41,255 nt of DNA, from assembly GCA_903910005.1 (NCBI GenBank), contig CAIVXW010000040.1, positions 1-41,255 of the forward strand, read 5' to 3'. Each line of letters opens with the position of its first letter. Within the stretch, counting starts at the first letter, position 1. This document shows positions 1 to 41,255 of this stretch, one piece after another. The position numbers and the translations under genes were made by a program. The notes below the pieces were generated by a model that saw nothing but the letters and a program-made list of their open reading frames with translations, had not been told where the DNA came from and made no database searches. Source of the stretch: an uncultured Methylococcaceae bacterium (GTDB lineage Bacteria; Pseudomonadota; Gammaproteobacteria; Methylococcales; Methylococcaceae).

Positions 1-125
1 GCCGAGGTATCCACCGTCACCTGACGGCGCGAACCCCAGTCTTCATGCCACCAGGCCTGCGCCAGGGTGGAGGTCAGCAATAACAGTATTCCCGTGAACC
101 GGGACAGGATCGTCATGGGAGTCAT
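1..125 (-). CDS. 5' end of a gene for a secreted protein (signal peptide followed by WWHEDW, a DUF2341-like start); the 3' part lies beyond the window edge
   Basis: The reverse complement of 125..1 reads ATG ACT CCC ATG ACG ATC... = MTPMTILSRFTGILLLLTSTLAQAWWHEDWGSRRQVTVDTS, with no stop before the window edge. It has a hydrophobic h-region and an AQA-type cleavage site. There is an alternative in-frame ATG at 116. It is absent from the ORF track because it is open-ended. Confidence 0.4.
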   Translation of the reverse strand, partial: MTPMTILSRFTGILLLLTSTLAQAWWHEDWGSRRQVTVDTS

Positions 126-133
126 GGTTGGGT

Positions 134-196
134 GGTGAATGGTGAGTGGTGAGGGGTGAGGGGTGAGGGGTGAGTGGTGAGTGGTGAGTGGTGAGG
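134..196. repeat. Tandem 7-bp repeat, nine units of GGTGA(A/G)(T/G)
   Basis: Read directly: ggtgaat ggtgagt ggtgagg ggtgagg ggtgagg ggtgagt ggtgagt ggtgagt ggtgagg. The array starts 9 nt upstream of the minus-strand ATG at 125. Confidence 0.9.
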
Positions 197-303
197 GGCA
201 TCCCGGGAATTTTTGCCTGATCCAGACCTCATAACGCCCGTAGGCGTTGCTGGCCAAATTCCTGTCCCGGACTGATGTTAACCGTGTTCAGTAACCGGCA
301 TCA

Positions 304-331
304 CTCACCCCTGACCCCTAGCCCCTGATCC
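304..331. repeat. Degenerate inverted copy of the heptamer array (CTCACCC CTGACCC CTAGCCC CTGATCC)
   Basis: Four C-rich heptamers whose consensus CTSACCC is the reverse complement of GGGTSAG. They end 8 nt before the GGAG ribosome-binding site of the 352 gene. Confidence 0.6.
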
Positions 332-351
332 CTATTACGGAGACCCTCATC

Positions 352-1236
352 ATGCGCATACTTCTTACCGGCGGCACCGGATTTATCGGACGTGCCCTGT
401 GTTCCAGCCTGTTGGCACAAGGACATGAATTAACGGTTTTAAGCCGCCAACCGGCAACGGTTACCAGCCGCTTGTCGCCGCAGGTGACGGCCTGGGGTTC
501 GCTGGATGAGTGGTCGCCCGGTCAGGTGTTCGATGCTGTCATCAATCTGGCCGGTCTACCCATTATCGACGCCGCCTGGACACCGGCCCGCAAACAGGCA
601 TTGTGGGCGAGTCGGGTTAGCCTGACCGAACATCTGGTGGCACGGATCAAAGCCTCCAGCCAGCCGCCTGCGGTATTGCTCAGTGGTTCAGCCATCGGGT
701 ACTACGGCAACACCGGCGATACGGTCGTGAATGAGGACAACCCGGTCGGGCAGGATTACGGGGCTGGTTTGTGTGCGGCCTGGGAACAGGCGGCCTGGGC
801 TGCCGCTGAAGCGGGCGTCCGGGTGTGTGTACTGCGAACCGGGCTGGTATTGCACCGATCCGGCGGCATGCTGGGACGCTTGCTGTGGCCGTTCCGGCTG
901 GGGCTGGGCGGGCCAATCGGTGGGGGAGGGCAGTGGATGAGCTGGATACACCGGGATGATGAAATCGGCATCATCGAATACCTGCTGAACAACCCGGACG
1001 GTCAGGGAATTTACAATCTGACCGCTCCCAACCCGGTCAGCAACGCTGAATTTACCCGGACGCTGGCAGAGGTGCTGCACCGGCCTGCCGTATTCAGGGT
1101 TCCGGCCCTGTTGTTGCACTGGATGCTGGGAGAGCGGGCCGAATTGCTGCTGGGAAGCCAGAACGTCAGACCGGAACGATTACTGGCCCTGGGTTATGCC
1201 TTCAGGTATCCGCACCTGAAACCGGCTTTGAATTGA
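352..1236 (+). CDS. NAD-dependent epimerase/dehydratase family protein, YfcH/TIGR01777 (SDR39U1)-like
   Basis: N-terminal Rossmann motif MRILLTGGTGFIGRAL. Length (294 aa) and C-terminal region (IYNLTAPNPVSNAEF...LLGSQNVRPERLL) are typical of the YfcH/DUF1731 family. GGAG at 339-342 sits 9 nt upstream of the ATG. Confidence 0.88.
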   Translation: MRILLTGGTGFIGRALCSSLLAQGHELTVLSRQPATVTSRLSPQVTAWGSLDEWSPGQVFDAVINLAGLPIIDAAWTPARKQALWASRVSLTEHLVARIKASSQPPAVLLSGSAIGYYGNTGDTVVNEDNPVGQDYGAGLCAAWEQAAWAAAEAGVRVCVLRTGLVLHRSGGMLGRLLWPFRLGLGGPIGGGGQWMSWIHRDDEIGIIEYLLNNPDGQGIYNLTAPNPVSNAEFTRTLAEVLHRPAVFRVPALLLHWMLGERAELLLGSQNVRPERLLALGYAFRYPHLKPALN

Positions 1237-1297
1237 GGGCAGTGTCGGTTAAGGACAGGGTGAAAGGACTGGGCAAATCGCCAGTGGTGTGTGGTGA

Positions 1298-1322
1298 CAC
1301 GCGGCCTGGATGGCCGCGCCAC
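1298..1322. repeat. REP-like palindromic element, copy 1 (CACGCGGCC TGGAT GGCCGCGCCAC)
   Basis: 7-bp stem CGCGGCC/GGCCGCG with a 5-nt loop. It lies in the 128-nt gap between two convergent genes. Confidence 0.7.
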
Positions 1323-1339
1323 ATCTGCCATCTGCCTGC

Positions 1340-1364
1340 CACGCGGCCAGGATGGCCGCGCCAC
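1340..1364. repeat. REP-like palindromic element, copy 2 (CACGCGGCC AGGAT GGCCGCGCCAC)
   Basis: Identical to copy 1 at 24 of 25 nt, in direct orientation 42 nt downstream. It abuts the stop codon of the minus-strand MFS gene. Confidence 0.7.
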
Positions 1365-1391
1365 TCACCCCTCAACCCTCACCCCTCGCTC
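1364..1391. repeat. Third heptamer array (CTCACCC CTCAACC CTCACCC CTCGCTC), same orientation as 304-331
   Basis: Read directly. It overlaps the stop codon and last codons of the MFS ORF; the C-terminal tail SGERGVRVEG is encoded by the repeat. Confidence 0.6.
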
Positions 1392-2693
1392 CCCTGACCA
1401 AATCTGATACAGGGCAATGCCGGCCAGGCCAAACAGCACCATGATGTACACACCCAGACTGGTGAATCCAGCCGCGGCTCCCTGCCGGTGAATAACCCAG
1501 GTGGCCAATAGTGGAACGGTACTGCCAAACAGCGGAGAGGCGATGTTGACGGCAAAACTGACCCCGCTGTAGCGGATTTCGGTGGGAAACAGGCTTGCTA
1601 CCGCTGCGAACACCGGGCTGGTGTATAAACCGATCAGCAGGGCGAAACCAAACAGGGCGGGCCAGGTGCCCGCGTCGGTCCAGCCGGTTGCCAGGGTGGA
1701 CATGACCGGCAACACCGCCAGCAGGGCGGTGCCCACTCCGGTCGCCAACACCCGCCGGTAACCCAGACGGTCAGCCCACCAGCCGCCGAGCAGGGTGGCC
1801 AGCAGGGACAGGGTCAGGGCCAGGGAGGTCAGCAGGAGTGCCTGACTCGCCGGAAGGTGCAGTTCCGCCATCATGAAGCTGTTGAAATAGACGAATATCA
1901 AAAAGAAACAGCAGGTCATGGGTGCCAGCAGGGCTATTGCCAGCACCAGCGGTTGCTTATGGCTCAGAAACAGGGTTCTGACCGGATTACGCAGTAATCG
2001 CTCTTCCGAGCGGGCCAGTTCGTACAGGGCACTCTCCGGCATGTCACGTCGAATCCGGATGCCGATTCCGGCAGCCACCAGGCCCAGAATGAAAGGCACG
2101 CGCCACCCCCAGTCGTTGAACGCCGCATCCGTCAGCATCAGGGACAATCCGCCGGAAATCAGGCTTCCCAGCAACAAACCGCCGCAGGTGCTGGCCTGAA
2201 TCAGGGCGGAGGCAAACCCCGTTCGTTCCGGCGGGGTGTGTTCCATCACGTAGGTGACGGCCCCGCCCATTTCCCCACCCAGTGACAGCCCCTGAAACAG
2301 CCGCAATATGACCAGTATTGCCGTCGCGGCAACACCGATGTCAGCGTAGGGCGGCAGCAGGCCAATGCCGGCGGTCGGTATCGCCATGCCCAGCATCGAC
2401 AGTGATAGTGCCCTTTTACGTCCATAGCGATCCCCCATGGCACTGAAGATCAAGGCTCCGATGGGTCTCATGCAGAAACTGACGCTGAAAACGGCAAAAG
2501 CCGCCAGGAGTGCCAGATCCGGTTGTTCCGATGGGAAAAAGGTTTTGCCGATAAACACCGAAAAATGCCCGTAGAGGGCAAAGTCATACCATTCCAGCGC
2601 GTTACCCAGGATGCCGGCCACAATGGCCTGCCGTGTCAGTTTGTTCATGTTCTGCTTCAGGGGGAGTGCTTGTCCGGGTGAGGACTGCGCCAT
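1365..2693 (-). CDS. MFS transporter, metabolite:H+ symporter (ProP/ShiA-like) family
   Basis: The N-terminal signature GNALEWYDFALYGHF, the loop motif MGDRYGRKRAL and about 12 hydrophobic segments support the call. The start is uncertain: ATG 2693 overlaps the upstream gene by 37 nt, whereas the ATG at 2648 (MNKLTRQ...) avoids the overlap. Confidence 0.85.
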   Translation of the reverse strand: MAQSSPGQALPLKQNMNKLTRQAIVAGILGNALEWYDFALYGHFSVFIGKTFFPSEQPDLALLAAFAVFSVSFCMRPIGALIFSAMGDRYGRKRALSLSMLGMAIPTAGIGLLPPYADIGVAATAILVILRLFQGLSLGGEMGGAVTYVMEHTPPERTGFASALIQASTCGGLLLGSLISGGLSLMLTDAAFNDWGWRVPFILGLVAAGIGIRIRRDMPESALYELARSEERLLRNPVRTLFLSHKQPLVLAIALLAPMTCCFFLIFVYFNSFMMAELHLPASQALLLTSLALTLSLLATLLGGWWADRLGYRRVLATGVGTALLAVLPVMSTLATGWTDAGTWPALFGFALLIGLYTSPVFAAVASLFPTEIRYSGVSFAVNIASPLFGSTVPLLATWVIHRQGAAAGFTSLGVYIMVLFGLAGIALYQIWSGERGVRVEG

Positions 2694-3655
2694 TGTTCGA
2701 GCCAGCGTGAAATATCATCATTGAGCGTTTTGGCCCAGTCGGGCAAATCCTTTCGGGCTACACCGTGATGATGTTCCGCGTCGGCGTGGTTCAGGGTCGC
2801 CACCGGTTCGGACAGCATCCGATTCTTCAGGCTCTGAAAATCCAGACCCGAGCCGGTCATGATTAAACCCCGGTTCAGCATGATGAGGCCGAGGGCCATC
2901 ACCAGAAACCCGGACGCCTTGACGATGCGGGGAGCCAGCCGATTCGAGACGCCCGATGTTAAAAAACCGAATCCCAGCATGACCGGCAGGGTGCCCAGGC
3001 CGAAAGCCAGCAGCAGTTTTGCCCCCGCCAGGGGGCTGCCGGTTCCGGCAGCCATGATGTACAGAGCCTGCAGTGGCCCGCAGATGATCATAAGGCCATT
3101 CAACAAGCCAATAAGGAGCGGGTGGTTGTATCGCCGATAGGCCTGCCCGATAAAACGCATCAGGGTAGCCGGGACTCCCAGGCGCAGACGATGTAGCGAC
3201 CAGGCCGGATTGATGATGCCCAGGCCAAAAACCAGCAGGAACAGGCCGGCCAGAAGGCCTGCCATCCCGCGCAGCCAGGGCGTGAAGGTGACCACCGCCC
3301 CCACTGCGCCAAATAACGCACCGATGGCCGTGTAGGAAACCGTCTTGCCCAGGGCATATTGCAAATGGGATCGCCAGTTGGCAGTGGATCGCTCTCCTCC
3401 CCGCAGGGAATACCCCACCACCAGCGCACCGCACATGCCCACACAGTGGAATCCGGTGAACAACCCGGTAAAAAACAACAGGCCGTAATTGAGATTCTCT
3501 CCCTGCAGTGAGAATGTGGGATGCTGATGCAGCAACCCGTCCAGGTAGAACAGCAACAGGATACCGCCCAGGCACATTGAAATGATGAGCCAGCGAACCA
3601 GTAGGCCGGGATGCGTTGCGGTCGAACGTAAGTGGGTCGGGGAACTGGAAGCCAT
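2657..3655 (-). CDS. DsbD_2 / TauE-SafE-like (UreH-like) integral membrane protein with a His-rich C-terminal tail
   Basis: Multi-pass membrane protein with the family-typical motif GFHCVGMCGALVVGYS and the tail HADAEHHHG. The track ORF starts at a TTG (3688). I prefer ATG 3655 (MASSSPTHL...), which is preceded by GGAGAG 7 nt upstream. Confidence 0.72.
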   Translation of the reverse strand: MASSSPTHLRSTATHPGLLVRWLIISMCLGGILLLFYLDGLLHQHPTFSLQGENLNYGLLFFTGLFTGFHCVGMCGALVVGYSLRGGERSTANWRSHLQYALGKTVSYTAIGALFGAVGAVVTFTPWLRGMAGLLAGLFLLVFGLGIINPAWSLHRLRLGVPATLMRFIGQAYRRYNHPLLIGLLNGLMIICGPLQALYIMAAGTGSPLAGAKLLLAFGLGTLPVMLGFGFLTSGVSNRLAPRIVKASGFLVMALGLIMLNRGLIMTGSGLDFQSLKNRMLSEPVATLNHADAEHHHGVARKDLPDWAKTLNDDISRWLEQWRSPHPDKHSP

Positions 3656-3899
3656 GTATAAACTCTCCGCGCCAGGGCAGGCAATCAAGCCTGTGGGTTT
3701 GTGTGATGTCCGAAGGGCAAAACCGGGCTACCCTTTCATTGAATGTCGGGAAAATGGTAACATCATTTGCAAGTTTCAGGCAGAACACGTGAGATGACGT
3801 CAGGGGTGTGTCATATCCCATAGCTAACAGCGTGTTTTTGTCGGTGTGGACGTGCAACCATCGCTGTTTGTCAGGGTTCCGGCCTCTGGCCCGGGGTTT

Positions 3900-3928
3900 G
3901 TATGGGGTATGCGGTGCATTCCCCATAC
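3900..3928. promoter_or_regulatory. 29-nt near-perfect palindrome/hairpin just upstream of the copper-operon RBS
   Basis: GTATGGGGTATGC-GGT-GCATTCCCCATAC gives 12 complementary pairs, one T:T mismatch and a 3-nt loop. It ends 5 nt before AAGAGG (3934-3939). No T-tract follows, so it is not a terminator. Confidence 0.35.
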
Positions 3929-3948
3929 CCTCCAAGAGGTTATTTACC

Positions 3949-4188
3949 ATGATGACAGCCCGTGCCTCCACGTCCATTGACGCCACACCCGCCCAGGGTG
4001 CCCTGATCCTGGGAACCGGTCTGGCTTTCGCCTCACTGATCCTTCTGCCCGCCGTGGCGACCCGCTTCGGCATCAACGCCGCCCTCACCGGGGCCATGCG
4101 AATCGCGCTGATGCGGGCATCGAGTCGGGTAGTGAGCCCCCGGCAGACTGATGGCGAAACCAGCCCGACCGGATTCAGTTGCCACTGA
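3949..4188 (+). CDS. Small hypothetical membrane protein (79 aa), candidate first gene of the copper operon
   Basis: This is the internal ATG of track ORF 3808..4188, with AAGAGG 9 nt upstream. The sequence MMTARASTSIDATPAQGALILGTGLAFASLILLPAV contains one TM helix. Third-codon positions are strongly G/C-biased. The protein ends in ...FSCH, 21 nt before the next gene. Confidence 0.4.
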   Translation: MMTARASTSIDATPAQGALILGTGLAFASLILLPAVATRFGINAALTGAMRIALMRASSRVVSPRQTDGETSPTGFSCH

Positions 4189-4209
4189 CCTGACAATCCA
4201 TTCATAACC

Positions 4210-4410
4210 ATGTCCGATACCGTCTACCACTGTGATCTCTGCCATCTGCCTGTTGAAGTCAACGGCTTTACGATTCAGTCGTCACAGGGCGAAAAACGCT
4301 TTTGCTGCGAAGGATGCAAGGGAATCTACCTCATGCTGCACGGAGACGGTGAGGATAATCAAGCGACCCAACCACCAGACCACACGACTCGCGGGAGAAC
4401 CACTCGATGA
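4210..4410 (+). CDS. Stand-alone metal-binding zinc-ribbon protein of the type normally found at the N-terminus of FixI/CcoI-type ATPases (ATPase-cat_bd-like)
   Basis: YHCDLCHLPV...x17...RFCCEGCKGIYLML fits the CxxC...FCCxGCxxVY pattern of that domain. The stop overlaps the next start (ATGA at 4407-4410). Confidence 0.7.
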   Translation: MSDTVYHCDLCHLPVEVNGFTIQSSQGEKRFCCEGCKGIYLMLHGDGEDNQATQPPDHTTRGRTTR

Positions 4411-4838
4411 CACACATACACCAGGCCGCCAGTGCCGTCAAAAAAGTTGCCGAACACGGCATGATGCAACAGGGAATGAACCACGCAATGGGAGGCATGG
4501 GCAGGATGATGACCGAGATGGGTTCGACCCATGCGGCAGGTTCCATGGCCGCCGGTGCAGCCGCTACCGGGGCACTGGTTGCAGTCAGTTCGCACAATAC
4601 CCGCAAGGGGGTTTTAAGTACCCTGAGTCGCCACCCGCTGCTGGTATTCGGCCTGGGTCTGGCCGCCGGTTATATGATCCACAAATACCGCAAGGAAATC
4701 ATTGCCGGAGCCACCCGCGTGACCGAGCAGGGCAAGGACTTCGTGCTTCAGCAAAAGGAAAGCCTGGAAGATCTGGTGGCCGAATGCAAGGAGTGTGACG
4801 ACGAGGCCGGTCAGCCCGGCCCGGACAAAACCGCATAA
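4407..4838 (+). CDS. Met/His-rich single-pass membrane protein (putative Cu(I)-binding accessory protein)
   Basis: The N-terminus HGMMQQGMNHAMGGMGRMMTEMGSTH has an MxxM/H-rich composition. One TM helix (HPLLVFGLGLAAGYMI) is present, and the C-terminus carries CKECDDE. It is translationally coupled to the upstream ORF. Confidence 0.6.
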   Translation: MTHIHQAASAVKKVAEHGMMQQGMNHAMGGMGRMMTEMGSTHAAGSMAAGAAATGALVAVSSHNTRKGVLSTLSRHPLLVFGLGLAAGYMIHKYRKEIIAGATRVTEQGKDFVLQQKESLEDLVAECKECDDEAGQPGPDKTA

Positions 4839-4854
4839 CCCCCGGCTGGCCAGC

Positions 4855-5421
4855 GTGTCCATCCAGAAGCAGGTCATCGTACGCCATCGTTCGCCCGGCC
4901 ATCTGCGCCTGCAATTGCCGCCCGTACTCCGCACGCCCGCGTGCGGCTTTGTTCTGGTCAGTGGCCTGCAGGCTCTGGAGGGCGTTTACCGGGTTCATTT
5001 TCTGGAGAAACAGGGCAAGCTTTCCATCCATTTTCTGGAGACGGATTGCACGACTGCCGACGTGGCGGCCTGCCTGTACCGGTTGATTGACCGCGTACAG
5101 GAACAGACTGTCCGGGTTGAAACCAGACCCGCCCCGCTGCCTGCCAGCGGGTGGCGCGGCAGGCTTGAGGAGATACGGGAGACCGTCCAGGCCGGCGGGG
5201 TAATTGCCCGGCAACTGACCCGAACCGCCACCGGCCTTTCCGGTACCCAGTGGCTGGGAGAGTTCATGAACGACCTGTTGATGCTCTACCTCATCAAGAT
5301 GCACTGGCCTTCAATCACCCAACTCTGGTTGCCGCATCCCTGGCGATACCGTTATGAATGGACGGCCACGTTCTATCTGATCTACCTGCACGTCAAGTCC
5401 AAACTGCCCAAACCGCCCTGA
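4855..5421 (+). CDS. Cysteine-less HMA-like (HMA_2-type) domain protein with a hydrophobic/aromatic C-terminus
   Basis: VIVRHRSPGHLRLQLPPVL...LEGVYRVHFLEKQGKLSIHF parallels the N-terminus of the adjacent ATPase (VVHQLKRRLRVAVPALK...IRHVRLIVELGQLVIHF). The track start 4795 would overlap the upstream gene by 44 nt; the in-frame GTG at 4855 avoids this. The start remains uncertain. Confidence 0.55.
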   Translation: MSIQKQVIVRHRSPGHLRLQLPPVLRTPACGFVLVSGLQALEGVYRVHFLEKQGKLSIHFLETDCTTADVAACLYRLIDRVQEQTVRVETRPAPLPASGWRGRLEEIRETVQAGGVIARQLTRTATGLSGTQWLGEFMNDLLMLYLIKMHWPSITQLWLPHPWRYRYEWTATFYLIYLHVKSKLPKPP

Positions 5422-5440
5422 GTTCAGGCTCGGGACATGA

Positions 5441-7879
5441 GTGTCTGCCATGTCACATCCCGCCCCTCACCACGCCGTCGTCCATCAACTCAAAAGGCGG
5501 CTGCGCGTTGCCGTTCCCGCCCTGAAACGTGACAGGGAACGGCTTTACATTCTTGAGATTCTGCTGCGTAAACGGGCCGGTATCCGTCATGTACGGCTTA
5601 TCGTGGAGTTGGGCCAGCTTGTCATTCACTTCCAGCCCCGGCACATCACCCCGTCAGAGCTTTTCAGCCTGCTGGACGCGCTTGTTCCCGGGCTGGGGCG
5701 TGGCTCCGTCGAGCCAGCCGTCCATTCGCCGCCACCGGCTGCAACCGAACAGGAATACCTGTTCGCGATTGAGGGCTTAAGCTGCACGTCCTGCGCCCTG
5801 CTGATAGAACTGGTACTGCGGCGTGATGCCCGGATACACACTGCCATGGTTAACCGTGCGGCAGAGACCGCCCGGGTCAGGGGCTTCATCAGCCAGGATG
5901 AACTGTTTGAACGGATCGGTCGTCTCGGCTACAAGGCATCGCCACTGGATACCCTGAGTCAGCGGCAAGTCCTGATGCAGCGGGAAGCGGAACGGCTACA
6001 CGCCGCACGTCGCCGGGCTCTGCTGGCCGGTCTGTTGACCGTGCCCGTCACCCTGCTGGCCATGCTGGACTGGCCGGGACGATTGTGGCGTTTCACCCAG
6101 TTCCTGTTGACCACCCCGGTCGTGTTGGGTACCGGTCGGGTGTTTTTTACCCGCGCCCTCGGGCTGGCCCGCCAGCGTCAGGCCAACATGGACAGCCTGA
6201 TTGCTCTCGGGGTTGGTTCTGCCTACGCCTACAGCACCACCGCCCTGCTCAGCGGTTATCCCCACCTTTATTTTGATGCGGCTGCCGGTATCATCAGTCT
6301 GGTGCTGGTGGGACGCTATCTGGAAGAGCGGGCCCGGGGGCACGCCCATGAGGCCATCCGCCAACTGGTCGAATTGCAACCGCGTACCGCCCTGCTGCTG
6401 GCGGGCGAGGTAGAAATACCGGTCGATGTTGACAACCTGAAACCGGGCGACATCCTGCGGATCAAGCCGGGTTCCCGCATTCCGGCTGACGGCACGGTCA
6501 TCGCGGGCCGTTCCACGGTTGACGAATCCCTCATGACCGGTGAAAGCCTGCCGGTGGTGAAAGAGGCCGGACACGCGGTAACCGGCGGCTGTGTCAACGG
6601 CAACGGGGTGTTGACGGTCAGGGTGGATGCCATCGGATCCGATACGGTGCTGGCCGGTATCATCGAGATGGTGGATCAGGCCCAGTCGGCCCGGCTCCCC
6701 ATTCAGCAGTACGTGGATCGGGTTTCTGCCGGGTTTGTGCCGGCCGTCATGTGGGCGGCTGCCGCCACCTTTGCGGGCGGATGGTGGGCGGGCATTCCCC
6801 TCACCACGGCCTTTGCCCGGGCCATCACCGTGCTGCTGATCGCCTGCCCCTGTGCGCTGGGGTTGGCGACACCGGCAGCCGTTATGGTGGGAGCCGGACA
6901 GGCCGCCCGCCGTGGCATTTACATCCGTAACGGAGCCAGCCTTGAAACGGCCACTCACCTGACCTGTCTGGTATTCGACAAAACCGGCACCATCACCGAG
7001 GGCAGACCCCGGGTCACCGGCTTTTACAATCATTCCGCCCGCACCGACGCCGAACTGCTGACCCTGATGGCAGCCGCTGAAGCCGGTTCGGAGCATTTTC
7101 TGGCCCGGGCCATTGTCGACCATGCCCTGCCCCGGGTAACGGTGATTCATCCCGTGACCGGCTTTGAAAACCATCCGGGTCAGGGCATTCGCGCAATGGT
7201 TGATACGCATACGGTTCTTCTGGGTAACCGCAGCCTGCTGGAACAGGCCGGCATTGATCTGAACGCCCTGCCGGATACCGGATTGCATCCGGCCTGGACC
7301 CCGGTTTTCTGCGCGGTTGATGGCGAGGTCGTGGCCACGCTGGGCATCGCCGATACGCCCCGGCCGGGGGCTGCCGAAGCCATTGAGCGTTTGCATCGCC
7401 GTGGCATGACCACCCTCATGGCGACTGGCGACGTTGAAACAACCGCCCGTGCAGTGGCTGCCCGGGTTGGCATACTCACCGTCATGGCCGAGGCTCGCCC
7501 GGAACACAAACTGCGCCTGATCAAACGACTGCAGGCTCAGGGTGAGCGGGTCGGCATGGTGGGTGACGGCATCAATGACGCACCGGCCCTGGCGGCAGCC
7601 GATGTCGGCTTTGCCATTGGCAGCGGTGCCGACATTGCCATGGAAACGGCGGACATGACCCTGCGTAACGGCGACATTGCCCGGGTCGCCGATGCCATAA
7701 CCCTCAGTACCGAGACACTGCGCGTCATTCGCCAGAATCTGGCCTGGGCTTTCCTTTACAATGTCATGGCCATTCCGGTGGCTGCCCTGGGCAAACTGAA
7801 TCCCATGATGGCCTCCCTGGCCATGGCACTCAGCTCGCTGTCGGTGGTCATCAACTCCCTCCGGCTCAAAAACCGTTGA
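5441..7879 (+). CDS. Heavy-metal (Cu+) translocating P1B-type ATPase
   Basis: An HMA domain with GLSCTSCALLIE is followed by TGES, a CPC motif (LIACPCALGLATP), DKTGTITEG and GDGINDAPALA. The P1B-1 transmembrane signatures YNVMAIP (YNx4P) and MALSS (MxxSS) are present. There is an extra HMA_2-like N-terminal domain. The start is either GTG 5441 or ATG 5450. Confidence 0.95.
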   Translation: MSAMSHPAPHHAVVHQLKRRLRVAVPALKRDRERLYILEILLRKRAGIRHVRLIVELGQLVIHFQPRHITPSELFSLLDALVPGLGRGSVEPAVHSPPPAATEQEYLFAIEGLSCTSCALLIELVLRRDARIHTAMVNRAAETARVRGFISQDELFERIGRLGYKASPLDTLSQRQVLMQREAERLHAARRRALLAGLLTVPVTLLAMLDWPGRLWRFTQFLLTTPVVLGTGRVFFTRALGLARQRQANMDSLIALGVGSAYAYSTTALLSGYPHLYFDAAAGIISLVLVGRYLEERARGHAHEAIRQLVELQPRTALLLAGEVEIPVDVDNLKPGDILRIKPGSRIPADGTVIAGRSTVDESLMTGESLPVVKEAGHAVTGGCVNGNGVLTVRVDAIGSDTVLAGIIEMVDQAQSARLPIQQYVDRVSAGFVPAVMWAAAATFAGGWWAGIPLTTAFARAITVLLIACPCALGLATPAAVMVGAGQAARRGIYIRNGASLETATHLTCLVFDKTGTITEGRPRVTGFYNHSARTDAELLTLMAAAEAGSEHFLARAIVDHALPRVTVIHPVTGFENHPGQGIRAMVDTHTVLLGNRSLLEQAGIDLNALPDTGLHPAWTPVFCAVDGEVVATLGIADTPRPGAAEAIERLHRRGMTTLMATGDVETTARAVAARVGILTVMAEARPEHKLRLIKRLQAQGERVGMVGDGINDAPALAAADVGFAIGSGADIAMETADMTLRNGDIARVADAITLSTETLRVIRQNLAWAFLYNVMAIPVAALGKLNPMMASLAMALSSLSVVINSLRLKNR

Positions 7880-7888
7880 GCCTTTGCC

Positions 7889-8698
7889 TCAAACCACACC
7901 CGCCAGTTGCGGCGGCAGCTCAATTTCCATGCTGACAGGCAGATGATCGGAACAGGGGGCGTGTATCACCCCCATCCGCTCGATTTTCAGGGCAGGGGTC
8001 ACCAGTATGTAATCCAGCATCATGCGCGGACTCCAACTGGGGAAGGTCATGATCTCCCGCTGCGGCGGACATAACCCGGTTTTTTGCCACAATACTTTCA
8101 ATTCAGGCGCGTCCGGACGGCAATTGAAATCGCCCATCATGATGACATGGGGTCGATGGCCAATCCGCTCTGCCAGGTATTCCAGTTGCCGTTGCCGGAT
8201 CTGCCGCAGCAATTCCAGATGAACCACCACCAGATACAGCGCGGTGGCTGCATCCTTGCCGTAACGTGCCCACAAGGCTCCCCGGCCGGGCAGGCCGGGT
8301 AATTTGTGATCCTCCACACAATCCGGACGCAAGCGGCTCAGCAAACCGTTGCTGTGCAGGGCCAGGGTGCCGAACCGCCGATTGATCTGATTGTGCCAGT
8401 AGGGGTAACCGGCCAGATGGGCCAGGTATTCGGCCTGTACCACATGATGACTGCGTGCCCCGCCGCCATCCACTTCCTGCAACCCCGCCAGGTCGAACGG
8501 AGTCAGGATTTTGGCAATCCGCTCCAGGTTGAGCAGTCGCTTGCGGGAAGGCCAGACATGTTGCCAGCTTCCCGTCAGGTATTCGGGATAACCGGCTGTG
8601 GCAATGCCGGTCTGAATATTGAAACTGGCCAGCCTGAGGCGGCGGGGTTCGGAACCGGCCGGTGCCTCAGATGCCGGTGGAGGAGGGGAGGCGGGCAT
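7889..8698 (-). CDS. Endonuclease/exonuclease/phosphatase (EEP) family protein
   Basis: LRLASFNIQTG near the N-terminus, LQEVD, MGDFNC and a C-terminal SDHLPV are classic EEP catalytic motifs. Confidence 0.8.
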   Translation of the reverse strand: MPASPPPPASEAPAGSEPRRLRLASFNIQTGIATAGYPEYLTGSWQHVWPSRKRLLNLERIAKILTPFDLAGLQEVDGGGARSHHVVQAEYLAHLAGYPYWHNQINRRFGTLALHSNGLLSRLRPDCVEDHKLPGLPGRGALWARYGKDAATALYLVVVHLELLRQIRQRQLEYLAERIGHRPHVIMMGDFNCRPDAPELKVLWQKTGLCPPQREIMTFPSWSPRMMLDYILVTPALKIERMGVIHAPCSDHLPVSMEIELPPQLAGVV

Positions 8699-8712
8699 GA
8701 ACGTCTGCCCCC

Positions 8713-9351
8713 TTATTTGCTGCGGGATTCCTGCCGGATCAGTTCATCCAGGATGGCGACCATCCTGGGAAAACTTTTGGCCTGGGAGGGGCTGATGCGG
8801 TACTTGCCGTTGACGATCAGGCTGGGGGTTCCGGTGATGCCATAGCGGGCTCCCATGGGTTCGGCCTGGCGCATTTTGGCATCCACCGCAAATGACTTGT
8901 AGGCCTTGCGGAACTCCGCCTCGGCCACACCGTGGCGGGCAAAAAACTGGCTCAGAACGTCTTCATTTTCCAGTTTTTCATGCTGATTCTGGATGGCCTC
9001 GTAGAAATCCGGGTGAAACCGATCCAGCACGCCCAGGGCGTCTGCCGTGAAAAACGCCTTGGCATGTGCTCCCCACAAGGCACTGAAAATGGCAGGCTGC
9101 CGGATGAATGCCACGTTGGCGGGTTTTCGCTTGAGCCAGGCATTCAGGTCCGGTTCAAAGTGGTAGCAATGGGGGCAGCCGTACCAGAAAAATTCCATGA
9201 CCTCAACCTTGGCAGCATCCTGCACCGGTTGGGGCGGGGTTACCAGTTCGTAGTCTACCCCGGCCTTGAATTCCTCTGCCTGAACCGGCACCAGGTGACT
9301 GCCCAGAAACAGGAATAGCAGGCTGATCCAGATCAAATGATGTTTTTGCAT
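8713..9351 (-). CDS. dsbA: Thiol:disulfide interchange protein DsbA
   Basis: Signal peptide MQKHHLIWISLLFLFLG, thioredoxin active site FFWYGCPHCYHFEP and GTPSLIVNGKY. GTGAGG RBS lies upstream. Confidence 0.9.
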   Translation of the reverse strand: MQKHHLIWISLLFLFLGSHLVPVQAEEFKAGVDYELVTPPQPVQDAAKVEVMEFFWYGCPHCYHFEPDLNAWLKRKPANVAFIRQPAIFSALWGAHAKAFFTADALGVLDRFHPDFYEAIQNQHEKLENEDVLSQFFARHGVAEAEFRKAYKSFAVDAKMRQAEPMGARYGITGTPSLIVNGKYRISPSQAKSFPRMVAILDELIRQESRSK

Positions 9352-9418
9352 GGTGACCTCACGGAGTCTGATGATGGAGGGAGTGTGGAGAAAAGCGGAT
9401 CATGAATCGTGATTCAGG

Positions 9419-10018
9419 TTATTTGAGTCCGGATATGAAGTCAGCCACCGCAGTAATTTCGTCATCGCTCAGTTTCAGGGCAGCGGTTCGCATCATGGCA
9501 TTCATGTCATTGCCCCGGACGCCGCCCCTGAAATCCTTCAGGGTCTTTTCCAGGTAAGCGGCATACTGCCCCCTGAGGGAGGGGATGACAGCCAGTGGAT
9601 TGCCCTTGCCGTGCGGATCATGACAGCCGCTGCAGGCCGCGACATGGGTCGCCGGATTGCCGGTTCGGTAGATTTTTTCACCCAGGGCATTGTGGGGAGG
9701 GGTCTCGGTGGTACCCTGCTGGCTGGCGTAGTAGGCACTCAAATCGGCGATGTCCTCATCGGACAGCATTTCCGAAATGGCATTCATGGTTGGATTGGGT
9801 CGCTTCTGGGACTTGAAATCGTAGAGCTGCTTGGCAATATAAGCGGCATGCTGACCGGCAAACTTGGGAAAGATCGGCGTTTCGCTGTTGCCATCCTGGC
9901 CATGGCAACCGGCGCAGGTGGCAGCCTTTTCCTGGCCAGCCGCCGGATTGCCGGCGGCCTCAACCCCTGAACAACCGGCCAGAATCATCAGGATGATGAG
10001 CAATTTTTTCTTGTACAT
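9419..10018 (-). CDS. Dihaem cytochrome c4
   Basis: Two CxxCH haem sites (CAGCHG and CSGCHD), each followed by a distal Met region. A signal peptide MYKKKLLIILMILAG is present. I prefer the ATG at 10018, which has GAGAGG 8 nt upstream, over the track start at 10045. Confidence 0.9.
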   Translation of the reverse strand: MYKKKLLIILMILAGCSGVEAAGNPAAGQEKAATCAGCHGQDGNSETPIFPKFAGQHAAYIAKQLYDFKSQKRPNPTMNAISEMLSDEDIADLSAYYASQQGTTETPPHNALGEKIYRTGNPATHVAACSGCHDPHGKGNPLAVIPSLRGQYAAYLEKTLKDFRGGVRGNDMNAMMRTAALKLSDDEITAVADFISGLK

Positions 10019-10174
10019 TTGAATACCTCTCGTCGTGAAAACCAAATTTAGGACGCCTCAGGGGGAAACCGCCTGACCAAAGCCCGGGTTCGTGGTGTCA
10101 ATCCCCTTAATTTGCCAATCAAATACGGGTACACTGGAAATGTCAACTCACCCTGTTCCGGTTTTCCCGCAAAG

Positions 10175-10825
10175 ATGAATCCGATTTACCGTAAAACCCA
10201 CTTTATTACCAGTGCCAACAGTCTGGGCTCAGCCCCCCCCGATGTCGGCAACGAGGTTGCCTTTGCCGGTCGCTCCAATGCCGGCAAGTCCAGTGCCATC
10301 AATGTCATCACTGCACAGAAGGCACTGGCCCGGGTCAGCAAGACACCGGGCCGAACCCGGTTGCTCAATTTTTTCCGGATTGACGAACACAAGCGGCTGG
10401 TCGATCTGCCCGGCTACGGCTACGCGGCAGTTCCGGGCGTCGTGCAGGATACCTGGCGCGACTTCCTGGAAGACTACCTGCTGGGACGCCGATCCCTGCG
10501 GGGGGTGTTTCTGTTGATGGACATACGCCATCCCCTGACTGATTTCGACCGACACATGATTGATTGGTGTGCGCGGGCCGGATTGCCGCTGCACATGGCC
10601 CTGACCAAAGCTGACAAACTGAGCCGGGGGGCCGCCCTGGGTGTGCTGCGTGAGGTAGGTCAGACGCTGGAGCGTACCGCCCTGACCCGCATCAGTACCC
10701 AGATTTTTTCCGCCCCCAAACGCATGGGGGTGGAACAGGCCCATCAGATTCTGGATGAATGGCTGGAATTTCAGCCGACCGGAATACCGTCTCCCTCAAT
10801 ACCCGATTCAGAACATAGCGTATGA
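10175..10825 (+). CDS. engB: Ribosome-biogenesis GTPase EngB/YihA
   Basis: G1 GRSNAGKSSAIN, G3 DLPGYGYA and G4 TKADK. The gene is divergent from cytochrome c4, as in many gammaproteobacteria. The track start 10112 is a TTG; ATG 10175 (MNPIYRKTHF) fits the family length. Confidence 0.92.
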   Translation: MNPIYRKTHFITSANSLGSAPPDVGNEVAFAGRSNAGKSSAINVITAQKALARVSKTPGRTRLLNFFRIDEHKRLVDLPGYGYAAVPGVVQDTWRDFLEDYLLGRRSLRGVFLLMDIRHPLTDFDRHMIDWCARAGLPLHMALTKADKLSRGAALGVLREVGQTLERTALTRISTQIFSAPKRMGVEQAHQILDEWLEFQPTGIPSPSIPDSEHSV

Positions 10826-11070
10826 GCAAATCATTTCAGATCCAGTTACAACGCCCGGCCAGCGAGATCATCGCCGAGGCACACGCAACCGCACAACGCA
10901 AGGGGGTTCGCTTTGAGGGCGATACCGCCAACGGGCGGTTTTCCGGTCTGGGCCTGGAAGGCCACTACACCATCGAAGGAAATACCCTGTCGGTTGAAGT
11001 AACCCAAAAACCGCTGCTGTTATCCTGGTCGATGATCGAAACGGCGGTCAAGGGTTATTTCTCGGGCTGA
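10822..11070 (+). CDS. Small hypothetical protein (82 aa)
   Basis: The ATG overlaps the engB stop (ATGA). Composition looks coding. I recognise no motif with confidence; the resemblance to small PHA-granule-region-type proteins is weak. Confidence 0.5.
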   Translation: MSKSFQIQLQRPASEIIAEAHATAQRKGVRFEGDTANGRFSGLGLEGHYTIEGNTLSVEVTQKPLLLSWSMIETAVKGYFSG

Positions 11071-11080
11071 ATGACCCGGC

Positions 11081-12574
11081 ATGGCTGAACATATCCTGTT
11101 CCTGACCGGCAAACTGGCAGAAGCCCAGTTGCGCCGTACCCTGGAAGACATGGTTCCGTCCTTTCGCTACACCGTGCAGGTACTCGGTGTTTCGGTGGCG
11201 GCCCTGATGACGGCCGACATGATCCAGCGACGCCTGAAGGATACCCTGGGGGCCGACCGGATTGTGGTACCTGGCCGTTGCCGGGGCGATCTTGCCGCCC
11301 TCTCTCTGGCACTGGGTGTGCCGGTCGAACGCGGCCCGGAGGAACTGCATGATCTGCCCTGGTTTTTTGGCAAGCAACGCAAACAGGCCGATTTATCCCG
11401 CTACGACTTGCTGATTTTTGCCGAAATCGTCGAGGCTCCCCGCCTGAGCGTGGCAGGCATACGGGCCCGGGCGGCGGACTACCGGCGACGCGGAGCCGAT
11501 GTGATTGATCTCGGCTGTCTGCCGTCAACGCCTTTTCCGCATCTGGTGGAATCCATCCAGGCTCTCAAGGCCGATGGCTTCAGGGTCAGCGTCGATTCGC
11601 TGGAAGCGGATGACCTGCTGTGCGGCGGCGAAGCCGGTGCTGATTATCTGCTCAGTTTGCACGAGGAGACCCTCTGGGTTGCCGATCAGGTGGCGTCTAC
11701 CCCCATACTCATTCCGGCCCGACCGGGAGATATGGCATCCCTTGACCGGGCCATCGAACGTATGCAGGCACTGGGGCGGCCCTTTCTGGCGGATCCCGTG
11801 CTGGATCCGATTCATTTTGGTTTTACTGAATCACTGGTGCGTTACCACGCCCTCAGGCAGCGTCATCCCGGCATTGAACTGATGATGGGGGTGGGCAACC
11901 TGACTGAACTGACCCACGCCGATACGGCGGGCATCAATGCCCTGCTGCTTGGAATTTGTTCGGAACAGGGTATTCGCCACATTCTGGCAACCGAGGTCAG
12001 TCGCCACGCCCGCAACGCCGTGGGCGAAGCCAACCTGGCCCGACGCATCCTTTACGCCGCCCGTCAGATCGGAGCCTTGCCGCGTTATTTTGATGAAGGG
12101 CTGATGGCCCTGCACGAACGGGCTCCCTACCCCCTTGGCCGGGACGACATTGAACAACTTCACCGGGGCGTGCGTGATCCGAGTTACCGCATCCAGGTGA
12201 GCCCGGACGGTATTCATGTATTCAATCGTGACGGTTTTCACACGGTGACCGATCCGTTTGACGCATACCCGGCCCTGAAGGTTGAACACGACGCCGGTCA
12301 TGCCTTTTATCTGGGGGTGGAACTGGCCCGTGCCCAGATTGCCTGGCAACTCGGTAAACGCTACACCCAGGACGAATCACTCAACTGGGGTTGTCAGGTT
12401 GAGCGAACCGCTGCAGGTGCCGATCCGCATACCTACAAACCGGCGGGCACCACCCTCACTTCAGTGGCTCAAACTGGGCGAAGCACTGCCCCGCTCCCGC
12501 CGGAGACGACGAGTCATAATGCAGTGACAGCAGACGCAGATGGCCAAGGCGACCGTATTCCGGGCCCGGACTGA
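11081..12574 (+). CDS. Dihydropteroate-synthase-related (pterin-binding) protein with an N-terminal extra domain (TIGR00284/DUF6513-like architecture)
   Basis: RRGADVIDLGC and the surrounding segment resemble the DHPS pterin-binding barrel. The ~500-aa architecture is the one I associate with methanopterin-type pterin pathways. The C-terminal 40 aa are low-complexity and overlap the convergent gene. Confidence 0.65.
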   Translation: MAEHILFLTGKLAEAQLRRTLEDMVPSFRYTVQVLGVSVAALMTADMIQRRLKDTLGADRIVVPGRCRGDLAALSLALGVPVERGPEELHDLPWFFGKQRKQADLSRYDLLIFAEIVEAPRLSVAGIRARAADYRRRGADVIDLGCLPSTPFPHLVESIQALKADGFRVSVDSLEADDLLCGGEAGADYLLSLHEETLWVADQVASTPILIPARPGDMASLDRAIERMQALGRPFLADPVLDPIHFGFTESLVRYHALRQRHPGIELMMGVGNLTELTHADTAGINALLLGICSEQGIRHILATEVSRHARNAVGEANLARRILYAARQIGALPRYFDEGLMALHERAPYPLGRDDIEQLHRGVRDPSYRIQVSPDGIHVFNRDGFHTVTDPFDAYPALKVEHDAGHAFYLGVELARAQIAWQLGKRYTQDESLNWGCQVERTAAGADPHTYKPAGTTLTSVAQTGRSTAPLPPETTSHNAVTADADGQGDRIPGPD

Positions 12575-13343
12575 GGCTGCGAAAATCAGTACCACCCAGC
12601 AATTGATGGGTGGTGGTATGAAAAAGCCGGGAGAGACAGCCATCGCGCAGCATGGTTTCCAGCATTCCGGGACCGGCAATGAGGTAAGCCCGGCCATAAC
12701 CCAGCCGTCCCAGGGCGTCCATCAGCAAGCCTCCCTCGACTTCGCGCCGGGTACCGGCAACCAGCACCGGATAGCCTTGATCCTGCCAGTAGGCTACCCG
12801 TTCCGCCCGGGCCTGCTGCCCGGTGGCGATGTAGCAGGCCTGTTCCGGCTGCAGAAACGCACGGGGCGGGGGGAAATCCAGGCTGGCACTGGCAATGACC
12901 ACGGCTGGCTGGTCAGGTAAACCCTGCAGGCTGCGCCAGCCCGGCAACTGTTTGCCCTGTGCATGCAGGCCAACCTGGAGGATGTTACCCAGACGTCCCG
13001 CCGCCAGCTCCTTCAAATAAGAGCCGTGGGTAATCAGGCAGTCAGCCTGGCAGTGCAATTCCAGAAACAGGCGGAAATCGTTTGCGTTGGTGAGTGACCG
13101 GGGCAGATACGGTCTGCCATCGCTGGCGGCCAGCGCGATACGTCCGTCCAGGCTGGACAGGAAATTGGCATAGACGAACGGAGCTTGCGGGGTACCGAAC
13201 CGGTGCAGTCCGAGTTGCAGATAGCAACCCGTCAGCGCGACCGGTTCAGCAGGGTCCGGATACAGACGCAACAGGGTGGATTCCACGCTGCCTGCCCCCG
13301 GATTGGTTTCAGCCGATTTCGCCATGATCCTGATCGTGGCCAT
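12456..13343 (-). CDS. RibD C-terminal-domain (DHFR-like) reductase family protein
   Basis: FVYANFLSSLDGRIA is the typical RibD_C/bifunctional deaminase-reductase motif, and the length and beta-alpha pattern are consistent. The start is 13343 or 13325; either overlaps the lplT 3' end. Confidence 0.62.
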   Translation of the reverse strand: MATIRIMAKSAETNPGAGSVESTLLRLYPDPAEPVALTGCYLQLGLHRFGTPQAPFVYANFLSSLDGRIALAASDGRPYLPRSLTNANDFRLFLELHCQADCLITHGSYLKELAAGRLGNILQVGLHAQGKQLPGWRSLQGLPDQPAVVIASASLDFPPPRAFLQPEQACYIATGQQARAERVAYWQDQGYPVLVAGTRREVEGGLLMDALGRLGYGRAYLIAGPGMLETMLRDGCLSRLFHTTTHQLLGGTDFRSLSPGPEYGRLGHLRLLSLHYDSSSPAGAGQCFAQFEPLK

Positions 13344-14595
13344 GAATTTTGGTCAGGACGGTCATGCCGGTGGCCACCAGCAAACCGAAAATGATCACAA
13401 TGGCATTGGCCGACAATTCTGCCTTGATCATCAGGGCATAAACGCCAAGCATCAACAAAACGCTGATGTTTTCATTGAAATTCTGCAAGGCGATTGAGTG
13501 ACCTGCCCCCATCAGCCGGTGGCCCCGGTGTTGCAGGAGGGCGTTCATGGGCACGACGAAATAGCCACCCATGGCACCGATCAGAGCCAGCACCGGCAGG
13601 GCAAGCTGCCAGTCATGAATCAAAACCATGGCCGAAACCGTCAGCCCCATGGCAATGCCCATGGGCAATACCTTGACCGAGTGTTCCAGCGGAACCAGGC
13701 GGGCTGCCGCCGCCGCCCCTACGCCGATTCCGATTGCAACAATGGCAGTCAACTGGGTGGAATGTTCCAGATCCAACTGCAGGGCAGTGGCGGCCCATAA
13801 CAGCACAATCAGGCGCAGGGTCGTGCCAGCCCCCCAGAACAGGGACGTCACAGCCAGTGACACCTGACCCAGCGGGTCTTGCCACAGTTGTTTGAAGCAG
13901 TGCCAGAAGTCCTGGATGATATAAAGCGGCGTCCGTTTGGCCAGGGTATGGTCGATGGGCAGCCGCGGCACGTAAAAATTGAACAGCGCGGCCAGAAAAT
14001 ACAACACCAGGATCGCTGCAATGGCAAATTCGGCGGCCGTATCAATGCCGAAGTTGTATTCAGCCTGAGTCAGTTGATTCGCCACCAGCCCGCCCAGGCG
14101 ATCACTGATGAGCAGTCCCCCGATGACGGCACCAAAAATGATGGCTGCTACCGTTAACCCTTCCATCCAGCCGTTGGCCCATACCAGTTTGCGCGGCGGA
14201 AAGTATTCGCAGATGATGCCGTACTTGGCGGGAGAATAAACGGCGGCCCCGACTCCGACCACGCCGTATGCCAGCAACGGGTGTACCCCGAACAGCATGG
14301 CGGCACAGGCCACGATCTTGACCGTATTGCTGATCAGCATGACCCGTCCCTTGGGCAGGGCATCGGCAAAGGGGCCGACGAAGGGAGCCAGCACGATATA
14401 GGCAAATACGAAAAACTGTTGCAGAACCGGCGTTTGCCAATCCGGTGCCTGCAAGTCCTTGAGCAGGGCGATGGCAGCAAACAGCAGGGCATTGTCGGCC
14501 AGGGCCGAGAAAAACTGGGCGGCAAGGATGAAATAAAACCCCCTGTTTGAGGCAGATTCCGGATCAAATGGGGTTACGCTGTGAGGGTTGGTCAT
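13309..14595 (-). CDS. lplT: Lysophospholipid transporter LplT (MFS)
   Basis: FYFILAAQFFSALADNALLFAAIALL closely matches the LplT N-terminal signature. About 12 TM segments are present. Confidence 0.8.
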   Translation of the reverse strand: MTNPHSVTPFDPESASNRGFYFILAAQFFSALADNALLFAAIALLKDLQAPDWQTPVLQQFFVFAYIVLAPFVGPFADALPKGRVMLISNTVKIVACAAMLFGVHPLLAYGVVGVGAAVYSPAKYGIICEYFPPRKLVWANGWMEGLTVAAIIFGAVIGGLLISDRLGGLVANQLTQAEYNFGIDTAAEFAIAAILVLYFLAALFNFYVPRLPIDHTLAKRTPLYIIQDFWHCFKQLWQDPLGQVSLAVTSLFWGAGTTLRLIVLLWAATALQLDLEHSTQLTAIVAIGIGVGAAAAARLVPLEHSVKVLPMGIAMGLTVSAMVLIHDWQLALPVLALIGAMGGYFVVPMNALLQHRGHRLMGAGHSIALQNFNENISVLLMLGVYALMIKAELSANAIVIIFGLLVATGMTVLTKIHGHDQDHGEIG

Positions 14596-14907
14596 GGGGT
14601 CATCTGATTTTTATGGCTTTGGCCGATAACAGGGCCTCAAGGCCGCAGGGCGGCGAGGCTGATCGGGTGGGTACTCAAGGTGAGCCAAACGATGATCGAG
14701 GCTGCTTGACGTAAACCGGCCTGCACGGTCTGATCCGGGCACAAACCCGGCCAACCGAACCGGTCGCCTTTCCCGTCCGGGAAAGACCCGGTATTATCCC
14801 TGAAAACAGATGAAATACTCCACGTCCGCCTTGAGTAATATGCACAGGCCTTTGCGTCCCGGGCCAGTTGCGGCTAGACTTCGCTCCCTTTGACCGAAGG
14901 CAGGCTC

Positions 14908-15891
14908 ATGCTGACTCTGGGTTCCTACTCGCTTCCCCATCGCCTCATATTGGCACCGATGGCTGGTGTGACGGATCGACCGTTCCGCGCCCTGTGCCGC
15001 CGGTATGGTGCCGATCTGGCGGTGTCGGAAATGGTCTCGGTCAACCCTGCCTTGCGGCATCATCCCAAAACCCTGCGGCGAACTGATCATGCCGGCGAGC
15101 CCTCACCCCGGTCGGTACAGATACTGGGCAATGATCCCCGCCATCTGGCCGAGGCGGCACGCATCAATGTGGAGCGGGGGGCAGATATTATCGACATCAA
15201 CATGGGATGCCCGGCCAAAAAGGTGTGCAACAAGGCCGCAGGTTCAGCCCTGCTCCGGGACGAGAGACAGGTCGGTACCCTGCTGGAGGCGGTGGTCAAC
15301 GCAGTGGATGTGCCGGTTACCCTGAAGATGCGAACCGGCTGGGCTCCGGAACAGCGCAACGGGGTGAGGATCGCCCAAATTGCCGAGCAGTCCGGAATTT
15401 GCGCCGTAACGGTACACGGACGCACCCGTGCCTGCGGCTTTTCCGGTGAGGCTGAATACCTTACAATCCGCGCCATCAAGGATGCCGTGACAATTCCGGT
15501 TATCGCCAATGGCGATATCGACACCCCCGAAAAAGCCCGTCAAGTGCTGGCTTTCACCGGAGCAGATGGCATCATGACGGGCCGTGCCGCACTGGGCCAA
15601 CCCTGGCTGTTCAGGGCCATGATCGCCCTGCTTGATCCTGGGCAGGCCCAGGCTCCGCCGGAATTGCCGGAGGTATTGTCCACAATCCTGAACCACCTTC
15701 AATCCCTGTATTCCTTCTATGGTGAACCCCAGGGGGTACGCATCGCCAGAAAACATCTGGGCTGGTACATGAAATACCTGGACGGCCCGGCTGATTTCAT
15801 GACCCGGTTCAACACGCTGGATACGGCCCGTGACCAACTCATGGCCACAGCATTATTGTCTCAACCCGACCACCCGAATTTGACGGCATGA
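14908..15891 (+). CDS. dusB: tRNA-dihydrouridine synthase B
   Basis: LAPMAGVTDRPFR, DINMGCPAKKV and VHGRTR motifs. It lies directly upstream of fis (the conserved dusB-fis operon). ATG 14908 (MLTLGSYSL) is preferred over the track start at 14890. Confidence 0.93.
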   Translation: MLTLGSYSLPHRLILAPMAGVTDRPFRALCRRYGADLAVSEMVSVNPALRHHPKTLRRTDHAGEPSPRSVQILGNDPRHLAEAARINVERGADIIDINMGCPAKKVCNKAAGSALLRDERQVGTLLEAVVNAVDVPVTLKMRTGWAPEQRNGVRIAQIAEQSGICAVTVHGRTRACGFSGEAEYLTIRAIKDAVTIPVIANGDIDTPEKARQVLAFTGADGIMTGRAALGQPWLFRAMIALLDPGQAQAPPELPEVLSTILNHLQSLYSFYGEPQGVRIARKHLGWYMKYLDGPADFMTRFNTLDTARDQLMATALLSQPDHPNLTA

Positions 15892-16250
15892 TGGCAGAAA
15901 AAAACAAAATGATGGTTCCCGGTACGGCAAAGGCTGACGGTGACTCACCTGATCTTCCCCTGAGCGAATGCGTCAGGTTGGCGATGCGCCAGTATTTTGA
16001 CCAACTGGATGGCTATGAGGCATCCGACGTCTACAACATGGTCATGGGTGAGATTGAAAAACCCATGATAGAGGTGGTGCTGGAGGAATGCGGACAGAAC
16101 CAGAGCAAGGCCGCCCAGTTGCTGGGATTAAGTCGCAGCACCTTGCGTAAAAAACTGGCCGAGTACGACATCCGTACCAGTGGTTGGGAAGCCAGCCGCC
16201 TCAGAAACATGGCCAAGCTCGCCCTGCGGGCCAAACTGATCAGGCCATAA
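15888..16250 (+). CDS. fis: Fis-family nucleoid-associated DNA-binding protein, with N- and C-terminal extensions relative to the 98-aa enterobacterial Fis
   Basis: The core YFDQLDG...VYNMVMGEIEKPMIEVVLEECGQNQSKAAQLLGLSRSTLRKKL contains the Fis HTH. The start overlaps the dusB stop (ATGA). Confidence 0.9.
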   Translation: MMAEKNKMMVPGTAKADGDSPDLPLSECVRLAMRQYFDQLDGYEASDVYNMVMGEIEKPMIEVVLEECGQNQSKAAQLLGLSRSTLRKKLAEYDIRTSGWEASRLRNMAKLALRAKLIRP

Positions 16251-16262
16251 CCCGGAAAATTC

Positions 16263-17825
16263 ATGAACCACCCAATCCAGCGAGCCCTCGTCAGCGTTTC
16301 CGACAAAACCGGCCTGATTGATTTTTGTCAGGGTCTGACGGCCCGGGGTATTGAGATCATTTCATCCGGCGGTACCGCGCACAGCCTCATGCAGGCAGGG
16401 ATTCCGGTACAGGATGTCTCGACCTATACCGGCTACCCCGAAATGATGGGCGGGCGGGTCAAAACCCTGCATCCCCGTATTCACGGCGGCATCCTCGGGC
16501 GACGGGGGGTCGACGATCCGGTCATGGCGGAACGGGACATTCCCGCCATTGATCTGGTCGTGGTCAATCTTTATCCCTTTGAAGCCACGGTCGCAGAGCC
16601 TGAATGCACTTTTGAACAGGCTATCGAACAGATTGATATTGGCGGGCCGGCCCTGGTTCGCTCGGCGGCCAAGAACCACGCCAGCGTCGCGGTCGTCGTT
16701 GACCCGGCCGATTACCCGGCCCTGCTGGATGAAATCCTGGTCGGCGACGGTGGTTTGCCGGAAACCCGGCGGCGTCAACTGGCTCTCAAGGCATTTCGCC
16801 ACACCGCAGGCTACGACGCCACCATTGCCGCTTACCTTGACCGGCAATTGACCGGGGGTATTTTTCCCGACCCGCTGTCACTCGGGGTAAGCCACCCACA
16901 GACTTTGCGTTATGGGGAAAATCCGCACCAGCGGGCCGCATTTTACCGGGATCGTCAGGGGATGAGCGGCGGCTGCCTGGGCAACGCCCGCCAGAAACAG
17001 GGCAAGGAACTGTCCTGGAACAACATCGCCGATGCCGATACCGCGCTTGAATGCGTCAGGTCATTCATCGGAATACCGGCCTGTGTCATCGTCAAACACG
17101 CCAACCCGTGCGGCGTGGCGAGCGGAACCGATTTGCGGGATGCCTATGATCGGGCGTATGCCACTGATCCCACCTCCGCATTTGGCGGCATCATCGCCTT
17201 CAACCAGCCGCTGGATGAAGCAACGGCCACTGCCATCATTGAACGCCAGTTTGTGGAGGTCATCGTCGCACCAGACATCCCGGCCGCCACGCTGGCGGTA
17301 CTTGCGGCCAAACCCAATGTCCGGGTTCTGGAAACAGGCCGCCTGGGGCGGCCGGCTGCCGGTTGGGACTTCAAACCGGTAACGGGCGGCTTGCTGGTAC
17401 AGGATCGGGACATGCGTGAACTGGATCTGGACGAACTGCGTATCGTCACGGCCCGGATACCGACCGAAGCCGAATGGGCCGATTTACTGTTTGCCTGGAA
17501 GGTGGTGAAGTTCGTTAAATCCAATGCCATCGTCTACGCCCGCAACCAGCAAACCGTCGGTATCGGGGCCGGTCAGATGAGCCGGGTCTATTCGGCCCGG
17601 ATTGCCGCCATCAAGGCCAGTGATGCAGGTCTCAGCGTAACCGGCGCGGTCATGGCGTCCGATGCCTTTTTTCCGTTCCGGGACGGCATTGACTCGGCTG
17701 CCAGTGAAGGTATTACCGCCGTCATCCAGCCCGGTGGATCGGTGCGGGACGAAGAAATAATCGCCGCCGCCAACGAACACGGCCTGGCCATGGTATTCAC
17801 CGGCGTCCGCCATTTCAGGCATTAA
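16263..17825 (+). CDS. purH: Bifunctional AICAR transformylase / IMP cyclohydrolase PurH
   Basis: [42 protein letters not shown] and a C-terminal FTGVRHFRH. Confidence 0.97.
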
Positions 17826-18690
17826 GGCATTGCCCCAGACTTTCGCCCATGTGCAGTGGCGAGCCTGCCGCCAGTGATTCCGACCAGGCGACCGCCTCAG
17901 GGCCGAACAGCACGATAATGGTCGAACCCATATTGAAACGGCCCAACTCCTCTCCCTGTCTCAATTGTGGCGGGTTTTTCGAGTAATGCCAGACGGTGAT
18001 GACCTCGCCCCGGGGCGGGGTCACCACCCCATACCAGGTGGTTTCAATGCTGGCCACAAACAGGGCACCGACCAGCACCAGGGCCATTGGCCCGGCTTCG
18101 GTATCGAACAGGGCAATCACCCGCTCATTGCGTCCATACAGATTGGGAACCCGCTCACTGGTGGTCTGGTTGACGCTGAATAACTGTCCGGGCACCAGAA
18201 TCATCTGCCGCAGCGTGCCATCGAGTGGCATGTGCAAACGGTGGTAATCACGCGGCGACAGATAAACCGTTACAAAATGGCCGTTGTGGAAGGGCAGGGC
18301 GCGTTCCCCACTCCCCCCCAGCAAGGCACTGAGCCCAAAGCATTTGTCTTTGGCCTGAATCATTGATCCATCGCTGCAACGGCCAATCTGGCTGATGACG
18401 CCATCGGCCGGGCTGGCGATTTGGGCAGGACCAATCGGCAGGGGTCTGGCTCCCCACTTGAGGGGCCGGGTGAAAAAGGCATTGAAACAGTCGTATTGCG
18501 AGGGGTCGGGGTATTTCGCCTCCCTGAGATCAACCCGGTAAAGACGGATAAAGCCCCGGATCAGGCCATCCTTGACCAGTGGGGTACGGCAATGGGTTAA
18601 CCGCCCCACCAGACGGGACAGCCAATGGTGGGGCAGTCCATACTGCATCGCCACAAACAGGATTTTGCTCAGGGACATAAACGATGGCAC
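17815..18690 (-). CDS. psd: Phosphatidylserine decarboxylase proenzyme
   Basis: [20 protein letters not shown] and the self-cleavage site [11 protein letters not shown]. The 3' end overlaps the purH 3' end by 11 nt. Confidence 0.93.
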
Positions 18691-18852
18691 CGGTAATAAA
18701 ACGGAAAAACCGGCTGAGTGTACCAGTTTGACCGCGCCGGGTCAGCGTCCGGCTTAACGAAACAACGAGGCAACCGTCATGGGCCGTCCGGCAACACCGG
18801 CATACACTATTGAACCCACCGTAATCGGTGGTCGACCTCAGGGGGTGAATCC

Positions 18853-21800
18853 ATGAGTCGGAAAACCCGTAAAACCCGCCGTCAATCCCGTCTGCAATCC
18901 GGAATACCCGCCCAAACCGGGACGGTGTCTGACCGGCTCAACAAGGCACTCGATCTACACCGACAAGGCAATCTGGATGCGGCCTGTGCCCTGTACCATT
19001 CAATCCTGCAACAGGAACCGGAACATTTTGAGGCCTTGCAGTTACTGGGGGTATTGCGAATACGCCAGCAACGTTACACCGAAGCACTCGAATACCTGGA
19101 TCATGCCCTGTGCATTCGGGCGGATGTGATTGCGGTACACAATAACCGGGGCATCGCCTTGCACCGCCTCGGACGTCCGCAGGAATCCCTGGCCAGTTAC
19201 CAGCGGGTGTTGCAGGCGAATCCGGATTACGCTGAAGCCTGGTACAACCAGGGCATTGTCCAGCAGGAAACTGGCCAGTACCCGGAGGCTCTGGCCAGTT
19301 ACGAGCGGGCACTGGCCCTCAAGCCCGATTATTTCGAGGCACATGGCAACCGGGGCAATACCCTCAAGAGCCTGCACCGGCTGGAAGAAGCCCTGGGCAG
19401 TTATCAACGGGCACTGGCCATCCGCCCGGATTACGCGACGGCACTCTACAATTTAAGCGAAACCCTGGGTGACCTGGGACGCTTTGACGAATCGGTTGAA
19501 AACTACCACGCTGCCGTTCAACTGGCCCCGCATCCCGGTCACTACAGTAACTACCTGTTCATGCTGGCCTGTTATGCCGAACGGCAGACACCCGCCGCAT
19601 TGCTTGAGGCGGCCCGGAGTTGGGAGGGCGTTGCCCTGACCGCTGCCGAGCGTGCGGCGGCCCGACTGCGCCGTTTCAGTCCACCGCCGCGACAGGGGCG
19701 TCCACTCAGGGTTGGTATTGTTTCTGCCGAACTGGGGCAACACGCCGTCGCCTACTTCCTCATGTCCTGGCTGGGGCACCTGAATCCGGAACGAATCAGC
19801 CTGTACCTTTACCCCGTCCTCATGCGCAGCGAGGCCGCATCGCAGGTATTTCAATCCCTGGGTGCCCGCTGGCATCCACTGGATCGTCTCGATGATGCAT
19901 CTGCGGCTGAACAAATAAGAAGCGACGGCATCGACATCCTCATGGATGTGAGCGGTCACACCGCACACAACCGGTTGGGCCTGTTCGCCCACAGGGCTGC
20001 CCCGGTTCAGTGTCACTACATCGGCTTTTTTGCTACCACCGGCCTGACTGAAATGGATTACTTTCTGGCCGATGAGGTATTGGTGCCGTCTGCACTGGCG
20101 GATCAGTTCGTCGAAACGGTATGGCGACTACCTCGCCCCTGGCTGGCCTATGCACCGCTGGAAAATGCTCCGGAACCGGGCTGGCAAGCCCCGGATGATG
20201 GCACGGTGTGTCTGGGCAGTTTCAATAACCTGATAAAAGTACGGGAGGATTGCCTGGACTTATGGGCCCGGGTGATGCGAGCCCTGCCGGAAGCCTGGTT
20301 GCTGCTGAAGGATGGCAAGGCCACCGATGCCACCACCCGGCAGCGTATTTGCGACGGTCTTTCGCGGCGGGGCGTGGATGACCGCCGGGTGGCTTTCGCC
20401 GCACGAACCGCCTCCTGGCAGGAACATATGGCCCTGTACGATCAGGTGGACATTGCCCTGGATACCCTGCCGCTCAACAGTGGCACCACTGCCTTTGATG
20501 CCCTGTGGATGGGCGTTCCCCTGATAACCCTGGCGGGAAATACCCTGGCGGGACGGATGGGGGCCGCGATTGTCGCCGGTATGGGTCAGTCGGACTGGAT
20601 TGCCCGGGATTCAGATGACTACGTGGCCAAAGTGGTTGCCCTGGCGCGGGATTTATCGCTGCGAAAGAGGTTGAGACCGGGCCAGCGTGAACGGATGCGT
20701 GCAAGCCCCCTGTGTGACGGCGTGGGTCTGGCCCGAGTGCTGGAGGATGCGTTTGAAACCTGGTTTGACCGGTATGTCGGCTCGACATCCTCCCGTTTAC
20801 CGGTTGAGCATCGCCCGGCGGTCAGTGGCGGTACACCCGACGAAATCCTGCAACAGGCTCTGGATCTGCACCGACGCGGTCAGCTTGCCGAGGCCCAGGC
20901 CTGCTACGACACCCTGCTTGCACAGGATCCCCGGCATTTTGATGCCCTGCAGTTGGCAGGGGCTCTGGCCGCCCAGCAGGAACGCTGGCAACAGGCTCTG
21001 GAGTACGTGGATCACGCCCTGCTGATTCGTCAGGATCAGGCCGAGGTACATTACAACCGGGGCATCATTCTGCAAAACCTGCAACGGCCCGAAGCTGCCC
21101 TCGACAGCTATCGTCAGGCCTTGCGACTGGATCACGGCCATCTCGAAGCCCGCAACAACCTGGGGCTGATGCTGCAACGCCTGAATCGTCTTGATGAAGC
21201 TCTGGTTGCCTACGAAACCGTGCTGAGGATCAAACCCGATTATGCCGAGGTACATTGCAACAAGGGCAATGTACTGAAGGACATGCAGCGACTGGATGAA
21301 GCCCTGTCCTGCTACGAACAGGCGATTCGGTTCAGGCCGGATTACGCCCTGGCTCACTACAACATGGGTAACCTGTTCGCCGCCAGGGAGCGGGCGGATC
21401 AGGCCCTGATTCATTATGAATACGCGCTGCAACTGGGTTTTTGCCGTGCCGAGGTTTATTTCAACCGGGGTAATGCCCTCAAAAAGATGGGCTTGCTGCA
21501 GGAAGCCCTTGCCAGTTACGGGCAGGCGTTACGGCTTGATCCGGATTATGCGGAGGCCCATTACAACAGTGGCAATCTGCTGCGGGAAATCAGTCAGCCG
21601 GATGAAGGACTGGCCCACTACCGGCAGGCCATCAGCACCCGGCCCGATTTTGCCGATGTTTATGTCAATCGTGGCAACGCCTGCAAGGATATGGGACGTC
21701 TGGCCGAGGCGGAAGCCAGTTACCGTCAGGCAGTGTCCCTGTGCCCGCAGCACCCGGGGTATCGCAGCAATCTGCTGTTCCTGCTGGGCTATTGTCCGGA

Positions 21801-23016
21801 ACGGCAATCGGTGCAAGACTATCTGCAGGAGGCTCGAGCCTGGGAGCAAAGCGTGCTGACCGATGCCGAGCGGCAGGCAGTCGCTACACAGCGGTTTGAT
21901 CGCCCCGCCCGTATCGGGCGTCCACTGCGGGTCGGGGTGCTGTCGGCTGAATTGGGTCAACATGCCGTCGCCTATTTTCTCAACACCTGGATGGCTCACC
22001 TGAATCGTGACCGGGTTCAGTTGTTTCTTTATCCCGCCCGACAGATTGACGACCAACATGCCCAAAGCTTCAGGGCCATGGCGGATGCCGTGTGCCCGGT
22101 GGATGATCTGGATGACGCCGCCGCAGTAGCCCGTATCCGCTCGGATGCCCTGGATATCCTGATGGATACCAGCGGCCATACCGGCAGCAACCGGCTGGGT
22201 ATCATTGCCCGCCGGGCCGCCCCCATCCAGTGCCACTACATCGGCTATTTTGCCAGCACTGGCCTCAGCGAAATGGACTACTTTCTGGCCGATGAGGTAC
22301 TAATTCCGTCCGCGCTGGACGACCGGTTCGTGGAGCAGGTCTGGCGATTACCCCGCCCCTGGCTGGCCTATGGGCCGCTGGAACAGGCACCGCAAATTGA
22401 CTGGAAACCGGCTGCCGATGGCCGCATCTGTCTGGGCAGTTTCAATAATCTGGTCAAGGTACGGGAAAATTGCCTGGCGTTGTGGGCCCGGGTGATGCAG
22501 GCTCTGCCGGAAGCCTGGTTGCTGTTGAAGGACGGACGGGCCAGCGATGCCAGTACCCGGCGGCGCGTCACCGAGACACTGCAGCAGTGGGGGGTAACAC
22601 CGGATCGGGTGGTTTTTGCCGCACGCACGGCCGCCTGGCAGGAACACATGATGCTTTACAATCAGGTGGACATTGCCCTGGATACCCTGCCACTCAACAG
22701 TGGCACCACCGCCTTTGATGCCCTGTGGATGGGGGTTCCCCTGATAACCCTGGCAGGAGACCACATGGCCGGACGCATGGGGGCTGCCATCGTCACCGGT
22801 ATGGGACAACCCGACTGGGTTGCCACCACTGCCGACGACTACGTGGCCCGGGTAGTCGCCCTGGCGCGGGATATACCGACCCGAACCGCCCTGAGGGCCA
22901 ACCAGCGCGAACGGATGCGGGTCAGTCCGCTCTGCGATGGAGCCTACCTGGCCCGCACACTGGAAGACACGTTCGAGACCTGGTTTGATCGATGGAGCCT
23001 GTCCGGTACCGCCTGA
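18853..23016 (+). CDS. Tandem double-module TPR + GT41 (SPINDLY/O-GlcNAc-transferase-like) glycosyltransferase, 1387 aa
   Basis: TPR repeats (e.g. AEAWYNQGIVQQETGQYPEALASYERALALKPDY) are followed by a GT41-type catalytic region. Its motifs are RVGIVSAELGQHAVAYF, DILMDVSGHTAHNRL, CLGSFNNLIKV and DIALDTLPLNSGTTAFDALWMGVPLITLAG. The whole TPR+GT arrangement then repeats (RVGVLSAELGQHAVAYF ... DIALDTLPLNSGTTAFDALWMGVPLITLAG). AGGGGG RBS sits 8 nt upstream. Confidence 0.85.
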   Translation: MSRKTRKTRRQSRLQSGIPAQTGTVSDRLNKALDLHRQGNLDAACALYHSILQQEPEHFEALQLLGVLRIRQQRYTEALEYLDHALCIRADVIAVHNNRGIALHRLGRPQESLASYQRVLQANPDYAEAWYNQGIVQQETGQYPEALASYERALALKPDYFEAHGNRGNTLKSLHRLEEALGSYQRALAIRPDYATALYNLSETLGDLGRFDESVENYHAAVQLAPHPGHYSNYLFMLACYAERQTPAALLEAARSWEGVALTAAERAAARLRRFSPPPRQGRPLRVGIVSAELGQHAVAYFLMSWLGHLNPERISLYLYPVLMRSEAASQVFQSLGARWHPLDRLDDASAAEQIRSDGIDILMDVSGHTAHNRLGLFAHRAAPVQCHYIGFFATTGLTEMDYFLADEVLVPSALADQFVETVWRLPRPWLAYAPLENAPEPGWQAPDDGTVCLGSFNNLIKVREDCLDLWARVMRALPEAWLLLKDGKATDATTRQRICDGLSRRGVDDRRVAFAARTASWQEHMALYDQVDIALDTLPLNSGTTAFDALWMGVPLITLAGNTLAGRMGAAIVAGMGQSDWIARDSDDYVAKVVALARDLSLRKRLRPGQRERMRASPLCDGVGLARVLEDAFETWFDRYVGSTSSRLPVEHRPAVSGGTPDEILQQALDLHRRGQLAEAQACYDTLLAQDPRHFDALQLAGALAAQQERWQQALEYVDHALLIRQDQAEVHYNRGIILQNLQRPEAALDSYRQALRLDHGHLEARNNLGLMLQRLNRLDEALVAYETVLRIKPDYAEVHCNKGNVLKDMQRLDEALSCYEQAIRFRPDYALAHYNMGNLFAARERADQALIHYEYALQLGFCRAEVYFNRGNALKKMGLLQEALASYGQALRLDPDYAEAHYNSGNLLREISQPDEGLAHYRQAISTRPDFADVYVNRGNACKDMGRLAEAEASYRQAVSLCPQHPGYRSNLLFLLGYCPERQSVQDYLQEARAWEQSVLTDAERQAVATQRFDRPARIGRPLRVGVLSAELGQHAVAYFLNTWMAHLNRDRVQLFLYPARQIDDQHAQSFRAMADAVCPVDDLDDAAAVARIRSDALDILMDTSGHTGSNRLGIIARRAAPIQCHYIGYFASTGLSEMDYFLADEVLIPSALDDRFVEQVWRLPRPWLAYGPLEQAPQIDWKPAADGRICLGSFNNLVKVRENCLALWARVMQALPEAWLLLKDGRASDASTRRRVTETLQQWGVTPDRVVFAARTAAWQEHMMLYNQVDIALDTLPLNSGTTAFDALWMGVPLITLAGDHMAGRMGAAIVTGMGQPDWVATTADDYVARVVALARDIPTRTALRANQRERMRVSPLCDGAYLARTLEDTFETWFDRWSLSGTA
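19531..20775 (+). repeat. Internal duplication, copy 1: GT41-like catalytic module (aa 227-641)
   Basis: It aligns without net indel to 21751..22995 at a constant offset of 2220 nt. 20441..20534 versus 22661..22754 shows 3 mismatches in 94 nt. Confidence 0.85.
21751..22995 (+). repeat. Internal duplication, copy 2: GT41-like catalytic module (aa 967-1381)
   Basis: See copy 1. Both copies are 1245 nt, start at HPG(H/Y) and end at ETWFDR(Y/W). Confidence 0.85.
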
Positions 23017-23086
23017 GTCAATTCACCGATGCCGCAATGGTTGCGTCTGCAGCAATTTTTAACATAACCCAAGATAGCAGCAACGA

Positions 23087-24061
23087 ATGTCAATGAACGA
23101 TACTGCATATCTACAGGCACGAACCCTGTTTCAGGCCGGGCATTACCCGGCGGCAACCCTGATTTGTCAGCAGTATCCTGCTGACTTCAATCATTTGTAT
23201 TTGCTGGGGCTGATTCATGCCGAAACCTGCCAATACGACCAGGCCCTTGCCTGTCTGGAAGCCGCCCGGGTGCTTGATTCAAACCACCTCGGTCTGAAGG
23301 CGGACAGGGAGCGCGTCCTGAATGCGGTCAACCGGCAAAAACTGATGCTGGCTCTGGGGCTGCATCAGCACCATCGAGCGGTAGCTGCTGCATCGGTCTA
23401 TGATGAAATCCTGCAAACCGACCCGCAGCATTTTGATGCCCTGCAACTGCGGGGGGCTCTGGCCCTGCAGCGGGGCGACTATCGACAGGCTCTGAACGAT
23501 CTGAACCGGGCTGTCTCCATCCGTACCGATTATGCCGACGCCCACAGCAACCGGGGGATTGCCCTGCAGGAACTGGGACGTTTTGAAGAAGCCCTGGCAA
23601 GCTACGACCGTGCCCTGAGCCTGACCGCCGCCAATCCCCGGATTCACAACAACCGCGGTAACACCCTGAAGGAACTCAACCGTCTCGACGAGGCACTGGT
23701 GAGTTACGGTCATGCCCTGGCACTTGACCCGAATTATGCCGATGCCTGGAGCAACCAGGGCAGTACCCTGAACGCCCTGCAGCGCAGCGATGAGGCACTG
23801 CTCTGTTATGACCGGGCCCTGAGTCTTGATCCAACCCTGGCAGAAGCCTGGTTTAACCGGGGCAACATCCTCAGGGAGCGAAATCAACTGGAAGAGGCTC
23901 TGGCCTGTTATGACCGGGCTTTGACTCTCAAGCCGACATTTGCCCGGGTTTACAACAATCGGGGCATCGTTTTACAGGATTTGGGCTATCTGGGTGAAGC
24001 CCTGGCCAGTTATGAACGGGCTCTTGAACTGGATATGGCGGCTTCGGAGAAGTCGGCATGA
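23087..24061 (+). CDS. Stand-alone TPR-repeat protein (no catalytic domain)
   Basis: There are about 7 TPR units, and the segment DPQHFDALQLRGALALQRGDYRQALNDLNRAVSIRTDYADAHSNRGIALQELGRFEEALASYDRAL is closely related to both TPR arrays of the upstream GT. The stop overlaps the next start (ATGA at 24058-24061). Confidence 0.85.
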   Translation: MSMNDTAYLQARTLFQAGHYPAATLICQQYPADFNHLYLLGLIHAETCQYDQALACLEAARVLDSNHLGLKADRERVLNAVNRQKLMLALGLHQHHRAVAAASVYDEILQTDPQHFDALQLRGALALQRGDYRQALNDLNRAVSIRTDYADAHSNRGIALQELGRFEEALASYDRALSLTAANPRIHNNRGNTLKELNRLDEALVSYGHALALDPNYADAWSNQGSTLNALQRSDEALLCYDRALSLDPTLAEAWFNRGNILRERNQLEEALACYDRALTLKPTFARVYNNRGIVLQDLGYLGEALASYERALELDMAASEKSA

Positions 24062-25155
24062 TTCACACCGGCATACACCCCACCGCCGTCATTGATAACC
24101 AGGGCATTTGTGAAATGCCCGATACCACCATCATGGAAGCCGGGGCCATCATTTCGATCGGCTCACGCGGACGAATTCAGCTTGGTAACCGCAACATCCT
24201 CTACCCGCAAGTCAGCATTCGTATCGACCAGGGCTGGATGCTGACCGGCGATGAGGTTTCATTCGGCTCCGGCTGTCAGATTTACGAACCCCGGGCCGGT
24301 CTGGAGATTGGCCATCATTGCCTGATTGCCGGCAATGTCAGCATCTGTGGCGTCAAGCACGGGCGCATGGATCCGACCATCCCCATGCGGCAGCAGCCTG
24401 CGGAAAATCTGCCGATTCACATTGGCGATAATGTCTGGATCGGGATGGGAGTCATCATTCAGGCCGGTGTCCGTATTGGTTCAGGGGCGGTGATCGGGGC
24501 GGGTTCGGTGGTGACCCGGGATATACCGGAATGGGCCATTGCCTGGGGGACGCCCTGCCGGGTGCAGCGCATGCGCGGCAATGGCCACTTCATGGCGCAT
24601 CTGGAAGACGGCCCCCTGCGCCTGCATCTGGGGTGCGGTCCCCGTTTCATTCCGGGTTTTTTGCACGTGGATGCCCAGCCTCATCCCCATGTCGATCTGG
24701 TGGCGGATGTCGCCCGGCTGGAGATGATTCCCGACGCCAGTGTTGACCTGATCTATGCCTCTCATGTACTGGAACATTTTGGACGCTGGGAATTTCGCGG
24801 CGTCCTGACCGAATGGCGGCGTATTCTCAAACCCGGCGGCGTGCTGCGACTGGCCGTACCGGATTTTGCCGCCTGTGCCAAACTGTATTACGAGAACGGT
24901 CTGGCTGATGGTTTGAATGGCCTGATTGGCCTGGTTTGCGGCGGGCAGCGGGATGAGCATGATTTTCACCGCATGATTTTCGACGAACCCTTTCTCACCC
25001 ATGAGTTGGTGGGGCTTGGCTTTCGTCAGGTGCGCCGTTGGGACTGGCGAGACACCGAACACGCTGACATCGACGATTATTCCCAGTCATACCTGCCCCA
25101 TCTGGACAAGAACCGGGGAACCCTGATGAGCCTGAATCTGGAGGCACGCCGATGA
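24058..25155 (+). CDS. Fusion protein: N-terminal left-handed-beta-helix (hexapeptide) acyl/acetyltransferase + C-terminal class I SAM-dependent methyltransferase
   Basis: Hexapeptide-repeat region: IHIGDNVWIGMGVIIQAGVRIGSGAVIGAGSVVTRDIP. Methyltransferase region: LRLHLGCGPRFIPGFLHVD (motif I), DLIYASHVLEHF and ILKPGGVLRLAVPD. Confidence 0.75.
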   Translation: MIHTGIHPTAVIDNQGICEMPDTTIMEAGAIISIGSRGRIQLGNRNILYPQVSIRIDQGWMLTGDEVSFGSGCQIYEPRAGLEIGHHCLIAGNVSICGVKHGRMDPTIPMRQQPAENLPIHIGDNVWIGMGVIIQAGVRIGSGAVIGAGSVVTRDIPEWAIAWGTPCRVQRMRGNGHFMAHLEDGPLRLHLGCGPRFIPGFLHVDAQPHPHVDLVADVARLEMIPDASVDLIYASHVLEHFGRWEFRGVLTEWRRILKPGGVLRLAVPDFAACAKLYYENGLADGLNGLIGLVCGGQRDEHDFHRMIFDEPFLTHELVGLGFRQVRRWDWRDTEHADIDDYSQSYLPHLDKNRGTLMSLNLEARR

Positions 25156-25883
25156 GTGACGTCTGGGTTCCTTCGGATCGGCAGTATATGATTGACGATT
25201 TATGCCGCACCATCACCCGGGTCGCAGCCAACGAGGGCTGGTTTCAGCAATCCTGGCAGGGCGTGGATGTCTGGCAGTTGCCGGAAGATCTGGTACGGTT
25301 ACAGGGGGTGGTGCATACGATACGACCCCGCTGGATCATTGAAACCGGCACCAAATTCGGTGGCTCGGCGATTTTTTTTGCCTCACTGCTGGCGTTGAAT
25401 GGCGAGACGGCAGGCGGCGTTATCACGGTAGACCTTGACCTGAAACCGCAGGCTCTGGATTGTTTCAGGCATCATCCCCTGGGTACGCGGATTAAGGCCG
25501 CCCTGGCCGGTGATGCGGCAGCCCCGGATACCCTGGCACGTTGTGCCAGCCTGCTGGCCAGCGATCCCGGTTGCGTCATGGTGTTTCTGGATGACGACCA
25601 TAATGCCGATCATGTCGAGCGGGAATTACAGGCCTACGCCCCCCTGGTCACCCCTGGCAGTTATTTGATTGTGGCGGATACCAGTTTTGCCGAGCTGGCG
25701 GGTACGCCGGTCGGCCGGTCAACCCCCAAGTATCCGGATGTGGCACGCTCCAACCCAAAAGTCGCGCTGGAACGGTTTCTGGTTTCCCACGGCCACCAGT
25801 TCGAGCGGGTGGTGCCGCCCTGTCCCCACGGCCCCGGCAACTTTAAGGATGGTTTTTTGAGAAGGCGAACCGATGTATCCTGA
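25152..25883 (+). CDS. CmcI-family (cephalosporin-hydroxylase / rhamnosyl O-methyltransferase-like) methyltransferase
   Basis: FQQSWQGVDVWQLPEDLVRLQGVVHTIRPRWIIETGTKFGGSAIFFA and VFLDDDHNADHV fit the CmcI family (PF04989). The ATG overlaps the upstream stop (ATGA). Confidence 0.72.
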   Translation: MSDVWVPSDRQYMIDDLCRTITRVAANEGWFQQSWQGVDVWQLPEDLVRLQGVVHTIRPRWIIETGTKFGGSAIFFASLLALNGETAGGVITVDLDLKPQALDCFRHHPLGTRIKAALAGDAAAPDTLARCASLLASDPGCVMVFLDDDHNADHVERELQAYAPLVTPGSYLIVADTSFAELAGTPVGRSTPKYPDVARSNPKVALERFLVSHGHQFERVVPPCPHGPGNFKDGFLRRRTDVS

Positions 25884-26631
25884 AATGACGCATAAAACAC
25901 TGCGGATGCCGGACGGTTGCCGTCTGGGTTATGGCATCCGTGCAAACGGAGCGGATACGACCCTGATGCTGATCCACGGGGCTTTGTGTGATGCTACCTC
26001 GCTGCAGCATATCGCGCTGGCCGATGATGGTCAGCTTGACGTGCTGTTGCCGGATTTGCGCGGTCACGGCCAATCGACGGACGGAACGACCGAATGGACG
26101 CTGGAATTACTGGCCCGGGACATGCTCGCCCTCGTTGAAGCTGAGCAGGTTGGACGCTTGATTGTTGCGGGTGAGTCTTTTGGTGCCCTGGTAGCGGCCC
26201 GGATGGCGACCCTGAGACCTGACAGGATCAGCCTGCTGATTTGCTCTGAACCCCCCTTGTCGCCTGCCCGCCTTGCCCCCGTACGTCAGGCCATACTCTC
26301 TGCCATGCCATTCAATGCGTCGGCCCGGGGGCTGGCAGCCATTATGGGATATGCGCCGAGTAGCGATGCACACCAAAACGAGACCACGTTCCATGCCGTA
26401 CTGACCGGAACCACCGTGCCGTTAATTTTGCTGCACGGAACCGGTGGCAGCGGCAGCTTCGCCACTGTCGTGGATCAGGCCGACAGGATTCGGCTCTCCG
26501 GAGTGCCGTCCATCACGCTGCTGAAGGTCGAAGCAGCCGATCATCTGGTGTTGCGTGCCGTGGGTAGCAGCCTGGTGAGGGCACTGCTGGCAGAGCAGCG
26601 GGCTTCGTCGCCCATTCCGGGAGTGCGCTAA
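25873..26631 (+). CDS. Alpha/beta-fold hydrolase (possible esterase/deacylase)
   Basis: LMLIHGALCD (oxyanion-region HG), the nucleophile elbow GESFGA, and a late ADH that may be the catalytic His region. It overlaps the upstream gene by 11 nt. Confidence 0.68.
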   Translation: MYPEMTHKTLRMPDGCRLGYGIRANGADTTLMLIHGALCDATSLQHIALADDGQLDVLLPDLRGHGQSTDGTTEWTLELLARDMLALVEAEQVGRLIVAGESFGALVAARMATLRPDRISLLICSEPPLSPARLAPVRQAILSAMPFNASARGLAAIMGYAPSSDAHQNETTFHAVLTGTTVPLILLHGTGGSGSFATVVDQADRIRLSGVPSITLLKVEAADHLVLRAVGSSLVRALLAEQRASSPIPGVR

Positions 26632-26655
26632 AGTTTGGCCGGACAATTCCGATAC
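26629..26655 (+). promoter_or_regulatory. Sigma-28 (FliA) class III promoter for the flagellin gene
   Basis: TAAAGTTT (26629-26636), then 11 nt, then TCCGATAC (26648-26655). The consensus is TAAAGTTT-N11-GCCGATAA, so the -35 matches 8/8 and the -10 matches 6/8 with the CCGATA core intact. The leader to ATG 26753 is about 90 nt, and AGGAG lies upstream of the ATG. Confidence 0.75.
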
Positions 26656-26752
26656 CTTGATCCGCATAGATTAAGCGGGTGAGCCGGAACAGGGTTCCCC
26701 CGATAATCCTGAATTCTTATACTCCCATCCCCAATTCAACAGGAGCACTACC

Positions 26753-28978
26753 ATGCCTTCCATAGTCAATACCAACATGCTGGCACTGACCACCCAGCGT
26801 CAGATGAACAAGGCCCAGGCCACTCAGCAAAATGCCATGACCCGTCTTTCCTCAGGGCTCCGTATCAACGGTGCCAAGGACGATGCAGCCGGCATGTCGA
26901 TCGCCAACCGCATGTCGTCACAGATTACCGGTCTCAATCAGGCTACCCGCAATGCCAACGATGGCATTTCGCTGACCCAAACGGCCGAAGGCGGACTGAG
27001 CGAGATCAATACCAACCTGCAGCGTATGCGCGAACTGGCCGTGCAGTCCGCCAACGCTTCCAATACCGCCTCTGACCGGGTCGCCCTGCAACAGGAAACC
27101 AAGCAGCTGCTGCAGGAAATTCAGCGGGTCGCGTCCACCACCGATTTCAACGGCATCAAGTTGCTGGACGGCAGTTTCCAGAACAAGGCGTTCCAGATTG
27201 GAGCCAATGCCGGTCAAACCACCAATATCAGTGTTGCCAGTGCGGCCATCAAGGATCTGGGTTCTTCCGCCAATTCGGCCATAACCAGTCGGGGTATGTC
27301 CACCAATAAATCGAATGCTGCCCTGAATGGGGCTGCCGGTACCAATGCGCCCGCCATGGCTTTGGGTGACGTCATAGTGAATGGTGTGAGCGTAGGGGCT
27401 TCCACGGCCGACAATGACACTACCTCTTTCTCACTGGGTGCGGCCAGTGCCATTGCCAAGGCAGCCGCTTTCAACAAGGTTTCCGCGCAAACCGGTGTCA
27501 CCGCCACGGTCAATGCCAATGAAGTGCAGGGGAAGGAGATGACTGCGGGTGGTTCCGGTAGTGGCAAAATTGTGATAAACGGGGTGGCGACTGATGACAT
27601 TACCCTCCAGGATGTTACCAGCGATTCGACCGGCATTGCCAACCGCACCAACATCATGAATGCCATCAATTCGATGACAGGACGAACCGGGGTAACGGCG
27701 GTCGACAGTGGCGATAACAAAACCGGTATTAAACTGGTAGCCGCCGACGGTCGCAACATTTCACTGGGAGTCACCGATGCAAGTCTCACTACGGCCAATA
27801 CTGGCTTGAATCTCAGCGGAACCGGAGTACTTGCCAGCACTAACGCGACTGATCTCGCAAATGCCAGTGATGCCGCTTACGGGGTCTTTACCGCATCAGT
27901 AACCCTGTCTTCCACCAAGGAAATGAAAATTGAGCAGGGAACCGGTGATGTCGGCAATGCCGGGCTGACCACAGGCACCTACCAGGCCCAGAAGGCCATG
28001 GTTATGACCAAGCAGATTGGTAATGGAGACGGCACGCTGAATGCGACCGAGGGCTTTACCTACGGTGATTTCAAGATCAACGGCATTTTGATTGGAACCT
28101 CGCTTGCTGCGGATGACAAATACACCCTGCCAGGTACCGCCAACCCTGAGGTCAGTGCCATTGCCAAGGCGGCAGCGGTCAACAAGTTGTCCAGCCTGAC
28201 CGGCGTCTCGGCAACGGCCAATACCACCCTGGTCAAGGGGGCGACCATGGACAACAACTCGCAAAGTGGCCAGATCGTCATCAACGGCATGGAAACATCC
28301 GTGATTACCACCACTTCCAACACCACTGCTGCCAACCAGGCCGAAACCCGGCAGCGGGTGGTCGCTGCCATCAATGCCATCAGCGGTAAAACCGGGGTCA
28401 AGGCCATTGACACCAATGATGCTGCTTCGGGGATTCGGCTTGAGGCTGCCGATGGTCGCAACATCACGGTTGATCTTGGTGCAGGAACCACGAATCCTGG
28501 TGCTGGTACCGGAGCCAGTTTTGGTCTTCGCGAAGGCACTTACTCCGGTTCCATTTCGTTGTCCTCGACCAAGGCTTTCAGTATAGAACGCGGAACCACC
28601 AACAGGGATACCAATGCAACCCTCGGTCTGGCAGTTGGTACCTACGGGGCCGGTCGAACCGGTCAATCGCTGGAGTCGATCGATATTTCCAGCCAGGAAG
28701 GAGCCGTGGCCGCCATTGAGGCCATAGACAACGCGATCAACGCAGTGGATGAAAGCCGGGTGAATATGGGATCCTACCAAAACCGCTTTACCTCGACGGT
28801 TTCGGCCCTGCAGTCCACGTCAGCCAATCTGACCGCAGCCCGCAGCCGGATTCAGGATGCCGACTTTGCGGCAGAATCGGCTGAAATGAGCAAGGCCGGT
28901 ATTCTGCAGCAGGCAGGTACCGCCATGCTGGCACAGGCCAATGCGTCCAGTCAGGGGGTATTGTCACTGCTCAGATAA
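26753..28978 (+). CDS. fliC: Flagellin (741 aa, enlarged variable region with four Flagellin_IN motifs)
   Basis: Conserved N-terminal D0/D1: VNTNMLALTTQRQMNK...LSSGLRINGAKDDAAGMSIANRM...ATRNANDGISLTQTAEGGL. Conserved C-terminus: GSYQNRFTSTVSALQSTSANLTAARSRIQDADFAAESAEMSKAGILQQAGTAMLAQANASSQGVLSLLR. Confidence 0.96.
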   Translation: MPSIVNTNMLALTTQRQMNKAQATQQNAMTRLSSGLRINGAKDDAAGMSIANRMSSQITGLNQATRNANDGISLTQTAEGGLSEINTNLQRMRELAVQSANASNTASDRVALQQETKQLLQEIQRVASTTDFNGIKLLDGSFQNKAFQIGANAGQTTNISVASAAIKDLGSSANSAITSRGMSTNKSNAALNGAAGTNAPAMALGDVIVNGVSVGASTADNDTTSFSLGAASAIAKAAAFNKVSAQTGVTATVNANEVQGKEMTAGGSGSGKIVINGVATDDITLQDVTSDSTGIANRTNIMNAINSMTGRTGVTAVDSGDNKTGIKLVAADGRNISLGVTDASLTTANTGLNLSGTGVLASTNATDLANASDAAYGVFTASVTLSSTKEMKIEQGTGDVGNAGLTTGTYQAQKAMVMTKQIGNGDGTLNATEGFTYGDFKINGILIGTSLAADDKYTLPGTANPEVSAIAKAAAVNKLSSLTGVSATANTTLVKGATMDNNSQSGQIVINGMETSVITTTSNTTAANQAETRQRVVAAINAISGKTGVKAIDTNDAASGIRLEAADGRNITVDLGAGTTNPGAGTGASFGLREGTYSGSISLSSTKAFSIERGTTNRDTNATLGLAVGTYGAGRTGQSLESIDISSQEGAVAAIEAIDNAINAVDESRVNMGSYQNRFTSTVSALQSTSANLTAARSRIQDADFAAESAEMSKAGILQQAGTAMLAQANASSQGVLSLLR
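27362..27988 (+). repeat. Flagellin surface module A (aa 204-412): two xINGxxx 'Flagellin hook IN' motifs
   Basis: LGDVIVNGVSVG...SAIAKAAAFNKVSAQTGVTAT...KIVINGVATD...NIMNAINSMTGRTGVTAVD...GIKLVAADGRNISLG...VTLSSTKEMKIEQGT...GLTTGTYQA. Confidence 0.8.
28061..28651 (+). repeat. Flagellin surface module B (aa 437-633): a diverged tandem copy of module A
   Basis: YGDFKINGILIG...SAIAKAAAVNKLSSLTGVSAT...QIVINGMETS...RVVAAINAISGKTGVKAID...GIRLEAADGRNITVD...ISLSSTKAFSIERGT...GLAVGTYGA. Confidence 0.8.
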
Positions 28979-28995
28979 GTAGCTTCCCGTGGCCT

Positions 28996-29096
28996 GAAAC
29001 AAGGAACGACACAAACAGAAAAAACGAAAGAAGAAAAGGATGAAAAAAATGGAAAAGATGAAAAGGATGAAAAGGATCAGAAGAATGGAGTGAAGC
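28996..29096 (+). repeat. Purine/A-rich low-GC tract with six tandem degenerate 9-bp units (29039-29092) and six A(A/T)GGA motifs
   Basis: The 9-bp units are gatgaaaaa aatggaaaa gatgaaaag gatgaaaag gatcagaag aatggagtg. GGA motifs are at 29003, 29038, 29051, 29065, 29074 and 29087. The tract contains very few pyrimidines, in sharp contrast to the flanking GC-rich DNA. Confidence 0.85.
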
Positions 29097-29404
29097 CACC
29101 TGGACTGGCGGTCGGTTCTTATGGTTCTGGTCACATCCGCGAATCGCCTGAATCGGTTTCGGTTGATGTTTACGCCCGGCAGGCGGGCGTTGGGGTGGTC
29201 AGGGCCATGGATGACCTAATCAATTCGGTGGATAAGAATCTGGAAAACAGGGGTTCAAACCGTCTTGCTTCGGCTGTCAATCTGAGTGCTTTTGCGGCAG
29301 AATCGGCTGAAATGGGCAAGGCCGATATTCTGCAGCGGGCAGATGCCGCCATGCTGGCGCAGGCCAATGCGTCCACCCGGAGGGTATTGTCACTGCTCAG
29401 ATAA
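29090..29404 (+). pseudogene. Decayed 3' remnant of a second flagellin gene
   Basis: GLAVGSYGSG...AMDDLINSVDKNLENRGSNR...FAAESAEMGKADILQRADAAMLAQANASTRRVLSLLR aligns to the fliC C-terminus. The segment around YQNRFTSTVSALQSTSANLTAARSRIQDAD is missing or decayed. The last 114 nt (29291-29404) match 28865-28978 at 104/114 positions, and similarity continues about 20 nt past the stop. There is no N-terminal domain. Confidence 0.7.
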
Positions 29405-29581
29405 ATAGATCCCTTGTACTGAGACAGGTCTGGCCCTGGACAGGGATGATCCAGGGCGCACGGGTGTCTTGTCGTCCAGTTCAGCCTGGGTCGGGATGTC
29501 TGGTTTTTTTATGTTTGCATGGTTTCAGGGTCTGATACCGTGCATGTACCTTAGGCATACGGATAATTTTTGGAGTCGGCC

Positions 29582-29983
29582 ATGAAAATAAGTGATTTGG
29601 TGTCACCTGCCTTTGTGCAAAAAAGCGGGATTGCACGTGAATTGTCCGAATCCGCCCGTTCGTTGTCCCCAACGACCGTTGCCGATACGGTTGTGGTGGC
29701 TTCGTGGCAAATCCTGCCTGTCAAGGAACCGGATGGTATCCAGGCGACATCAGAAAAAAGGGAACAGCAACTGGATGAGGCCATTGCAAAGGCAAACCGG
29801 TTTTTGCAGGATGATAACCGTGCCCTGCAGTTCGTCAAGGACAAGGATTCAGATCGAATCGTCATTGTAATCAAGGACACGAAGACAAATGAGGTAATTC
29901 AACAGATTCCCTCGGAAGCCATGCTGAGATTATCCAGACAACTTGAGCAGTTGCAGGGTATTCTGTTTGAAGAAAAAGTGTAA
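29582..29983 (+). CDS. flaG: Flagellar protein FlaG
   Basis: The C-terminal region LQFVKDKDSDRIVIVIKDTKTNEVIQQIPSEAMLRL is typical of the FlaG family (PF03646), and the position between fliC and fliD fits. I prefer ATG 29582, which has GGAG 6 nt upstream, over the TTG at 29570. Confidence 0.85.
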   Translation: MKISDLVSPAFVQKSGIARELSESARSLSPTTVADTVVVASWQILPVKEPDGIQATSEKREQQLDEAIAKANRFLQDDNRALQFVKDKDSDRIVIVIKDTKTNEVIQQIPSEAMLRLSRQLEQLQGILFEEKV

Positions 29984-30021
29984 GCGAGATAACGGAATAA
30001 TGTATTTTTGAAGGTATCGTC

Positions 30022-32055
30022 ATGGTTTCAATTACCTCAAGCGGGCTGGGTTCCGGCATGGATATCAACGGCCTGGTCACCAAACTGGTGGAAGCTGAAA
30101 AAGCCCCGGCCGTCACCCGGCTTGATAAAGCCGAGGCGAAAATACAGGCCAGGATTTCCGCCTACGGTTCATTCAAAAGTGCCCTGTCTGCGGTCAGGGA
30201 CAGTTTGGCGGTGTTGGGTAAGGCTCAGACCTTTCAGAAAGTCAGCGCAACTTCCAGTGACAACACGGTACTGACGGCTACTGCAGGTATCAATGCCGAT
30301 GCCGGCAAGTACCGAATGGAGGTGCAACGACTGGCCCAAAACCATGCCTTGTCCAGTAAAAGCCATGATTCTGCCAGCGCGGTGGTGGGTTCAGGAACCC
30401 TGACCATCAAATTCGGCACAACCCAGTACGACGCGGGTACTGATACTTATGCGGGGTTCACCCAGAATCCTGACAAGGGTACCCTGACCCTCACCATTGA
30501 CGATTCAAACAACACCCTGACCGGGATTCGTGATGCCATCAACAAATCGGCAGCGGGTGTCACGGCGTCCATCGTTTATAATGGCAGCGGCCATCAACTG
30601 GTGTTGAACAGCACTGATAGCGGTGCCAAAAACAGCCTGCAAATAGCGGTAACAGACACTTCTGATGGCAACAATACCGATAACCTGGGCTTGTCGGCAC
30701 TGGCGTTCAACCAGACGGCGACCCACCTGACCCAGAATCAGGTAGCTCAGGATGCCCAGTTGTCGATTAACGGACTGGCTGTGAACAGCAGCACCAATAC
30801 CATCACGGACGCCCTGAAGGGCGTTACGCTTAACTTGCAGCAGGCCCAGGTGGGTAAATTCGTTTCACTGGATGTCAGTTATGCGGATACCGACGTCAAA
30901 ACTGCCGTCAGTACTTTTGTGGACAAATTCAATGAACTGGCCCGGAACGTCAGCACCGCAGCCACCTATGATCCCCAAACCCGAACCGCCGGCATTTTGC
31001 TGGGAGAGTCTACCGTCATCAATACCATGTCGCGCCTCAGGGCTGAACTGGGTAAAACTGTGACGGGGTTGACCGGGACGACCCGCAGTCTGGCCGACAT
31101 CGGAATCACCACTCAGAAAGACGGTACCCTGAGTTTCGACAGTGCCAAACTGAGTAAGGCGTATGCCACAGATCGTACCGCTGTTGCCGCCTTGTTTGCC
31201 GTAACCGGGCGACCGAGCGACAGTTCAAACCTGTATGTCAGCAGCACACGGGACACGCTGGCAGGCCAGTATGGCGTAGAGGTCACCCAGTCAGCCAGCC
31301 AGGGATTGTTGAGTGGTTCAAGCGTAGTCGGCGGTGTTTTTCCCCTGGCGGTGAGTGAACCCAACAACAGCCTGAAAATCAAGGTGAACGGTGTGCAGTC
31401 CGGCAGCATCACCTTGACGCCGACAAGTTATGCGTCGGGGAGCGAACTGGCTGCTGAATTACAGACCCGCATCAATGGCGACAGCACACTCAGATTGAGT
31501 GGAACTGCCGTCAAGGTAAGTTTCAGTAACGACCAGTTCCAGATTCAGTCCAATTCATATGGCGCATCGTCCCAGGTCGAAATCACCGGGATCAATGCCC
31601 AGTTGTCTGCTTCCCTGGGGTTGGCAACCGGTGTCGGTGTTGCCGGTCATAATGTGACAGGGACGATTAACGGCGAAGTGGCCGAGGGGGACGGTCAGGT
31701 TCTGACCGCCATTAGCGGTTCTGCCAAGGGGTTGAGCCTGCTGATGGAGGGGTCGCGAACCGGTACACGCGGAACCGTCGACTTTACCCGTGGCATCATG
31801 GAACAAATAAACAGCGTCTTGTCCGCTGCACTGGACAACAACGGTATGCTGGCGGTTCGTACCAAGGGTTTAAGCACATCCATCACCGACATTACCCGCC
31901 AGCGTACCGATTTATCAACCCGCATGGAAACCTACCAGCGGCAGTTGTACATCCGATTCAACGCAATGGATTCCATGATGGGCAAGTTACAGGCGACCAG
32001 TACCTACCTGACCCAGCAAATCACTGCCCTTAATGCCGCCAACAAGCAAAATTAG
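30022..32055 (+). CDS. fliD: Flagellar filament capping protein FliD
   Basis: N-terminus ITSSGLGSGMDINGLVTKLVEAEKAP...RISAYGSFKSAL and C-terminus RFNAMDSMMGKLQATSTYLTQQI. Confidence 0.93.
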   Translation: MVSITSSGLGSGMDINGLVTKLVEAEKAPAVTRLDKAEAKIQARISAYGSFKSALSAVRDSLAVLGKAQTFQKVSATSSDNTVLTATAGINADAGKYRMEVQRLAQNHALSSKSHDSASAVVGSGTLTIKFGTTQYDAGTDTYAGFTQNPDKGTLTLTIDDSNNTLTGIRDAINKSAAGVTASIVYNGSGHQLVLNSTDSGAKNSLQIAVTDTSDGNNTDNLGLSALAFNQTATHLTQNQVAQDAQLSINGLAVNSSTNTITDALKGVTLNLQQAQVGKFVSLDVSYADTDVKTAVSTFVDKFNELARNVSTAATYDPQTRTAGILLGESTVINTMSRLRAELGKTVTGLTGTTRSLADIGITTQKDGTLSFDSAKLSKAYATDRTAVAALFAVTGRPSDSSNLYVSSTRDTLAGQYGVEVTQSASQGLLSGSSVVGGVFPLAVSEPNNSLKIKVNGVQSGSITLTPTSYASGSELAAELQTRINGDSTLRLSGTAVKVSFSNDQFQIQSNSYGASSQVEITGINAQLSASLGLATGVGVAGHNVTGTINGEVAEGDGQVLTAISGSAKGLSLLMEGSRTGTRGTVDFTRGIMEQINSVLSAALDNNGMLAVRTKGLSTSITDITRQRTDLSTRMETYQRQLYIRFNAMDSMMGKLQATSTYLTQQITALNAANKQN

Positions 32056-32075
32056 TCTTACGAGAGTCCTGAACC

Positions 32076-32477
32076 ATGAGATCCGCCAGCCATGCCCTGA
32101 ACGAATACAGACAAACCTACGTCGAAGCCGGCGGTGTGTATGCCGATCCGCATAGCCTCATTTCCATGTTGTTTGGCGGGTTGCAGGAGCGCATTGCCAT
32201 AGCCAGGGGGGCTTTGCAGCGGAAAGATCACGCCGTCAAGGGCAAGGCCGTCAGCCAGTCCATCGAGATACTGGCGTACCTGCAATCCTGTCTGAATGTA
32301 GAGCAGGGCGGAGAGATTGCCAAAAATCTGGACGGCCTTTATGCCTACATGAGCCAGCAACTGTTCATGGCGGGTGCCAACAATGATGACGCCCTGTTTG
32401 AGGAAGTGAAGTATTTGCTGGCCGAGATTCAAAGCGGTTGGGACGGCATACGCAGCCAGGTCGTCGGCAAAAGTTGA
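32076..32477 (+). CDS. fliS: Flagellin-specific export chaperone FliS
   Basis: YRQTYVEAGGVYADPHSLISMLFGGL, GGEIAKNLDGLYAYMSQQL and EIQSGWDGI. Confidence 0.92.
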   Translation: MRSASHALNEYRQTYVEAGGVYADPHSLISMLFGGLQERIAIARGALQRKDHAVKGKAVSQSIEILAYLQSCLNVEQGGEIAKNLDGLYAYMSQQLFMAGANNDDALFEEVKYLLAEIQSGWDGIRSQVVGKS

Positions 32478-32827
32478 GCAGCCCGGATCCCGATCAGCCT
32501 GATCTGCTTCAGCAGATTGACCGCGTCCTGCAACTGACCGGCCATCTGGCAGCGGTTGTCGCGGCGGGTCAGTGGGATGAGGCAGAGCGTACGGAAATCG
32601 AACGTTTAGGCTTGCTGGATGAACTGTCAGCAGCACTGGCGGCGGTTTCAGACCGGGCGACGCTTGAACCGGTGCTGGAACGAATGCGGGTCGCCCTGGC
32701 ACTGAATGAAACCCTGGTCGAATCCCTTGCCCGCGAGCGCGGTCAGGTAGCCCGTGAACTCCGGCAACTCAACAATGCCGCCCAGGCCGAACGCGAATAC
32801 CGCAGTTATTTTGACGACTCAGCCTGA
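32474..32827 (+). CDS. FliT-like small helical flagellar protein (assignment tentative)
   Basis: The position directly after fliS and the helical sequence with GQWDEAERTEIERLGLLDEL resemble FliT-type chaperones. A TTG at 32474 overlaps the fliS stop (TTGA). The track ORF begins further upstream at 32438, inside fliS. Confidence 0.45.
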   Translation: MSSPDPDQPDLLQQIDRVLQLTGHLAAVVAAGQWDEAERTEIERLGLLDELSAALAAVSDRATLEPVLERMRVALALNETLVESLARERGQVARELRQLNNAAQAEREYRSYFDDSA

Positions 32828-32844
32828 CATGCCGCCCGGGTGTT

Positions 32845-33669
32845 TCATCCGCGCTGAAGAATCCACTCCAGTACCAGCTTGCTGCCCAGATAGGCCAGCA
32901 TCAGCGAAATAAAACCTCCCAGTGTCCAGCGAATGGCCACCTGTCCGCGCCAGCCGTAACGCACCCTCCCTGCCAGTACCACCGCAAAAAACACCCAGGC
33001 CAGAATGGACAATACCGTCTTGTGGGCCAGGTGCTGGGCGAACATGTTTTCCAGAAATATAAATCCGCTGCCGAGCGATACCGTCAACAGCGCGAAACCA
33101 CCCCCAATCAGTTGGAACAGCAGGTTTTCCATGGTTTGCAGCGGCGGTAGCGAGCGGATCAGGGGCGATGCCATCTGCCGGGTTCTGAGTCCGCGATCCT
33201 GCAAGGCCAGCAACAAGGCCTGCATTGCCGCGATGTTAAGCAGACTAAAGGCCAGCATGGATGACAAAATGTGTACCGTCATGGGCCACGAATGATTGTG
33301 GACACCATGGCTTGCCGCCGGGATGCCCAGTTTAAGGGCCAGAATTACCGCCGCAAGCGGATAAATAACGATGCCAAGTTTGTCGACCGGCTTGAAGGCC
33401 GCCGCCAGCAACAGCATCAGCACGGCCACCCCTGAAACCAGCGACAGCGCGTTCAGCAGGCTGAAGTCCAGACCGGTCTCCGGTTGGATCGACCCCAGCC
33501 AGAGTACGCCATGTGGAATAAGGGCCAGCCAGCCCAAAGCCAGTATGCCTGCCCGAATACCTGGCGGGTGTTTGCTGCTTCGATAGTCAAACCGCAGGGA
33601 ACGGATCGTGCCGATGGTAGCAGCCATATAGGCAATGATGGCGAACAGGCTCAGTGTGGTTGCGTTCAT
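32845..33669 (-). CDS. Cytochrome c assembly (CcsA-like) family inner membrane protein, YpjD-like
   Basis: It has about eight TM segments and is divergent from ffh, exactly as E. coli ypjD is. A Trp-rich segment (ILAWVFF...RYGWRGQVAIRW) is present. Confidence 0.72.
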   Translation of the reverse strand: MNATTLSLFAIIAYMAATIGTIRSLRFDYRSSKHPPGIRAGILALGWLALIPHGVLWLGSIQPETGLDFSLLNALSLVSGVAVLMLLLAAAFKPVDKLGIVIYPLAAVILALKLGIPAASHGVHNHSWPMTVHILSSMLAFSLLNIAAMQALLLALQDRGLRTRQMASPLIRSLPPLQTMENLLFQLIGGGFALLTVSLGSGFIFLENMFAQHLAHKTVLSILAWVFFAVVLAGRVRYGWRGQVAIRWTLGGFISLMLAYLGSKLVLEWILQRG

Positions 33670-33760
33670 GAAATATGCTCTCCTCCCCTTAGTCTGGCAT
33701 AATGTGGCATCAAGATGAAGTTCGGACGGAATTGTTACAGGTTGACCCAGGTTTTTTCAC

Positions 33761-35140
33761 ATGTTTGATAATTTAACAGAACGCTTTACCCAGACACTCA
33801 AGAAGATCAGCGGCCAGGGACGACTGACTGACGACAATATACAGGAAGCACTGGGAGAGGTGCGAACCGCCCTGCTGGAGGCCGATGTGGCCCTGCCGGT
33901 GGTCAAGGAATTCACCACCCAGGTCAAACAACGGGCGGTGGGGCAGGAGGTGGTCGGTAGCCTGACGCCAGGCCAGACCTTTATCAAGGTGGTTTACGAC
34001 GAACTCGTCACCATCATGGGCCAGGAGGGCGAACCGCTCAGTTTTGCCACCCAACCACCCGCCGTCATTCTGATGGCCGGTTTGCAGGGTGCCGGTAAAA
34101 CCACCACGGTGGCTAAACTGGCCCGCTGGATCAAGGAAAACGAAAAGCGTTCGGTGATGGTGGCCAGTGCTGACGTGTACCGACCCGCCGCCATAGAGCA
34201 ACTGCAAACCCTGGCGGCAGATGTGGGGGTCGACTTTTTCCCCAGTGATCCTTCCCAGCATCCAATCGACATTGCCCGGGGAGCCATTGATTTGGCCCGC
34301 CGTAAATATAAGGATGTCCTCATACTGGACACGGCCGGTCGCCTGCACGTGGATGAGGAAATGATGGATGAAATCCGCCAGTTGCACGCCACGATCAAGC
34401 CCATAGAAACCCTGTTCGTGGTGGATGCCATGACCGGTCAGGATGCGGCCAACACGGCCAAAGCCTTTGGTGAGGCACTGGATTTGACCGGGGTCATCCT
34501 GACCAAAGCCGACGGCGATGCCCGGGGGGGGGCCGCCCTGTCAGTGCGCTACATCACCGGCAAGCCCATCAAGTTCATTGGCATGGGTGAAAAATCCACA
34601 GCCCTGGAACGGTTCCATCCCAACCGGATCGCCTCCCGTATTCTGGGCATGGGCGACATCCTCACCCTGGCGGAAGAAGTCGAACGTAACCTCGACAAGG
34701 CCAAGGCTGAAGGCCTGATGAAGAAACTGCAAAAAGGCAAACCCTTCAACCTGGATGATTACTACGAACAATTAATGCAGTTGCAGCGAATGGGAGGGAT
34801 GATGGCCGTTATGGAAAAACTGCCCTTCATGTCAGGCTTGCCACAGGATGTCAAAAGCAAGGTGAACGACAAGGAAGTATTTCGCCATGTTGCCATTATT
34901 CAGTCCATGACCCGCCAGGAACGGAGCCAGCCCGAAATCATCAATCCCTCCCGCAAGAACCGGATTGCCCGGGGGGCTGGCATTGATGTTCAGGAACTCA
35001 ACACCATGCTCAAACAGTTTGAGCAAATCAGAAAGATGATGAAAACCTTCAAGAAGAAAAATCTGCTGGAGTTATTCAAGGGTGCCAAGGGCAAATTACC
35101 CAAAGGCGGTATGCCGCCCATGCCGCCAGGGCGTCGCTGA
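33761..35140 (+). CDS. ffh: Signal recognition particle protein Ffh
   Basis: MFDNLTERF, GLQGAGKTTTVAKLA, DTAGRL, TKADGDARGGAALS and a Met-rich M domain. Confidence 0.97.
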   Translation: MFDNLTERFTQTLKKISGQGRLTDDNIQEALGEVRTALLEADVALPVVKEFTTQVKQRAVGQEVVGSLTPGQTFIKVVYDELVTIMGQEGEPLSFATQPPAVILMAGLQGAGKTTTVAKLARWIKENEKRSVMVASADVYRPAAIEQLQTLAADVGVDFFPSDPSQHPIDIARGAIDLARRKYKDVLILDTAGRLHVDEEMMDEIRQLHATIKPIETLFVVDAMTGQDAANTAKAFGEALDLTGVILTKADGDARGGAALSVRYITGKPIKFIGMGEKSTALERFHPNRIASRILGMGDILTLAEEVERNLDKAKAEGLMKKLQKGKPFNLDDYYEQLMQLQRMGGMMAVMEKLPFMSGLPQDVKSKVNDKEVFRHVAIIQSMTRQERSQPEIINPSRKNRIARGAGIDVQELNTMLKQFEQIRKMMKTFKKKNLLELFKGAKGKLPKGGMPPMPPGRR

Positions 35141-35146
35141 AACGGC

Positions 35147-35944
35147 GTGGCAATCGGGCGTCTGCTACTCGATATCGGCAATACCCGGATCAAGTGGGCC
35201 ATTACGGGTGGCGATGTGCCGGTTCCGGGTGAGCCGATTCCTACCCATCCGCACAGCCTGGACGCCCTGTTGACGTCAGCGTGGCGAACGCTGGATCGAC
35301 CCGGGCAGGTATGGATGGCCTGTGTAGCCGGTTCCGGGGTGGCAGTGGCAGTCGAGTCATGGCTTCGGCAACAATGGGATTGTCCGCTGTACCATGCCCG
35401 CACTACCCCGGAAGCCCTGGGGGTAGTCAATGCCTACACTGAACCGGCCCGCCTGGGGGTGGATCGCTGGTTGTCGCTGATTGCAGCCCGTCGGTTGTGC
35501 CTGCAACCGGTCTGTGTGGCGGGTTGTGGTACCGCATTGACCCTCGACACCCTCGACGGTCTGGGGCGGCATCAGGGCGGTATCATCAGTCCGGGGCTGA
35601 GGCTCATGCACCAGACCCTGACTCGGGGGGCCGAACAACTCCGCCATATTCCCCAACCTGCTGACATGACCGTACCGCTGATGCCGCTTGAGGGTTGCCT
35701 GGCGACCAATACGCAAGAAGCGATGATGGCAGGCTGTGTTGAGGCTTGTCTGGGCCTGATTGAACGGGTTTACACCCGATTCGCCCGTTGTCATGACGGC
35801 AACGGCGAGGGGAGTCGCCTGATTCTGACCGGCGGAGACGCCGGGTTGCTGGCAAGGCATCTGACCCTACCCTGCCAGGTGGAACCTGATCTGGTGTTGA
35901 AAGGGCTGCACTGGCTGGCTGAATCGGTTGCTGACAGTTGCTGA
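35147..35944 (+). CDS. coaX: Type III pantothenate kinase CoaX
   Basis: LLLDIGNTRIKWA (phosphate-1 motif), GVDRW and CGTALTLDT. GTG start. Confidence 0.85.
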   Translation: MAIGRLLLDIGNTRIKWAITGGDVPVPGEPIPTHPHSLDALLTSAWRTLDRPGQVWMACVAGSGVAVAVESWLRQQWDCPLYHARTTPEALGVVNAYTEPARLGVDRWLSLIAARRLCLQPVCVAGCGTALTLDTLDGLGRHQGGIISPGLRLMHQTLTRGAEQLRHIPQPADMTVPLMPLEGCLATNTQEAMMAGCVEACLGLIERVYTRFARCHDGNGEGSRLILTGGDAGLLARHLTLPCQVEPDLVLKGLHWLAESVADSC

Positions 35945-35960
35945 ATGGCGAGAGTGTCAC

Positions 35961-36668
35961 ATGCACATGTTGTTTTTTCTGGTCGTAGTGGCCAATTTGC
36001 TGCTGTTTTTTTGGGAGACCGGCTACCGACACCCGCCTGTCACTGAAGCCAGCAGCAAAGACCTGGTGTTACCCGGAACCATCCAATCCATCGTCCTCAC
36101 CGGTGAGTCCCGGCCGTCGTCACTCAGGCCTGCTGCGCCCATAAAAACCGACACGGTACCAACCCCGCCCGCATCCTCACTGGCCCTTCCCGGCAACTGC
36201 CTTGAAATTGGGCCGTATCCCACCTCGGCCCAGGCGACTGAACTCCAGCAATTGATGTTGCCACAGGCTCCCGGAATCAGGATCATCCCCCGCAGTGAAG
36301 CCCGCAATGACAGTTGGTGGGTACTCGTTCCCAAGGCCGAGAACATGGAGGTGGCCAAAGCCAGACGGCAGATGTTGCTGGACAAGGGCGTCAAGGATTT
36401 CTGGCTGTTCAACAAGGGAGAATTGCAGGGAGCCATTTCGCTGGGATTGCACGAAACCCGGGAAAAGGCCGAATCCGCCCAACGCCAGTTTCTGGAAAAG
36501 GGCATTGTCAGCGAGATTGTCCCCCGTTCCTCCCACAATGAAACCTACTGGTTGCACATACCCTGGAATCGCCCGCCACTGGCACTGGATGAAGTATTGC
36601 AAACACTCCGAATGCAGAATTCCGAACTCAGGATACCCCAACCGGTGAGTTGTCCCCATGACGTATGA
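35961..36668 (+). CDS. SPOR-like domain membrane protein
   Basis: An N-terminal TM helix (MHMLFFLVVVANLLLFFW) and a Pro-rich linker precede two beta-alpha-beta-beta-like repeats (CLEIGPYPTSAQATELQQ... and WWVLVPKAENMEVAKARRQMLLDKG...GAISLGLHETREKAESAQ). The position after coaX matches Pseudomonas-like genomes. ATG 35961 is preferred over the track start at 35928. Confidence 0.5.
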   Translation: MHMLFFLVVVANLLLFFWETGYRHPPVTEASSKDLVLPGTIQSIVLTGESRPSSLRPAAPIKTDTVPTPPASSLALPGNCLEIGPYPTSAQATELQQLMLPQAPGIRIIPRSEARNDSWWVLVPKAENMEVAKARRQMLLDKGVKDFWLFNKGELQGAISLGLHETREKAESAQRQFLEKGIVSEIVPRSSHNETYWLHIPWNRPPLALDEVLQTLRMQNSELRIPQPVSCPHDV

Positions 36669-38322
36669 ATCGTTGCTGCAGCAAGCCCGGGAGTGGGCCG
36701 AGTGGGCGCGACAGGAGCATTGGCTGAGTGCTGCGGCACTCAAAACACTCAACGAACTGGAACAGCGCGGTCCGGCCTCATTGTTTGCCGGTCAGATTGA
36801 CCGCCCCCTGGTGGCCGCTTTCTTTGGTGGAACCGGCGTAGGCAAAAGCACCCTGCTGAACCGGCTGGCGGGTCAGGCAGTTGCCCGCACCGGTGTAGAG
36901 CGACCCACCTCGCGGGAAATTTCCCTGTATCTGCACGAATCGGTCACCCGCCTGCATCTGCCGCCGGGCTGCCCGCTGCAACAGGTGCGTCAGGCCATCC
37001 ATCACAATGATGACAGACGGCATGTACTGTGGGTGGATATGCCGGATATCGACAGTGTGGAGCAGGGCAACCGTGATCTGGTGCTGGCCTGGCTGCCTCA
37101 TGTCGATGTGGTGATTTATGTGGTCAGCCCCGAGCGTTACCGCGACGACCAGGGATGGCGGTTGCTGCGTAGCCACGGAGACCGTCACGCCTGGTTGTTT
37201 GTCATCAACCAGTGGGACAGGGGTCATGAGATACAGTACCAGGATTTTCAGCAGTTACTGATCCGGGCCGGTTTTGTCGATCCCGTCATCTTGCGTACCG
37301 ATTGCCGCGACACCGAAGAACAGCGCAAGACGGATGATTTTGCACGACTGCAACGTCTCCTGGATGAATTAACCAACCGTCACGTGTTGAGCCAACTGGA
37401 ACACCGGGCTGATGCCATCCGTCTGGAAGCCCTGAGCGAGAGCCTGCGTGATGCCTTGAATGAACTGGGAAATACTGAAGGCTATACCGGGCTGGCATCG
37501 TTCCTGGCCGCCCGCCTTGAATCCGGACTGAAGGGCATCGTCGAGGGACTGGACTGGCCCATCCGCAACGTGGCCCGCGAGTTTGTCGGGCGCGAAGCCA
37601 GTCCGCTGAAGAAACGCCTACAACTGCTGTCAGCACCTTCAGCCGAGCCGGCGACACCCAAGCCATCCCGCCCGGTTGTCCTGTGGGATGACTGGGCCGA
37701 CAGCCAGTGGCGTGCTGTCATGGAGCAACTCCTGGTGGAAGCCGGTCAGCGCGGTCTGGCAACCCAACCACTCCGGCAAGCCCTGGACACCATTAACGGC
37801 CAGGTCGAACCCACGGTACTGGGTGAGGCCCAGCGCGGTTTACGTCAGGCCCTTCTGCGGCCAGGCCATGCCCTGCAGCGCGGTTTGCTGGCGTTTACCG
37901 GATTTCTGGCAGTGCTGTTGCCATTATCCGCGCTGGGCTGGGTATCCTTTCAGGTGGTGGACGGCTACCGCCAGGGCGTGCAGCATCAAGCCGCCTGGCT
38001 GGGCGTGGACTTTGCCATACACAGCAGTTTCCTGATTATCCTGGCCTGGCTGGTTCCCTTTTTTCTCAACCGTCTCCTGACCCCCTCTGCTGAGCGGAGT
38101 GCCATTCGGGGTTTACGCAATGGCATCCGGCTGGCACTGGGCAAACTGGAGGATCAAGTGCTGGCTGGCTTGAACCAACTGGAACAAAACCGGCACAATT
38201 TGCGGCAGGCCGGTCTGGCGATACTGGCCAGAACCGCTCAGGAAGACACCGGTCGCAGCACTGAAGGGAATCACAGCCTGATCGGACGGGTATTGCCTCA
38301 ACGCACCACACCCGATCCCTGA
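36658..38322 (+). CDS. Membrane-anchored P-loop GTPase of unknown function (554 aa)
   Basis: G1 FFGGTGVGKSTLLNRLAG, a G3-like WVDMPDID, a G4-like INQWDRG, and two predicted TM helices near the C-terminus (LLAFTGFLAVLLPLSALGWV and SSFLIILAWLVPFFL). The ATG overlaps the upstream ORF by 11 nt. Confidence 0.7.
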   Translation: MTYESLLQQAREWAEWARQEHWLSAAALKTLNELEQRGPASLFAGQIDRPLVAAFFGGTGVGKSTLLNRLAGQAVARTGVERPTSREISLYLHESVTRLHLPPGCPLQQVRQAIHHNDDRRHVLWVDMPDIDSVEQGNRDLVLAWLPHVDVVIYVVSPERYRDDQGWRLLRSHGDRHAWLFVINQWDRGHEIQYQDFQQLLIRAGFVDPVILRTDCRDTEEQRKTDDFARLQRLLDELTNRHVLSQLEHRADAIRLEALSESLRDALNELGNTEGYTGLASFLAARLESGLKGIVEGLDWPIRNVAREFVGREASPLKKRLQLLSAPSAEPATPKPSRPVVLWDDWADSQWRAVMEQLLVEAGQRGLATQPLRQALDTINGQVEPTVLGEAQRGLRQALLRPGHALQRGLLAFTGFLAVLLPLSALGWVSFQVVDGYRQGVQHQAAWLGVDFAIHSSFLIILAWLVPFFLNRLLTPSAERSAIRGLRNGIRLALGKLEDQVLAGLNQLEQNRHNLRQAGLAILARTAQEDTGRSTEGNHSLIGRVLPQRTTPDP

Positions 38323-38457
38323 CCGCCCATTTCATTCGAGACCGGCTTCAATCTCCCCTGCCTGCTGCAAGGGGAAGGGCTTGAGGGTTCAAACCCGAGA
38401 GCCCGGTTGACCCGGCAAAGACTGGATTTTTTCAAAACAACCCAAGAGCAGCTTTCG

Positions 38458-38913
38458 ATGAAAAAAATTTTGCTGACGTTATCTGTCCTGTTGGGGAGTA
38501 CTACCCTGGCAGCCGACCCGGTTGGCTGTGTAACCACTGCCTGGAAGCTGATCGGTGCCAACCATCAGGTTTGTGTCAATGCCTTTGACGACCCCCGTGT
38601 ACCGGGCGTGACCTGTCACGTCAGTCAGGCCAAGACCGGTGGGGTCGCCGGGTCACTGGGGCTGGCGGAAGACCCGTCCCAGTTCTCCCTGGCCTGTCGT
38701 CAAACCGGGCCTATTACCCTGCCCGACAGTTTGCCGAAGGAAGAGAATGTCTTCGACGAAGACACCTCAATTTTCTTCAAGTCCACCCGCGTGATTCGTC
38801 TGCTGGACGCCCCCCACCGCACCCTGGTCTATCTGGCCATCAGTCGCAAACTGATCGAAGGAGCACCCGCCAACAGTGTCTCGACGGTTCCCATCATGCC
38901 CTGGGGTAAATAA
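38458..38913 (+). CDS. creA: CreA family protein
   Basis: KLIGANHQVCVNAFDDPRVPGVTCHVSQAKTGGVAGSLGLAEDPS and a C-terminal VSTVPIMPWGK are closely similar to E. coli CreA. A signal peptide MKKILLTLSVLLG is present. Confidence 0.9.
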   Translation: MKKILLTLSVLLGSTTLAADPVGCVTTAWKLIGANHQVCVNAFDDPRVPGVTCHVSQAKTGGVAGSLGLAEDPSQFSLACRQTGPITLPDSLPKEENVFDEDTSIFFKSTRVIRLLDAPHRTLVYLAISRKLIEGAPANSVSTVPIMPWGK

Positions 38914-38928
38914 GAGGTCACCCGAACC

Positions 38929-39330
38929 ATGTCAAAGAAAGTAATGATCGTGGATGATTCCATTATGATGCGTACGGTAATCCGTTCCTTCGTGGAGAAA
39001 ATTCCCGGATTTGAGGTGGCTGTCATGGCTGAAAACGGCAAGGTAGCCTTGACCGCACTGGACAAACACCCGGATCTGGCTCTGATTCTGCTCGACATTG
39101 AGATGCCGGAAATGGACGGCCTGGCGTTTCTCCGTTTTGCCAAACTCAAAAGCAAGGCCAAGGTTATCATCCTGTCTTCAGTGGCACTGGCGGGTTCCCC
39201 CCATGCCGCCAAGGCCCGTTCACTCGGAGCCGATGCCATCGTTACCAAACCCTCCGGGGCTGTTTCCATGGATCTGGAAGACAAGCGCGGACAGGAACTG
39301 GTCACCATTATGCGAAAACTGGCCGGATAA
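38929..39330 (+). CDS. Single-domain response regulator (receiver), CheB-N-terminal-like
   Basis: KVMIVDDSIMMR, the phospho-acceptor context LILLDIEMPEMDGLAFL, and VIILSS...GADAIVTKPS. No output domain (133 aa). Confidence 0.85.
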   Translation: MSKKVMIVDDSIMMRTVIRSFVEKIPGFEVAVMAENGKVALTALDKHPDLALILLDIEMPEMDGLAFLRFAKLKSKAKVIILSSVALAGSPHAAKARSLGADAIVTKPSGAVSMDLEDKRGQELVTIMRKLAG

Positions 39331-39357
39331 GCTGATACCCCTCGCTGGAGTGCCTCA

Positions 39358-41255
39358 ATGTCGGATGAACTTGATGAAGTCTGGGAACTGTACGCGGAAG
39401 AAGGCCACCGTTCGCTGGATGAGGCGGAAACCCTGCTACTGAATCTCCAGCGGGGAGGGCCGGATACCACGGCCATTGCCGCCCTGTTCCGGGCCTTGCA
39501 TACGTTCAAGGGCAATGCCCGGGTCATGGCACTCGCCGTCATTGAATCCCGCGCCCATCTGGCCGAGGATTTAATCGGCCTGGTGCGGGATGAAGCGGTC
39601 GTGCTGGATGCTTCCCTCCTGAGCCTGATGCTGGAGACCGTCGATGTCCTCCGGGGTATGCTGGAGGATTCGTTGCTGAACCGGGGGGATGTCGCCCCCA
39701 CCGCATCCACCGGCCTGGCCGAGCGTTTGCGACTCGAATTTACCCGGCGCAAACCAGGCCAACTGCCGCTGGCTGCCGCCGACACCGGGCCGGAATCGGC
39801 TGTTACGCCGACACTGCCGACAGCGGTGGAGCTACTGCCGCTCCCGGACGATCCGGTCGAATCAGTCCCTGACCCAGCGGGCGACGACGCCGACGACGAC
39901 ATTGGGGCCATACTGTTCGATGACACCGGTGCGGAGCCGGTCTGTCTGGCTGACGATCCGGTTTACCGGCAAATCTACGCCGAAATGGCGGGCGATTTTC
40001 TGGCCCGGTTGCAATCAGCCGTTTCTACCGACCCGGCCAACTTGCTGGCAGTGACGGCTGATCTGGCCGATGCCGCCGGGCAACTGGGCCATGCCGCCAG
40101 CCAGTTGGGATTCACCCACTGGGAGCAGGCTCTTGAGACCTGTCAGGCCATTGATTTCCCGGATTTCCCGCAATTACAGGCTTGGCTTGATCAGTTTGTG
40201 GCCATGGCCCGGCATGACTTTGGCGACAGCGTGACCCTACCCGATGCGGTCGTGCAGGCCGGTGAACCGGGAGCGGACGACCTGCCCTATGGCGAACAGG
40301 CTCTGGCATTCTTTGCCCGCATCCAGCCCTTGCTGGACGCCTTGTCAGCGGTGGCATCATCATTCCGGGACGATCCCCGGCACCCGGTTGACTCCCTGGT
40401 AACCCTACTGGATGAACTGCTGACTGCAACAGGGGAGGGCGGTTTCCCCGGGCCGGTTCCGGTCATCCGTGATTACCTTGAATGCCTCAAGGCCCGAGGC
40501 TTCGATCACGCCTCATTTGAAGCGATGGAATTCGCCTTGTACGAGACCCTGGCGGCCATCCAGAATCTGGCACTGGCCGGACGTACTGATCTGCCGCTTG
40601 ATGCCGCAGCCATCATGCAACTGTGGTGTACCGAACGGGTTGAGGCAACCCTGCAGGAAATACACACCCTTTTGCAAGGCTTGGACGCAGCAGCCGTTCG
40701 CCTCGAAATGCCGGATGAATCGCTGAATGTGTGTCTGCGTCGCCTCCATTATGCGTCGCGCCAGTACGGGGTCAGTGCGGCCGAAGACCTGTGCATGGTT
40801 CTGATTGACCTGTTTGAACGGGTCAGGGCCGGTGAAATAAGCATGGGCGAACCCTTGCTGGCCCTGACCCGTCGCTTTATGCAGTGTTTTGCCGATCTGA
40901 CCAGCGCGTCAGATCAGGGGGAGGTGCTGGATTCAACCGGGTTTGAATCACTGATGGCAGAGGCCGGCCAACTCAGTTTCACCCTGAGCGATACCGTAAG
41001 CCCGCTGGGCATTGAAATGCGGCTTGGGTTGCCGACGGCCTTTCATGCGGTGATGACACCCGACAGTGTCCGCATGGCCGAGGAAGGCCTGGCCCGTGGG
41101 TTGCTGTTTTACATCATCCGGGTCGATCTCAATTCACATGAATTGCTGGCCGCCCGCTTTCTGGACTGGATGAAGCAGGGAACGGTTGAGGCTGTCAGCA
41201 ACATTACGGTATTCCGCGGCCAAAGCTCGCTGTTTGATTTTCTGGTCATGACGCC
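39358..41255 (+). CDS. CheA/ChpA-like phosphotransfer protein, N-terminal 632 aa (canonical Hpt domain plus long helical region); 3' end lies beyond the window
   Basis: Hand translation from ATG 39358 (CTGGAG upstream) finds no stop up to 41255. It is absent from the track because it is open-ended. The Hpt motif AALFRALHTFKGNARVMAL has its His codon at 39499-39501. An acidic linker (PAGDDADDDIG) is followed by helical segments with Hpt-like LGHAASQLGF and LHYASRQYGV. Confidence 0.7.
   Translation, partial: MSDELDEVWELYAEEGHRSLDEAETLLLNLQRGGPDTTAIAALFRALHTFKGNARVMALAVIESRAHLAEDLIGLVRDEAVVLDASLLSLMLETVDVLRGMLEDSLLNRGDVAPTASTGLAERLRLEFTRRKPGQLPLAAADTGPESAVTPTLPTAVELLPLPDDPVESVPDPAGDDADDDIGAILFDDTGAEPVCLADDPVYRQIYAEMAGDFLARLQSAVSTDPANLLAVTADLADAAGQLGHAASQLGFTHWEQALETCQAIDFPDFPQLQAWLDQFVAMARHDFGDSVTLPDAVVQAGEPGADDLPYGEQALAFFARIQPLLDALSAVASSFRDDPRHPVDSLVTLLDELLTATGEGGFPGPVPVIRDYLECLKARGFDHASFEAMEFALYETLAAIQNLALAGRTDLPLDAAAIMQLWCTERVEATLQEIHTLLQGLDAAAVRLEMPDESLNVCLRRLHYASRQYGVSAAEDLCMVLIDLFERVRAGEISMGEPLLALTRRFMQCFADLTSASDQGEVLDSTGFESLMAEAGQLSFTLSDTVSPLGIEMRLGLPTAFHAVMTPDSVRMAEEGLARGLLFYIIRVDLNSHELLAARFLDWMKQGTVEAVSNITVFRGQSSLFDFLVMT

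Follow-up and report, generated by a model that had tools for sequence, protein, structure and literature searches.

The locus analysed here raises the question of what an operon led by a two-module glycosyltransferase is doing directly upstream of a flagellin gene. To our knowledge, bacterial GT41 homologues of OGT and SPINDLY are abundant, yet most are without known substrates. The window (the whole stretch of DNA analysed, 41,255 nt from an uncultured Methylococcaceae bacterium) contains the following features.

18853..23016, + strand: double TPR-GT41 glycosyltransferase, 1387 aa (Pfam, PDB and fold matches)
18925-19536, + strand: six TPRs of GT41 module 1 (residues 25-228), catalytic domain at about 19537-20787
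20836-21753, + strand: nine TPRs of GT41 module 2 (residues 662-967), catalytic domain at 21754-23013
23087..24061, + strand: TPR-only protein, 324 aa (Pfam: TPR families alone)
24058..25155, + strand: left-handed beta-helix (LbH) O-acetyltransferase-methyltransferase fusion, 365 aa (Pfam Hexapep and Methyltransf_11)
about 24058-24597, + strand: LbH sugar O-acetyltransferase domain, N-terminal part of the fusion
about 24613-25152, + strand: class I SAM methyltransferase (MT) domain, C-terminal part of the fusion
25152..25883, + strand: CmcI/rhamnosyl O-methyltransferase-family methyltransferase, 243 aa (Pfam RMNT_CmcI)
25873..26631, + strand: alpha/beta-fold serine hydrolase or acyltransferase, 252 aa (Pfam Abhydrolase_1/6)
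26629..26655, + strand: flagellin-gene promoter of sigma-28 type, TAAAGTTT-N11-TCCGATAC (direct reading)
26753..28978, + strand: flagellin (fliC), 741 aa, proposed acceptor (Pfam Flagellin_N and Flagellin_C)
29570-29983, + strand: flaG (Pfam FlaG)
30022-32055, + strand: fliD (Pfam FliD_N/FliD_C)
32076-32477, + strand: fliS (Pfam FliS)

A preliminary description had counted six ORFs upstream of fliC. There are five, and six only if the flagellin itself is included. The ORF coordinates and the + strand that it gave were all borne out, and every one of its domain assignments was confirmed by Pfam. The ORF coordinates overlap at three junctions (24058/24061, 25152/25155 and 25873/25883), and genes 2-5 of the operon therefore look translationally coupled. 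The operon ends 121 nt before the start of fliC, on the same strand. The sigma-28 promoter previously proposed for the flagellin gene was found at 26629-26655, where it overlaps the stop codon of the hydrolase gene; it is the sole match in the window, with 0.08 expected by chance, and there is no second match in the window that could serve the GT41 operon. A sigma-70 scan found no promoter in the spacer ahead of the operon (18691-18852), with fewer matches than in shuffled sequence, and a candidate sigma-54 -24/-12 element in the same spacer was rejected for its wrong spacing. Downstream, flaG, fliD and fliS (29570..32477) make up the rest of the filament genes at the locus. The operon has a GC content of 0.57-0.62, the same as the rest of the window, and so carries no GC signal of recent horizontal transfer. 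A 99% identical copy exists in a MAG contig.

The 1387-aa protein had been described as a double TPR-GT41 enzyme, and the Pfam search places both of its modules in this family (CAZy GT41, Pfam PF13844), which comprises OGT, SPINDLY and HMW1C. Glyco_transf_41 matched with E=2.6e-86 and 290.5 bits (cut-off 25), in four stretches distributed over both modules, and many TPR families matched as well. Aligned over their full length, the two halves of the protein share 52% identity, and the TPRs of both modules repeat exactly every 34 residues, with Asn in position 6 of the repeat. The best PDB matches were SPINDLY (5e-106) followed by human OGT (3e-102), and SPINDLY was also the best sequence match of the catalytic domain (1.1e-64). 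An AlphaFold model of module 2 (pLDDT 89) shows helical repeats and, after them, two Rossmann-like lobes, and Foldseek matched it best to SPY (E 2.6e-42, TM-score up to 0.81), with OGT at 1e-34. The architecture is that of a GT41 enzyme, with the TPR superhelix at the N-terminus and the GT-B catalytic domain after it. No Pfam match to Glycos_transf_2, as expected of GT2-type enzymes (FgtA, GmaR, CD0240), was found in any of the six proteins.

The residues expected at a GT41 active site are present twice. His297 and His1037 are the counterparts of hOGT H498, and Thr545-546 and Thr1285-1286, within DTLPLNSGTT, are equivalent to the phosphate-binding Thr-Thr pair of hOGT (T921/T922). Lys462 and Lys1202, within FNNL[IV]K, are the equivalents of hOGT K842 and of SPY K665, which is essential (PMC9715652). 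Judged by these conserved residues, both modules are predicted to be catalytically intact. A relative with no more than 61-70% identity in the catalytic domains also has both modules, with slight module-to-module orthology.

The donor sugar was proposed to be a housekeeping UDP-sugar. This is not established, since the closest solved relative, SPINDLY, uses GDP-fucose and the pocket residue that has been proposed to determine the choice of donor is Leu here (Leu541/Leu1281), neither the Cys of OGT (Cys917) nor the Tyr of SPY (Tyr744); HMW1C has Phe at this position. In addition, Ser496 of SPY is replaced by Ala. The reported lack of Maf, nonulosonic-acid and other nucleotide-sugar genes was upheld: Pfam identified none among the ORFs of at least 150 aa scanned between 352 and 39926, which is most of the window, and Maf and Pse/Leg families were likewise missing from the Pfam matches of the window's ORFs. 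The same scan found no nucleotidyltransferase, dehydratase or aminotransferase, and the sole epimerase-fold protein among the scanned ORFs (352-1236) carries DUF1731 and is encoded 17 kb from the island. Nucleotide-sugar biosynthesis genes are common but not obligatory in flagellin glycosylation islands. The term 'self-contained' that had been applied to the system is supported within the 41-kb window only.

Of the accessory proteins, the 324-aa TPR-only protein has 46% identity over 243 aa to residues 654-896 of the GT41 enzyme, with the repeats in register. It is paralogous to the TPR array of module 2, lacks a catalytic domain and may serve as an adaptor or specificity factor. ORFs of 318 aa and 309 aa occupy the same position in two related loci (L002 and L087, respectively); the latter is 55% identical to the TPR-only protein by tblastn, whilst the former is a counterpart by position alone. 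The 365-aa fusion matches the WcaF, galactoside and maltose O-acetyltransferase families of NCBIfam and, in the PDB, maltose O-acetyltransferase (1.6e-19). Across 33 metagenomic loci the gene for this LbH-MT fusion lies nearly always directly downstream of a GT41 gene, and a CmcI-type gene accompanies the two in many loci. The 243-aa CmcI-type protein itself matches RMNT_CmcI (Pfam, E=2.1e-41) and, under the curated cut-off, the NCBIfam rhamnosyl O-methyltransferase (1.7e-21). Motifs and an alignment of seven homologues identify Ser102 (GESFG) as the nucleophile of the 252-aa hydrolase, together with His223. Several of these activities are also found fused to GT41 elsewhere, as a GT41-hydrolase (P0118), a GT41-CmcI (P0018) and several GT41-Methyltransf_11 proteins. 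Methylation, acylation and de-esterification of a glycan in situ had been suggested for the accessory enzymes; their membership of sugar O-acetyltransferase and sugar O-methyltransferase families fits glycan tailoring, whilst action in situ stays a prediction.

The flagellin has conserved N- and C-terminal helical domains (Flagellin_N 5e-44, Flagellin_C 3e-25). Its centre, residues 143-654 (512 residues), had been called very rich in Ser, Thr, Ala and Gly, and these indeed make up 51% of it (Ser and Thr 23%); however, such a content is not known to be unusual in the variable regions of flagellins. The IN domain that had been supposed gave no more than a sub-threshold Pfam match (Flagellin_IN, E=0.32); internally, the centre is duplicated in tandem (period about 705 nt). 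Lys occurs 26 times, 21 of them in the central region. Flagellins linked to GT41 genes range from about 240 aa to the 741 aa found here, and thus the enlarged surface domain previously emphasised is not required.

We then turn to how often such a linkage recurs. Late flagellar genes lie within 10 kb in 13 of the 80 closest GT41 loci (distinct species, one genome per species), and none were seen in the other 67. A random 22-kb stretch is estimated to be less than 1% of a 3-5 Mb genome, and 13/80 is far more than the chance expectation of roughly 1%. The 13 loci belong to Gallionellaceae, Hydrogenophilales, Methylobacter, Rhabdochromatium, Acidobacteriaceae and Thermodesulfovibrionales. Across the nearest GT41 loci as a whole, the affinity is loosely betaproteobacterial. 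As here, a glycosyltransferase gene adjoins the flagellin gene in other genomes (L002/L003, L086, L088, L090, L091, L011, L005, L017, L071, L085 and others). The entire cassette is found upstream of fliC-flaG-fliD-fliS in L002/L003 (GT41 59% identical), L088 and L091; the L090 contig begins within the TPR-only gene and has no CmcI match. In L086 the cassette is divergent from a 588-aa fliC and the hydrolase is fused to the GT41 C-terminus, and in a Gallionellaceae genome (L011) the cassette is located after fliK-ycgR. Double-module GT41 proteins are encoded beside fliC in Dechloromonas, Methylobacter and L085, and in Rhabdochromatium marinum DSM 5261 (L017) fliC is preceded by four GT41 genes in tandem. 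The GT41-linked flagellin locus of Methylobacter L071 additionally carries DegT, WbqC, an acyltransferase and FkbM. This recurrence across lineages and gene arrangements makes flagellin, the client originally proposed, the most likely client of the cassette.

The module is not confined to flagellar loci, however. GT41 and LbH-MT, with or without CmcI, were also found on long contigs without flagellar genes (L095, L096, L100, L103, L106 and L108); in the first three of these, tblastn detects no flagellar gene. Several longest-ORF calls in these three contigs were discarded as Arg-rich antisense artefacts of high-GC DNA without Pfam matches. The GT41/LbH-MT/CmcI trio is a general, portable glycosylation and tailoring module, which, given its occurrence on such contigs, therefore has other clients elsewhere and is not specific to flagellin. 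Overall, 2655 TPR-GT41 proteins with E<=1e-20 were found among 8000 candidates scored, and 597 genome loci were obtained.

Taken together, we consider it reasonably probable that the locus is an OGT/SPINDLY-like GT41 flagellin glycosylation island that works in three steps. In the first, the TPR superhelices would bind flagellin in the cytoplasm before export and present Ser/Thr to the two GT-B active sites, and the TPR-only paralogue may add to this binding. Each active site would transfer one monosaccharide, the nucleotide-sugar donor being supplied by genes elsewhere in the genome, and the two modules probably have different target sites or carry out different steps. In the second step, which is suggested by family membership, the sugar would be O-acetylated by the LbH domain and O-methylated by the CmcI-family enzyme and the fused class I methyltransferase, with the alpha/beta hydrolase carrying out ester hydrolysis or acyl transfer. 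Lastly, flagellin made from its own sigma-28 promoter and modified in this way would be exported and then polymerised. The trio would have been recruited to the flagellin locus in this lineage.

It is conceivable, if unlikely, that the same island glycosylates flagellin but that the LbH-MT fusion, the CmcI-type enzyme and the hydrolase first build a modified nucleotide-sugar donor for GT41. The characterised maltose and galactoside O-acetyltransferases, WcaF/WbbJ and rhamnosyl O-methyltransferase that we know of have glycosidically linked or free sugars as their substrates, which argues against such a role, as do the lack of a nucleotidyltransferase, dehydratase or aminotransferase in the window and the physical joining of hydrolase to GT41 in L086. 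The trio does, though, accompany GT41 in any neighbourhood, as would be expected if it set the chemistry of the donor, and true nucleotide-sugar enzymes are present in other GT41-linked flagellin loci (Methylobacter L071). Methylation in the P. aeruginosa b-type glycan pathway likewise seems to take place early, on a precursor (PMC11833859).

Distinctly improbable, in our judgement, is an operon for general OGT/SPY-type cytoplasmic protein glycosylation, or for another envelope or secreted client, that lies beside fliC by accident. The adjacency survives rearrangement (same strand, divergent, downstream of fliK-ycgR) as well as gene fusion and fission, spans distant taxa, and was observed in 13/80 loci rather than the roughly 1% expected by chance. 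These observations have to be set against the very large number of TPR-GT41 proteins, most of them not flagellum-linked, the occurrence of the trio in non-flagellar contexts, and the lack of a recognisable flagellar promoter for the GT41 operon.

Flagellin lysines are methylated by FliB in Salmonella and GmaR is bifunctional, but that the methyltransferases here modify flagellin side chains directly, without a sugar, and that GT41 is mainly a GmaR-like regulator or chaperone is very hard to credit: the 26 Lys of the flagellin and the unusual conservation of the fusion's methyltransferase domain (92% identity to that of L002, 59-73% for its neighbours) would be in keeping with it, yet the match to the CmcI family suggests that sugars or small molecules are O-methylated, Pfam gave no FliB-like family, both GT41 active sites appear intact and the methyltransferase is joined to a sugar O-acetyltransferase domain.

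A GT41 flagellin glycosylation island would not be the first of its kind. The preliminary description had found no counterpart among characterised flagellin-modification systems; this claim of novelty was too strong, as GT41 enzymes, mostly methyltransferase-fused, have been predicted in flagellin glycosylation islands of Enterobacteriaceae (De Maayer & Cowan 2016, PMC4875605) and a cyanobacterial Ogt is encoded next to pilA (PMC9306852). The enterobacterial islands likewise have a GT41 (COG3914, SPINDLY-family) beside the flagellin gene and contain methyltransferase and maltose-family O-acetyltransferase functions (PMC4875605). However, they are known by prediction and their GT41 is itself usually fused to a methyltransferase domain, whereas the present locus has a tandem [TPR-GT41]x2, a separate TPR-only paralogue, an LbH-MT fusion, a CmcI-type enzyme and a hydrolase. 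The cyanobacterial Ogt (Synpcc7942_0051) is needed for glycosylation of the pilin PilA, its catalytic Lys is essential, and ogt and pilin genes are adjacent in 38% of cyanobacterial genomes (PMC9306852). It is also a cytoplasmic TPR-GT41 encoded beside a filament-subunit gene, but its client is a type IV pilin, it has a single module and no tailoring enzymes are described with it. Arabidopsis SPINDLY (PDB 7y4i, 8dtf-8dti) shares the TPR superhelix, the GT-B fold without the metazoan intervening domain and the GSFNNLxK motif with its essential Lys, but is a eukaryotic nucleocytoplasmic regulator with one catalytic module, a protein O-fucosyltransferase using GDP-fucose. The solved bacterial GT41 homologues XcOGT and TtOGT have little or no in vitro activity (PMC9715652).

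Characterised flagellin glycosylation systems in the literature searched employ Maf, FlmG or GT2 enzymes; no experimentally characterised GT41 flagellin glycosyltransferase was found there, and what it did contain was limited to the 2016 bioinformatic study and the work on the cyanobacterial pilin. The TPR domains of Caulobacter FlmG and Shewanella Maf-1 bind flagellin, and cis-encoded specificity factors such as GlfM exist (PMC7591256; bioRxiv 10.1101/2023.12.03.569772). Both are soluble flagellin O-glycosyltransferases with a flagellin-binding TPR domain and a separate catalytic domain, and the N-terminal TPR and C-terminal GT-B order of FlmG is seen here, a resemblance of design only. They differ in transferring pseudaminic or legionaminic acid and in needing nonulosonic-acid genes, none of which are in the window, and for neither kind of catalytic domain, FlmG-type GT-B or Maf, is GT41 membership described. 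The islands of P. aeruginosa (PA1088-PA1091) and C. difficile (CD0240-CD0244) are also compact and fliC-adjacent, with a decorated core sugar and a methyltransferase in the pathway, but involve a GT2 (FgtA) and a phospho-linked N-methylated threonine (PMC11833859); those families are absent here. P. aeruginosa FgtA was itself considered as a TPR-GT41 and ruled out, being a GT2 (PMC11833859). It is plausible that what is new here is a variant of architecture, GT41-type flagellin islands being already known as a kind.

The main interest of the locus lies in a cis-encoded candidate substrate for bacterial GT41 enzymes. A GT41 operon beside its probable substrate could be used to find out directly which sugar is donated, what rules govern the acceptor and why catalytic modules come in tandem, and a related arrangement is present in a cultured organism, Rhabdochromatium marinum DSM 5261. 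Flagellin glycosylation influences filament assembly, motility and recognition by hosts and phages, and a compact toolkit that glycosylates and then methylates or acetylates may be of use in protein glycoengineering. More tentatively, and with a good deal of doubt, we propose that the trio is a widespread bacterial system for cytoplasmic protein O-glycosylation in which an OGT/SPINDLY-like GT41 enzyme attaches a small sugar, the sugar is then O-methylated and O-acetylated on the protein, the enzyme often has 2-4 catalytic modules, and the TPR arrays set the clients, flagellin in this case. If so, the flagellin-linked versions would represent the first cis-encoded natural substrate of bacterial GT41 outside the cyanobacterial pilins, and would reveal the purpose of multi-module GT41 proteins.

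The GT41-led operon and the flagellin gene that follows it are listed below, with Pfam matches in brackets.

18853-23016, + strand, TPR-GT41 x2 protein, 1387 aa (Glyco_transf_41, E = 2.6e-86, in four stretches, and many TPR families)
23087-24061, + strand, TPR-only protein, 324 aa (TPR families only)
24058-25155, + strand, LbH-MT, an acyltransferase-methyltransferase fusion, 365 aa (Hexapep N-terminal, Methyltransf_11 C-terminal)
25152-25883, + strand, CmcI-family protein, 243 aa (RMNT_CmcI, 2.1e-41)
25873-26631, + strand, hydrolase, 252 aa (Abhydrolase_1/6)
26753-28978, + strand, flagellin (fliC), 741 aa (Flagellin_N and Flagellin_C)

The profile search confirmed all ORFs and domains named in the preliminary description, except that the ORFs ahead of the flagellin gene number five rather than six. 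Overlaps of 4, 4 and 11 nt join genes 2 to 5, which therefore look translationally coupled, and a 121-nt spacer separates the hydrolase gene from fliC. The proposal that the flagellin is sigma-28-driven was borne out by a sigma-28-type promoter, TAAAGTTT-N11-TCCGATAC, at 26629-26655, overlapping the hydrolase stop codon; no other match of this type occurs in the window, where 0.08 would be expected by chance. No promoter for the GT41 operon was found in scans of the window for sigma-28 and of the upstream spacer for sigma-70 and sigma-54. fliC is followed by flaG, fliD and fliS, whilst the upstream side holds a divergent psd, then purH, fis and dusB. As had been claimed, the island lacks sugar-biosynthesis genes: no nucleotide-sugar, Maf or nonulosonic-acid enzymes were found among the scanned ORFs of at least 150 aa, which cover most of the window. 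Elsewhere, ORFs 2718-4211 (-, 497 aa), 4232-4798 (+), 4795-5421 (+), 35928-36668 (+) and 38829-39926 (-) have no Pfam or NCBIfam match, and a dynamin-like GTPase (36658-38322) comes after the fourth of these. A DUF6513 protein with a pterin-binding domain (11081-12574) adjoins a RibD_C-like reductase (12456-13343, minus strand); the pair may be pterin or methanopterin-type cofactor genes and could hint at the organism's physiology.

The two modules of the 1387-aa protein are 52% identical in a full-length alignment, module 2 being longer owing to extra TPRs. The TPRs keep an exact 34-residue register; module 1 has six of them (residues 25-228) and module 2 has nine (662-967), and most carry Asn at position 6, which in OGT forms the peptide-binding asparagine ladder. 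The closest solved structure is Arabidopsis SPINDLY (SPY; 5e-106 for the whole protein, 1.1e-64 for a single catalytic domain), other solved relatives being the human, Thermobaculum and Xanthomonas OGTs. Both modules keep the phosphate-binding Thr-Thr and the equivalents of hOGT H498 (His297/His1037) and of the essential hOGT K842 and SPY K665 (Lys462/Lys1202), the Lys lying in GSFNNL[IV]K, which comes close to the motif of SPY. Module 2 was modelled confidently by AlphaFold (pLDDT 89), and the best fold match of this model is SPY (E 2.6e-42, TM-score up to 0.81), followed by OGTs; a metazoan intervening domain is absent. With the catalytic residues kept, and with SPY and OGT matched in sequence and fold, the predicted membership of both modules in GT41 is secure, in agreement with the profile match. 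Pocket size and donor choice in GT41 are proposed to depend on one residue, which is Tyr744 in SPY, Cys917 in hOGT and Phe in HMW1C (PMC9715652). Here it is Leu541/Leu1281, which points to no particular donor sugar, and the UDP-sugar first suggested is only a candidate. Chains of two or three TPR-GT41 modules, in proteins of 1,200-2,400 aa, are very frequent in the homologues; of the best-scoring 120, 95 are at least 1,200 aa long, in a ranking by score that favours long proteins. No description of a multi-catalytic TPR-GT41 architecture was found in the literature searched.

The TPR-only protein is a paralogue of the module-2 TPR array, with which it shares 46% identity along 243 residues, the two being in register from where the module starts. 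Two related loci have an ORF of comparable length at this position, and one of these matches at 55% identity. The LbH domain is a member of the maltose / galactoside / WcaF / WbbJ sugar O-acetyltransferase group, the CmcI-family protein shows a weak match to a rhamnosyl O-methyltransferase model, and the hydrolase has the GESFG nucleophile together with a His that is shared by 6/7 homologues. In the GT41-hydrolase fusion of a related locus (L086, 2737-5994), Gln replaces the His223-equivalent conserved in six free-standing hydrolase homologues, and the fused domain may therefore be inactive or work differently. Between the window (24613-25152) and related locus L002 (15479-16021) the methyltransferase half of LbH-MT is 92% identical, whereas the LbH half (72%), CmcI (73%), hydrolase (62%), GT41 catalytic domain (70%) and flagellin centre (62%) are far less conserved; constraint on this methyltransferase domain is unusually strong.

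The flagellin does have the large centre first described, but its Ser+Thr content of 23% is ordinary for flagellin variable regions, and the supposed IN motif amounts to a sub-threshold Pfam match to Flagellin_IN (E = 0.32). An internal tandem duplication makes up the centre (27439-28464), its period being ~705-708 nt and its copies 72-76% identical in DNA sequence. A 464-aa protein (P0146) shares the flagellin's 90%-identity cluster, its length hinting at length variation or a truncated contig. The stop codon of fliC is directly followed by a low-complexity, A-rich tract (29015-29090, GAAAAG/GATGAAAAG-like) and then by a copy of the 3' end of fliC that is degenerate and has lost internal sequence (ORF 29090-29404, Flagellin_C match 3e-05), its final ~120 nt being ~90% identical to fliC, stop codon included. 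This copy has the look of a relic of a second flagellin gene, or of a scar left by recombination; the fliC-flaG gap in L002 is only 183 nt.

The gene order recurs in L002 and L003 (GT41x2, TPR-only, LbH-MT, CmcI, hydrolase, 730-aa fliC, flaG, fliD, fliS), with a GT41 protein only 59% identical to that of the window. The cassette is also present in metagenomic contigs L088 and L091. Contig L090 opens partway through the TPR-only gene and holds what lies downstream of it, with no match to CmcI. In L086 a 588-aa fliC is read divergently from the cassette, and a GT41 with one module carries the hydrolase as a C-terminal fusion. A genome of the Gallionellaceae (L011) has GT41 as two distinct genes, which lie with CmcI, LbH/MT and a hydrolase after fliK-flhB'-ycgR. 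A GT41 alignment scan of one genome per species yielded 597 relatives, and neighbourhoods were read for the best 80 loci. Late flagellar genes lie within 10 kb in 13 of these 80, and by our estimate a random 22-kb stretch carries such genes ~1% of the time; GT41 loci are enriched near flagellar genes. The 13 belong to Gallionellaceae, Hydrogenophilales, unclassified Betaproteobacteria, Methylobacter, Rhabdochromatium, Acidobacteriaceae and Thermodesulfovibrionales.

Several GT41 units next to fliC are a recurring theme. Rhabdochromatium marinum DSM 5261, a cultured strain, has four tandem single-module TPR-GT41 genes (L017, 584-10694; 709, 751, 735 and 696 aa) on the same strand as, and directly upstream of, a 421-aa fliC. 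Each encodes the catalytic Lys, and they are 50-53% identical to the window's catalytic domain with pocket residues Phe, Phe, Tyr and Phe. Double-module proteins sit beside fliC in Dechloromonas denitrificans, in Methylobacter (L071, with DegT, WbqC, acyltransferase, methyltransferase and dioxygenase accessories) and in L085, which carries a strong CmcI homologue. The Dechloromonas denitrificans locus (L005, 7971-18540) encodes a 242-aa flagellin without a variable domain, in divergent orientation to both an FkbM methyltransferase and two multi-module GT41 proteins (1287 and 1559 aa). GT41-linked flagellins range from ~240 aa (Dechloromonas, Gallionellaceae) to 741 aa; it is therefore not a large, Ser/Thr-rich centre that attracts the system.

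Directly supported by sequence are two intact GT41 active sites, OGT-type TPR arrays, and sugar O-acetyl and O-methyl transferase families, all in a single operon with translational coupling beside a sigma-28-driven fliC. The TPR arrays, possibly with the TPR-only paralogue, would bind flagellin in the cytoplasm before export, as the TPR domains of FlmG and Maf-1 bind flagellin (PMC7591256; bioRxiv 10.1101/2023.12.03.569772). Using a donor that genes outside this locus would supply, the two modules would then add a sugar, either each at its own sites or one after the other, and the attached sugar would be O-acetylated, O-methylated and perhaps de-esterified or acylated. Hydrolase, CmcI and Methyltransf_11 domains all occur fused to GT41 among the homologues, which ties the accessory domains to the transferase. 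The main alternative to tailoring after transfer is that the accessory enzymes build a modified donor beforehand.

A client other than flagellin is a weaker alternative. Flagellar linkage is lacking in 67 of the best 80 of the 597 GT41 relatives. A scan for the LbH-MT fusion gave 33 metagenomic loci, and in most of those having upstream sequence a GT41 gene immediately precedes LbH-MT, and CmcI is often present too; flagellar genes were not detected on six long contigs with LbH-MT (L095, L096, L100, L103, L106, L108). The trio of GT41, LbH-MT and CmcI is thus a portable module with a target that depends on context, and its attachment to fliC is limited to the clade closest to the window. In the flagellum-linked loci, the linkage has been kept despite inversion, gene fission and fusion, and great taxonomic distance, which speaks for flagellin as the substrate. 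The original interpretation is therefore partly supported, in that fliC linkage recurs across lineages but the trio also occurs at non-flagellar loci. Also weaker, beside the sugar-modifying families found here, is direct action of the methyltransferases on side chains. We regard a functional GT41-type flagellin glycosylation and tailoring island as the rather probable reading of the locus.

Flagellin glycosylation islands are well known. A genome analysis in 2016 placed GT41 (COG3914) enzymes, mostly fused to methyltransferase domains, and maltose-family O-acetyltransferases in the same Enterobacteriaceae flagellin islands (PMC4875605). Pilin glycosylation in a cyanobacterium requires a TPR-GT41 Ogt that is encoded beside pilA, and 38% of cyanobacterial genomes have ogt and a pilin gene side by side (PMC9306852). 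In the literature searched, the characterised flagellin transferases are Maf, FlmG or GT2 (FgtA is a GT2; PMC11833859) and no experimentally characterised GT41 flagellin transferase was found. To this extent the claim that no characterised system matches the locus holds, but GT41 islands had already been reported. The enterobacterial islands share with the window locus GT41 enzymes with methyltransferase and maltose-family O-acetyltransferase functions, whereas the tandem double-catalytic GT41, the TPR-only paralogue, the fixed LbH-MT/CmcI/hydrolase tailoring set and the lack of island sugar-biosynthesis genes set the latter apart. Given the enterobacterial and cyanobacterial precedents, the locus is a variant of a known island type and would not greatly surprise a specialist. 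It supplies a candidate substrate, encoded in cis, for bacterial GT41 enzymes, and there is a relative in culture.

Follow-up and report, generated by a model that had tools for sequence, protein, structure and literature searches.

Two SPINDLY-Like GT41 Modules on One Polypeptide: A Putative Flagellin Glycosyltransferase of an Uncultured Methylococcaceae Bacterium

Introduction

The window analyzed here, a 41,255-nucleotide stretch from an uncultured Methylococcaceae bacterium (contig CAIVXW010000040.1), contains a flagellar locus with a gene whose single reading frame encodes two units, each combining a tetratricopeptide repeat (TPR) array with a GT41 catalytic domain (Table 1). This raises the question of whether the fusion is real, whether both heads could be functional, and what might divide them. 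We hold with high confidence that the two units stem from one old duplication and have been fused since, with both domains intact and under selection, a short disordered linker, and identical donor residues. The account as a whole, which comprises a two-headed O-glycosyltransferase, its history, a shared donor, an acceptor split, sugar tailoring, and gene conversion, is put forward with moderate confidence. Its step in which the same donor serves different acceptor sites on flagellin is tentative, and we would not quite call it probable.

Table 1. Features of the two-headed GT41 gene and its flagellar neighborhood, in window coordinates.
Feature	Coordinates	Strand	Remarks
Two-headed GT41 gene	18853..23016	+	Single ORF, 1387 aa
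TPR array 1	18925..19530	+	~aa 25-226, ~6 repeats; Pfam TPR matches
GT41 catalytic module 1	19531..20793	+	aa 227-647; PDB phmmer, residue mapping, AF2
Near-identical core, copy 1	20441..20534	+	Encodes DIALDTLPLNSGTTAFDALWMGVPLITLAG, C-lobe donor-phosphate/ribose loop
Inter-module linker	20785..20826	+	aa 645-658; sole segment with pLDDT <50
TPR array 2	20794..21750	+	aa 648-966, 9 repeats; 18 helices in model
GT41 catalytic module 2	21751..23013	+	aa 967-1387; PDB phmmer, residue mapping, AF2
Near-identical core, copy 2	22661..22754	+	3 mismatches to copy 1; probable short conversion tract
TPR-only protein, 324 aa	23087..24061	+	Paralogue of the enzyme's TPR arrays
Sugar-type hexapeptide O-acetyltransferase + SAM methyltransferase fusion	24058..25155	+	
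CmcI / rhamnosyl O-methyltransferase family protein	25152..25883	+	Overlapping start
Alpha/beta hydrolase	25873..26631	+	
Flagellin, 741 aa	26753..28978	+	Presumed substrate; central region 23% Ser+Thr
FliD filament cap	30022..32055	+	Flagellar late-gene context marker

One Reading Frame with Two Complete Modules

The ORF has no internal stop and is preceded by an SD-like AGGGGG 6-11 nt 5′ of its ATG. Its product begins with a basic, non-hydrophobic tail (aa 1-24) in which no signal peptide was found, followed in order by TPR array 1, GT41 module 1, the linker, TPR array 2, and GT41 module 2. Pfam Glyco_transf_41 (PF13844) matches the protein at 2.6e-86 and 290.5 bits (cut-off, 25 bits) in four stretches that amount to two complete catalytic domains, with many TPR matches besides. 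The first-pass annotation's description of one ORF holding two full TPR+GT41 modules is thus borne out by Pfam, as it is by alignment and by AF2 prediction.

Residues 227-641 pair with 967-1381 in an ungapped alignment shifted by 740 aa (2220 nt), and 279 of 415 positions are identical (67.2%), in agreement with the earlier estimate of collinearity without indels and about two-thirds identity. The catalytic parts share 69.6% of their nucleotides (76, 78, and 55% at codon positions 1, 2, and 3), and an independent direct-repeat search recovered three families at 2220-nt spacing (D4, D5, and D8). Compared end to end by BLASTP, module 1 (aa 1-647) and module 2 (aa 648-1387) are 52% identical, with a score of 683 bits (E = 0) that places the resemblance far above chance. 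The whole-module alignment requires three gaps, each 34-35 residues long and together spanning 104 positions, and module 2 therefore has three TPRs more. The exact 2220-nt period that had been claimed holds for the catalytic parts but not for the full modules, and the array was correctly described as shorter in module 1 and longer in module 2. Asn-ladder motifs (xxNxGxxx) occur in the arrays, which are 47% identical by BLASTP with three one-repeat gaps. Judged from sequence, these arrays of six and nine repeats are the main contrast between the two heads.

An assembly artifact was rejected, since the same 1387-aa frame recurs in at least seven independent assemblies (NCBI, ENA, Logan) and the syntenic orthologues (P0004, in three assemblies; P0003; L018) are two-headed too. 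Furthermore, at 70% nucleotide identity the copies are too unlike for an assembler to collapse or chimerise. The linker of about 14 residues is not conserved among orthologues, and no in-frame ATG was found within it. Tandem separate genes as well as fused genes occur among the relatives, so that fused and split arrangements seem interchangeable; where the annotation had offered fusion of paralogues or internal duplication, duplication of the whole TPR+GT41 unit is supported.

Family Assignment and Predicted Structure

In phmmer searches of the PDB, module 1 matched SPINDLY (SPY) at 4e-64 and TtOGT at 9e-61, and module 2 matched them at 4.6e-60 and 1.1e-54. The AF2 model (mean pLDDT 90.9, mostly >90 in the catalytic modules) contains a pair of GT-B domains as well as a 9-TPR array, the latter with capping and connector helices besides its repeat helices. 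Foldseek returned SPY at 1e-46 and TtOGT at a TM of 0.88. Two confident SPY/TtOGT-like units are thereby predicted; the pTM is only 0.57, so their relative placement is not reliable. These comparisons place the protein in CAZy family GT41, with the SPINDLY/bacterial-OGT enzymes that lack the metazoan intervening domain.

Catalytic and Donor-Binding Residues

Every known catalytic and donor residue is kept in both heads. Module 1 has H297, N458, K462 (nt 20236-20238), H525, the gatekeeper L541 (nt 20473-20475), T545/T546, and D549, which correspond to H1037, N1198, K1202 (nt 22456-22458), H1265, L1281 (nt 22693-22695), T1285/T1286, and D1289 in module 2. None of the H, N, K, H, TT, and D residues varies among the six orthologous modules, in which 196 positions are invariant, and the essential Lys position is K or R in all 231 family modules. 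Synonymous and non-synonymous changes relative to a 99% identical strain number 24/5 and 9/5 in the two heads, and both are judged to be under purifying selection. The two catalytic copies are apparently complete and active; a pseudo-enzyme head was rejected on the intact key residues, the purifying selection, and the confident fold of each.

All mapped donor-contact residues are identical between the heads, as they are in both orthologues, and only 12 module-specific differences are fixed, mostly conservative ones. The earlier suggestion that the heads place two different sugars is disfavored here by these identities and by the shared Leu gatekeeper. Identical contacts do not prove identical donors, since second-shell differences exist (V366/T1106, H380/R1120, F392/Y1132, T451/R1191). 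TtOGT and XcOGT have a Tyr gatekeeper, and hOGT has a Cys; because the residue is Leu here, we infer a donor that is neither clearly GDP-fucose nor clearly UDP-GlcNAc. In both heads, Asp occupies the ribose-binding position (hOGT D925), whereas hOGT His920 is replaced by Gly. Likewise, the fucose-selecting Tyr744 and Ser496 of SPINDLY are replaced by Leu and Ala, so GDP-fucose specificity is not to be assumed.

The Near-Identical Core

The 94-nt core, which begins at codon position 2 and is equivalent to SPY Y744-T749 and hOGT C917-D925, differs between its copies at exactly the three positions first reported and encodes the reported peptide. Purifying selection or gene conversion had been offered as the cause. 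Purifying selection is supported because the peptide is invariant in six of six orthologous modules. Conversion is also probable, as the core comparison counts 4 differences for this pair against 10-18 for every other module pairing. Of 32 codons, 27 are identical where the background fraction is 0.53 (P = 2e-4), and the binomial P for the near-identity is 1e-3 to 0.02, for a signal that was picked post hoc. Core codon identity is raised in the cross-species pairs q1-o1 and q2-o1 too (22/31), and a locally low synonymous rate therefore accounts for part of the signal. A short conversion event probably homogenised the core DNA in this lineage.

Age and History of the Duplication

The bootstrapped tree recovers a clade of first modules (99%) and a clade of second modules (99.5%), which join at 87% with the one-module relative P0118 outside; informative sites number 70 for orthology and 45 and 34 for the alternatives. 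As reconstructed from these data, the unit was duplicated a single time, in the ancestor shared by the window, P0003, and P0004 lineages, after the split from the one-module relative. Among other relatives, duplication of modules is recurrent and recent, with many multi-module proteins arising from independent duplications: the three heads of P0002 lie ~0.15-0.16 apart (Kimura-corrected distance), and for 74 of 195 modules the nearest neighbor is in the same protein.

The Flagellar Island

The TPR-only protein encoded next to the enzyme is a "headless" third unit, with 46% identity to array 2 and 39% to array 1, and is kept in orthologous loci at 55% identity. The acetyltransferase/methyltransferase fusion gene begins with a 4-nt overlap of the preceding stop, and a 75% identical fusion occurs in L012. 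The CmcI-type gene recurs beside relatives of the two-headed gene, and in P0118 the one-module GT41 enzyme carries an alpha/beta hydrolase as a C-terminal fusion, which makes a Rosetta-stone link. The series of ATGA start/stop overlaps that runs from the TPR-only gene through the hydrolase is suggestive of translational coupling in one operon, which would end 121 nt 5′ of the flagellin gene. No nucleotide-sugar synthesis genes were found in the island.

Flagellin adjoins the enzyme gene in five of five nearest-clade loci with enough flank, as well as in P0010 and Dechloromonas, and nearest-clade synteny with flagellin, FlaG, FliD, FliS, and FliT is kept for one-, two-, and three-module enzymes. 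It is this gene context that points to flagellin as the substrate, and from which a sugar and its acceptor residues are deduced. The flagellin itself contains a surface-module duplication (aa 192-397, nt 27326-27943, versus aa 424-615, nt 28022-28597; 46% identity). That this duplication might match the two heads was raised by the annotation; the correspondence is seen in two lineages and fails in L040 and in Dechloromonas, where four heads stand alongside a 242-aa flagellin without a surface domain.

Proposed Roles of the Two Heads

We propose that the enzyme would be a protein O-glycosyltransferase that acts in the cytoplasm, carries two heads on a single chain, and belongs to a flagellin-glycosylation island. 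Both heads would draw on one nucleotide sugar, or on two that closely resemble each other, and their different TPR superhelices, each with an Asn ladder, would steer them to different sites on unexported flagellin. Different acceptor sites are suggested because the arrays have diverged, in parallel to acceptor choice in known systems: the TPR domain of FlmG binds flagellin (PMC7591256), and Maf-1 and Maf-2 use one donor on different serines via different binding domains (bioRxiv 10.1101/2023.12.03.569772). The "two site classes" of the first-pass annotation would fit such diverged arrays. Orthologues keep array 2 at nine repeats, and the array is collinear with TPR2 of P0004 and P0003. Between P0003 and P0004 the arrays are 65-68% identical module by module versus 42-45% across, while those of the query and its orthologues reach 46-49%, barely above the 42-49% across modules, so that specialization is suggested mainly by repeat number. 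The presumably co-transcribed acetyltransferase/methyltransferase fusion, CmcI-type methyltransferase, and hydrolase would tailor the attached sugar. In the core donor-phosphate loop, selection would hold the protein identical, and conversion probably evened out the DNA.

A chemical division of labor, in which one head initiates on Ser/Thr and the other extends, or the two use different nucleotide sugars, would yield either two types of glycan or a disaccharide. GT41 enzymes are capable of initiation as well as extension, as with the N-linked glucose and then glucose-glucose of HMW1C in the work cited in PMC9715652, and unlike gatekeepers (e.g., Tyr plus Cys) occur among the heads of 24 of 82 multi-module relatives, for which the idea of two different sugars may hold. 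In the present protein, V366/T1106 beside SPY E567-T572 and F392/Y1132 beside SPY G593 are module-specific and near active-site loops. However, the identity of donor contacts and gatekeepers here and in both orthologues, and the few, conservative fixed differences, make such a division unlikely.

We assign a similarly low probability to redundancy, with both heads doing the same job at the same sites and fusion raising local concentration or avidity, or forming a covalent counterpart of the SPY/OGT homodimer. The identical donor sites, the dimeric state of SPY and hOGT (PMC9715652), the recurrent recent duplications, and the apparent interchangeability of fused and split forms are all compatible with it. 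On the other hand, the duplication is old, and both copies with their six and nine repeats are kept in several lineages, whereas pure redundancy would seldom last so long; the disordered linker and low pTM also predict no rigid pseudo-dimer.

Both heads might instead modify other cytoplasmic proteins, their flagellar location being incidental. Among 28 long loci from wider relatives, only 8 have a flagellin-like gene within 10 kb; P0024 and P0005 are located in clusters of polysaccharide-like or glycosyltransferase character, and in Dechloromonas four heads are paired with the short flagellin described above. This is nevertheless distinctly improbable given the flagellar synteny of every nearest-clade locus, the putative operon that stops just before the flagellin gene, and the GT41 genes documented in flagellin glycosylation islands (PMC4875605). 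Finally, one dead scaffold head, or an ORF that wrongly joins two genes, is highly improbable, as no positive evidence for either was found and the residues, selection, predicted folds, and recurring frame described above all speak against them.

Relation to Known Systems and Wider Occurrence

The best sequence and fold match of each head is Arabidopsis SPINDLY, a GT41 protein O-fucosyltransferase (7Y4I, 8DTF), with which the heads share an N-terminal TPR superhelix with its Asn ladder and a GT-B domain that lacks the intervening domain. His495, the essential Lys (K665), and the TT phosphate loop are common to both as well. Unlike the present protein, SPINDLY has one catalytic domain per chain, forms a homodimer, and is a eukaryotic nucleocytoplasmic regulator outside any flagellar locus. 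TtOGT (5DJS), XcOGT (2JLB), and human OGT have the same family and fold as each head but all have a single head; neither TtOGT nor XcOGT has a known substrate (PMC9715652). FlmG of Caulobacter and Maf-1/Maf-2 of Shewanella resemble the proposed enzyme in joining a binding domain to a separate catalytic domain and in cytoplasmic transfer before export. They differ in being separate single-headed proteins with nonulosonic acid donors, and in their catalytic domains: that of FlmG is GT-B but not assigned to GT41 in PMC7591256, and that of Maf is the GT-A-like MAF_flag10.

In enterobacterial flagellin glycosylation islands, SPINDLY-type GT41 genes lie beside flagellin and are associated with acetyl- and methyltransferase functions (De Maayer and Cowan, 2016; PMC4875605). 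Those GT41 proteins are described as single enzymes, often fused to a methyltransferase, and no tandem catalytic modules are reported in these islands (PMC4875605).

The rarity of the architecture implied by the annotation proved wrong, as multi-head GT41 proteins are common in environmental bacteria. Public databases hold multi-module TPR-GT41 proteins with 2-6 units per polypeptide across many clusters, among them Dechloromonas denitrificans (CP075185, P0119), and many lie beside flagellin/FliD/FliS, where CmcI and hexapeptide-transferase partners accompany some of them. Such proteins carry only annotations of the kind "tetratricopeptide repeat protein" or "SPINDLY family." A literature search found no paper describing a multi-headed GT41 architecture; the layout is widespread in environmental bacteria.

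Two Complete TPR-GT41 Modules in One Open Reading Frame

The enzyme is encoded by 1387 codons of open frame without interruption, within which the first module (m1) spans aa 1-647 and the second (m2) aa 648-1387. A Pfam search matches the protein to PF13844 (Glyco_transf_41) at 2.6e-86 (290.5 bits; cut-off 25). The match falls into four stretches, which make up two complete catalytic domains, and many TPR models are matched as well. Arabidopsis SPINDLY (SPY) is the best match of each catalytic part (4e-64 for m1 and 4.6e-60 for m2, over SPY 479-844), followed by the Thermobaculum OGT homologue TtOGT (9e-61 and 1e-54, respectively) and then by Drosophila OGT (DmOGT), human OGT (hOGT), and Xanthomonas XcOGT. 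By homology, each module separately belongs to CAZy family GT41 (PF13844).

The catalytic parts, aa 227-641 and aa 967-1381, align without gaps when shifted by 740 aa (2220 nt), with 279 of 415 residues (67.2%) and 69.6% of nucleotides identical. Identity at codon positions 1, 2, and 3 is 76, 78, and 55%, as expected for two coding copies under purifying selection. A separate repeat search of the window returned three direct-repeat families at 2220-nt spacing. In a BLASTP comparison, the first 647 aa align with the last 740 aa end to end (683 bits, E = 0, 52% identity), interrupted in the TPR region by three gaps, each 34-35 residues long and together 104 positions. This indicates that the whole unit of TPR array and catalytic domain is repeated, and that m2 has three TPRs more than m1. 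The exact 2220-nt period described in the first-pass annotation therefore holds for the catalytic parts and fails for the full modules.

An AlphaFold2 model covering aa 188-1387, built from 40 two-module homologues, has a mean pLDDT of 90.9 and features two GT-B domains with alternating beta-alpha lobes and, between them, 18 TPR helices (9 repeats). In the model the GT-B fold is preceded by a TPR superhelix, the arrangement that marks GT41, and the two catalytic lobes for which a structure prediction had been proposed are predicted. The sole disordered stretch is residues 458-471 of the model, corresponding to aa 645-658 of the protein at the module junction, and with a pTM of 0.57 the mutual orientation of the heads is not fixed by the model. 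Foldseek matches it to SPY (1e-46) and to TtOGT (TM 0.88, rmsd 3.2 Å). Two complete TPR-GT41 modules in one ORF are thus borne out by the reading frame, Pfam, the self-alignment, and the predicted structure. Since the N-terminus is basic and lacks a hydrophobic segment in the sequence, the enzyme should be cytoplasmic.

Age and Origin of the Duplication

The exact length of 1387 aa is shared by at least seven members of the cluster, whose assemblies come from NCBI, ENA, and Logan (contigs of 9-44 kb) and one of which is the 99%-identical strain L007. A syntenic orthologue, P0004 (1308 aa, 59% identity), is two-headed in three assemblies, and P0003 (1264 aa, partial) and locus L018, from two further lineages, have two heads too. 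An assembler could not have collapsed or chimerised halves that are 70% identical in nucleotides. An assembly artefact, or two separate genes read as one, is refuted at the level of sequence by the recurrence of the same ORF and by the fused orthologues, and the reality of the gene, left for checking by the first-pass annotation, can be accepted.

Module by module, m1 is nearest to m1 of P0003 (73%) and P0004 (69%), and m2 is nearest to m2 of P0003 (69%) and P0004 (70.5%), while m1 and m2 of the enzyme are 66.5% identical. A bootstrapped neighbor-joining tree groups the three m1 (99%), the three m2 (99.5%), and all six together (87%), to the exclusion of the one-module relative P0118 and of P0002 (three-module), P0009, and P0010 (two-module); the modules of the latter three cluster within each protein. 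This points to a single duplication in the common ancestor of the three lineages and to independent duplications elsewhere, so that by this tree the duplication is old and happened once. A recent internal duplication is ruled out, as modules group by position across species. Concerted evolution of whole modules is likewise ruled out by four-taxon informative sites, with 70 for orthology against 45 and 34 for the two alternatives; suspicion falls on a tract of some 90 nt alone.

Both split and fused forms, which the first-pass annotation proposed to look for, are found among relatives. At locus L013, five separate genes of one module each stand in tandem next to FlgK, FlgL, FliW, and CsrA, and fused relatives have 2, 3, or 4 modules in one ORF. 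The presence of both layouts fits an origin through fusion of tandem paralogues. The inter-module linker is short and unconserved, and no in-frame ATG is seen in its DNA, so an internal start for separate expression of m2 is not evident.

The Near-Identical Core

The two copies of the 94-nt core differ by 3 mismatches, confirming the count first reported. All six orthologous modules share its peptide, QVDIALDTxPLNSGTTAFDALWMGVPLITLAG, without variation, and by alignment the peptide corresponds to the C-lobe loop that holds the donor phosphates and ribose (SPY Y744-T749 and E752; hOGT C917-D925; PMC9715652). Function therefore explains the identity at the protein level. Over 96 nt of the core, the two copies of the enzyme differ at 4 sites, against 10-18 for the 14 other pairings of the six modules. 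Identical residues are encoded by identical codons in 27 of 32 cases, compared to a background of 0.53 elsewhere (P = 2e-4); a binomial test on this region, picked post hoc, gives P values that range from 1e-3 to 0.02 with the rate taken as expected. Informative sites within the core, again chosen post hoc, run 5:1:1 against 45:70:34 overall. The cross-species pairs q1-o1 and q2-o1 also have raised core codon identity (22/31), which indicates that a locally low synonymous rate contributes to the similarity. The local tree conflict is what a short gene-conversion tract in the lineage of the enzyme would produce, and such a tract is suspected. Of the two explanations offered in the first-pass annotation, purifying selection is thus supported by the invariant peptide, and gene conversion may have acted on the DNA as well.

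Donor Site and Catalytic Residues

Mutagenesis of SPY has identified H495, S496, N661, K665, H728, Y744, and T748 as important residues (PMC9715652). Mapped onto m1 and m2 of the enzyme, P0003, and P0004, these positions hold His, Ala, Asn, Lys, His, Leu, and Thr-Thr in all six modules of the three species, and an Asp occupies the position of hOGT D925. The essential phosphate-binding Lys (SPY K665, hOGT K842) is K462/K1202, the active-site His (SPY H495, hOGT H498) is H297/H1037, and the phosphate loop is T545-T546/T1285-T1286, all kept in both orthologues. Across the six modules, 196 of about 421 positions are invariant, and only 12 positions show fixed differences between m1 and m2, mostly conservative (E/D, V/I, K/R, F/Y) and at none of the mapped donor contacts. 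Relative to the 99%-identical strain, synonymous and non-synonymous codon changes number 24 and 5 in catalytic domain 1 and 9 and 5 in catalytic domain 2. A pseudo-enzyme head is ruled out by the key residues and these counts; the scenario in which one module has lost its nucleotide-sugar-binding residues does not apply, and, judged by these codon changes and residues, neither head is decaying.

In GT41, donor size has been proposed to be governed by a gatekeeper residue; SPY, TtOGT, and XcOGT have a Tyr there, and OGT has a Cys (PMC9715652). Both heads of the enzyme have Leu (L541, L1281). In SPY, the gatekeeper Tyr (Y744) excludes GlcNAc and is needed for fucose transfer, along with Ser496 (PMC9715652); the enzyme has Leu541/Leu1281 and Ala298/Ala1038 at these positions. 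It also departs from hOGT and DmOGT, with Leu for the gatekeeper Cys C917 and Gly for His920, and lacks the intervening domain between the lobes, as alignments to both enzymes break into two stretches around a gap. The gatekeeper and neighboring residues rule out a SPY-type O-fucosyltransferase or a true OGT, and the enzyme is therefore not to be filed as a fucosyltransferase or a GlcNAc transferase.

The first-pass annotation had raised the possibility that two heads place two different sugars. For this enzyme the idea is not borne out, as the gatekeeper and mapped donor contacts are identical, and the donor sites of both heads look the same by alignment. Gatekeepers vary across the family (Y 64, H 59, F 45, C 19, L 18, V 13, M 12), and heads with unlike gatekeepers, such as Tyr plus Cys, occur in 24 of 82 multi-module proteins. 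The proposal of two sugars may therefore hold for some relatives.

A Conserved Flagellin Island

The window gene order is GT41x2, TPR, AcT-MT, CmcI, hydrolase, flagellin, and FliD. Between the TPR-only gene and the hydrolase, each start codon overlaps the stop codon before it.

Features of the enzyme gene, its flagellin island, and one further ORF of the window
Feature	Position	Strand	Remarks
DUF6513-domain ORF	11081-12574	+	Family presumably linked to methanopterin-type C1 metabolism
Two-headed GT41 enzyme	18853-23016	+	m1 and m2
Core, m1 copy	20441-20534
Core, m2 copy	22661-22754
TPR-only ORF	23087-24061	+	Paralogue of enzyme arrays: 46% (array 2), 39% (array 1); Asn ladder; kept in orthologous loci
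Sugar-type hexapeptide O-acetyltransferase fused to SAM methyltransferase			Downstream of TPR-only gene
CmcI/rhamnosyl-O-methyltransferase family protein			Downstream of acetyltransferase-methyltransferase fusion
Alpha/beta hydrolase	25873-26631		Separate gene
Flagellin			741 aa; 121 nt past hydrolase gene
Flagellin surface module, copy 1	27326-27943		aa 192-397
Flagellin surface module, copy 2	28022-28597		aa 424-615
Stretch directly past flagellin stop codon	28979-29404	+	141 codons, in flagellin frame
FliD			Follows flagellin

The TPR-only protein may be a "headless" third module that serves as an adaptor or chaperone for flagellin. A PDB sequence search with the CmcI-like protein gave no match, and nucleotide-sugar synthesis genes were not found near the island in the window. 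Upstream of the flagellin gene there is no match to a sigma-28 promoter pattern, and promoter and terminator scans returned hits at chance level. In strain L007, a 79-nt insertion (5554-5632, between window positions 23085 and 23086) lies just upstream of the TPR-only start; it holds two small palindromes, GTGACGCAGCGCGTCAC and CCCTGAAGGGCAGGG, that resemble a REP or MITE element, and the window has no copy of it.

Adjacency to flagellin and late flagellar genes is seen in the window and also at the loci of P0004 (L004), P0118 (L012), and P0002 (L015), and at L018. The same cassette accompanies the one-module P0118. A similar set accompanies the two-module P0010, with CmcI, hexapeptide transferase, and methyltransferase as separate genes and no hydrolase, and both cassettes sit beside flagellin, FliD, and FliS. 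P0118 itself (L012 2737-5994; 52% identity) has an alpha/beta hydrolase, 47% identical to that of the window, fused at its GT41 C-terminus. By this Rosetta-stone link, the hydrolase is implied to work with the glycosyltransferase. The complete genome of Dechloromonas denitrificans features two adjacent two-module genes by flagellin, FlaG, FliD, FliS, and FliT. A contig scan also returned a 68%-identical fragment of the enzyme in a Methylococcaceae MAG, one of only three loci found, the other two being uninformative. PurH places the window near Methylococcales, with named relatives such as Methylomagnum closest at about 69% identity, and the DUF6513-domain ORF would agree with this placement. 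A non-flagellin target is an unlikely rival to a role on flagellin. A flagellin-like gene lies within 10 kb in 8 of 28 non-redundant long loci of relatives, and in 5 of 5 nearest-clade loci with enough flank.

TPR Arrays and Proposed Mechanism

By its sequence, the enzyme can be described as a real, old, two-headed GT41 with predicted intact and equivalent donor sites, different TPR arrays, and a place in a conserved flagellin island. The heads differ mainly in their arrays, of about 6 repeats in m1 and 9 in m2, with 47% identity between them. All three lineages keep array 2 at 9 repeats, and the arrays of P0003 and P0004 are 65-68% identical module by module, against 42-45% across modules. 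Both arrays have the Asn ladder motif, which contacts the substrate backbone in OGT and SPY (PMC9715652).

Each TPR superhelix would guide a separate part of the flagellin, before export, to the active site of its own head, thereby placing the same sugar on two site classes, and the neighboring acetyl- and methyltransferases would then tailor that sugar. This proposal draws on two precedents. The TPR domain of FlmG is necessary and sufficient to bind flagellin (PMC7591256), and in Shewanella, Maf-1 and Maf-2 share a donor and modify different serines via different binding modules (bioRxiv 10.1101/2023.12.03.569772). In those known systems the binding module picks the flagellin or its serines; in the enzyme described here, the TPR arrays would do likewise. 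Two rivals compete with this division of one sugar between two site classes. One head could initiate and the other extend, or the heads could use different donors; unlike gatekeepers are seen among relatives, and the two Leu gatekeepers here are alike. Plain redundancy, or a covalent pseudo-dimer, is the other, set beside the few fixed catalytic differences on one side and the divergent, lineage-conserved arrays on the other.

Head Number and Flagellin Duplication

The first-pass annotation had wondered whether a duplicated flagellin beside a duplicated enzyme was a coincidence. The two surface-module copies of the flagellin are 46% identical, with an alignment score of 311 against 78 ± 11 for shuffles; the repeat was found by local alignment with this shuffle control and missed by BLASTP self-comparison. 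The flagellin of the two-module orthologue at L004 has the same duplication, its copies pairing by position at 66-68%, and the 588-aa flagellin of the one-module relative has none. Beside the three-module P0002 at L015, an 881-aa flagellin carries two copies of the same surface module that are 57% identical to each other, compared to 48-53% to either window copy. This suggests that the module was duplicated independently, in a lineage that multiplied its heads independently too. At L040, a one-module enzyme accompanies a duplicated flagellin, and in Dechloromonas four heads accompany a 242-aa flagellin. A rule by which heads equal surface-module copies is thus not general across the 68 metagenome loci and other loci tested, and the association, present in two lineages, remains a lead.

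A more ambitious reading is that chains of 2-6 GT41 heads are modular protein-glycosylation assembly lines, in which each TPR array addresses a different flagellin site or surface domain, some relatives use a different sugar per head, and in this clade head number co-evolved with flagellin module copies, one head per copy. Two lineages that independently multiplied heads and apparently the flagellin module, together with the unduplicated flagellin of the one-module relative, speak for it. L040 and Dechloromonas speak against it, and the reading is considered improbable.

Past the flagellin gene, the 141-codon stretch closes with a repeat of the flagellin C-terminus (FAAESAEMGKADILQRADAAMLAQANASTRRVLSLLR), which has 91% nucleotide identity to the last 114 nt of the gene and follows a low-complexity segment rich in Lys, Glu, and Asp. 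The stretch resembles what would be left of a partial tandem duplication at the flagellin 3′ end, or of a second flagellin gene. The orthologous locus L004 has no counterpart, the gap between flagellin and FlaG being just 183 nt.

Prevalence and Significance

With two complete units in an uninterrupted ORF that is reproducible across assemblies, the enzyme is a multi-module TPR-GT41 protein (at least two such units), and the rarity first implied for this layout was overstated. Among the best 120 matches to the whole protein, 54 are two-module, 30 three-module, and 1 four-module. When a single module served as query in an exhaustive search, 38,066 representative clusters (18,429 at E ≤ 1e-30) were matched; multi-module proteins make up nearly all of the best 150, and the highest number of matched stretches is six, in a protein of 3732 aa. 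The nearest neighbor lies in the same protein for 74 of 195 modules, which indicates that duplication is recurrent. Some genomes encode several multi-module proteins back to back (L011 10001-26732; L009 8001-16540; P0266), with 3 + 2 + more modules in L011 and 2 + 2 in Dechloromonas. Full-text literature searches found no paper describing tandem GT41 modules. The GT41 genes of Enterobacteriaceae flagellin islands are catalogued as single enzymes (PMC4875605). The two-headed enzyme here is an example of one architectural variant, widespread and unstudied, of a known enzyme kind.

What the analysis yields for the window by itself is chiefly an accurate annotation, of one real gene with two predicted-active heads that go back to an old duplication, in a putative flagellin glycosylation island of a Methylococcales-like bacterium. 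Site choice on flagellin by cytoplasmic O-glycosyltransferases is still poorly understood, and two heads with a common donor site and their own TPR arrays offer a ready-made means of telling acceptor choice apart from donor choice among OGT/SPINDLY enzymes. Multi-head GT41 proteins as a class, which reach six heads per chain and in some cases have unlike gatekeepers, are abundant in environmental bacteria and unstudied, and could aid glyco-engineering.

Follow-up and report, generated by a model that had tools for sequence, protein, structure and literature searches.

The four genes at positions 23087-26631 of the window (the whole stretch of 41,255 nucleotides analysed here) probably form, at a rough probability of 0.6, the distal portion of an operon for flagellin glycosylation, in which enzymes acetylate and methylate flagellin sugars and a protein made of TPR repeats alone (TPR-only) plays an accessory role. 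The operon would run from a double TPR-GT41 gene through TPR-only, an acetyltransferase-methyltransferase (AT-MT) fusion and a CmcI-family methyltransferase (CmcI) to a hydrolase, upstream of a separately promoted giant flagellin gene. GT41 would attach a sugar to Ser/Thr residues of flagellin in the cytoplasm, AT-MT and CmcI would add O-acetyl and O-methyl groups to the sugar hydroxyls, and the hydrolase would trim O-acyl groups. Isolated TPR domains from other flagellin glycosyltransferases bind flagellin, and the TPR-only protein most likely does so too; it may assist the glycosylation step by holding, presentation or regulation, for example, and the tailoring enzymes probably do not depend on it as an adaptor. 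The reading builds on gene structure, domain families, synteny, selection, paralogy and the distribution of the enzyme module, and from these we infer the flagellin target, the sugar, the order of tailoring and transfer, and what the TPR-only protein and the hydrolase do. Save for the extra TPR protein devoid of a catalytic domain, little sets the locus apart from ordinary flagellin glycosylation islands.

Organization of the operon

Four ORFs on the forward strand are placed between the double TPR-GT41 protein glycosyltransferase gene on the 5' side (18853..23016, same strand; 1387 aa, [TPR-GT41]x2) and the gene for a giant flagellin, the presumed target, on the 3' side (26753..28978, same strand; 741 aa; Pfam Flagellin_N and Flagellin_C). 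They encode the TPR-only protein (23087..24061; 324 aa), the AT-MT fusion (24058..25155; 365 aa; Hexapep and Methyltransf_11), the CmcI / rhamnosyl-O-methyltransferase-family methyltransferase (25152..25883; 243 aa; RMNT_CmcI) and an alpha/beta-fold hydrolase (25873..26631; 252 aa; Abhydrolase_1/6). An earlier note on this DNA had described a TPR protein without a catalytic domain, a hexapeptide acyltransferase fused to a class I SAM methyltransferase, a CmcI-type enzyme and a hydrolase, and the Pfam assignments agree with it on all four. Since the TPR-only orthologues begin with MN, matching a second ATG at 23093, the true start is probably there, giving a protein of 322 aa.

The ORFs are joined, as the note had reported, by two 4-nt ATGA overlaps (24058-24061 and 25152-25155) and an 11-nt overlap (25873-25883), and the same 4/4/11-nt arrangement is kept in three related loci (L003, L086 and L087). 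These overlaps indicate an operon but nothing special, because ATGA is the commonest junction type within bacterial operons. We found no convincing terminator in the 70-nt gap between the GT41 and TPR-only genes, and in L087 the stop of the former overlaps the start of the latter; the operon probably begins with the GT41 gene. The flagellin gene appears to have its own sigma-28 (FliA)-type promoter, judging from a motif on the forward strand (TAAAGTTT-N12-CCGATA; 26629..26654) that overlaps the hydrolase stop codon and precedes the flagellin ATG by about 100 nt. The motif is exact, and a scan of the window tolerating up to 2 mismatches gave no other match; 0.08 would be expected by chance.

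Nine other lineages (L003, L006, L086-L090, L169 and L008, the last being a partial Thiocystis locus) preserve the gene order of the block, or of its recoverable part, and the co-transcribed tailoring operon proposed earlier is thus supported as a glycan-tailoring operon tied to flagellin. A near-identical strain (L088) carries the block without an upstream GT41 gene, homology ending at window position 23091; the link to GT41 is therefore not obligatory in cis, albeit the short-read contig of this strain could be chimeric. This locus was counted against our model.

Tailoring enzymes, sugar and stage of modification

In the AT-MT protein, a sugar O-acetyltransferase with a left-handed beta-helix occupies aa 1 to about 165 (Hexapep at aa 120-154), a flexible linker follows (165-176), and a class I SAM methyltransferase makes up the C-terminal part (about 185-365; Methyltransf_11 at aa 212-263); the AF2 model (pLDDT 81.5) has two domains. 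The best NCBIfam matches of the AT half were WcaF, LacA and WbbJ, all under cut-off, and its best PDB matches were maltose and galactoside O-acetyltransferases. The MT half retains SAM-motif residues (H190, G192, C193, G194 and D205) that are invariant in 50 sequences. Its fold search matched generic class I methyltransferases alone, an observation also counted against the model. AT and MT are separate genes elsewhere (L016, L042, L032 and L058), in either order or divergent, so that the fusion joins two activities on one substrate. The CmcI-family enzyme matched RMNT_CmcI (E 2e-41), scoring 142 bits where the cut-off is 23.2. Scores were well under the equivalog cut-offs for both the rhamnosyl O-methyltransferases (76.7 versus 400) and WcaF/WbbJ (66-77 versus 192-243), and the window enzymes are therefore family members rather than orthologues. 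The CmcI gene is absent in L089 and L090 and frameshifted in L088.

The hydrolase family appears narrow and restricted to this clade, comprising 8 clusters in total at 55-97% identity, with nothing beyond 35%. The G100-E-S102-x-G104 motif does not vary, nor do D201 and D204, and His224 is missing from P0244 alone. The protein is most plausibly a lineage-specific Ser-Asp-His esterase trimming O-acyl groups. The replacement of this His by Arg in P0244 was counted against the model.

AT, MT and CmcI recur in many phyla as a sugar-tailoring module beside TPR-GT41 protein glycosyltransferases: among 82 MT neighbourhoods, 53 contain TPR-GT41, 29 AT and 26 CmcI. As these enzymes also occur away from flagellin, they are sugar-directed and not flagellin-specific. 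The GT41 protein of the window matched Glyco_transf_41 in 4 stretches (E 2.6e-86), in addition to its two TPR arrays, and both catalytic halves are nearest to Arabidopsis SPINDLY (221 and 207 bits). Nevertheless, the equivalents of SPINDLY Y744, a residue proposed to contact fucose (PMC9715652), and S496 are Leu and Ala, respectively; the donor sugar is thus not fixed by the likeness to SPINDLY, and we counted these changes against the model. A 6-deoxyhexose, of fucose or rhamnose type, is the likeliest sugar. L013 and L071 combine GT41, CmcI and AT/MT with ManC, Gmd and Fcl, whereas gmd/fcl occur in just 3 of the 53 GT41-containing loci; this low count, like the lack of sugar-nucleotide synthesis genes within the window, also went against the model.

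Alternatively, the sugar may be tailored on its nucleotide donor before transfer, with no targeting to a protein, and the TPR-only protein may work solely with GT41, for example as a holdase or competitor. We regard this as possible but rather unlikely, albeit the best placed of the alternatives. MT adjoins gmd and an fcl-like gene in 14 of the 82 loci, 11 of which lack GT41, and CalS11 is a known case of O-methylation at this stage, acting on TDP-rhamnose (PMC4760980). Furthermore, TPR-only has diverged in parallel with GT41 unit 2 rather than with the tailoring enzymes. However, modifying a shared pool of donors would be risky with no dedicated sugar-nucleotide pathway in the window, the mycobacterial CmcI-family rhamnosyl O-methyltransferases act after transfer (PMC3594219), and TPR-sulfotransferase fusions in sister loci (see below) imply tailoring on the protein.

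The TPR-only protein as a paralogue of the GT41 arrays

Pfam detected TPR families alone in the TPR-only protein (TPR_1, E 1.7e-55), which forms about 9 TPR hairpins. Its AF2 model (pLDDT 96.7, 18 helices) found its best Foldseek matches in the OGT TPR domain (6eou/1w3b, E 4e-17) and SPY, and the predicted fold thus matches an OGT/SPINDLY-like TPR superhelix. Residues 74-316 align gap-free to GT41 TPR arrays 2 and 1 with 46% and 40% identity, respectively, albeit 46% alone is not distinctive because unrelated consensus-like TPR proteins reach 36-54%. The common repeat lineage claimed in the earlier note stands on two other grounds: the strict motif DP.H[FY].ALQL.G is confined to TPR-only orthologues and array 2 of the window's GT41, and TPR-only proteins cluster with the GT41 arrays of their own clade in a motif-anchored tree (78% bootstrap). 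The protein is therefore a clade-restricted paralogue of the neighbouring arrays.

The note had further proposed that the free TPR protein acts in trans, binding flagellin and recruiting the TPR-less AT-MT, CmcI and hydrolase in a split 'reader plus writers' arrangement. We consider this unlikely. The ATGA coupling between TPR-only and AT-MT is kept in the window, L003, L086, L087 and L088, the hydrolase is limited to the same narrow set of lineages as the TPR-only protein, and the Maf-2 flagellin glycosyltransferase has a known free-standing adaptor, GlfM. Nonetheless, at least 20 loci, and with them most lineages, pair complete TPR-GT41 genes with AT/MT, in some cases together with CmcI, in the absence of a free TPR; in Thiorhodovibrio, the gene coupled 5' of AT/MT is a full TPR-GT41. 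Across 85 loci no further free TPR was found, all other TPR matches lying in ORFs of at least 496 aa. L087 is a mosaic relative to the window, with AT, MT and CmcI 97-99% identical and TPR-only at 55%; its breakpoints fall exactly at gene junctions, so that the parts have been exchanged independently, which argues against a co-adapted complex. In L089 the coupling is lost to a 32-nt gap. In favour of the general form of the proposal, a TPR reader joined to a writer, similar TPR arrays are fused to a sulfotransferase in L013, L039, L040, L045 and L050 (as SEC-C-TPR-sulfotransferase), and to a sulfotransferase plus MT in L001. The part in which a free TPR recruits these particular enzymes is not supported.

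Flagellin as the presumed target

The block might instead act on a polysaccharide, LPS or capsule, or on a glycoprotein other than flagellin, which would then be an incidental neighbour. This appears improbable. The GT41, MT, AT and CmcI module is present in non-flagellate Cyanobium and in Thiorhodovibrio, where flagellin is absent to a distance of 10 kb, MT is found in gmd/fcl/ABC-transporter neighbourhoods, and pilin is glycosylated by a cyanobacterial GT41 (PMC9306852). The occurrence of the block at non-flagellar loci, which the earlier note had named as evidence for a polysaccharide target, is thus borne out for MT, AT and CmcI in Cyanobium and for MT alone beside gmd/fcl, but not for the block containing TPR-only. 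Every lineage with the TPR-only/AT-MT/hydrolase block and enough flank has flagellin directly downstream (the window, L003, L086, L087, L088 and L089), and AT/MT adjoins a giant flagellin in Thiocystis L008. Wherever the contig reaches that far, flaG, fliD, fliS and fliT come next after flagellin. Moreover, GT41 enzymes are protein glycosyltransferases, and GT41 flagellin islands are documented. The central domain of the window's flagellin is internally duplicated (direct repeats with about 705-nt spacing) and is its fastest-evolving part, sharing 79-83% identity with L088 as against 99-100% at the termini.

Selection on the TPR-only gene

We recovered eight TPR-only orthologues (318-327 aa or partial), giving nine lineages with the window; seven of the eight entered the residue alignment and tree. 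The dN/dS values were about 0.09-0.31, similar to those of the GT41 (0.20) and hydrolase (0.21) genes, with synonymous divergence saturated (dS 1.3-2.8). Blocks of residues, including five ladder-position Asn, are invariant. It is highly improbable, and already largely refuted, that the ORF is the dead remnant of a third TPR-GT41 unit after loss of its catalytic domain, as it has stayed intact in nine lineages under such divergence and constraint and has a confidently predicted fold, even though a full TPR-GT41 fills the equivalent position in L001, L007, L023, L064 and L078, Thiocystis has three fused TPR-GT41 units, and the gene evolves faster than those for AT-MT and CmcI. The TPR-only gene encodes a genuine OGT-like TPR solenoid under selection.

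Comparison with known systems

The flagellin islands of Enterobacteriaceae (De Maayer & Cowan 2016, PMC4875605) resemble the window in carrying a SPINDLY-type GT41 beside fliC together with SAM methyltransferase domains and O-acetyltransferases of the maltose/WbbJ families, which are presumed to decorate the flagellin glycan. Their methyltransferase domain is usually fused to GT41, whereas that of the window is fused to the acetyltransferase; the window further differs in its tandem [TPR-GT41]x2, the TPR-only protein, the CmcI-family enzyme and the alpha/beta-hydrolase. Among the tailoring enzymes, the mycobacterial rhamnosyl O-methyltransferase/CmcI family (PF04989) matches the third ORF, and the WcaF/WbbJ 6-deoxyhexose O-acetyltransferases match the N-terminal half of the second. 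Both groups act on hydroxyls of fucose- or rhamnose-type sugars. The known examples of both groups modify glycolipids or polysaccharides, not glycoproteins.

OGT and SPINDLY share with the window the nearest GT41 catalytic domains (SPINDLY), the superhelix nearest to the TPR-only model and the conserved ladder Asn; however, they modify many nucleocytoplasmic proteins without partner enzymes, the sugars they attach are not known to undergo methylation or acetylation afterwards, and the SPY fucose-contact residue is not conserved here. In FlmG of Caulobacter and Maf-1 of Shewanella, a TPR domain of about 300 aa, the size and fold class of the TPR-only protein, determines specificity by binding flagellin: residues 1-313 of FlmG alone suffice (PMC7591256), and the Maf-1 TPR binds likewise (bioRxiv 10.1101/2023.12.03.569772). 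These TPRs are covalently joined to the transferase, the sugars are pseudaminic or legionaminic acids, and neither a free TPR protein nor tailoring enzymes are involved. In the tripartite GlfM-Maf-2 system (same preprint), a small cis-encoded accessory tethers to flagellin an enzyme that has no binding domain of its own. GlfM differs from a TPR array in being a four-helix bundle of 89 residues, its partner is the glycosyltransferase and not a tailoring enzyme, and no sequence relationship emerged; GlfM-Maf-2 is nonetheless the nearest precedent for the adaptor idea.

Organization of the tailoring operon and its surroundings

Four genes in tight succession occupy positions 23087-26631 of the forward strand. 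ORF1 (23087-24061, +; 324 aa) encodes a protein in which Pfam detects TPR families only, ORF2 (24058-25155, +; 365 aa) an acetyltransferase-methyltransferase fusion (AT-MT; Hexapep plus Methyltransf_11), ORF3 (25152-25883, +; 243 aa) a CmcI-type methyltransferase (RMNT_CmcI, 142 bits) and ORF4 (25873-26631, +; 252 aa) a protein of the alpha/beta-hydrolase fold. Consecutive genes overlap by 4, 4 and 11 nt (junctions ggcATGAtt, ccgATGAgt and ccgATGtatccTGA), and both the gene boundaries and the domain assignments proposed in the earlier note were borne out. As 4-nt overlaps are commonplace in operons, we regard them as evidence of co-expression and as nothing exceptional. Directly upstream lies the gene for a 1387-aa protein composed of two TPR-GT41 units (18853-23016). 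We found no convincing terminator between this gene and ORF1, the terminator scan performing no better than shuffled sequences, and the corresponding two genes overlap in L087, a mosaic relative of the window; the transcription unit thus probably comprises five genes. A search for sigma-54 promoters detected no site near the operon, and a sigma-70 scan was no better than shuffles.

Downstream of the block are the gene for a 741-aa flagellin and then flaG, fliD, fliS and fliT. An exact sigma-28 (FliA)-type motif, TAAAGTTT-N12-CCGATA (26629-26654, +), overlaps the stop codon of the hydrolase gene, from which the flagellin gene appears to possess its own late promoter. Since this is the single match in the window (0.08 expected), flagellin is probably transcribed apart from the tailoring operon. 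Housekeeping genes form the outer flanks, namely dus, purH and psd at one end and, at the other, a ccsA-like gene and ffh; the locus thus amounts to a small flagellin island. The genes for the double GT41, AT-MT, CmcI methyltransferase and hydrolase are placed immediately upstream of fliC-flaG-fliD-fliS, and the gene order is kept in 8 further lineages. Judged by gene location, the locus fits a GT41-type flagellin glycosylation island. The window also encodes a DUF6513 plus pterin-binding-domain protein (11081-12574, +). A 214-aa ORF without any family match (32058-32702, -) runs antisense to fliS (32076-32477) and fliT (about 32474-32827), and is almost certainly a spurious shadow ORF. The closest homologues (P0005, in locus L006) have Methylococcaceae affinities which, taken with the pterin-binding-domain protein, suggest a methanotroph or methylotroph of Methylococcaceae type as the source of the window.

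The central region of the flagellin gene (27439-28464) contains an internal tandem duplication with a spacing of about 705 nt (235 aa) and 72-76% nucleotide identity; two copies of the variable domain thus stand alongside two TPR-GT41 units in the adjacent GT41. The gap between fliC and flaG (28988-29529), where GC drops to about 0.50, is roughly 540 nt long; L088, a near-identical strain, has about 84 nt there. Within the gap, positions 29291-29413 repeat the final 123 nt of the flagellin gene at 89% identity (translating to ...AAESAEMGKADILQRADAAMLAQANASTRRVLSLLR*), following a low-complexity stretch rich in Lys, Glu and Asp. The gap appears to contain what is left of a second flagellin gene in tandem.

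Origin of the TPR-only protein

Orthologues of the TPR-only protein, 318-327 aa in length, were found at the same position in the comparison loci L003, L006, L086, L087, L088, L089 (partial), L090 and L169. Their dN/dS values were about 0.09-0.31, a rough range with dS saturated; elsewhere in the operon we obtained comparable values for GT41 (0.20) and the hydrolase (0.21), and 0.06-0.10, lower than for the TPR-only protein, for AT-MT and CmcI. AlphaFold2 predicted an 18-helix solenoid (pLDDT 96.7), of which the best structural matches were the TPR domain of OGT and SPINDLY. By these measures of conservation and predicted fold, the TPR-only protein is real and functional. The ladder-position Asn residues of five consecutive repeats are invariant among orthologues only about 53% identical; as the general TPR consensus includes this Asn too, its retention is consistent with peptide binding and is no proof of it.

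The earlier note held that the TPR-only protein and the GT41 arrays share a distinctive repeat lineage. Raw identity alone was indecisive on this point, as generic TPR proteins share 36-54% identity with the TPR-only protein among the matches listed, and a homologue search with the TPR-only protein, capped at 8000 candidates, was swamped by such consensus-like proteins and hence uninformative about orthologues. The claim is upheld by two other lines of evidence: (i) the strict motif DP.H[FY].ALQL.G occurs nowhere but in the TPR-only orthologues and in array 2 of the window's GT41, and (ii) in a motif-anchored tree the TPR-only proteins join the GT41 arrays of their own clade with 78% bootstrap support, to the exclusion of the arrays of other lineages (DALHL). 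Taken together, the motif and the tree indicate that the TPR-only protein is an in-clade paralogue of the GT41 substrate-binding domain, and we prefer an in-clade duplication, as suggested by the tree, as its origin. Descent from a third GT41 unit, as present in Thiocystis (L008), received no support, the best Thiocystis match being unit 1 (37%).

Serial duplication and fusion of TPR-GT41 is common. The Thiocystis locus contains a stop-to-stop ORF of 2585 aa with three tandem units (L008:1303-9057), a Geobacteraceae MAG one of 3087 aa with four or more (L014:706-9966), and Rhabdochromatium (L007) has four separate TPR-GT41 genes in tandem. One syntenic orthologue of the TPR-only protein, P0123, is labelled Woesearchaeota and is probably mis-binned: its contig L169 (GCA_016866615.1, VGLZ01000056.1), binned as 'Candidatus Woesearchaeota archaeon', carries a bacterial double GT41, the TPR-only gene and the methyltransferase, and the archaeal label is probably a MAG binning error.

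Tailoring enzymes and the putative sugar

The N-terminal half of ORF2 (Pfam Hexapep, E 1e-11) is modelled as a beta-rich domain and groups with the left-handed beta-helix sugar O-acetyltransferases (Maa/LacA/WcaF/WbbJ). In a PDB search, its nearest solved structures were maltose/galactoside O-acetyltransferases (3srt, 1.6e-19; 1kqa, 4e-16). In NCBIfam it came nearest to WcaF, LacA and WbbJ, but with scores far under their equivalog cut-offs (WcaF subfamily, 76.8 vs 192; LacA, 67.7 vs 347; WbbJ, 66.6 vs 243). On sequence grounds it is a member of the sugar O-acetyltransferase family, and the scores assign it to none of the specific WcaF, LacA and WbbJ functions. A low-confidence linker (residues 165-176) connects it, in the AlphaFold2 model of two well-folded domains, to a class I SAM methyltransferase of Rossmann-like fold (Methyltransf_11, E 1e-9), in which the glycine-rich SAM motif 'LHLGCG' and the acidic D205 after strand 2 are invariant among 50 homologues. 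Foldseek with the AT-MT model retrieved generic class I methyltransferases only (E about 1e-5), giving no substrate clue, and a PDB sequence search with the methyltransferase half and the CmcI protein gave no matches. ORF3 is a clear member of the CmcI/rhamnosyl-O-methyltransferase family by its profile match (PF04989, 142.3 bits vs a gathering threshold of 23.2; 182/206 model positions covered), albeit not an equivalog of the mycobacterial rhamnosyl O-methyltransferase (NF045824, 76.7 bits vs a cut-off of 400).

ORF4 has the features of a serine esterase, with an invariant G100-E-S102-F-G104 elbow and invariant D201 and D204; His224 is kept in the window and in 8/9 relatives. The family is very narrow: it comprises eight clusters with 55-97% identity, outside of which no match exceeded 35%. 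A metagenome scan with the hydrolase profile returned unrelated alpha/beta-hydrolases in 78/80 loci, the orthologues being only those of L089 and L090.

No sugar-nucleotide genes were found in the window. The catalytic domains of the window's GT41 are nearest to Arabidopsis SPINDLY (221 and 207 bits vs 139 for human OGT), a protein O-fucosyltransferase with the catalytic/GDP-binding residues H495, K665, H728 and T748 (PMC9715652). All four are conserved in GT41 unit 2 (alignment to 7y4i). SPINDLY Y744 has been proposed to contact fucose, and Y744 and S496 are tied to the fucose/acceptor site (PMC9715652); these two are not kept here, being replaced by Leu and Ala, respectively. Assignment of the donor sugar by the SPINDLY active-site residues was thus ambiguous. 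The closeness to SPINDLY, together with the WcaF/WbbJ and rhamnosyl-methyltransferase family affinities, points circumstantially to a 6-deoxyhexose of fucose or rhamnose type. In a literature search we found nothing relevant on O-fucosylation by bacterial GT41 or on flagellin carrying methyl-fucose.

Distribution of the tailoring module

The AT-MT fusion is represented by about 19 protein clusters, including those of Methylococcaceae, Thiorhodovibrio, Thiocystis and Rhabdochromatium, while the methyltransferase half occurs as a stand-alone protein (~200 aa) more than 2000 times, at 50-74% identity. Over 82 non-redundant loci, the neighbours of this methyltransferase included a complete TPR-GT41 (53/82), the acetyltransferase (29/82), the CmcI methyltransferase (26/82) and a second methyltransferase of ~310 aa (25/82). 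The gene order varies, being CmcI-AT/MT in Gallionellaceae and MT-AT in L016 and L042, with AT and MT divergent in L032 and L058. Such variation marks a functional module rather than a fixed operon. Among the hosts are Gamma-, Beta- and Alphaproteobacteria, Geobacteraceae, Verrucomicrobia, Nitrospirota and Cyanobium.

Because they are present in Cyanobium, which lacks flagella, the enzymes are likely directed to the sugar and not to flagellin. In 14 loci the methyltransferase adjoins gmd, which passes its NCBIfam cut-off, and a gene resembling GDP-L-fucose synthase (443-492 bits vs a cut-off of 500); in L013 and L071 these genes occur together with GT41, CmcI, AT/MT and ManC. The earlier note had raised the possibility of non-flagellar loci, and this applies to the enzymes (Cyanobium and the gmd/fcl loci) but not to the whole block, which stands upstream of flagellin wherever the contig reaches far enough downstream. 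Stand-alone homologues of the methyltransferase half, 55-65% identical, in L060, L062, L068, L074, L077 and L079-L084 adjoin gmd, the GDP-L-fucose-synthase-like gene, ManC and sometimes ABC-transporter genes without GT41; these look like polysaccharide-type loci. Five loci possess, beside the MT/GT41 module, proteins of ~690 aa that combine SEC-C, a TPR array and Sulfotransfer_3 (L013:17025-19076; L039:3416-5488; L040:4304-6319; L045:2551-4617; L050:10456-12594), and Thiorhodovibrio has a TPR-sulfotransferase-MT protein (L001:1-1924). These proteins suggest that the same protein-linked glycans are sulfated.

In L088, no GT41 is adjacent to the block. This strain is 94-97% identical in nucleotide sequence to the window from 23091 to 33779, with a frameshifted CmcI gene; the homology ends exactly at the start of the TPR-only gene (23091), upstream of which LpxB and a 338-aa ORF replace GT41 (L088 1-3879). 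The four-gene block can therefore be a unit apart from GT41, although the L088 contig was assembled from short metagenomic reads and the break could be a real rearrangement or a chimera.

Role of the TPR-only protein

In our view, flagellin is the most likely binding partner of the TPR-only protein, which would assist or modulate its glycosylation. The earlier note proposed instead a specific adaptor that recruits the tailoring 'writers'. As a general concept, such an adaptor has precedents: the isolated TPR domains of FlmG (PMC7591256) and Maf-1 (bioRxiv 10.1101/2023.12.03.569772) bind flagellin, GlfM is a detached specificity factor (bioRxiv 10.1101/2023.12.03.569772), and sister loci fuse a TPR array of this kind to a sulfotransferase (five loci; with a methyltransferase in Thiorhodovibrio). 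The TPR-only protein also shares its narrow distribution with the hydrolase. Nevertheless, co-occurrence with the enzymes across lineages, as expected of a GlfM-like adaptor, was not seen, since most loci contain AT/MT, with or without CmcI, and no free TPR protein. In the first 85 loci of the survey, all other TPR matches belong to ORFs of 496 aa or longer, in which they are fused to GT41 or some other domain, and a complete TPR-GT41 stands immediately upstream of AT/MT or MT in Thiorhodovibrio, where the genes are ATGA-coupled, as well as in L064, L023 and L078. The enzymes thus normally work without a free TPR protein. The CmcI gene is gone in L089 and L090, and the coupling between the TPR-only and AT-MT genes is lost in L089.

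The histories of the genes also differ. Compared with window positions 23000-27300, L087 is a mosaic generated by recombination: the hydrolase (57%), GT41 unit 2 (66%) and TPR-only protein (55%) are divergent, whereas identity to the window is 97-99% for AT, MT and CmcI. In nucleotide sequence, AT-MT and CmcI reach about 97% identity between TPR-only and hydrolase flanks of about 55-65%, with breakpoints exactly at gene junctions (identity rises from about 60% to 97% at roughly 24000-24058 and falls back at roughly 25890); at the C-terminal end of GT41 unit 1 it is high once more (93%). Very different TPR-only alleles therefore serve essentially identical enzymes. On balance, a specific adaptor for the writers appears improbable. 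It is likewise unlikely that the TPR-only protein is a detached 'reader' of (glycosylated) flagellin, presenting it to the TPR-less AT-MT, CmcI methyltransferase and especially the hydrolase. If that were genuinely the case, the locus would encode a split reader-writer system tailoring a protein-linked glycan, as part of a much wider uncharacterised bacterial family in which a SPINDLY-like TPR-GT41 installs a fucose-type sugar for subsequent methylation, acetylation or, via the TPR-sulfotransferase fusions, sulfation.

Comparison with known systems

If the reading favoured here holds, the locus would be one more flagellin glycosylation island, of annotation value and no surprise. The comparison across genomes may be of greater consequence: a compact tailoring set of a ~200-aa methyltransferase, a CmcI-type methyltransferase, a sugar O-acetyltransferase and TPR-sulfotransferases, the members of which appear hitherto uncharacterised, travels with SPINDLY-like TPR-GT41 genes, sometimes together with genes for GDP-fucose synthesis. 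This set would offer a tractable way into bacterial cytoplasmic O-glycosylation with decorated 6-deoxyhexoses, and in the TPR-only protein nature provides an experiment to learn if the substrate-binding TPR of GT41 can act in trans. Enterobacteriaceae already have islands in which GT41 is accompanied by methyltransferase domains and WbbJ-type O-acetyltransferases (PMC4875605). However, the methyltransferase is usually fused to GT41 in those islands and to the acetyltransferase here, and the tandem double GT41, the free TPR paralogue under selection and the clade-specific hydrolase are new to the present locus.
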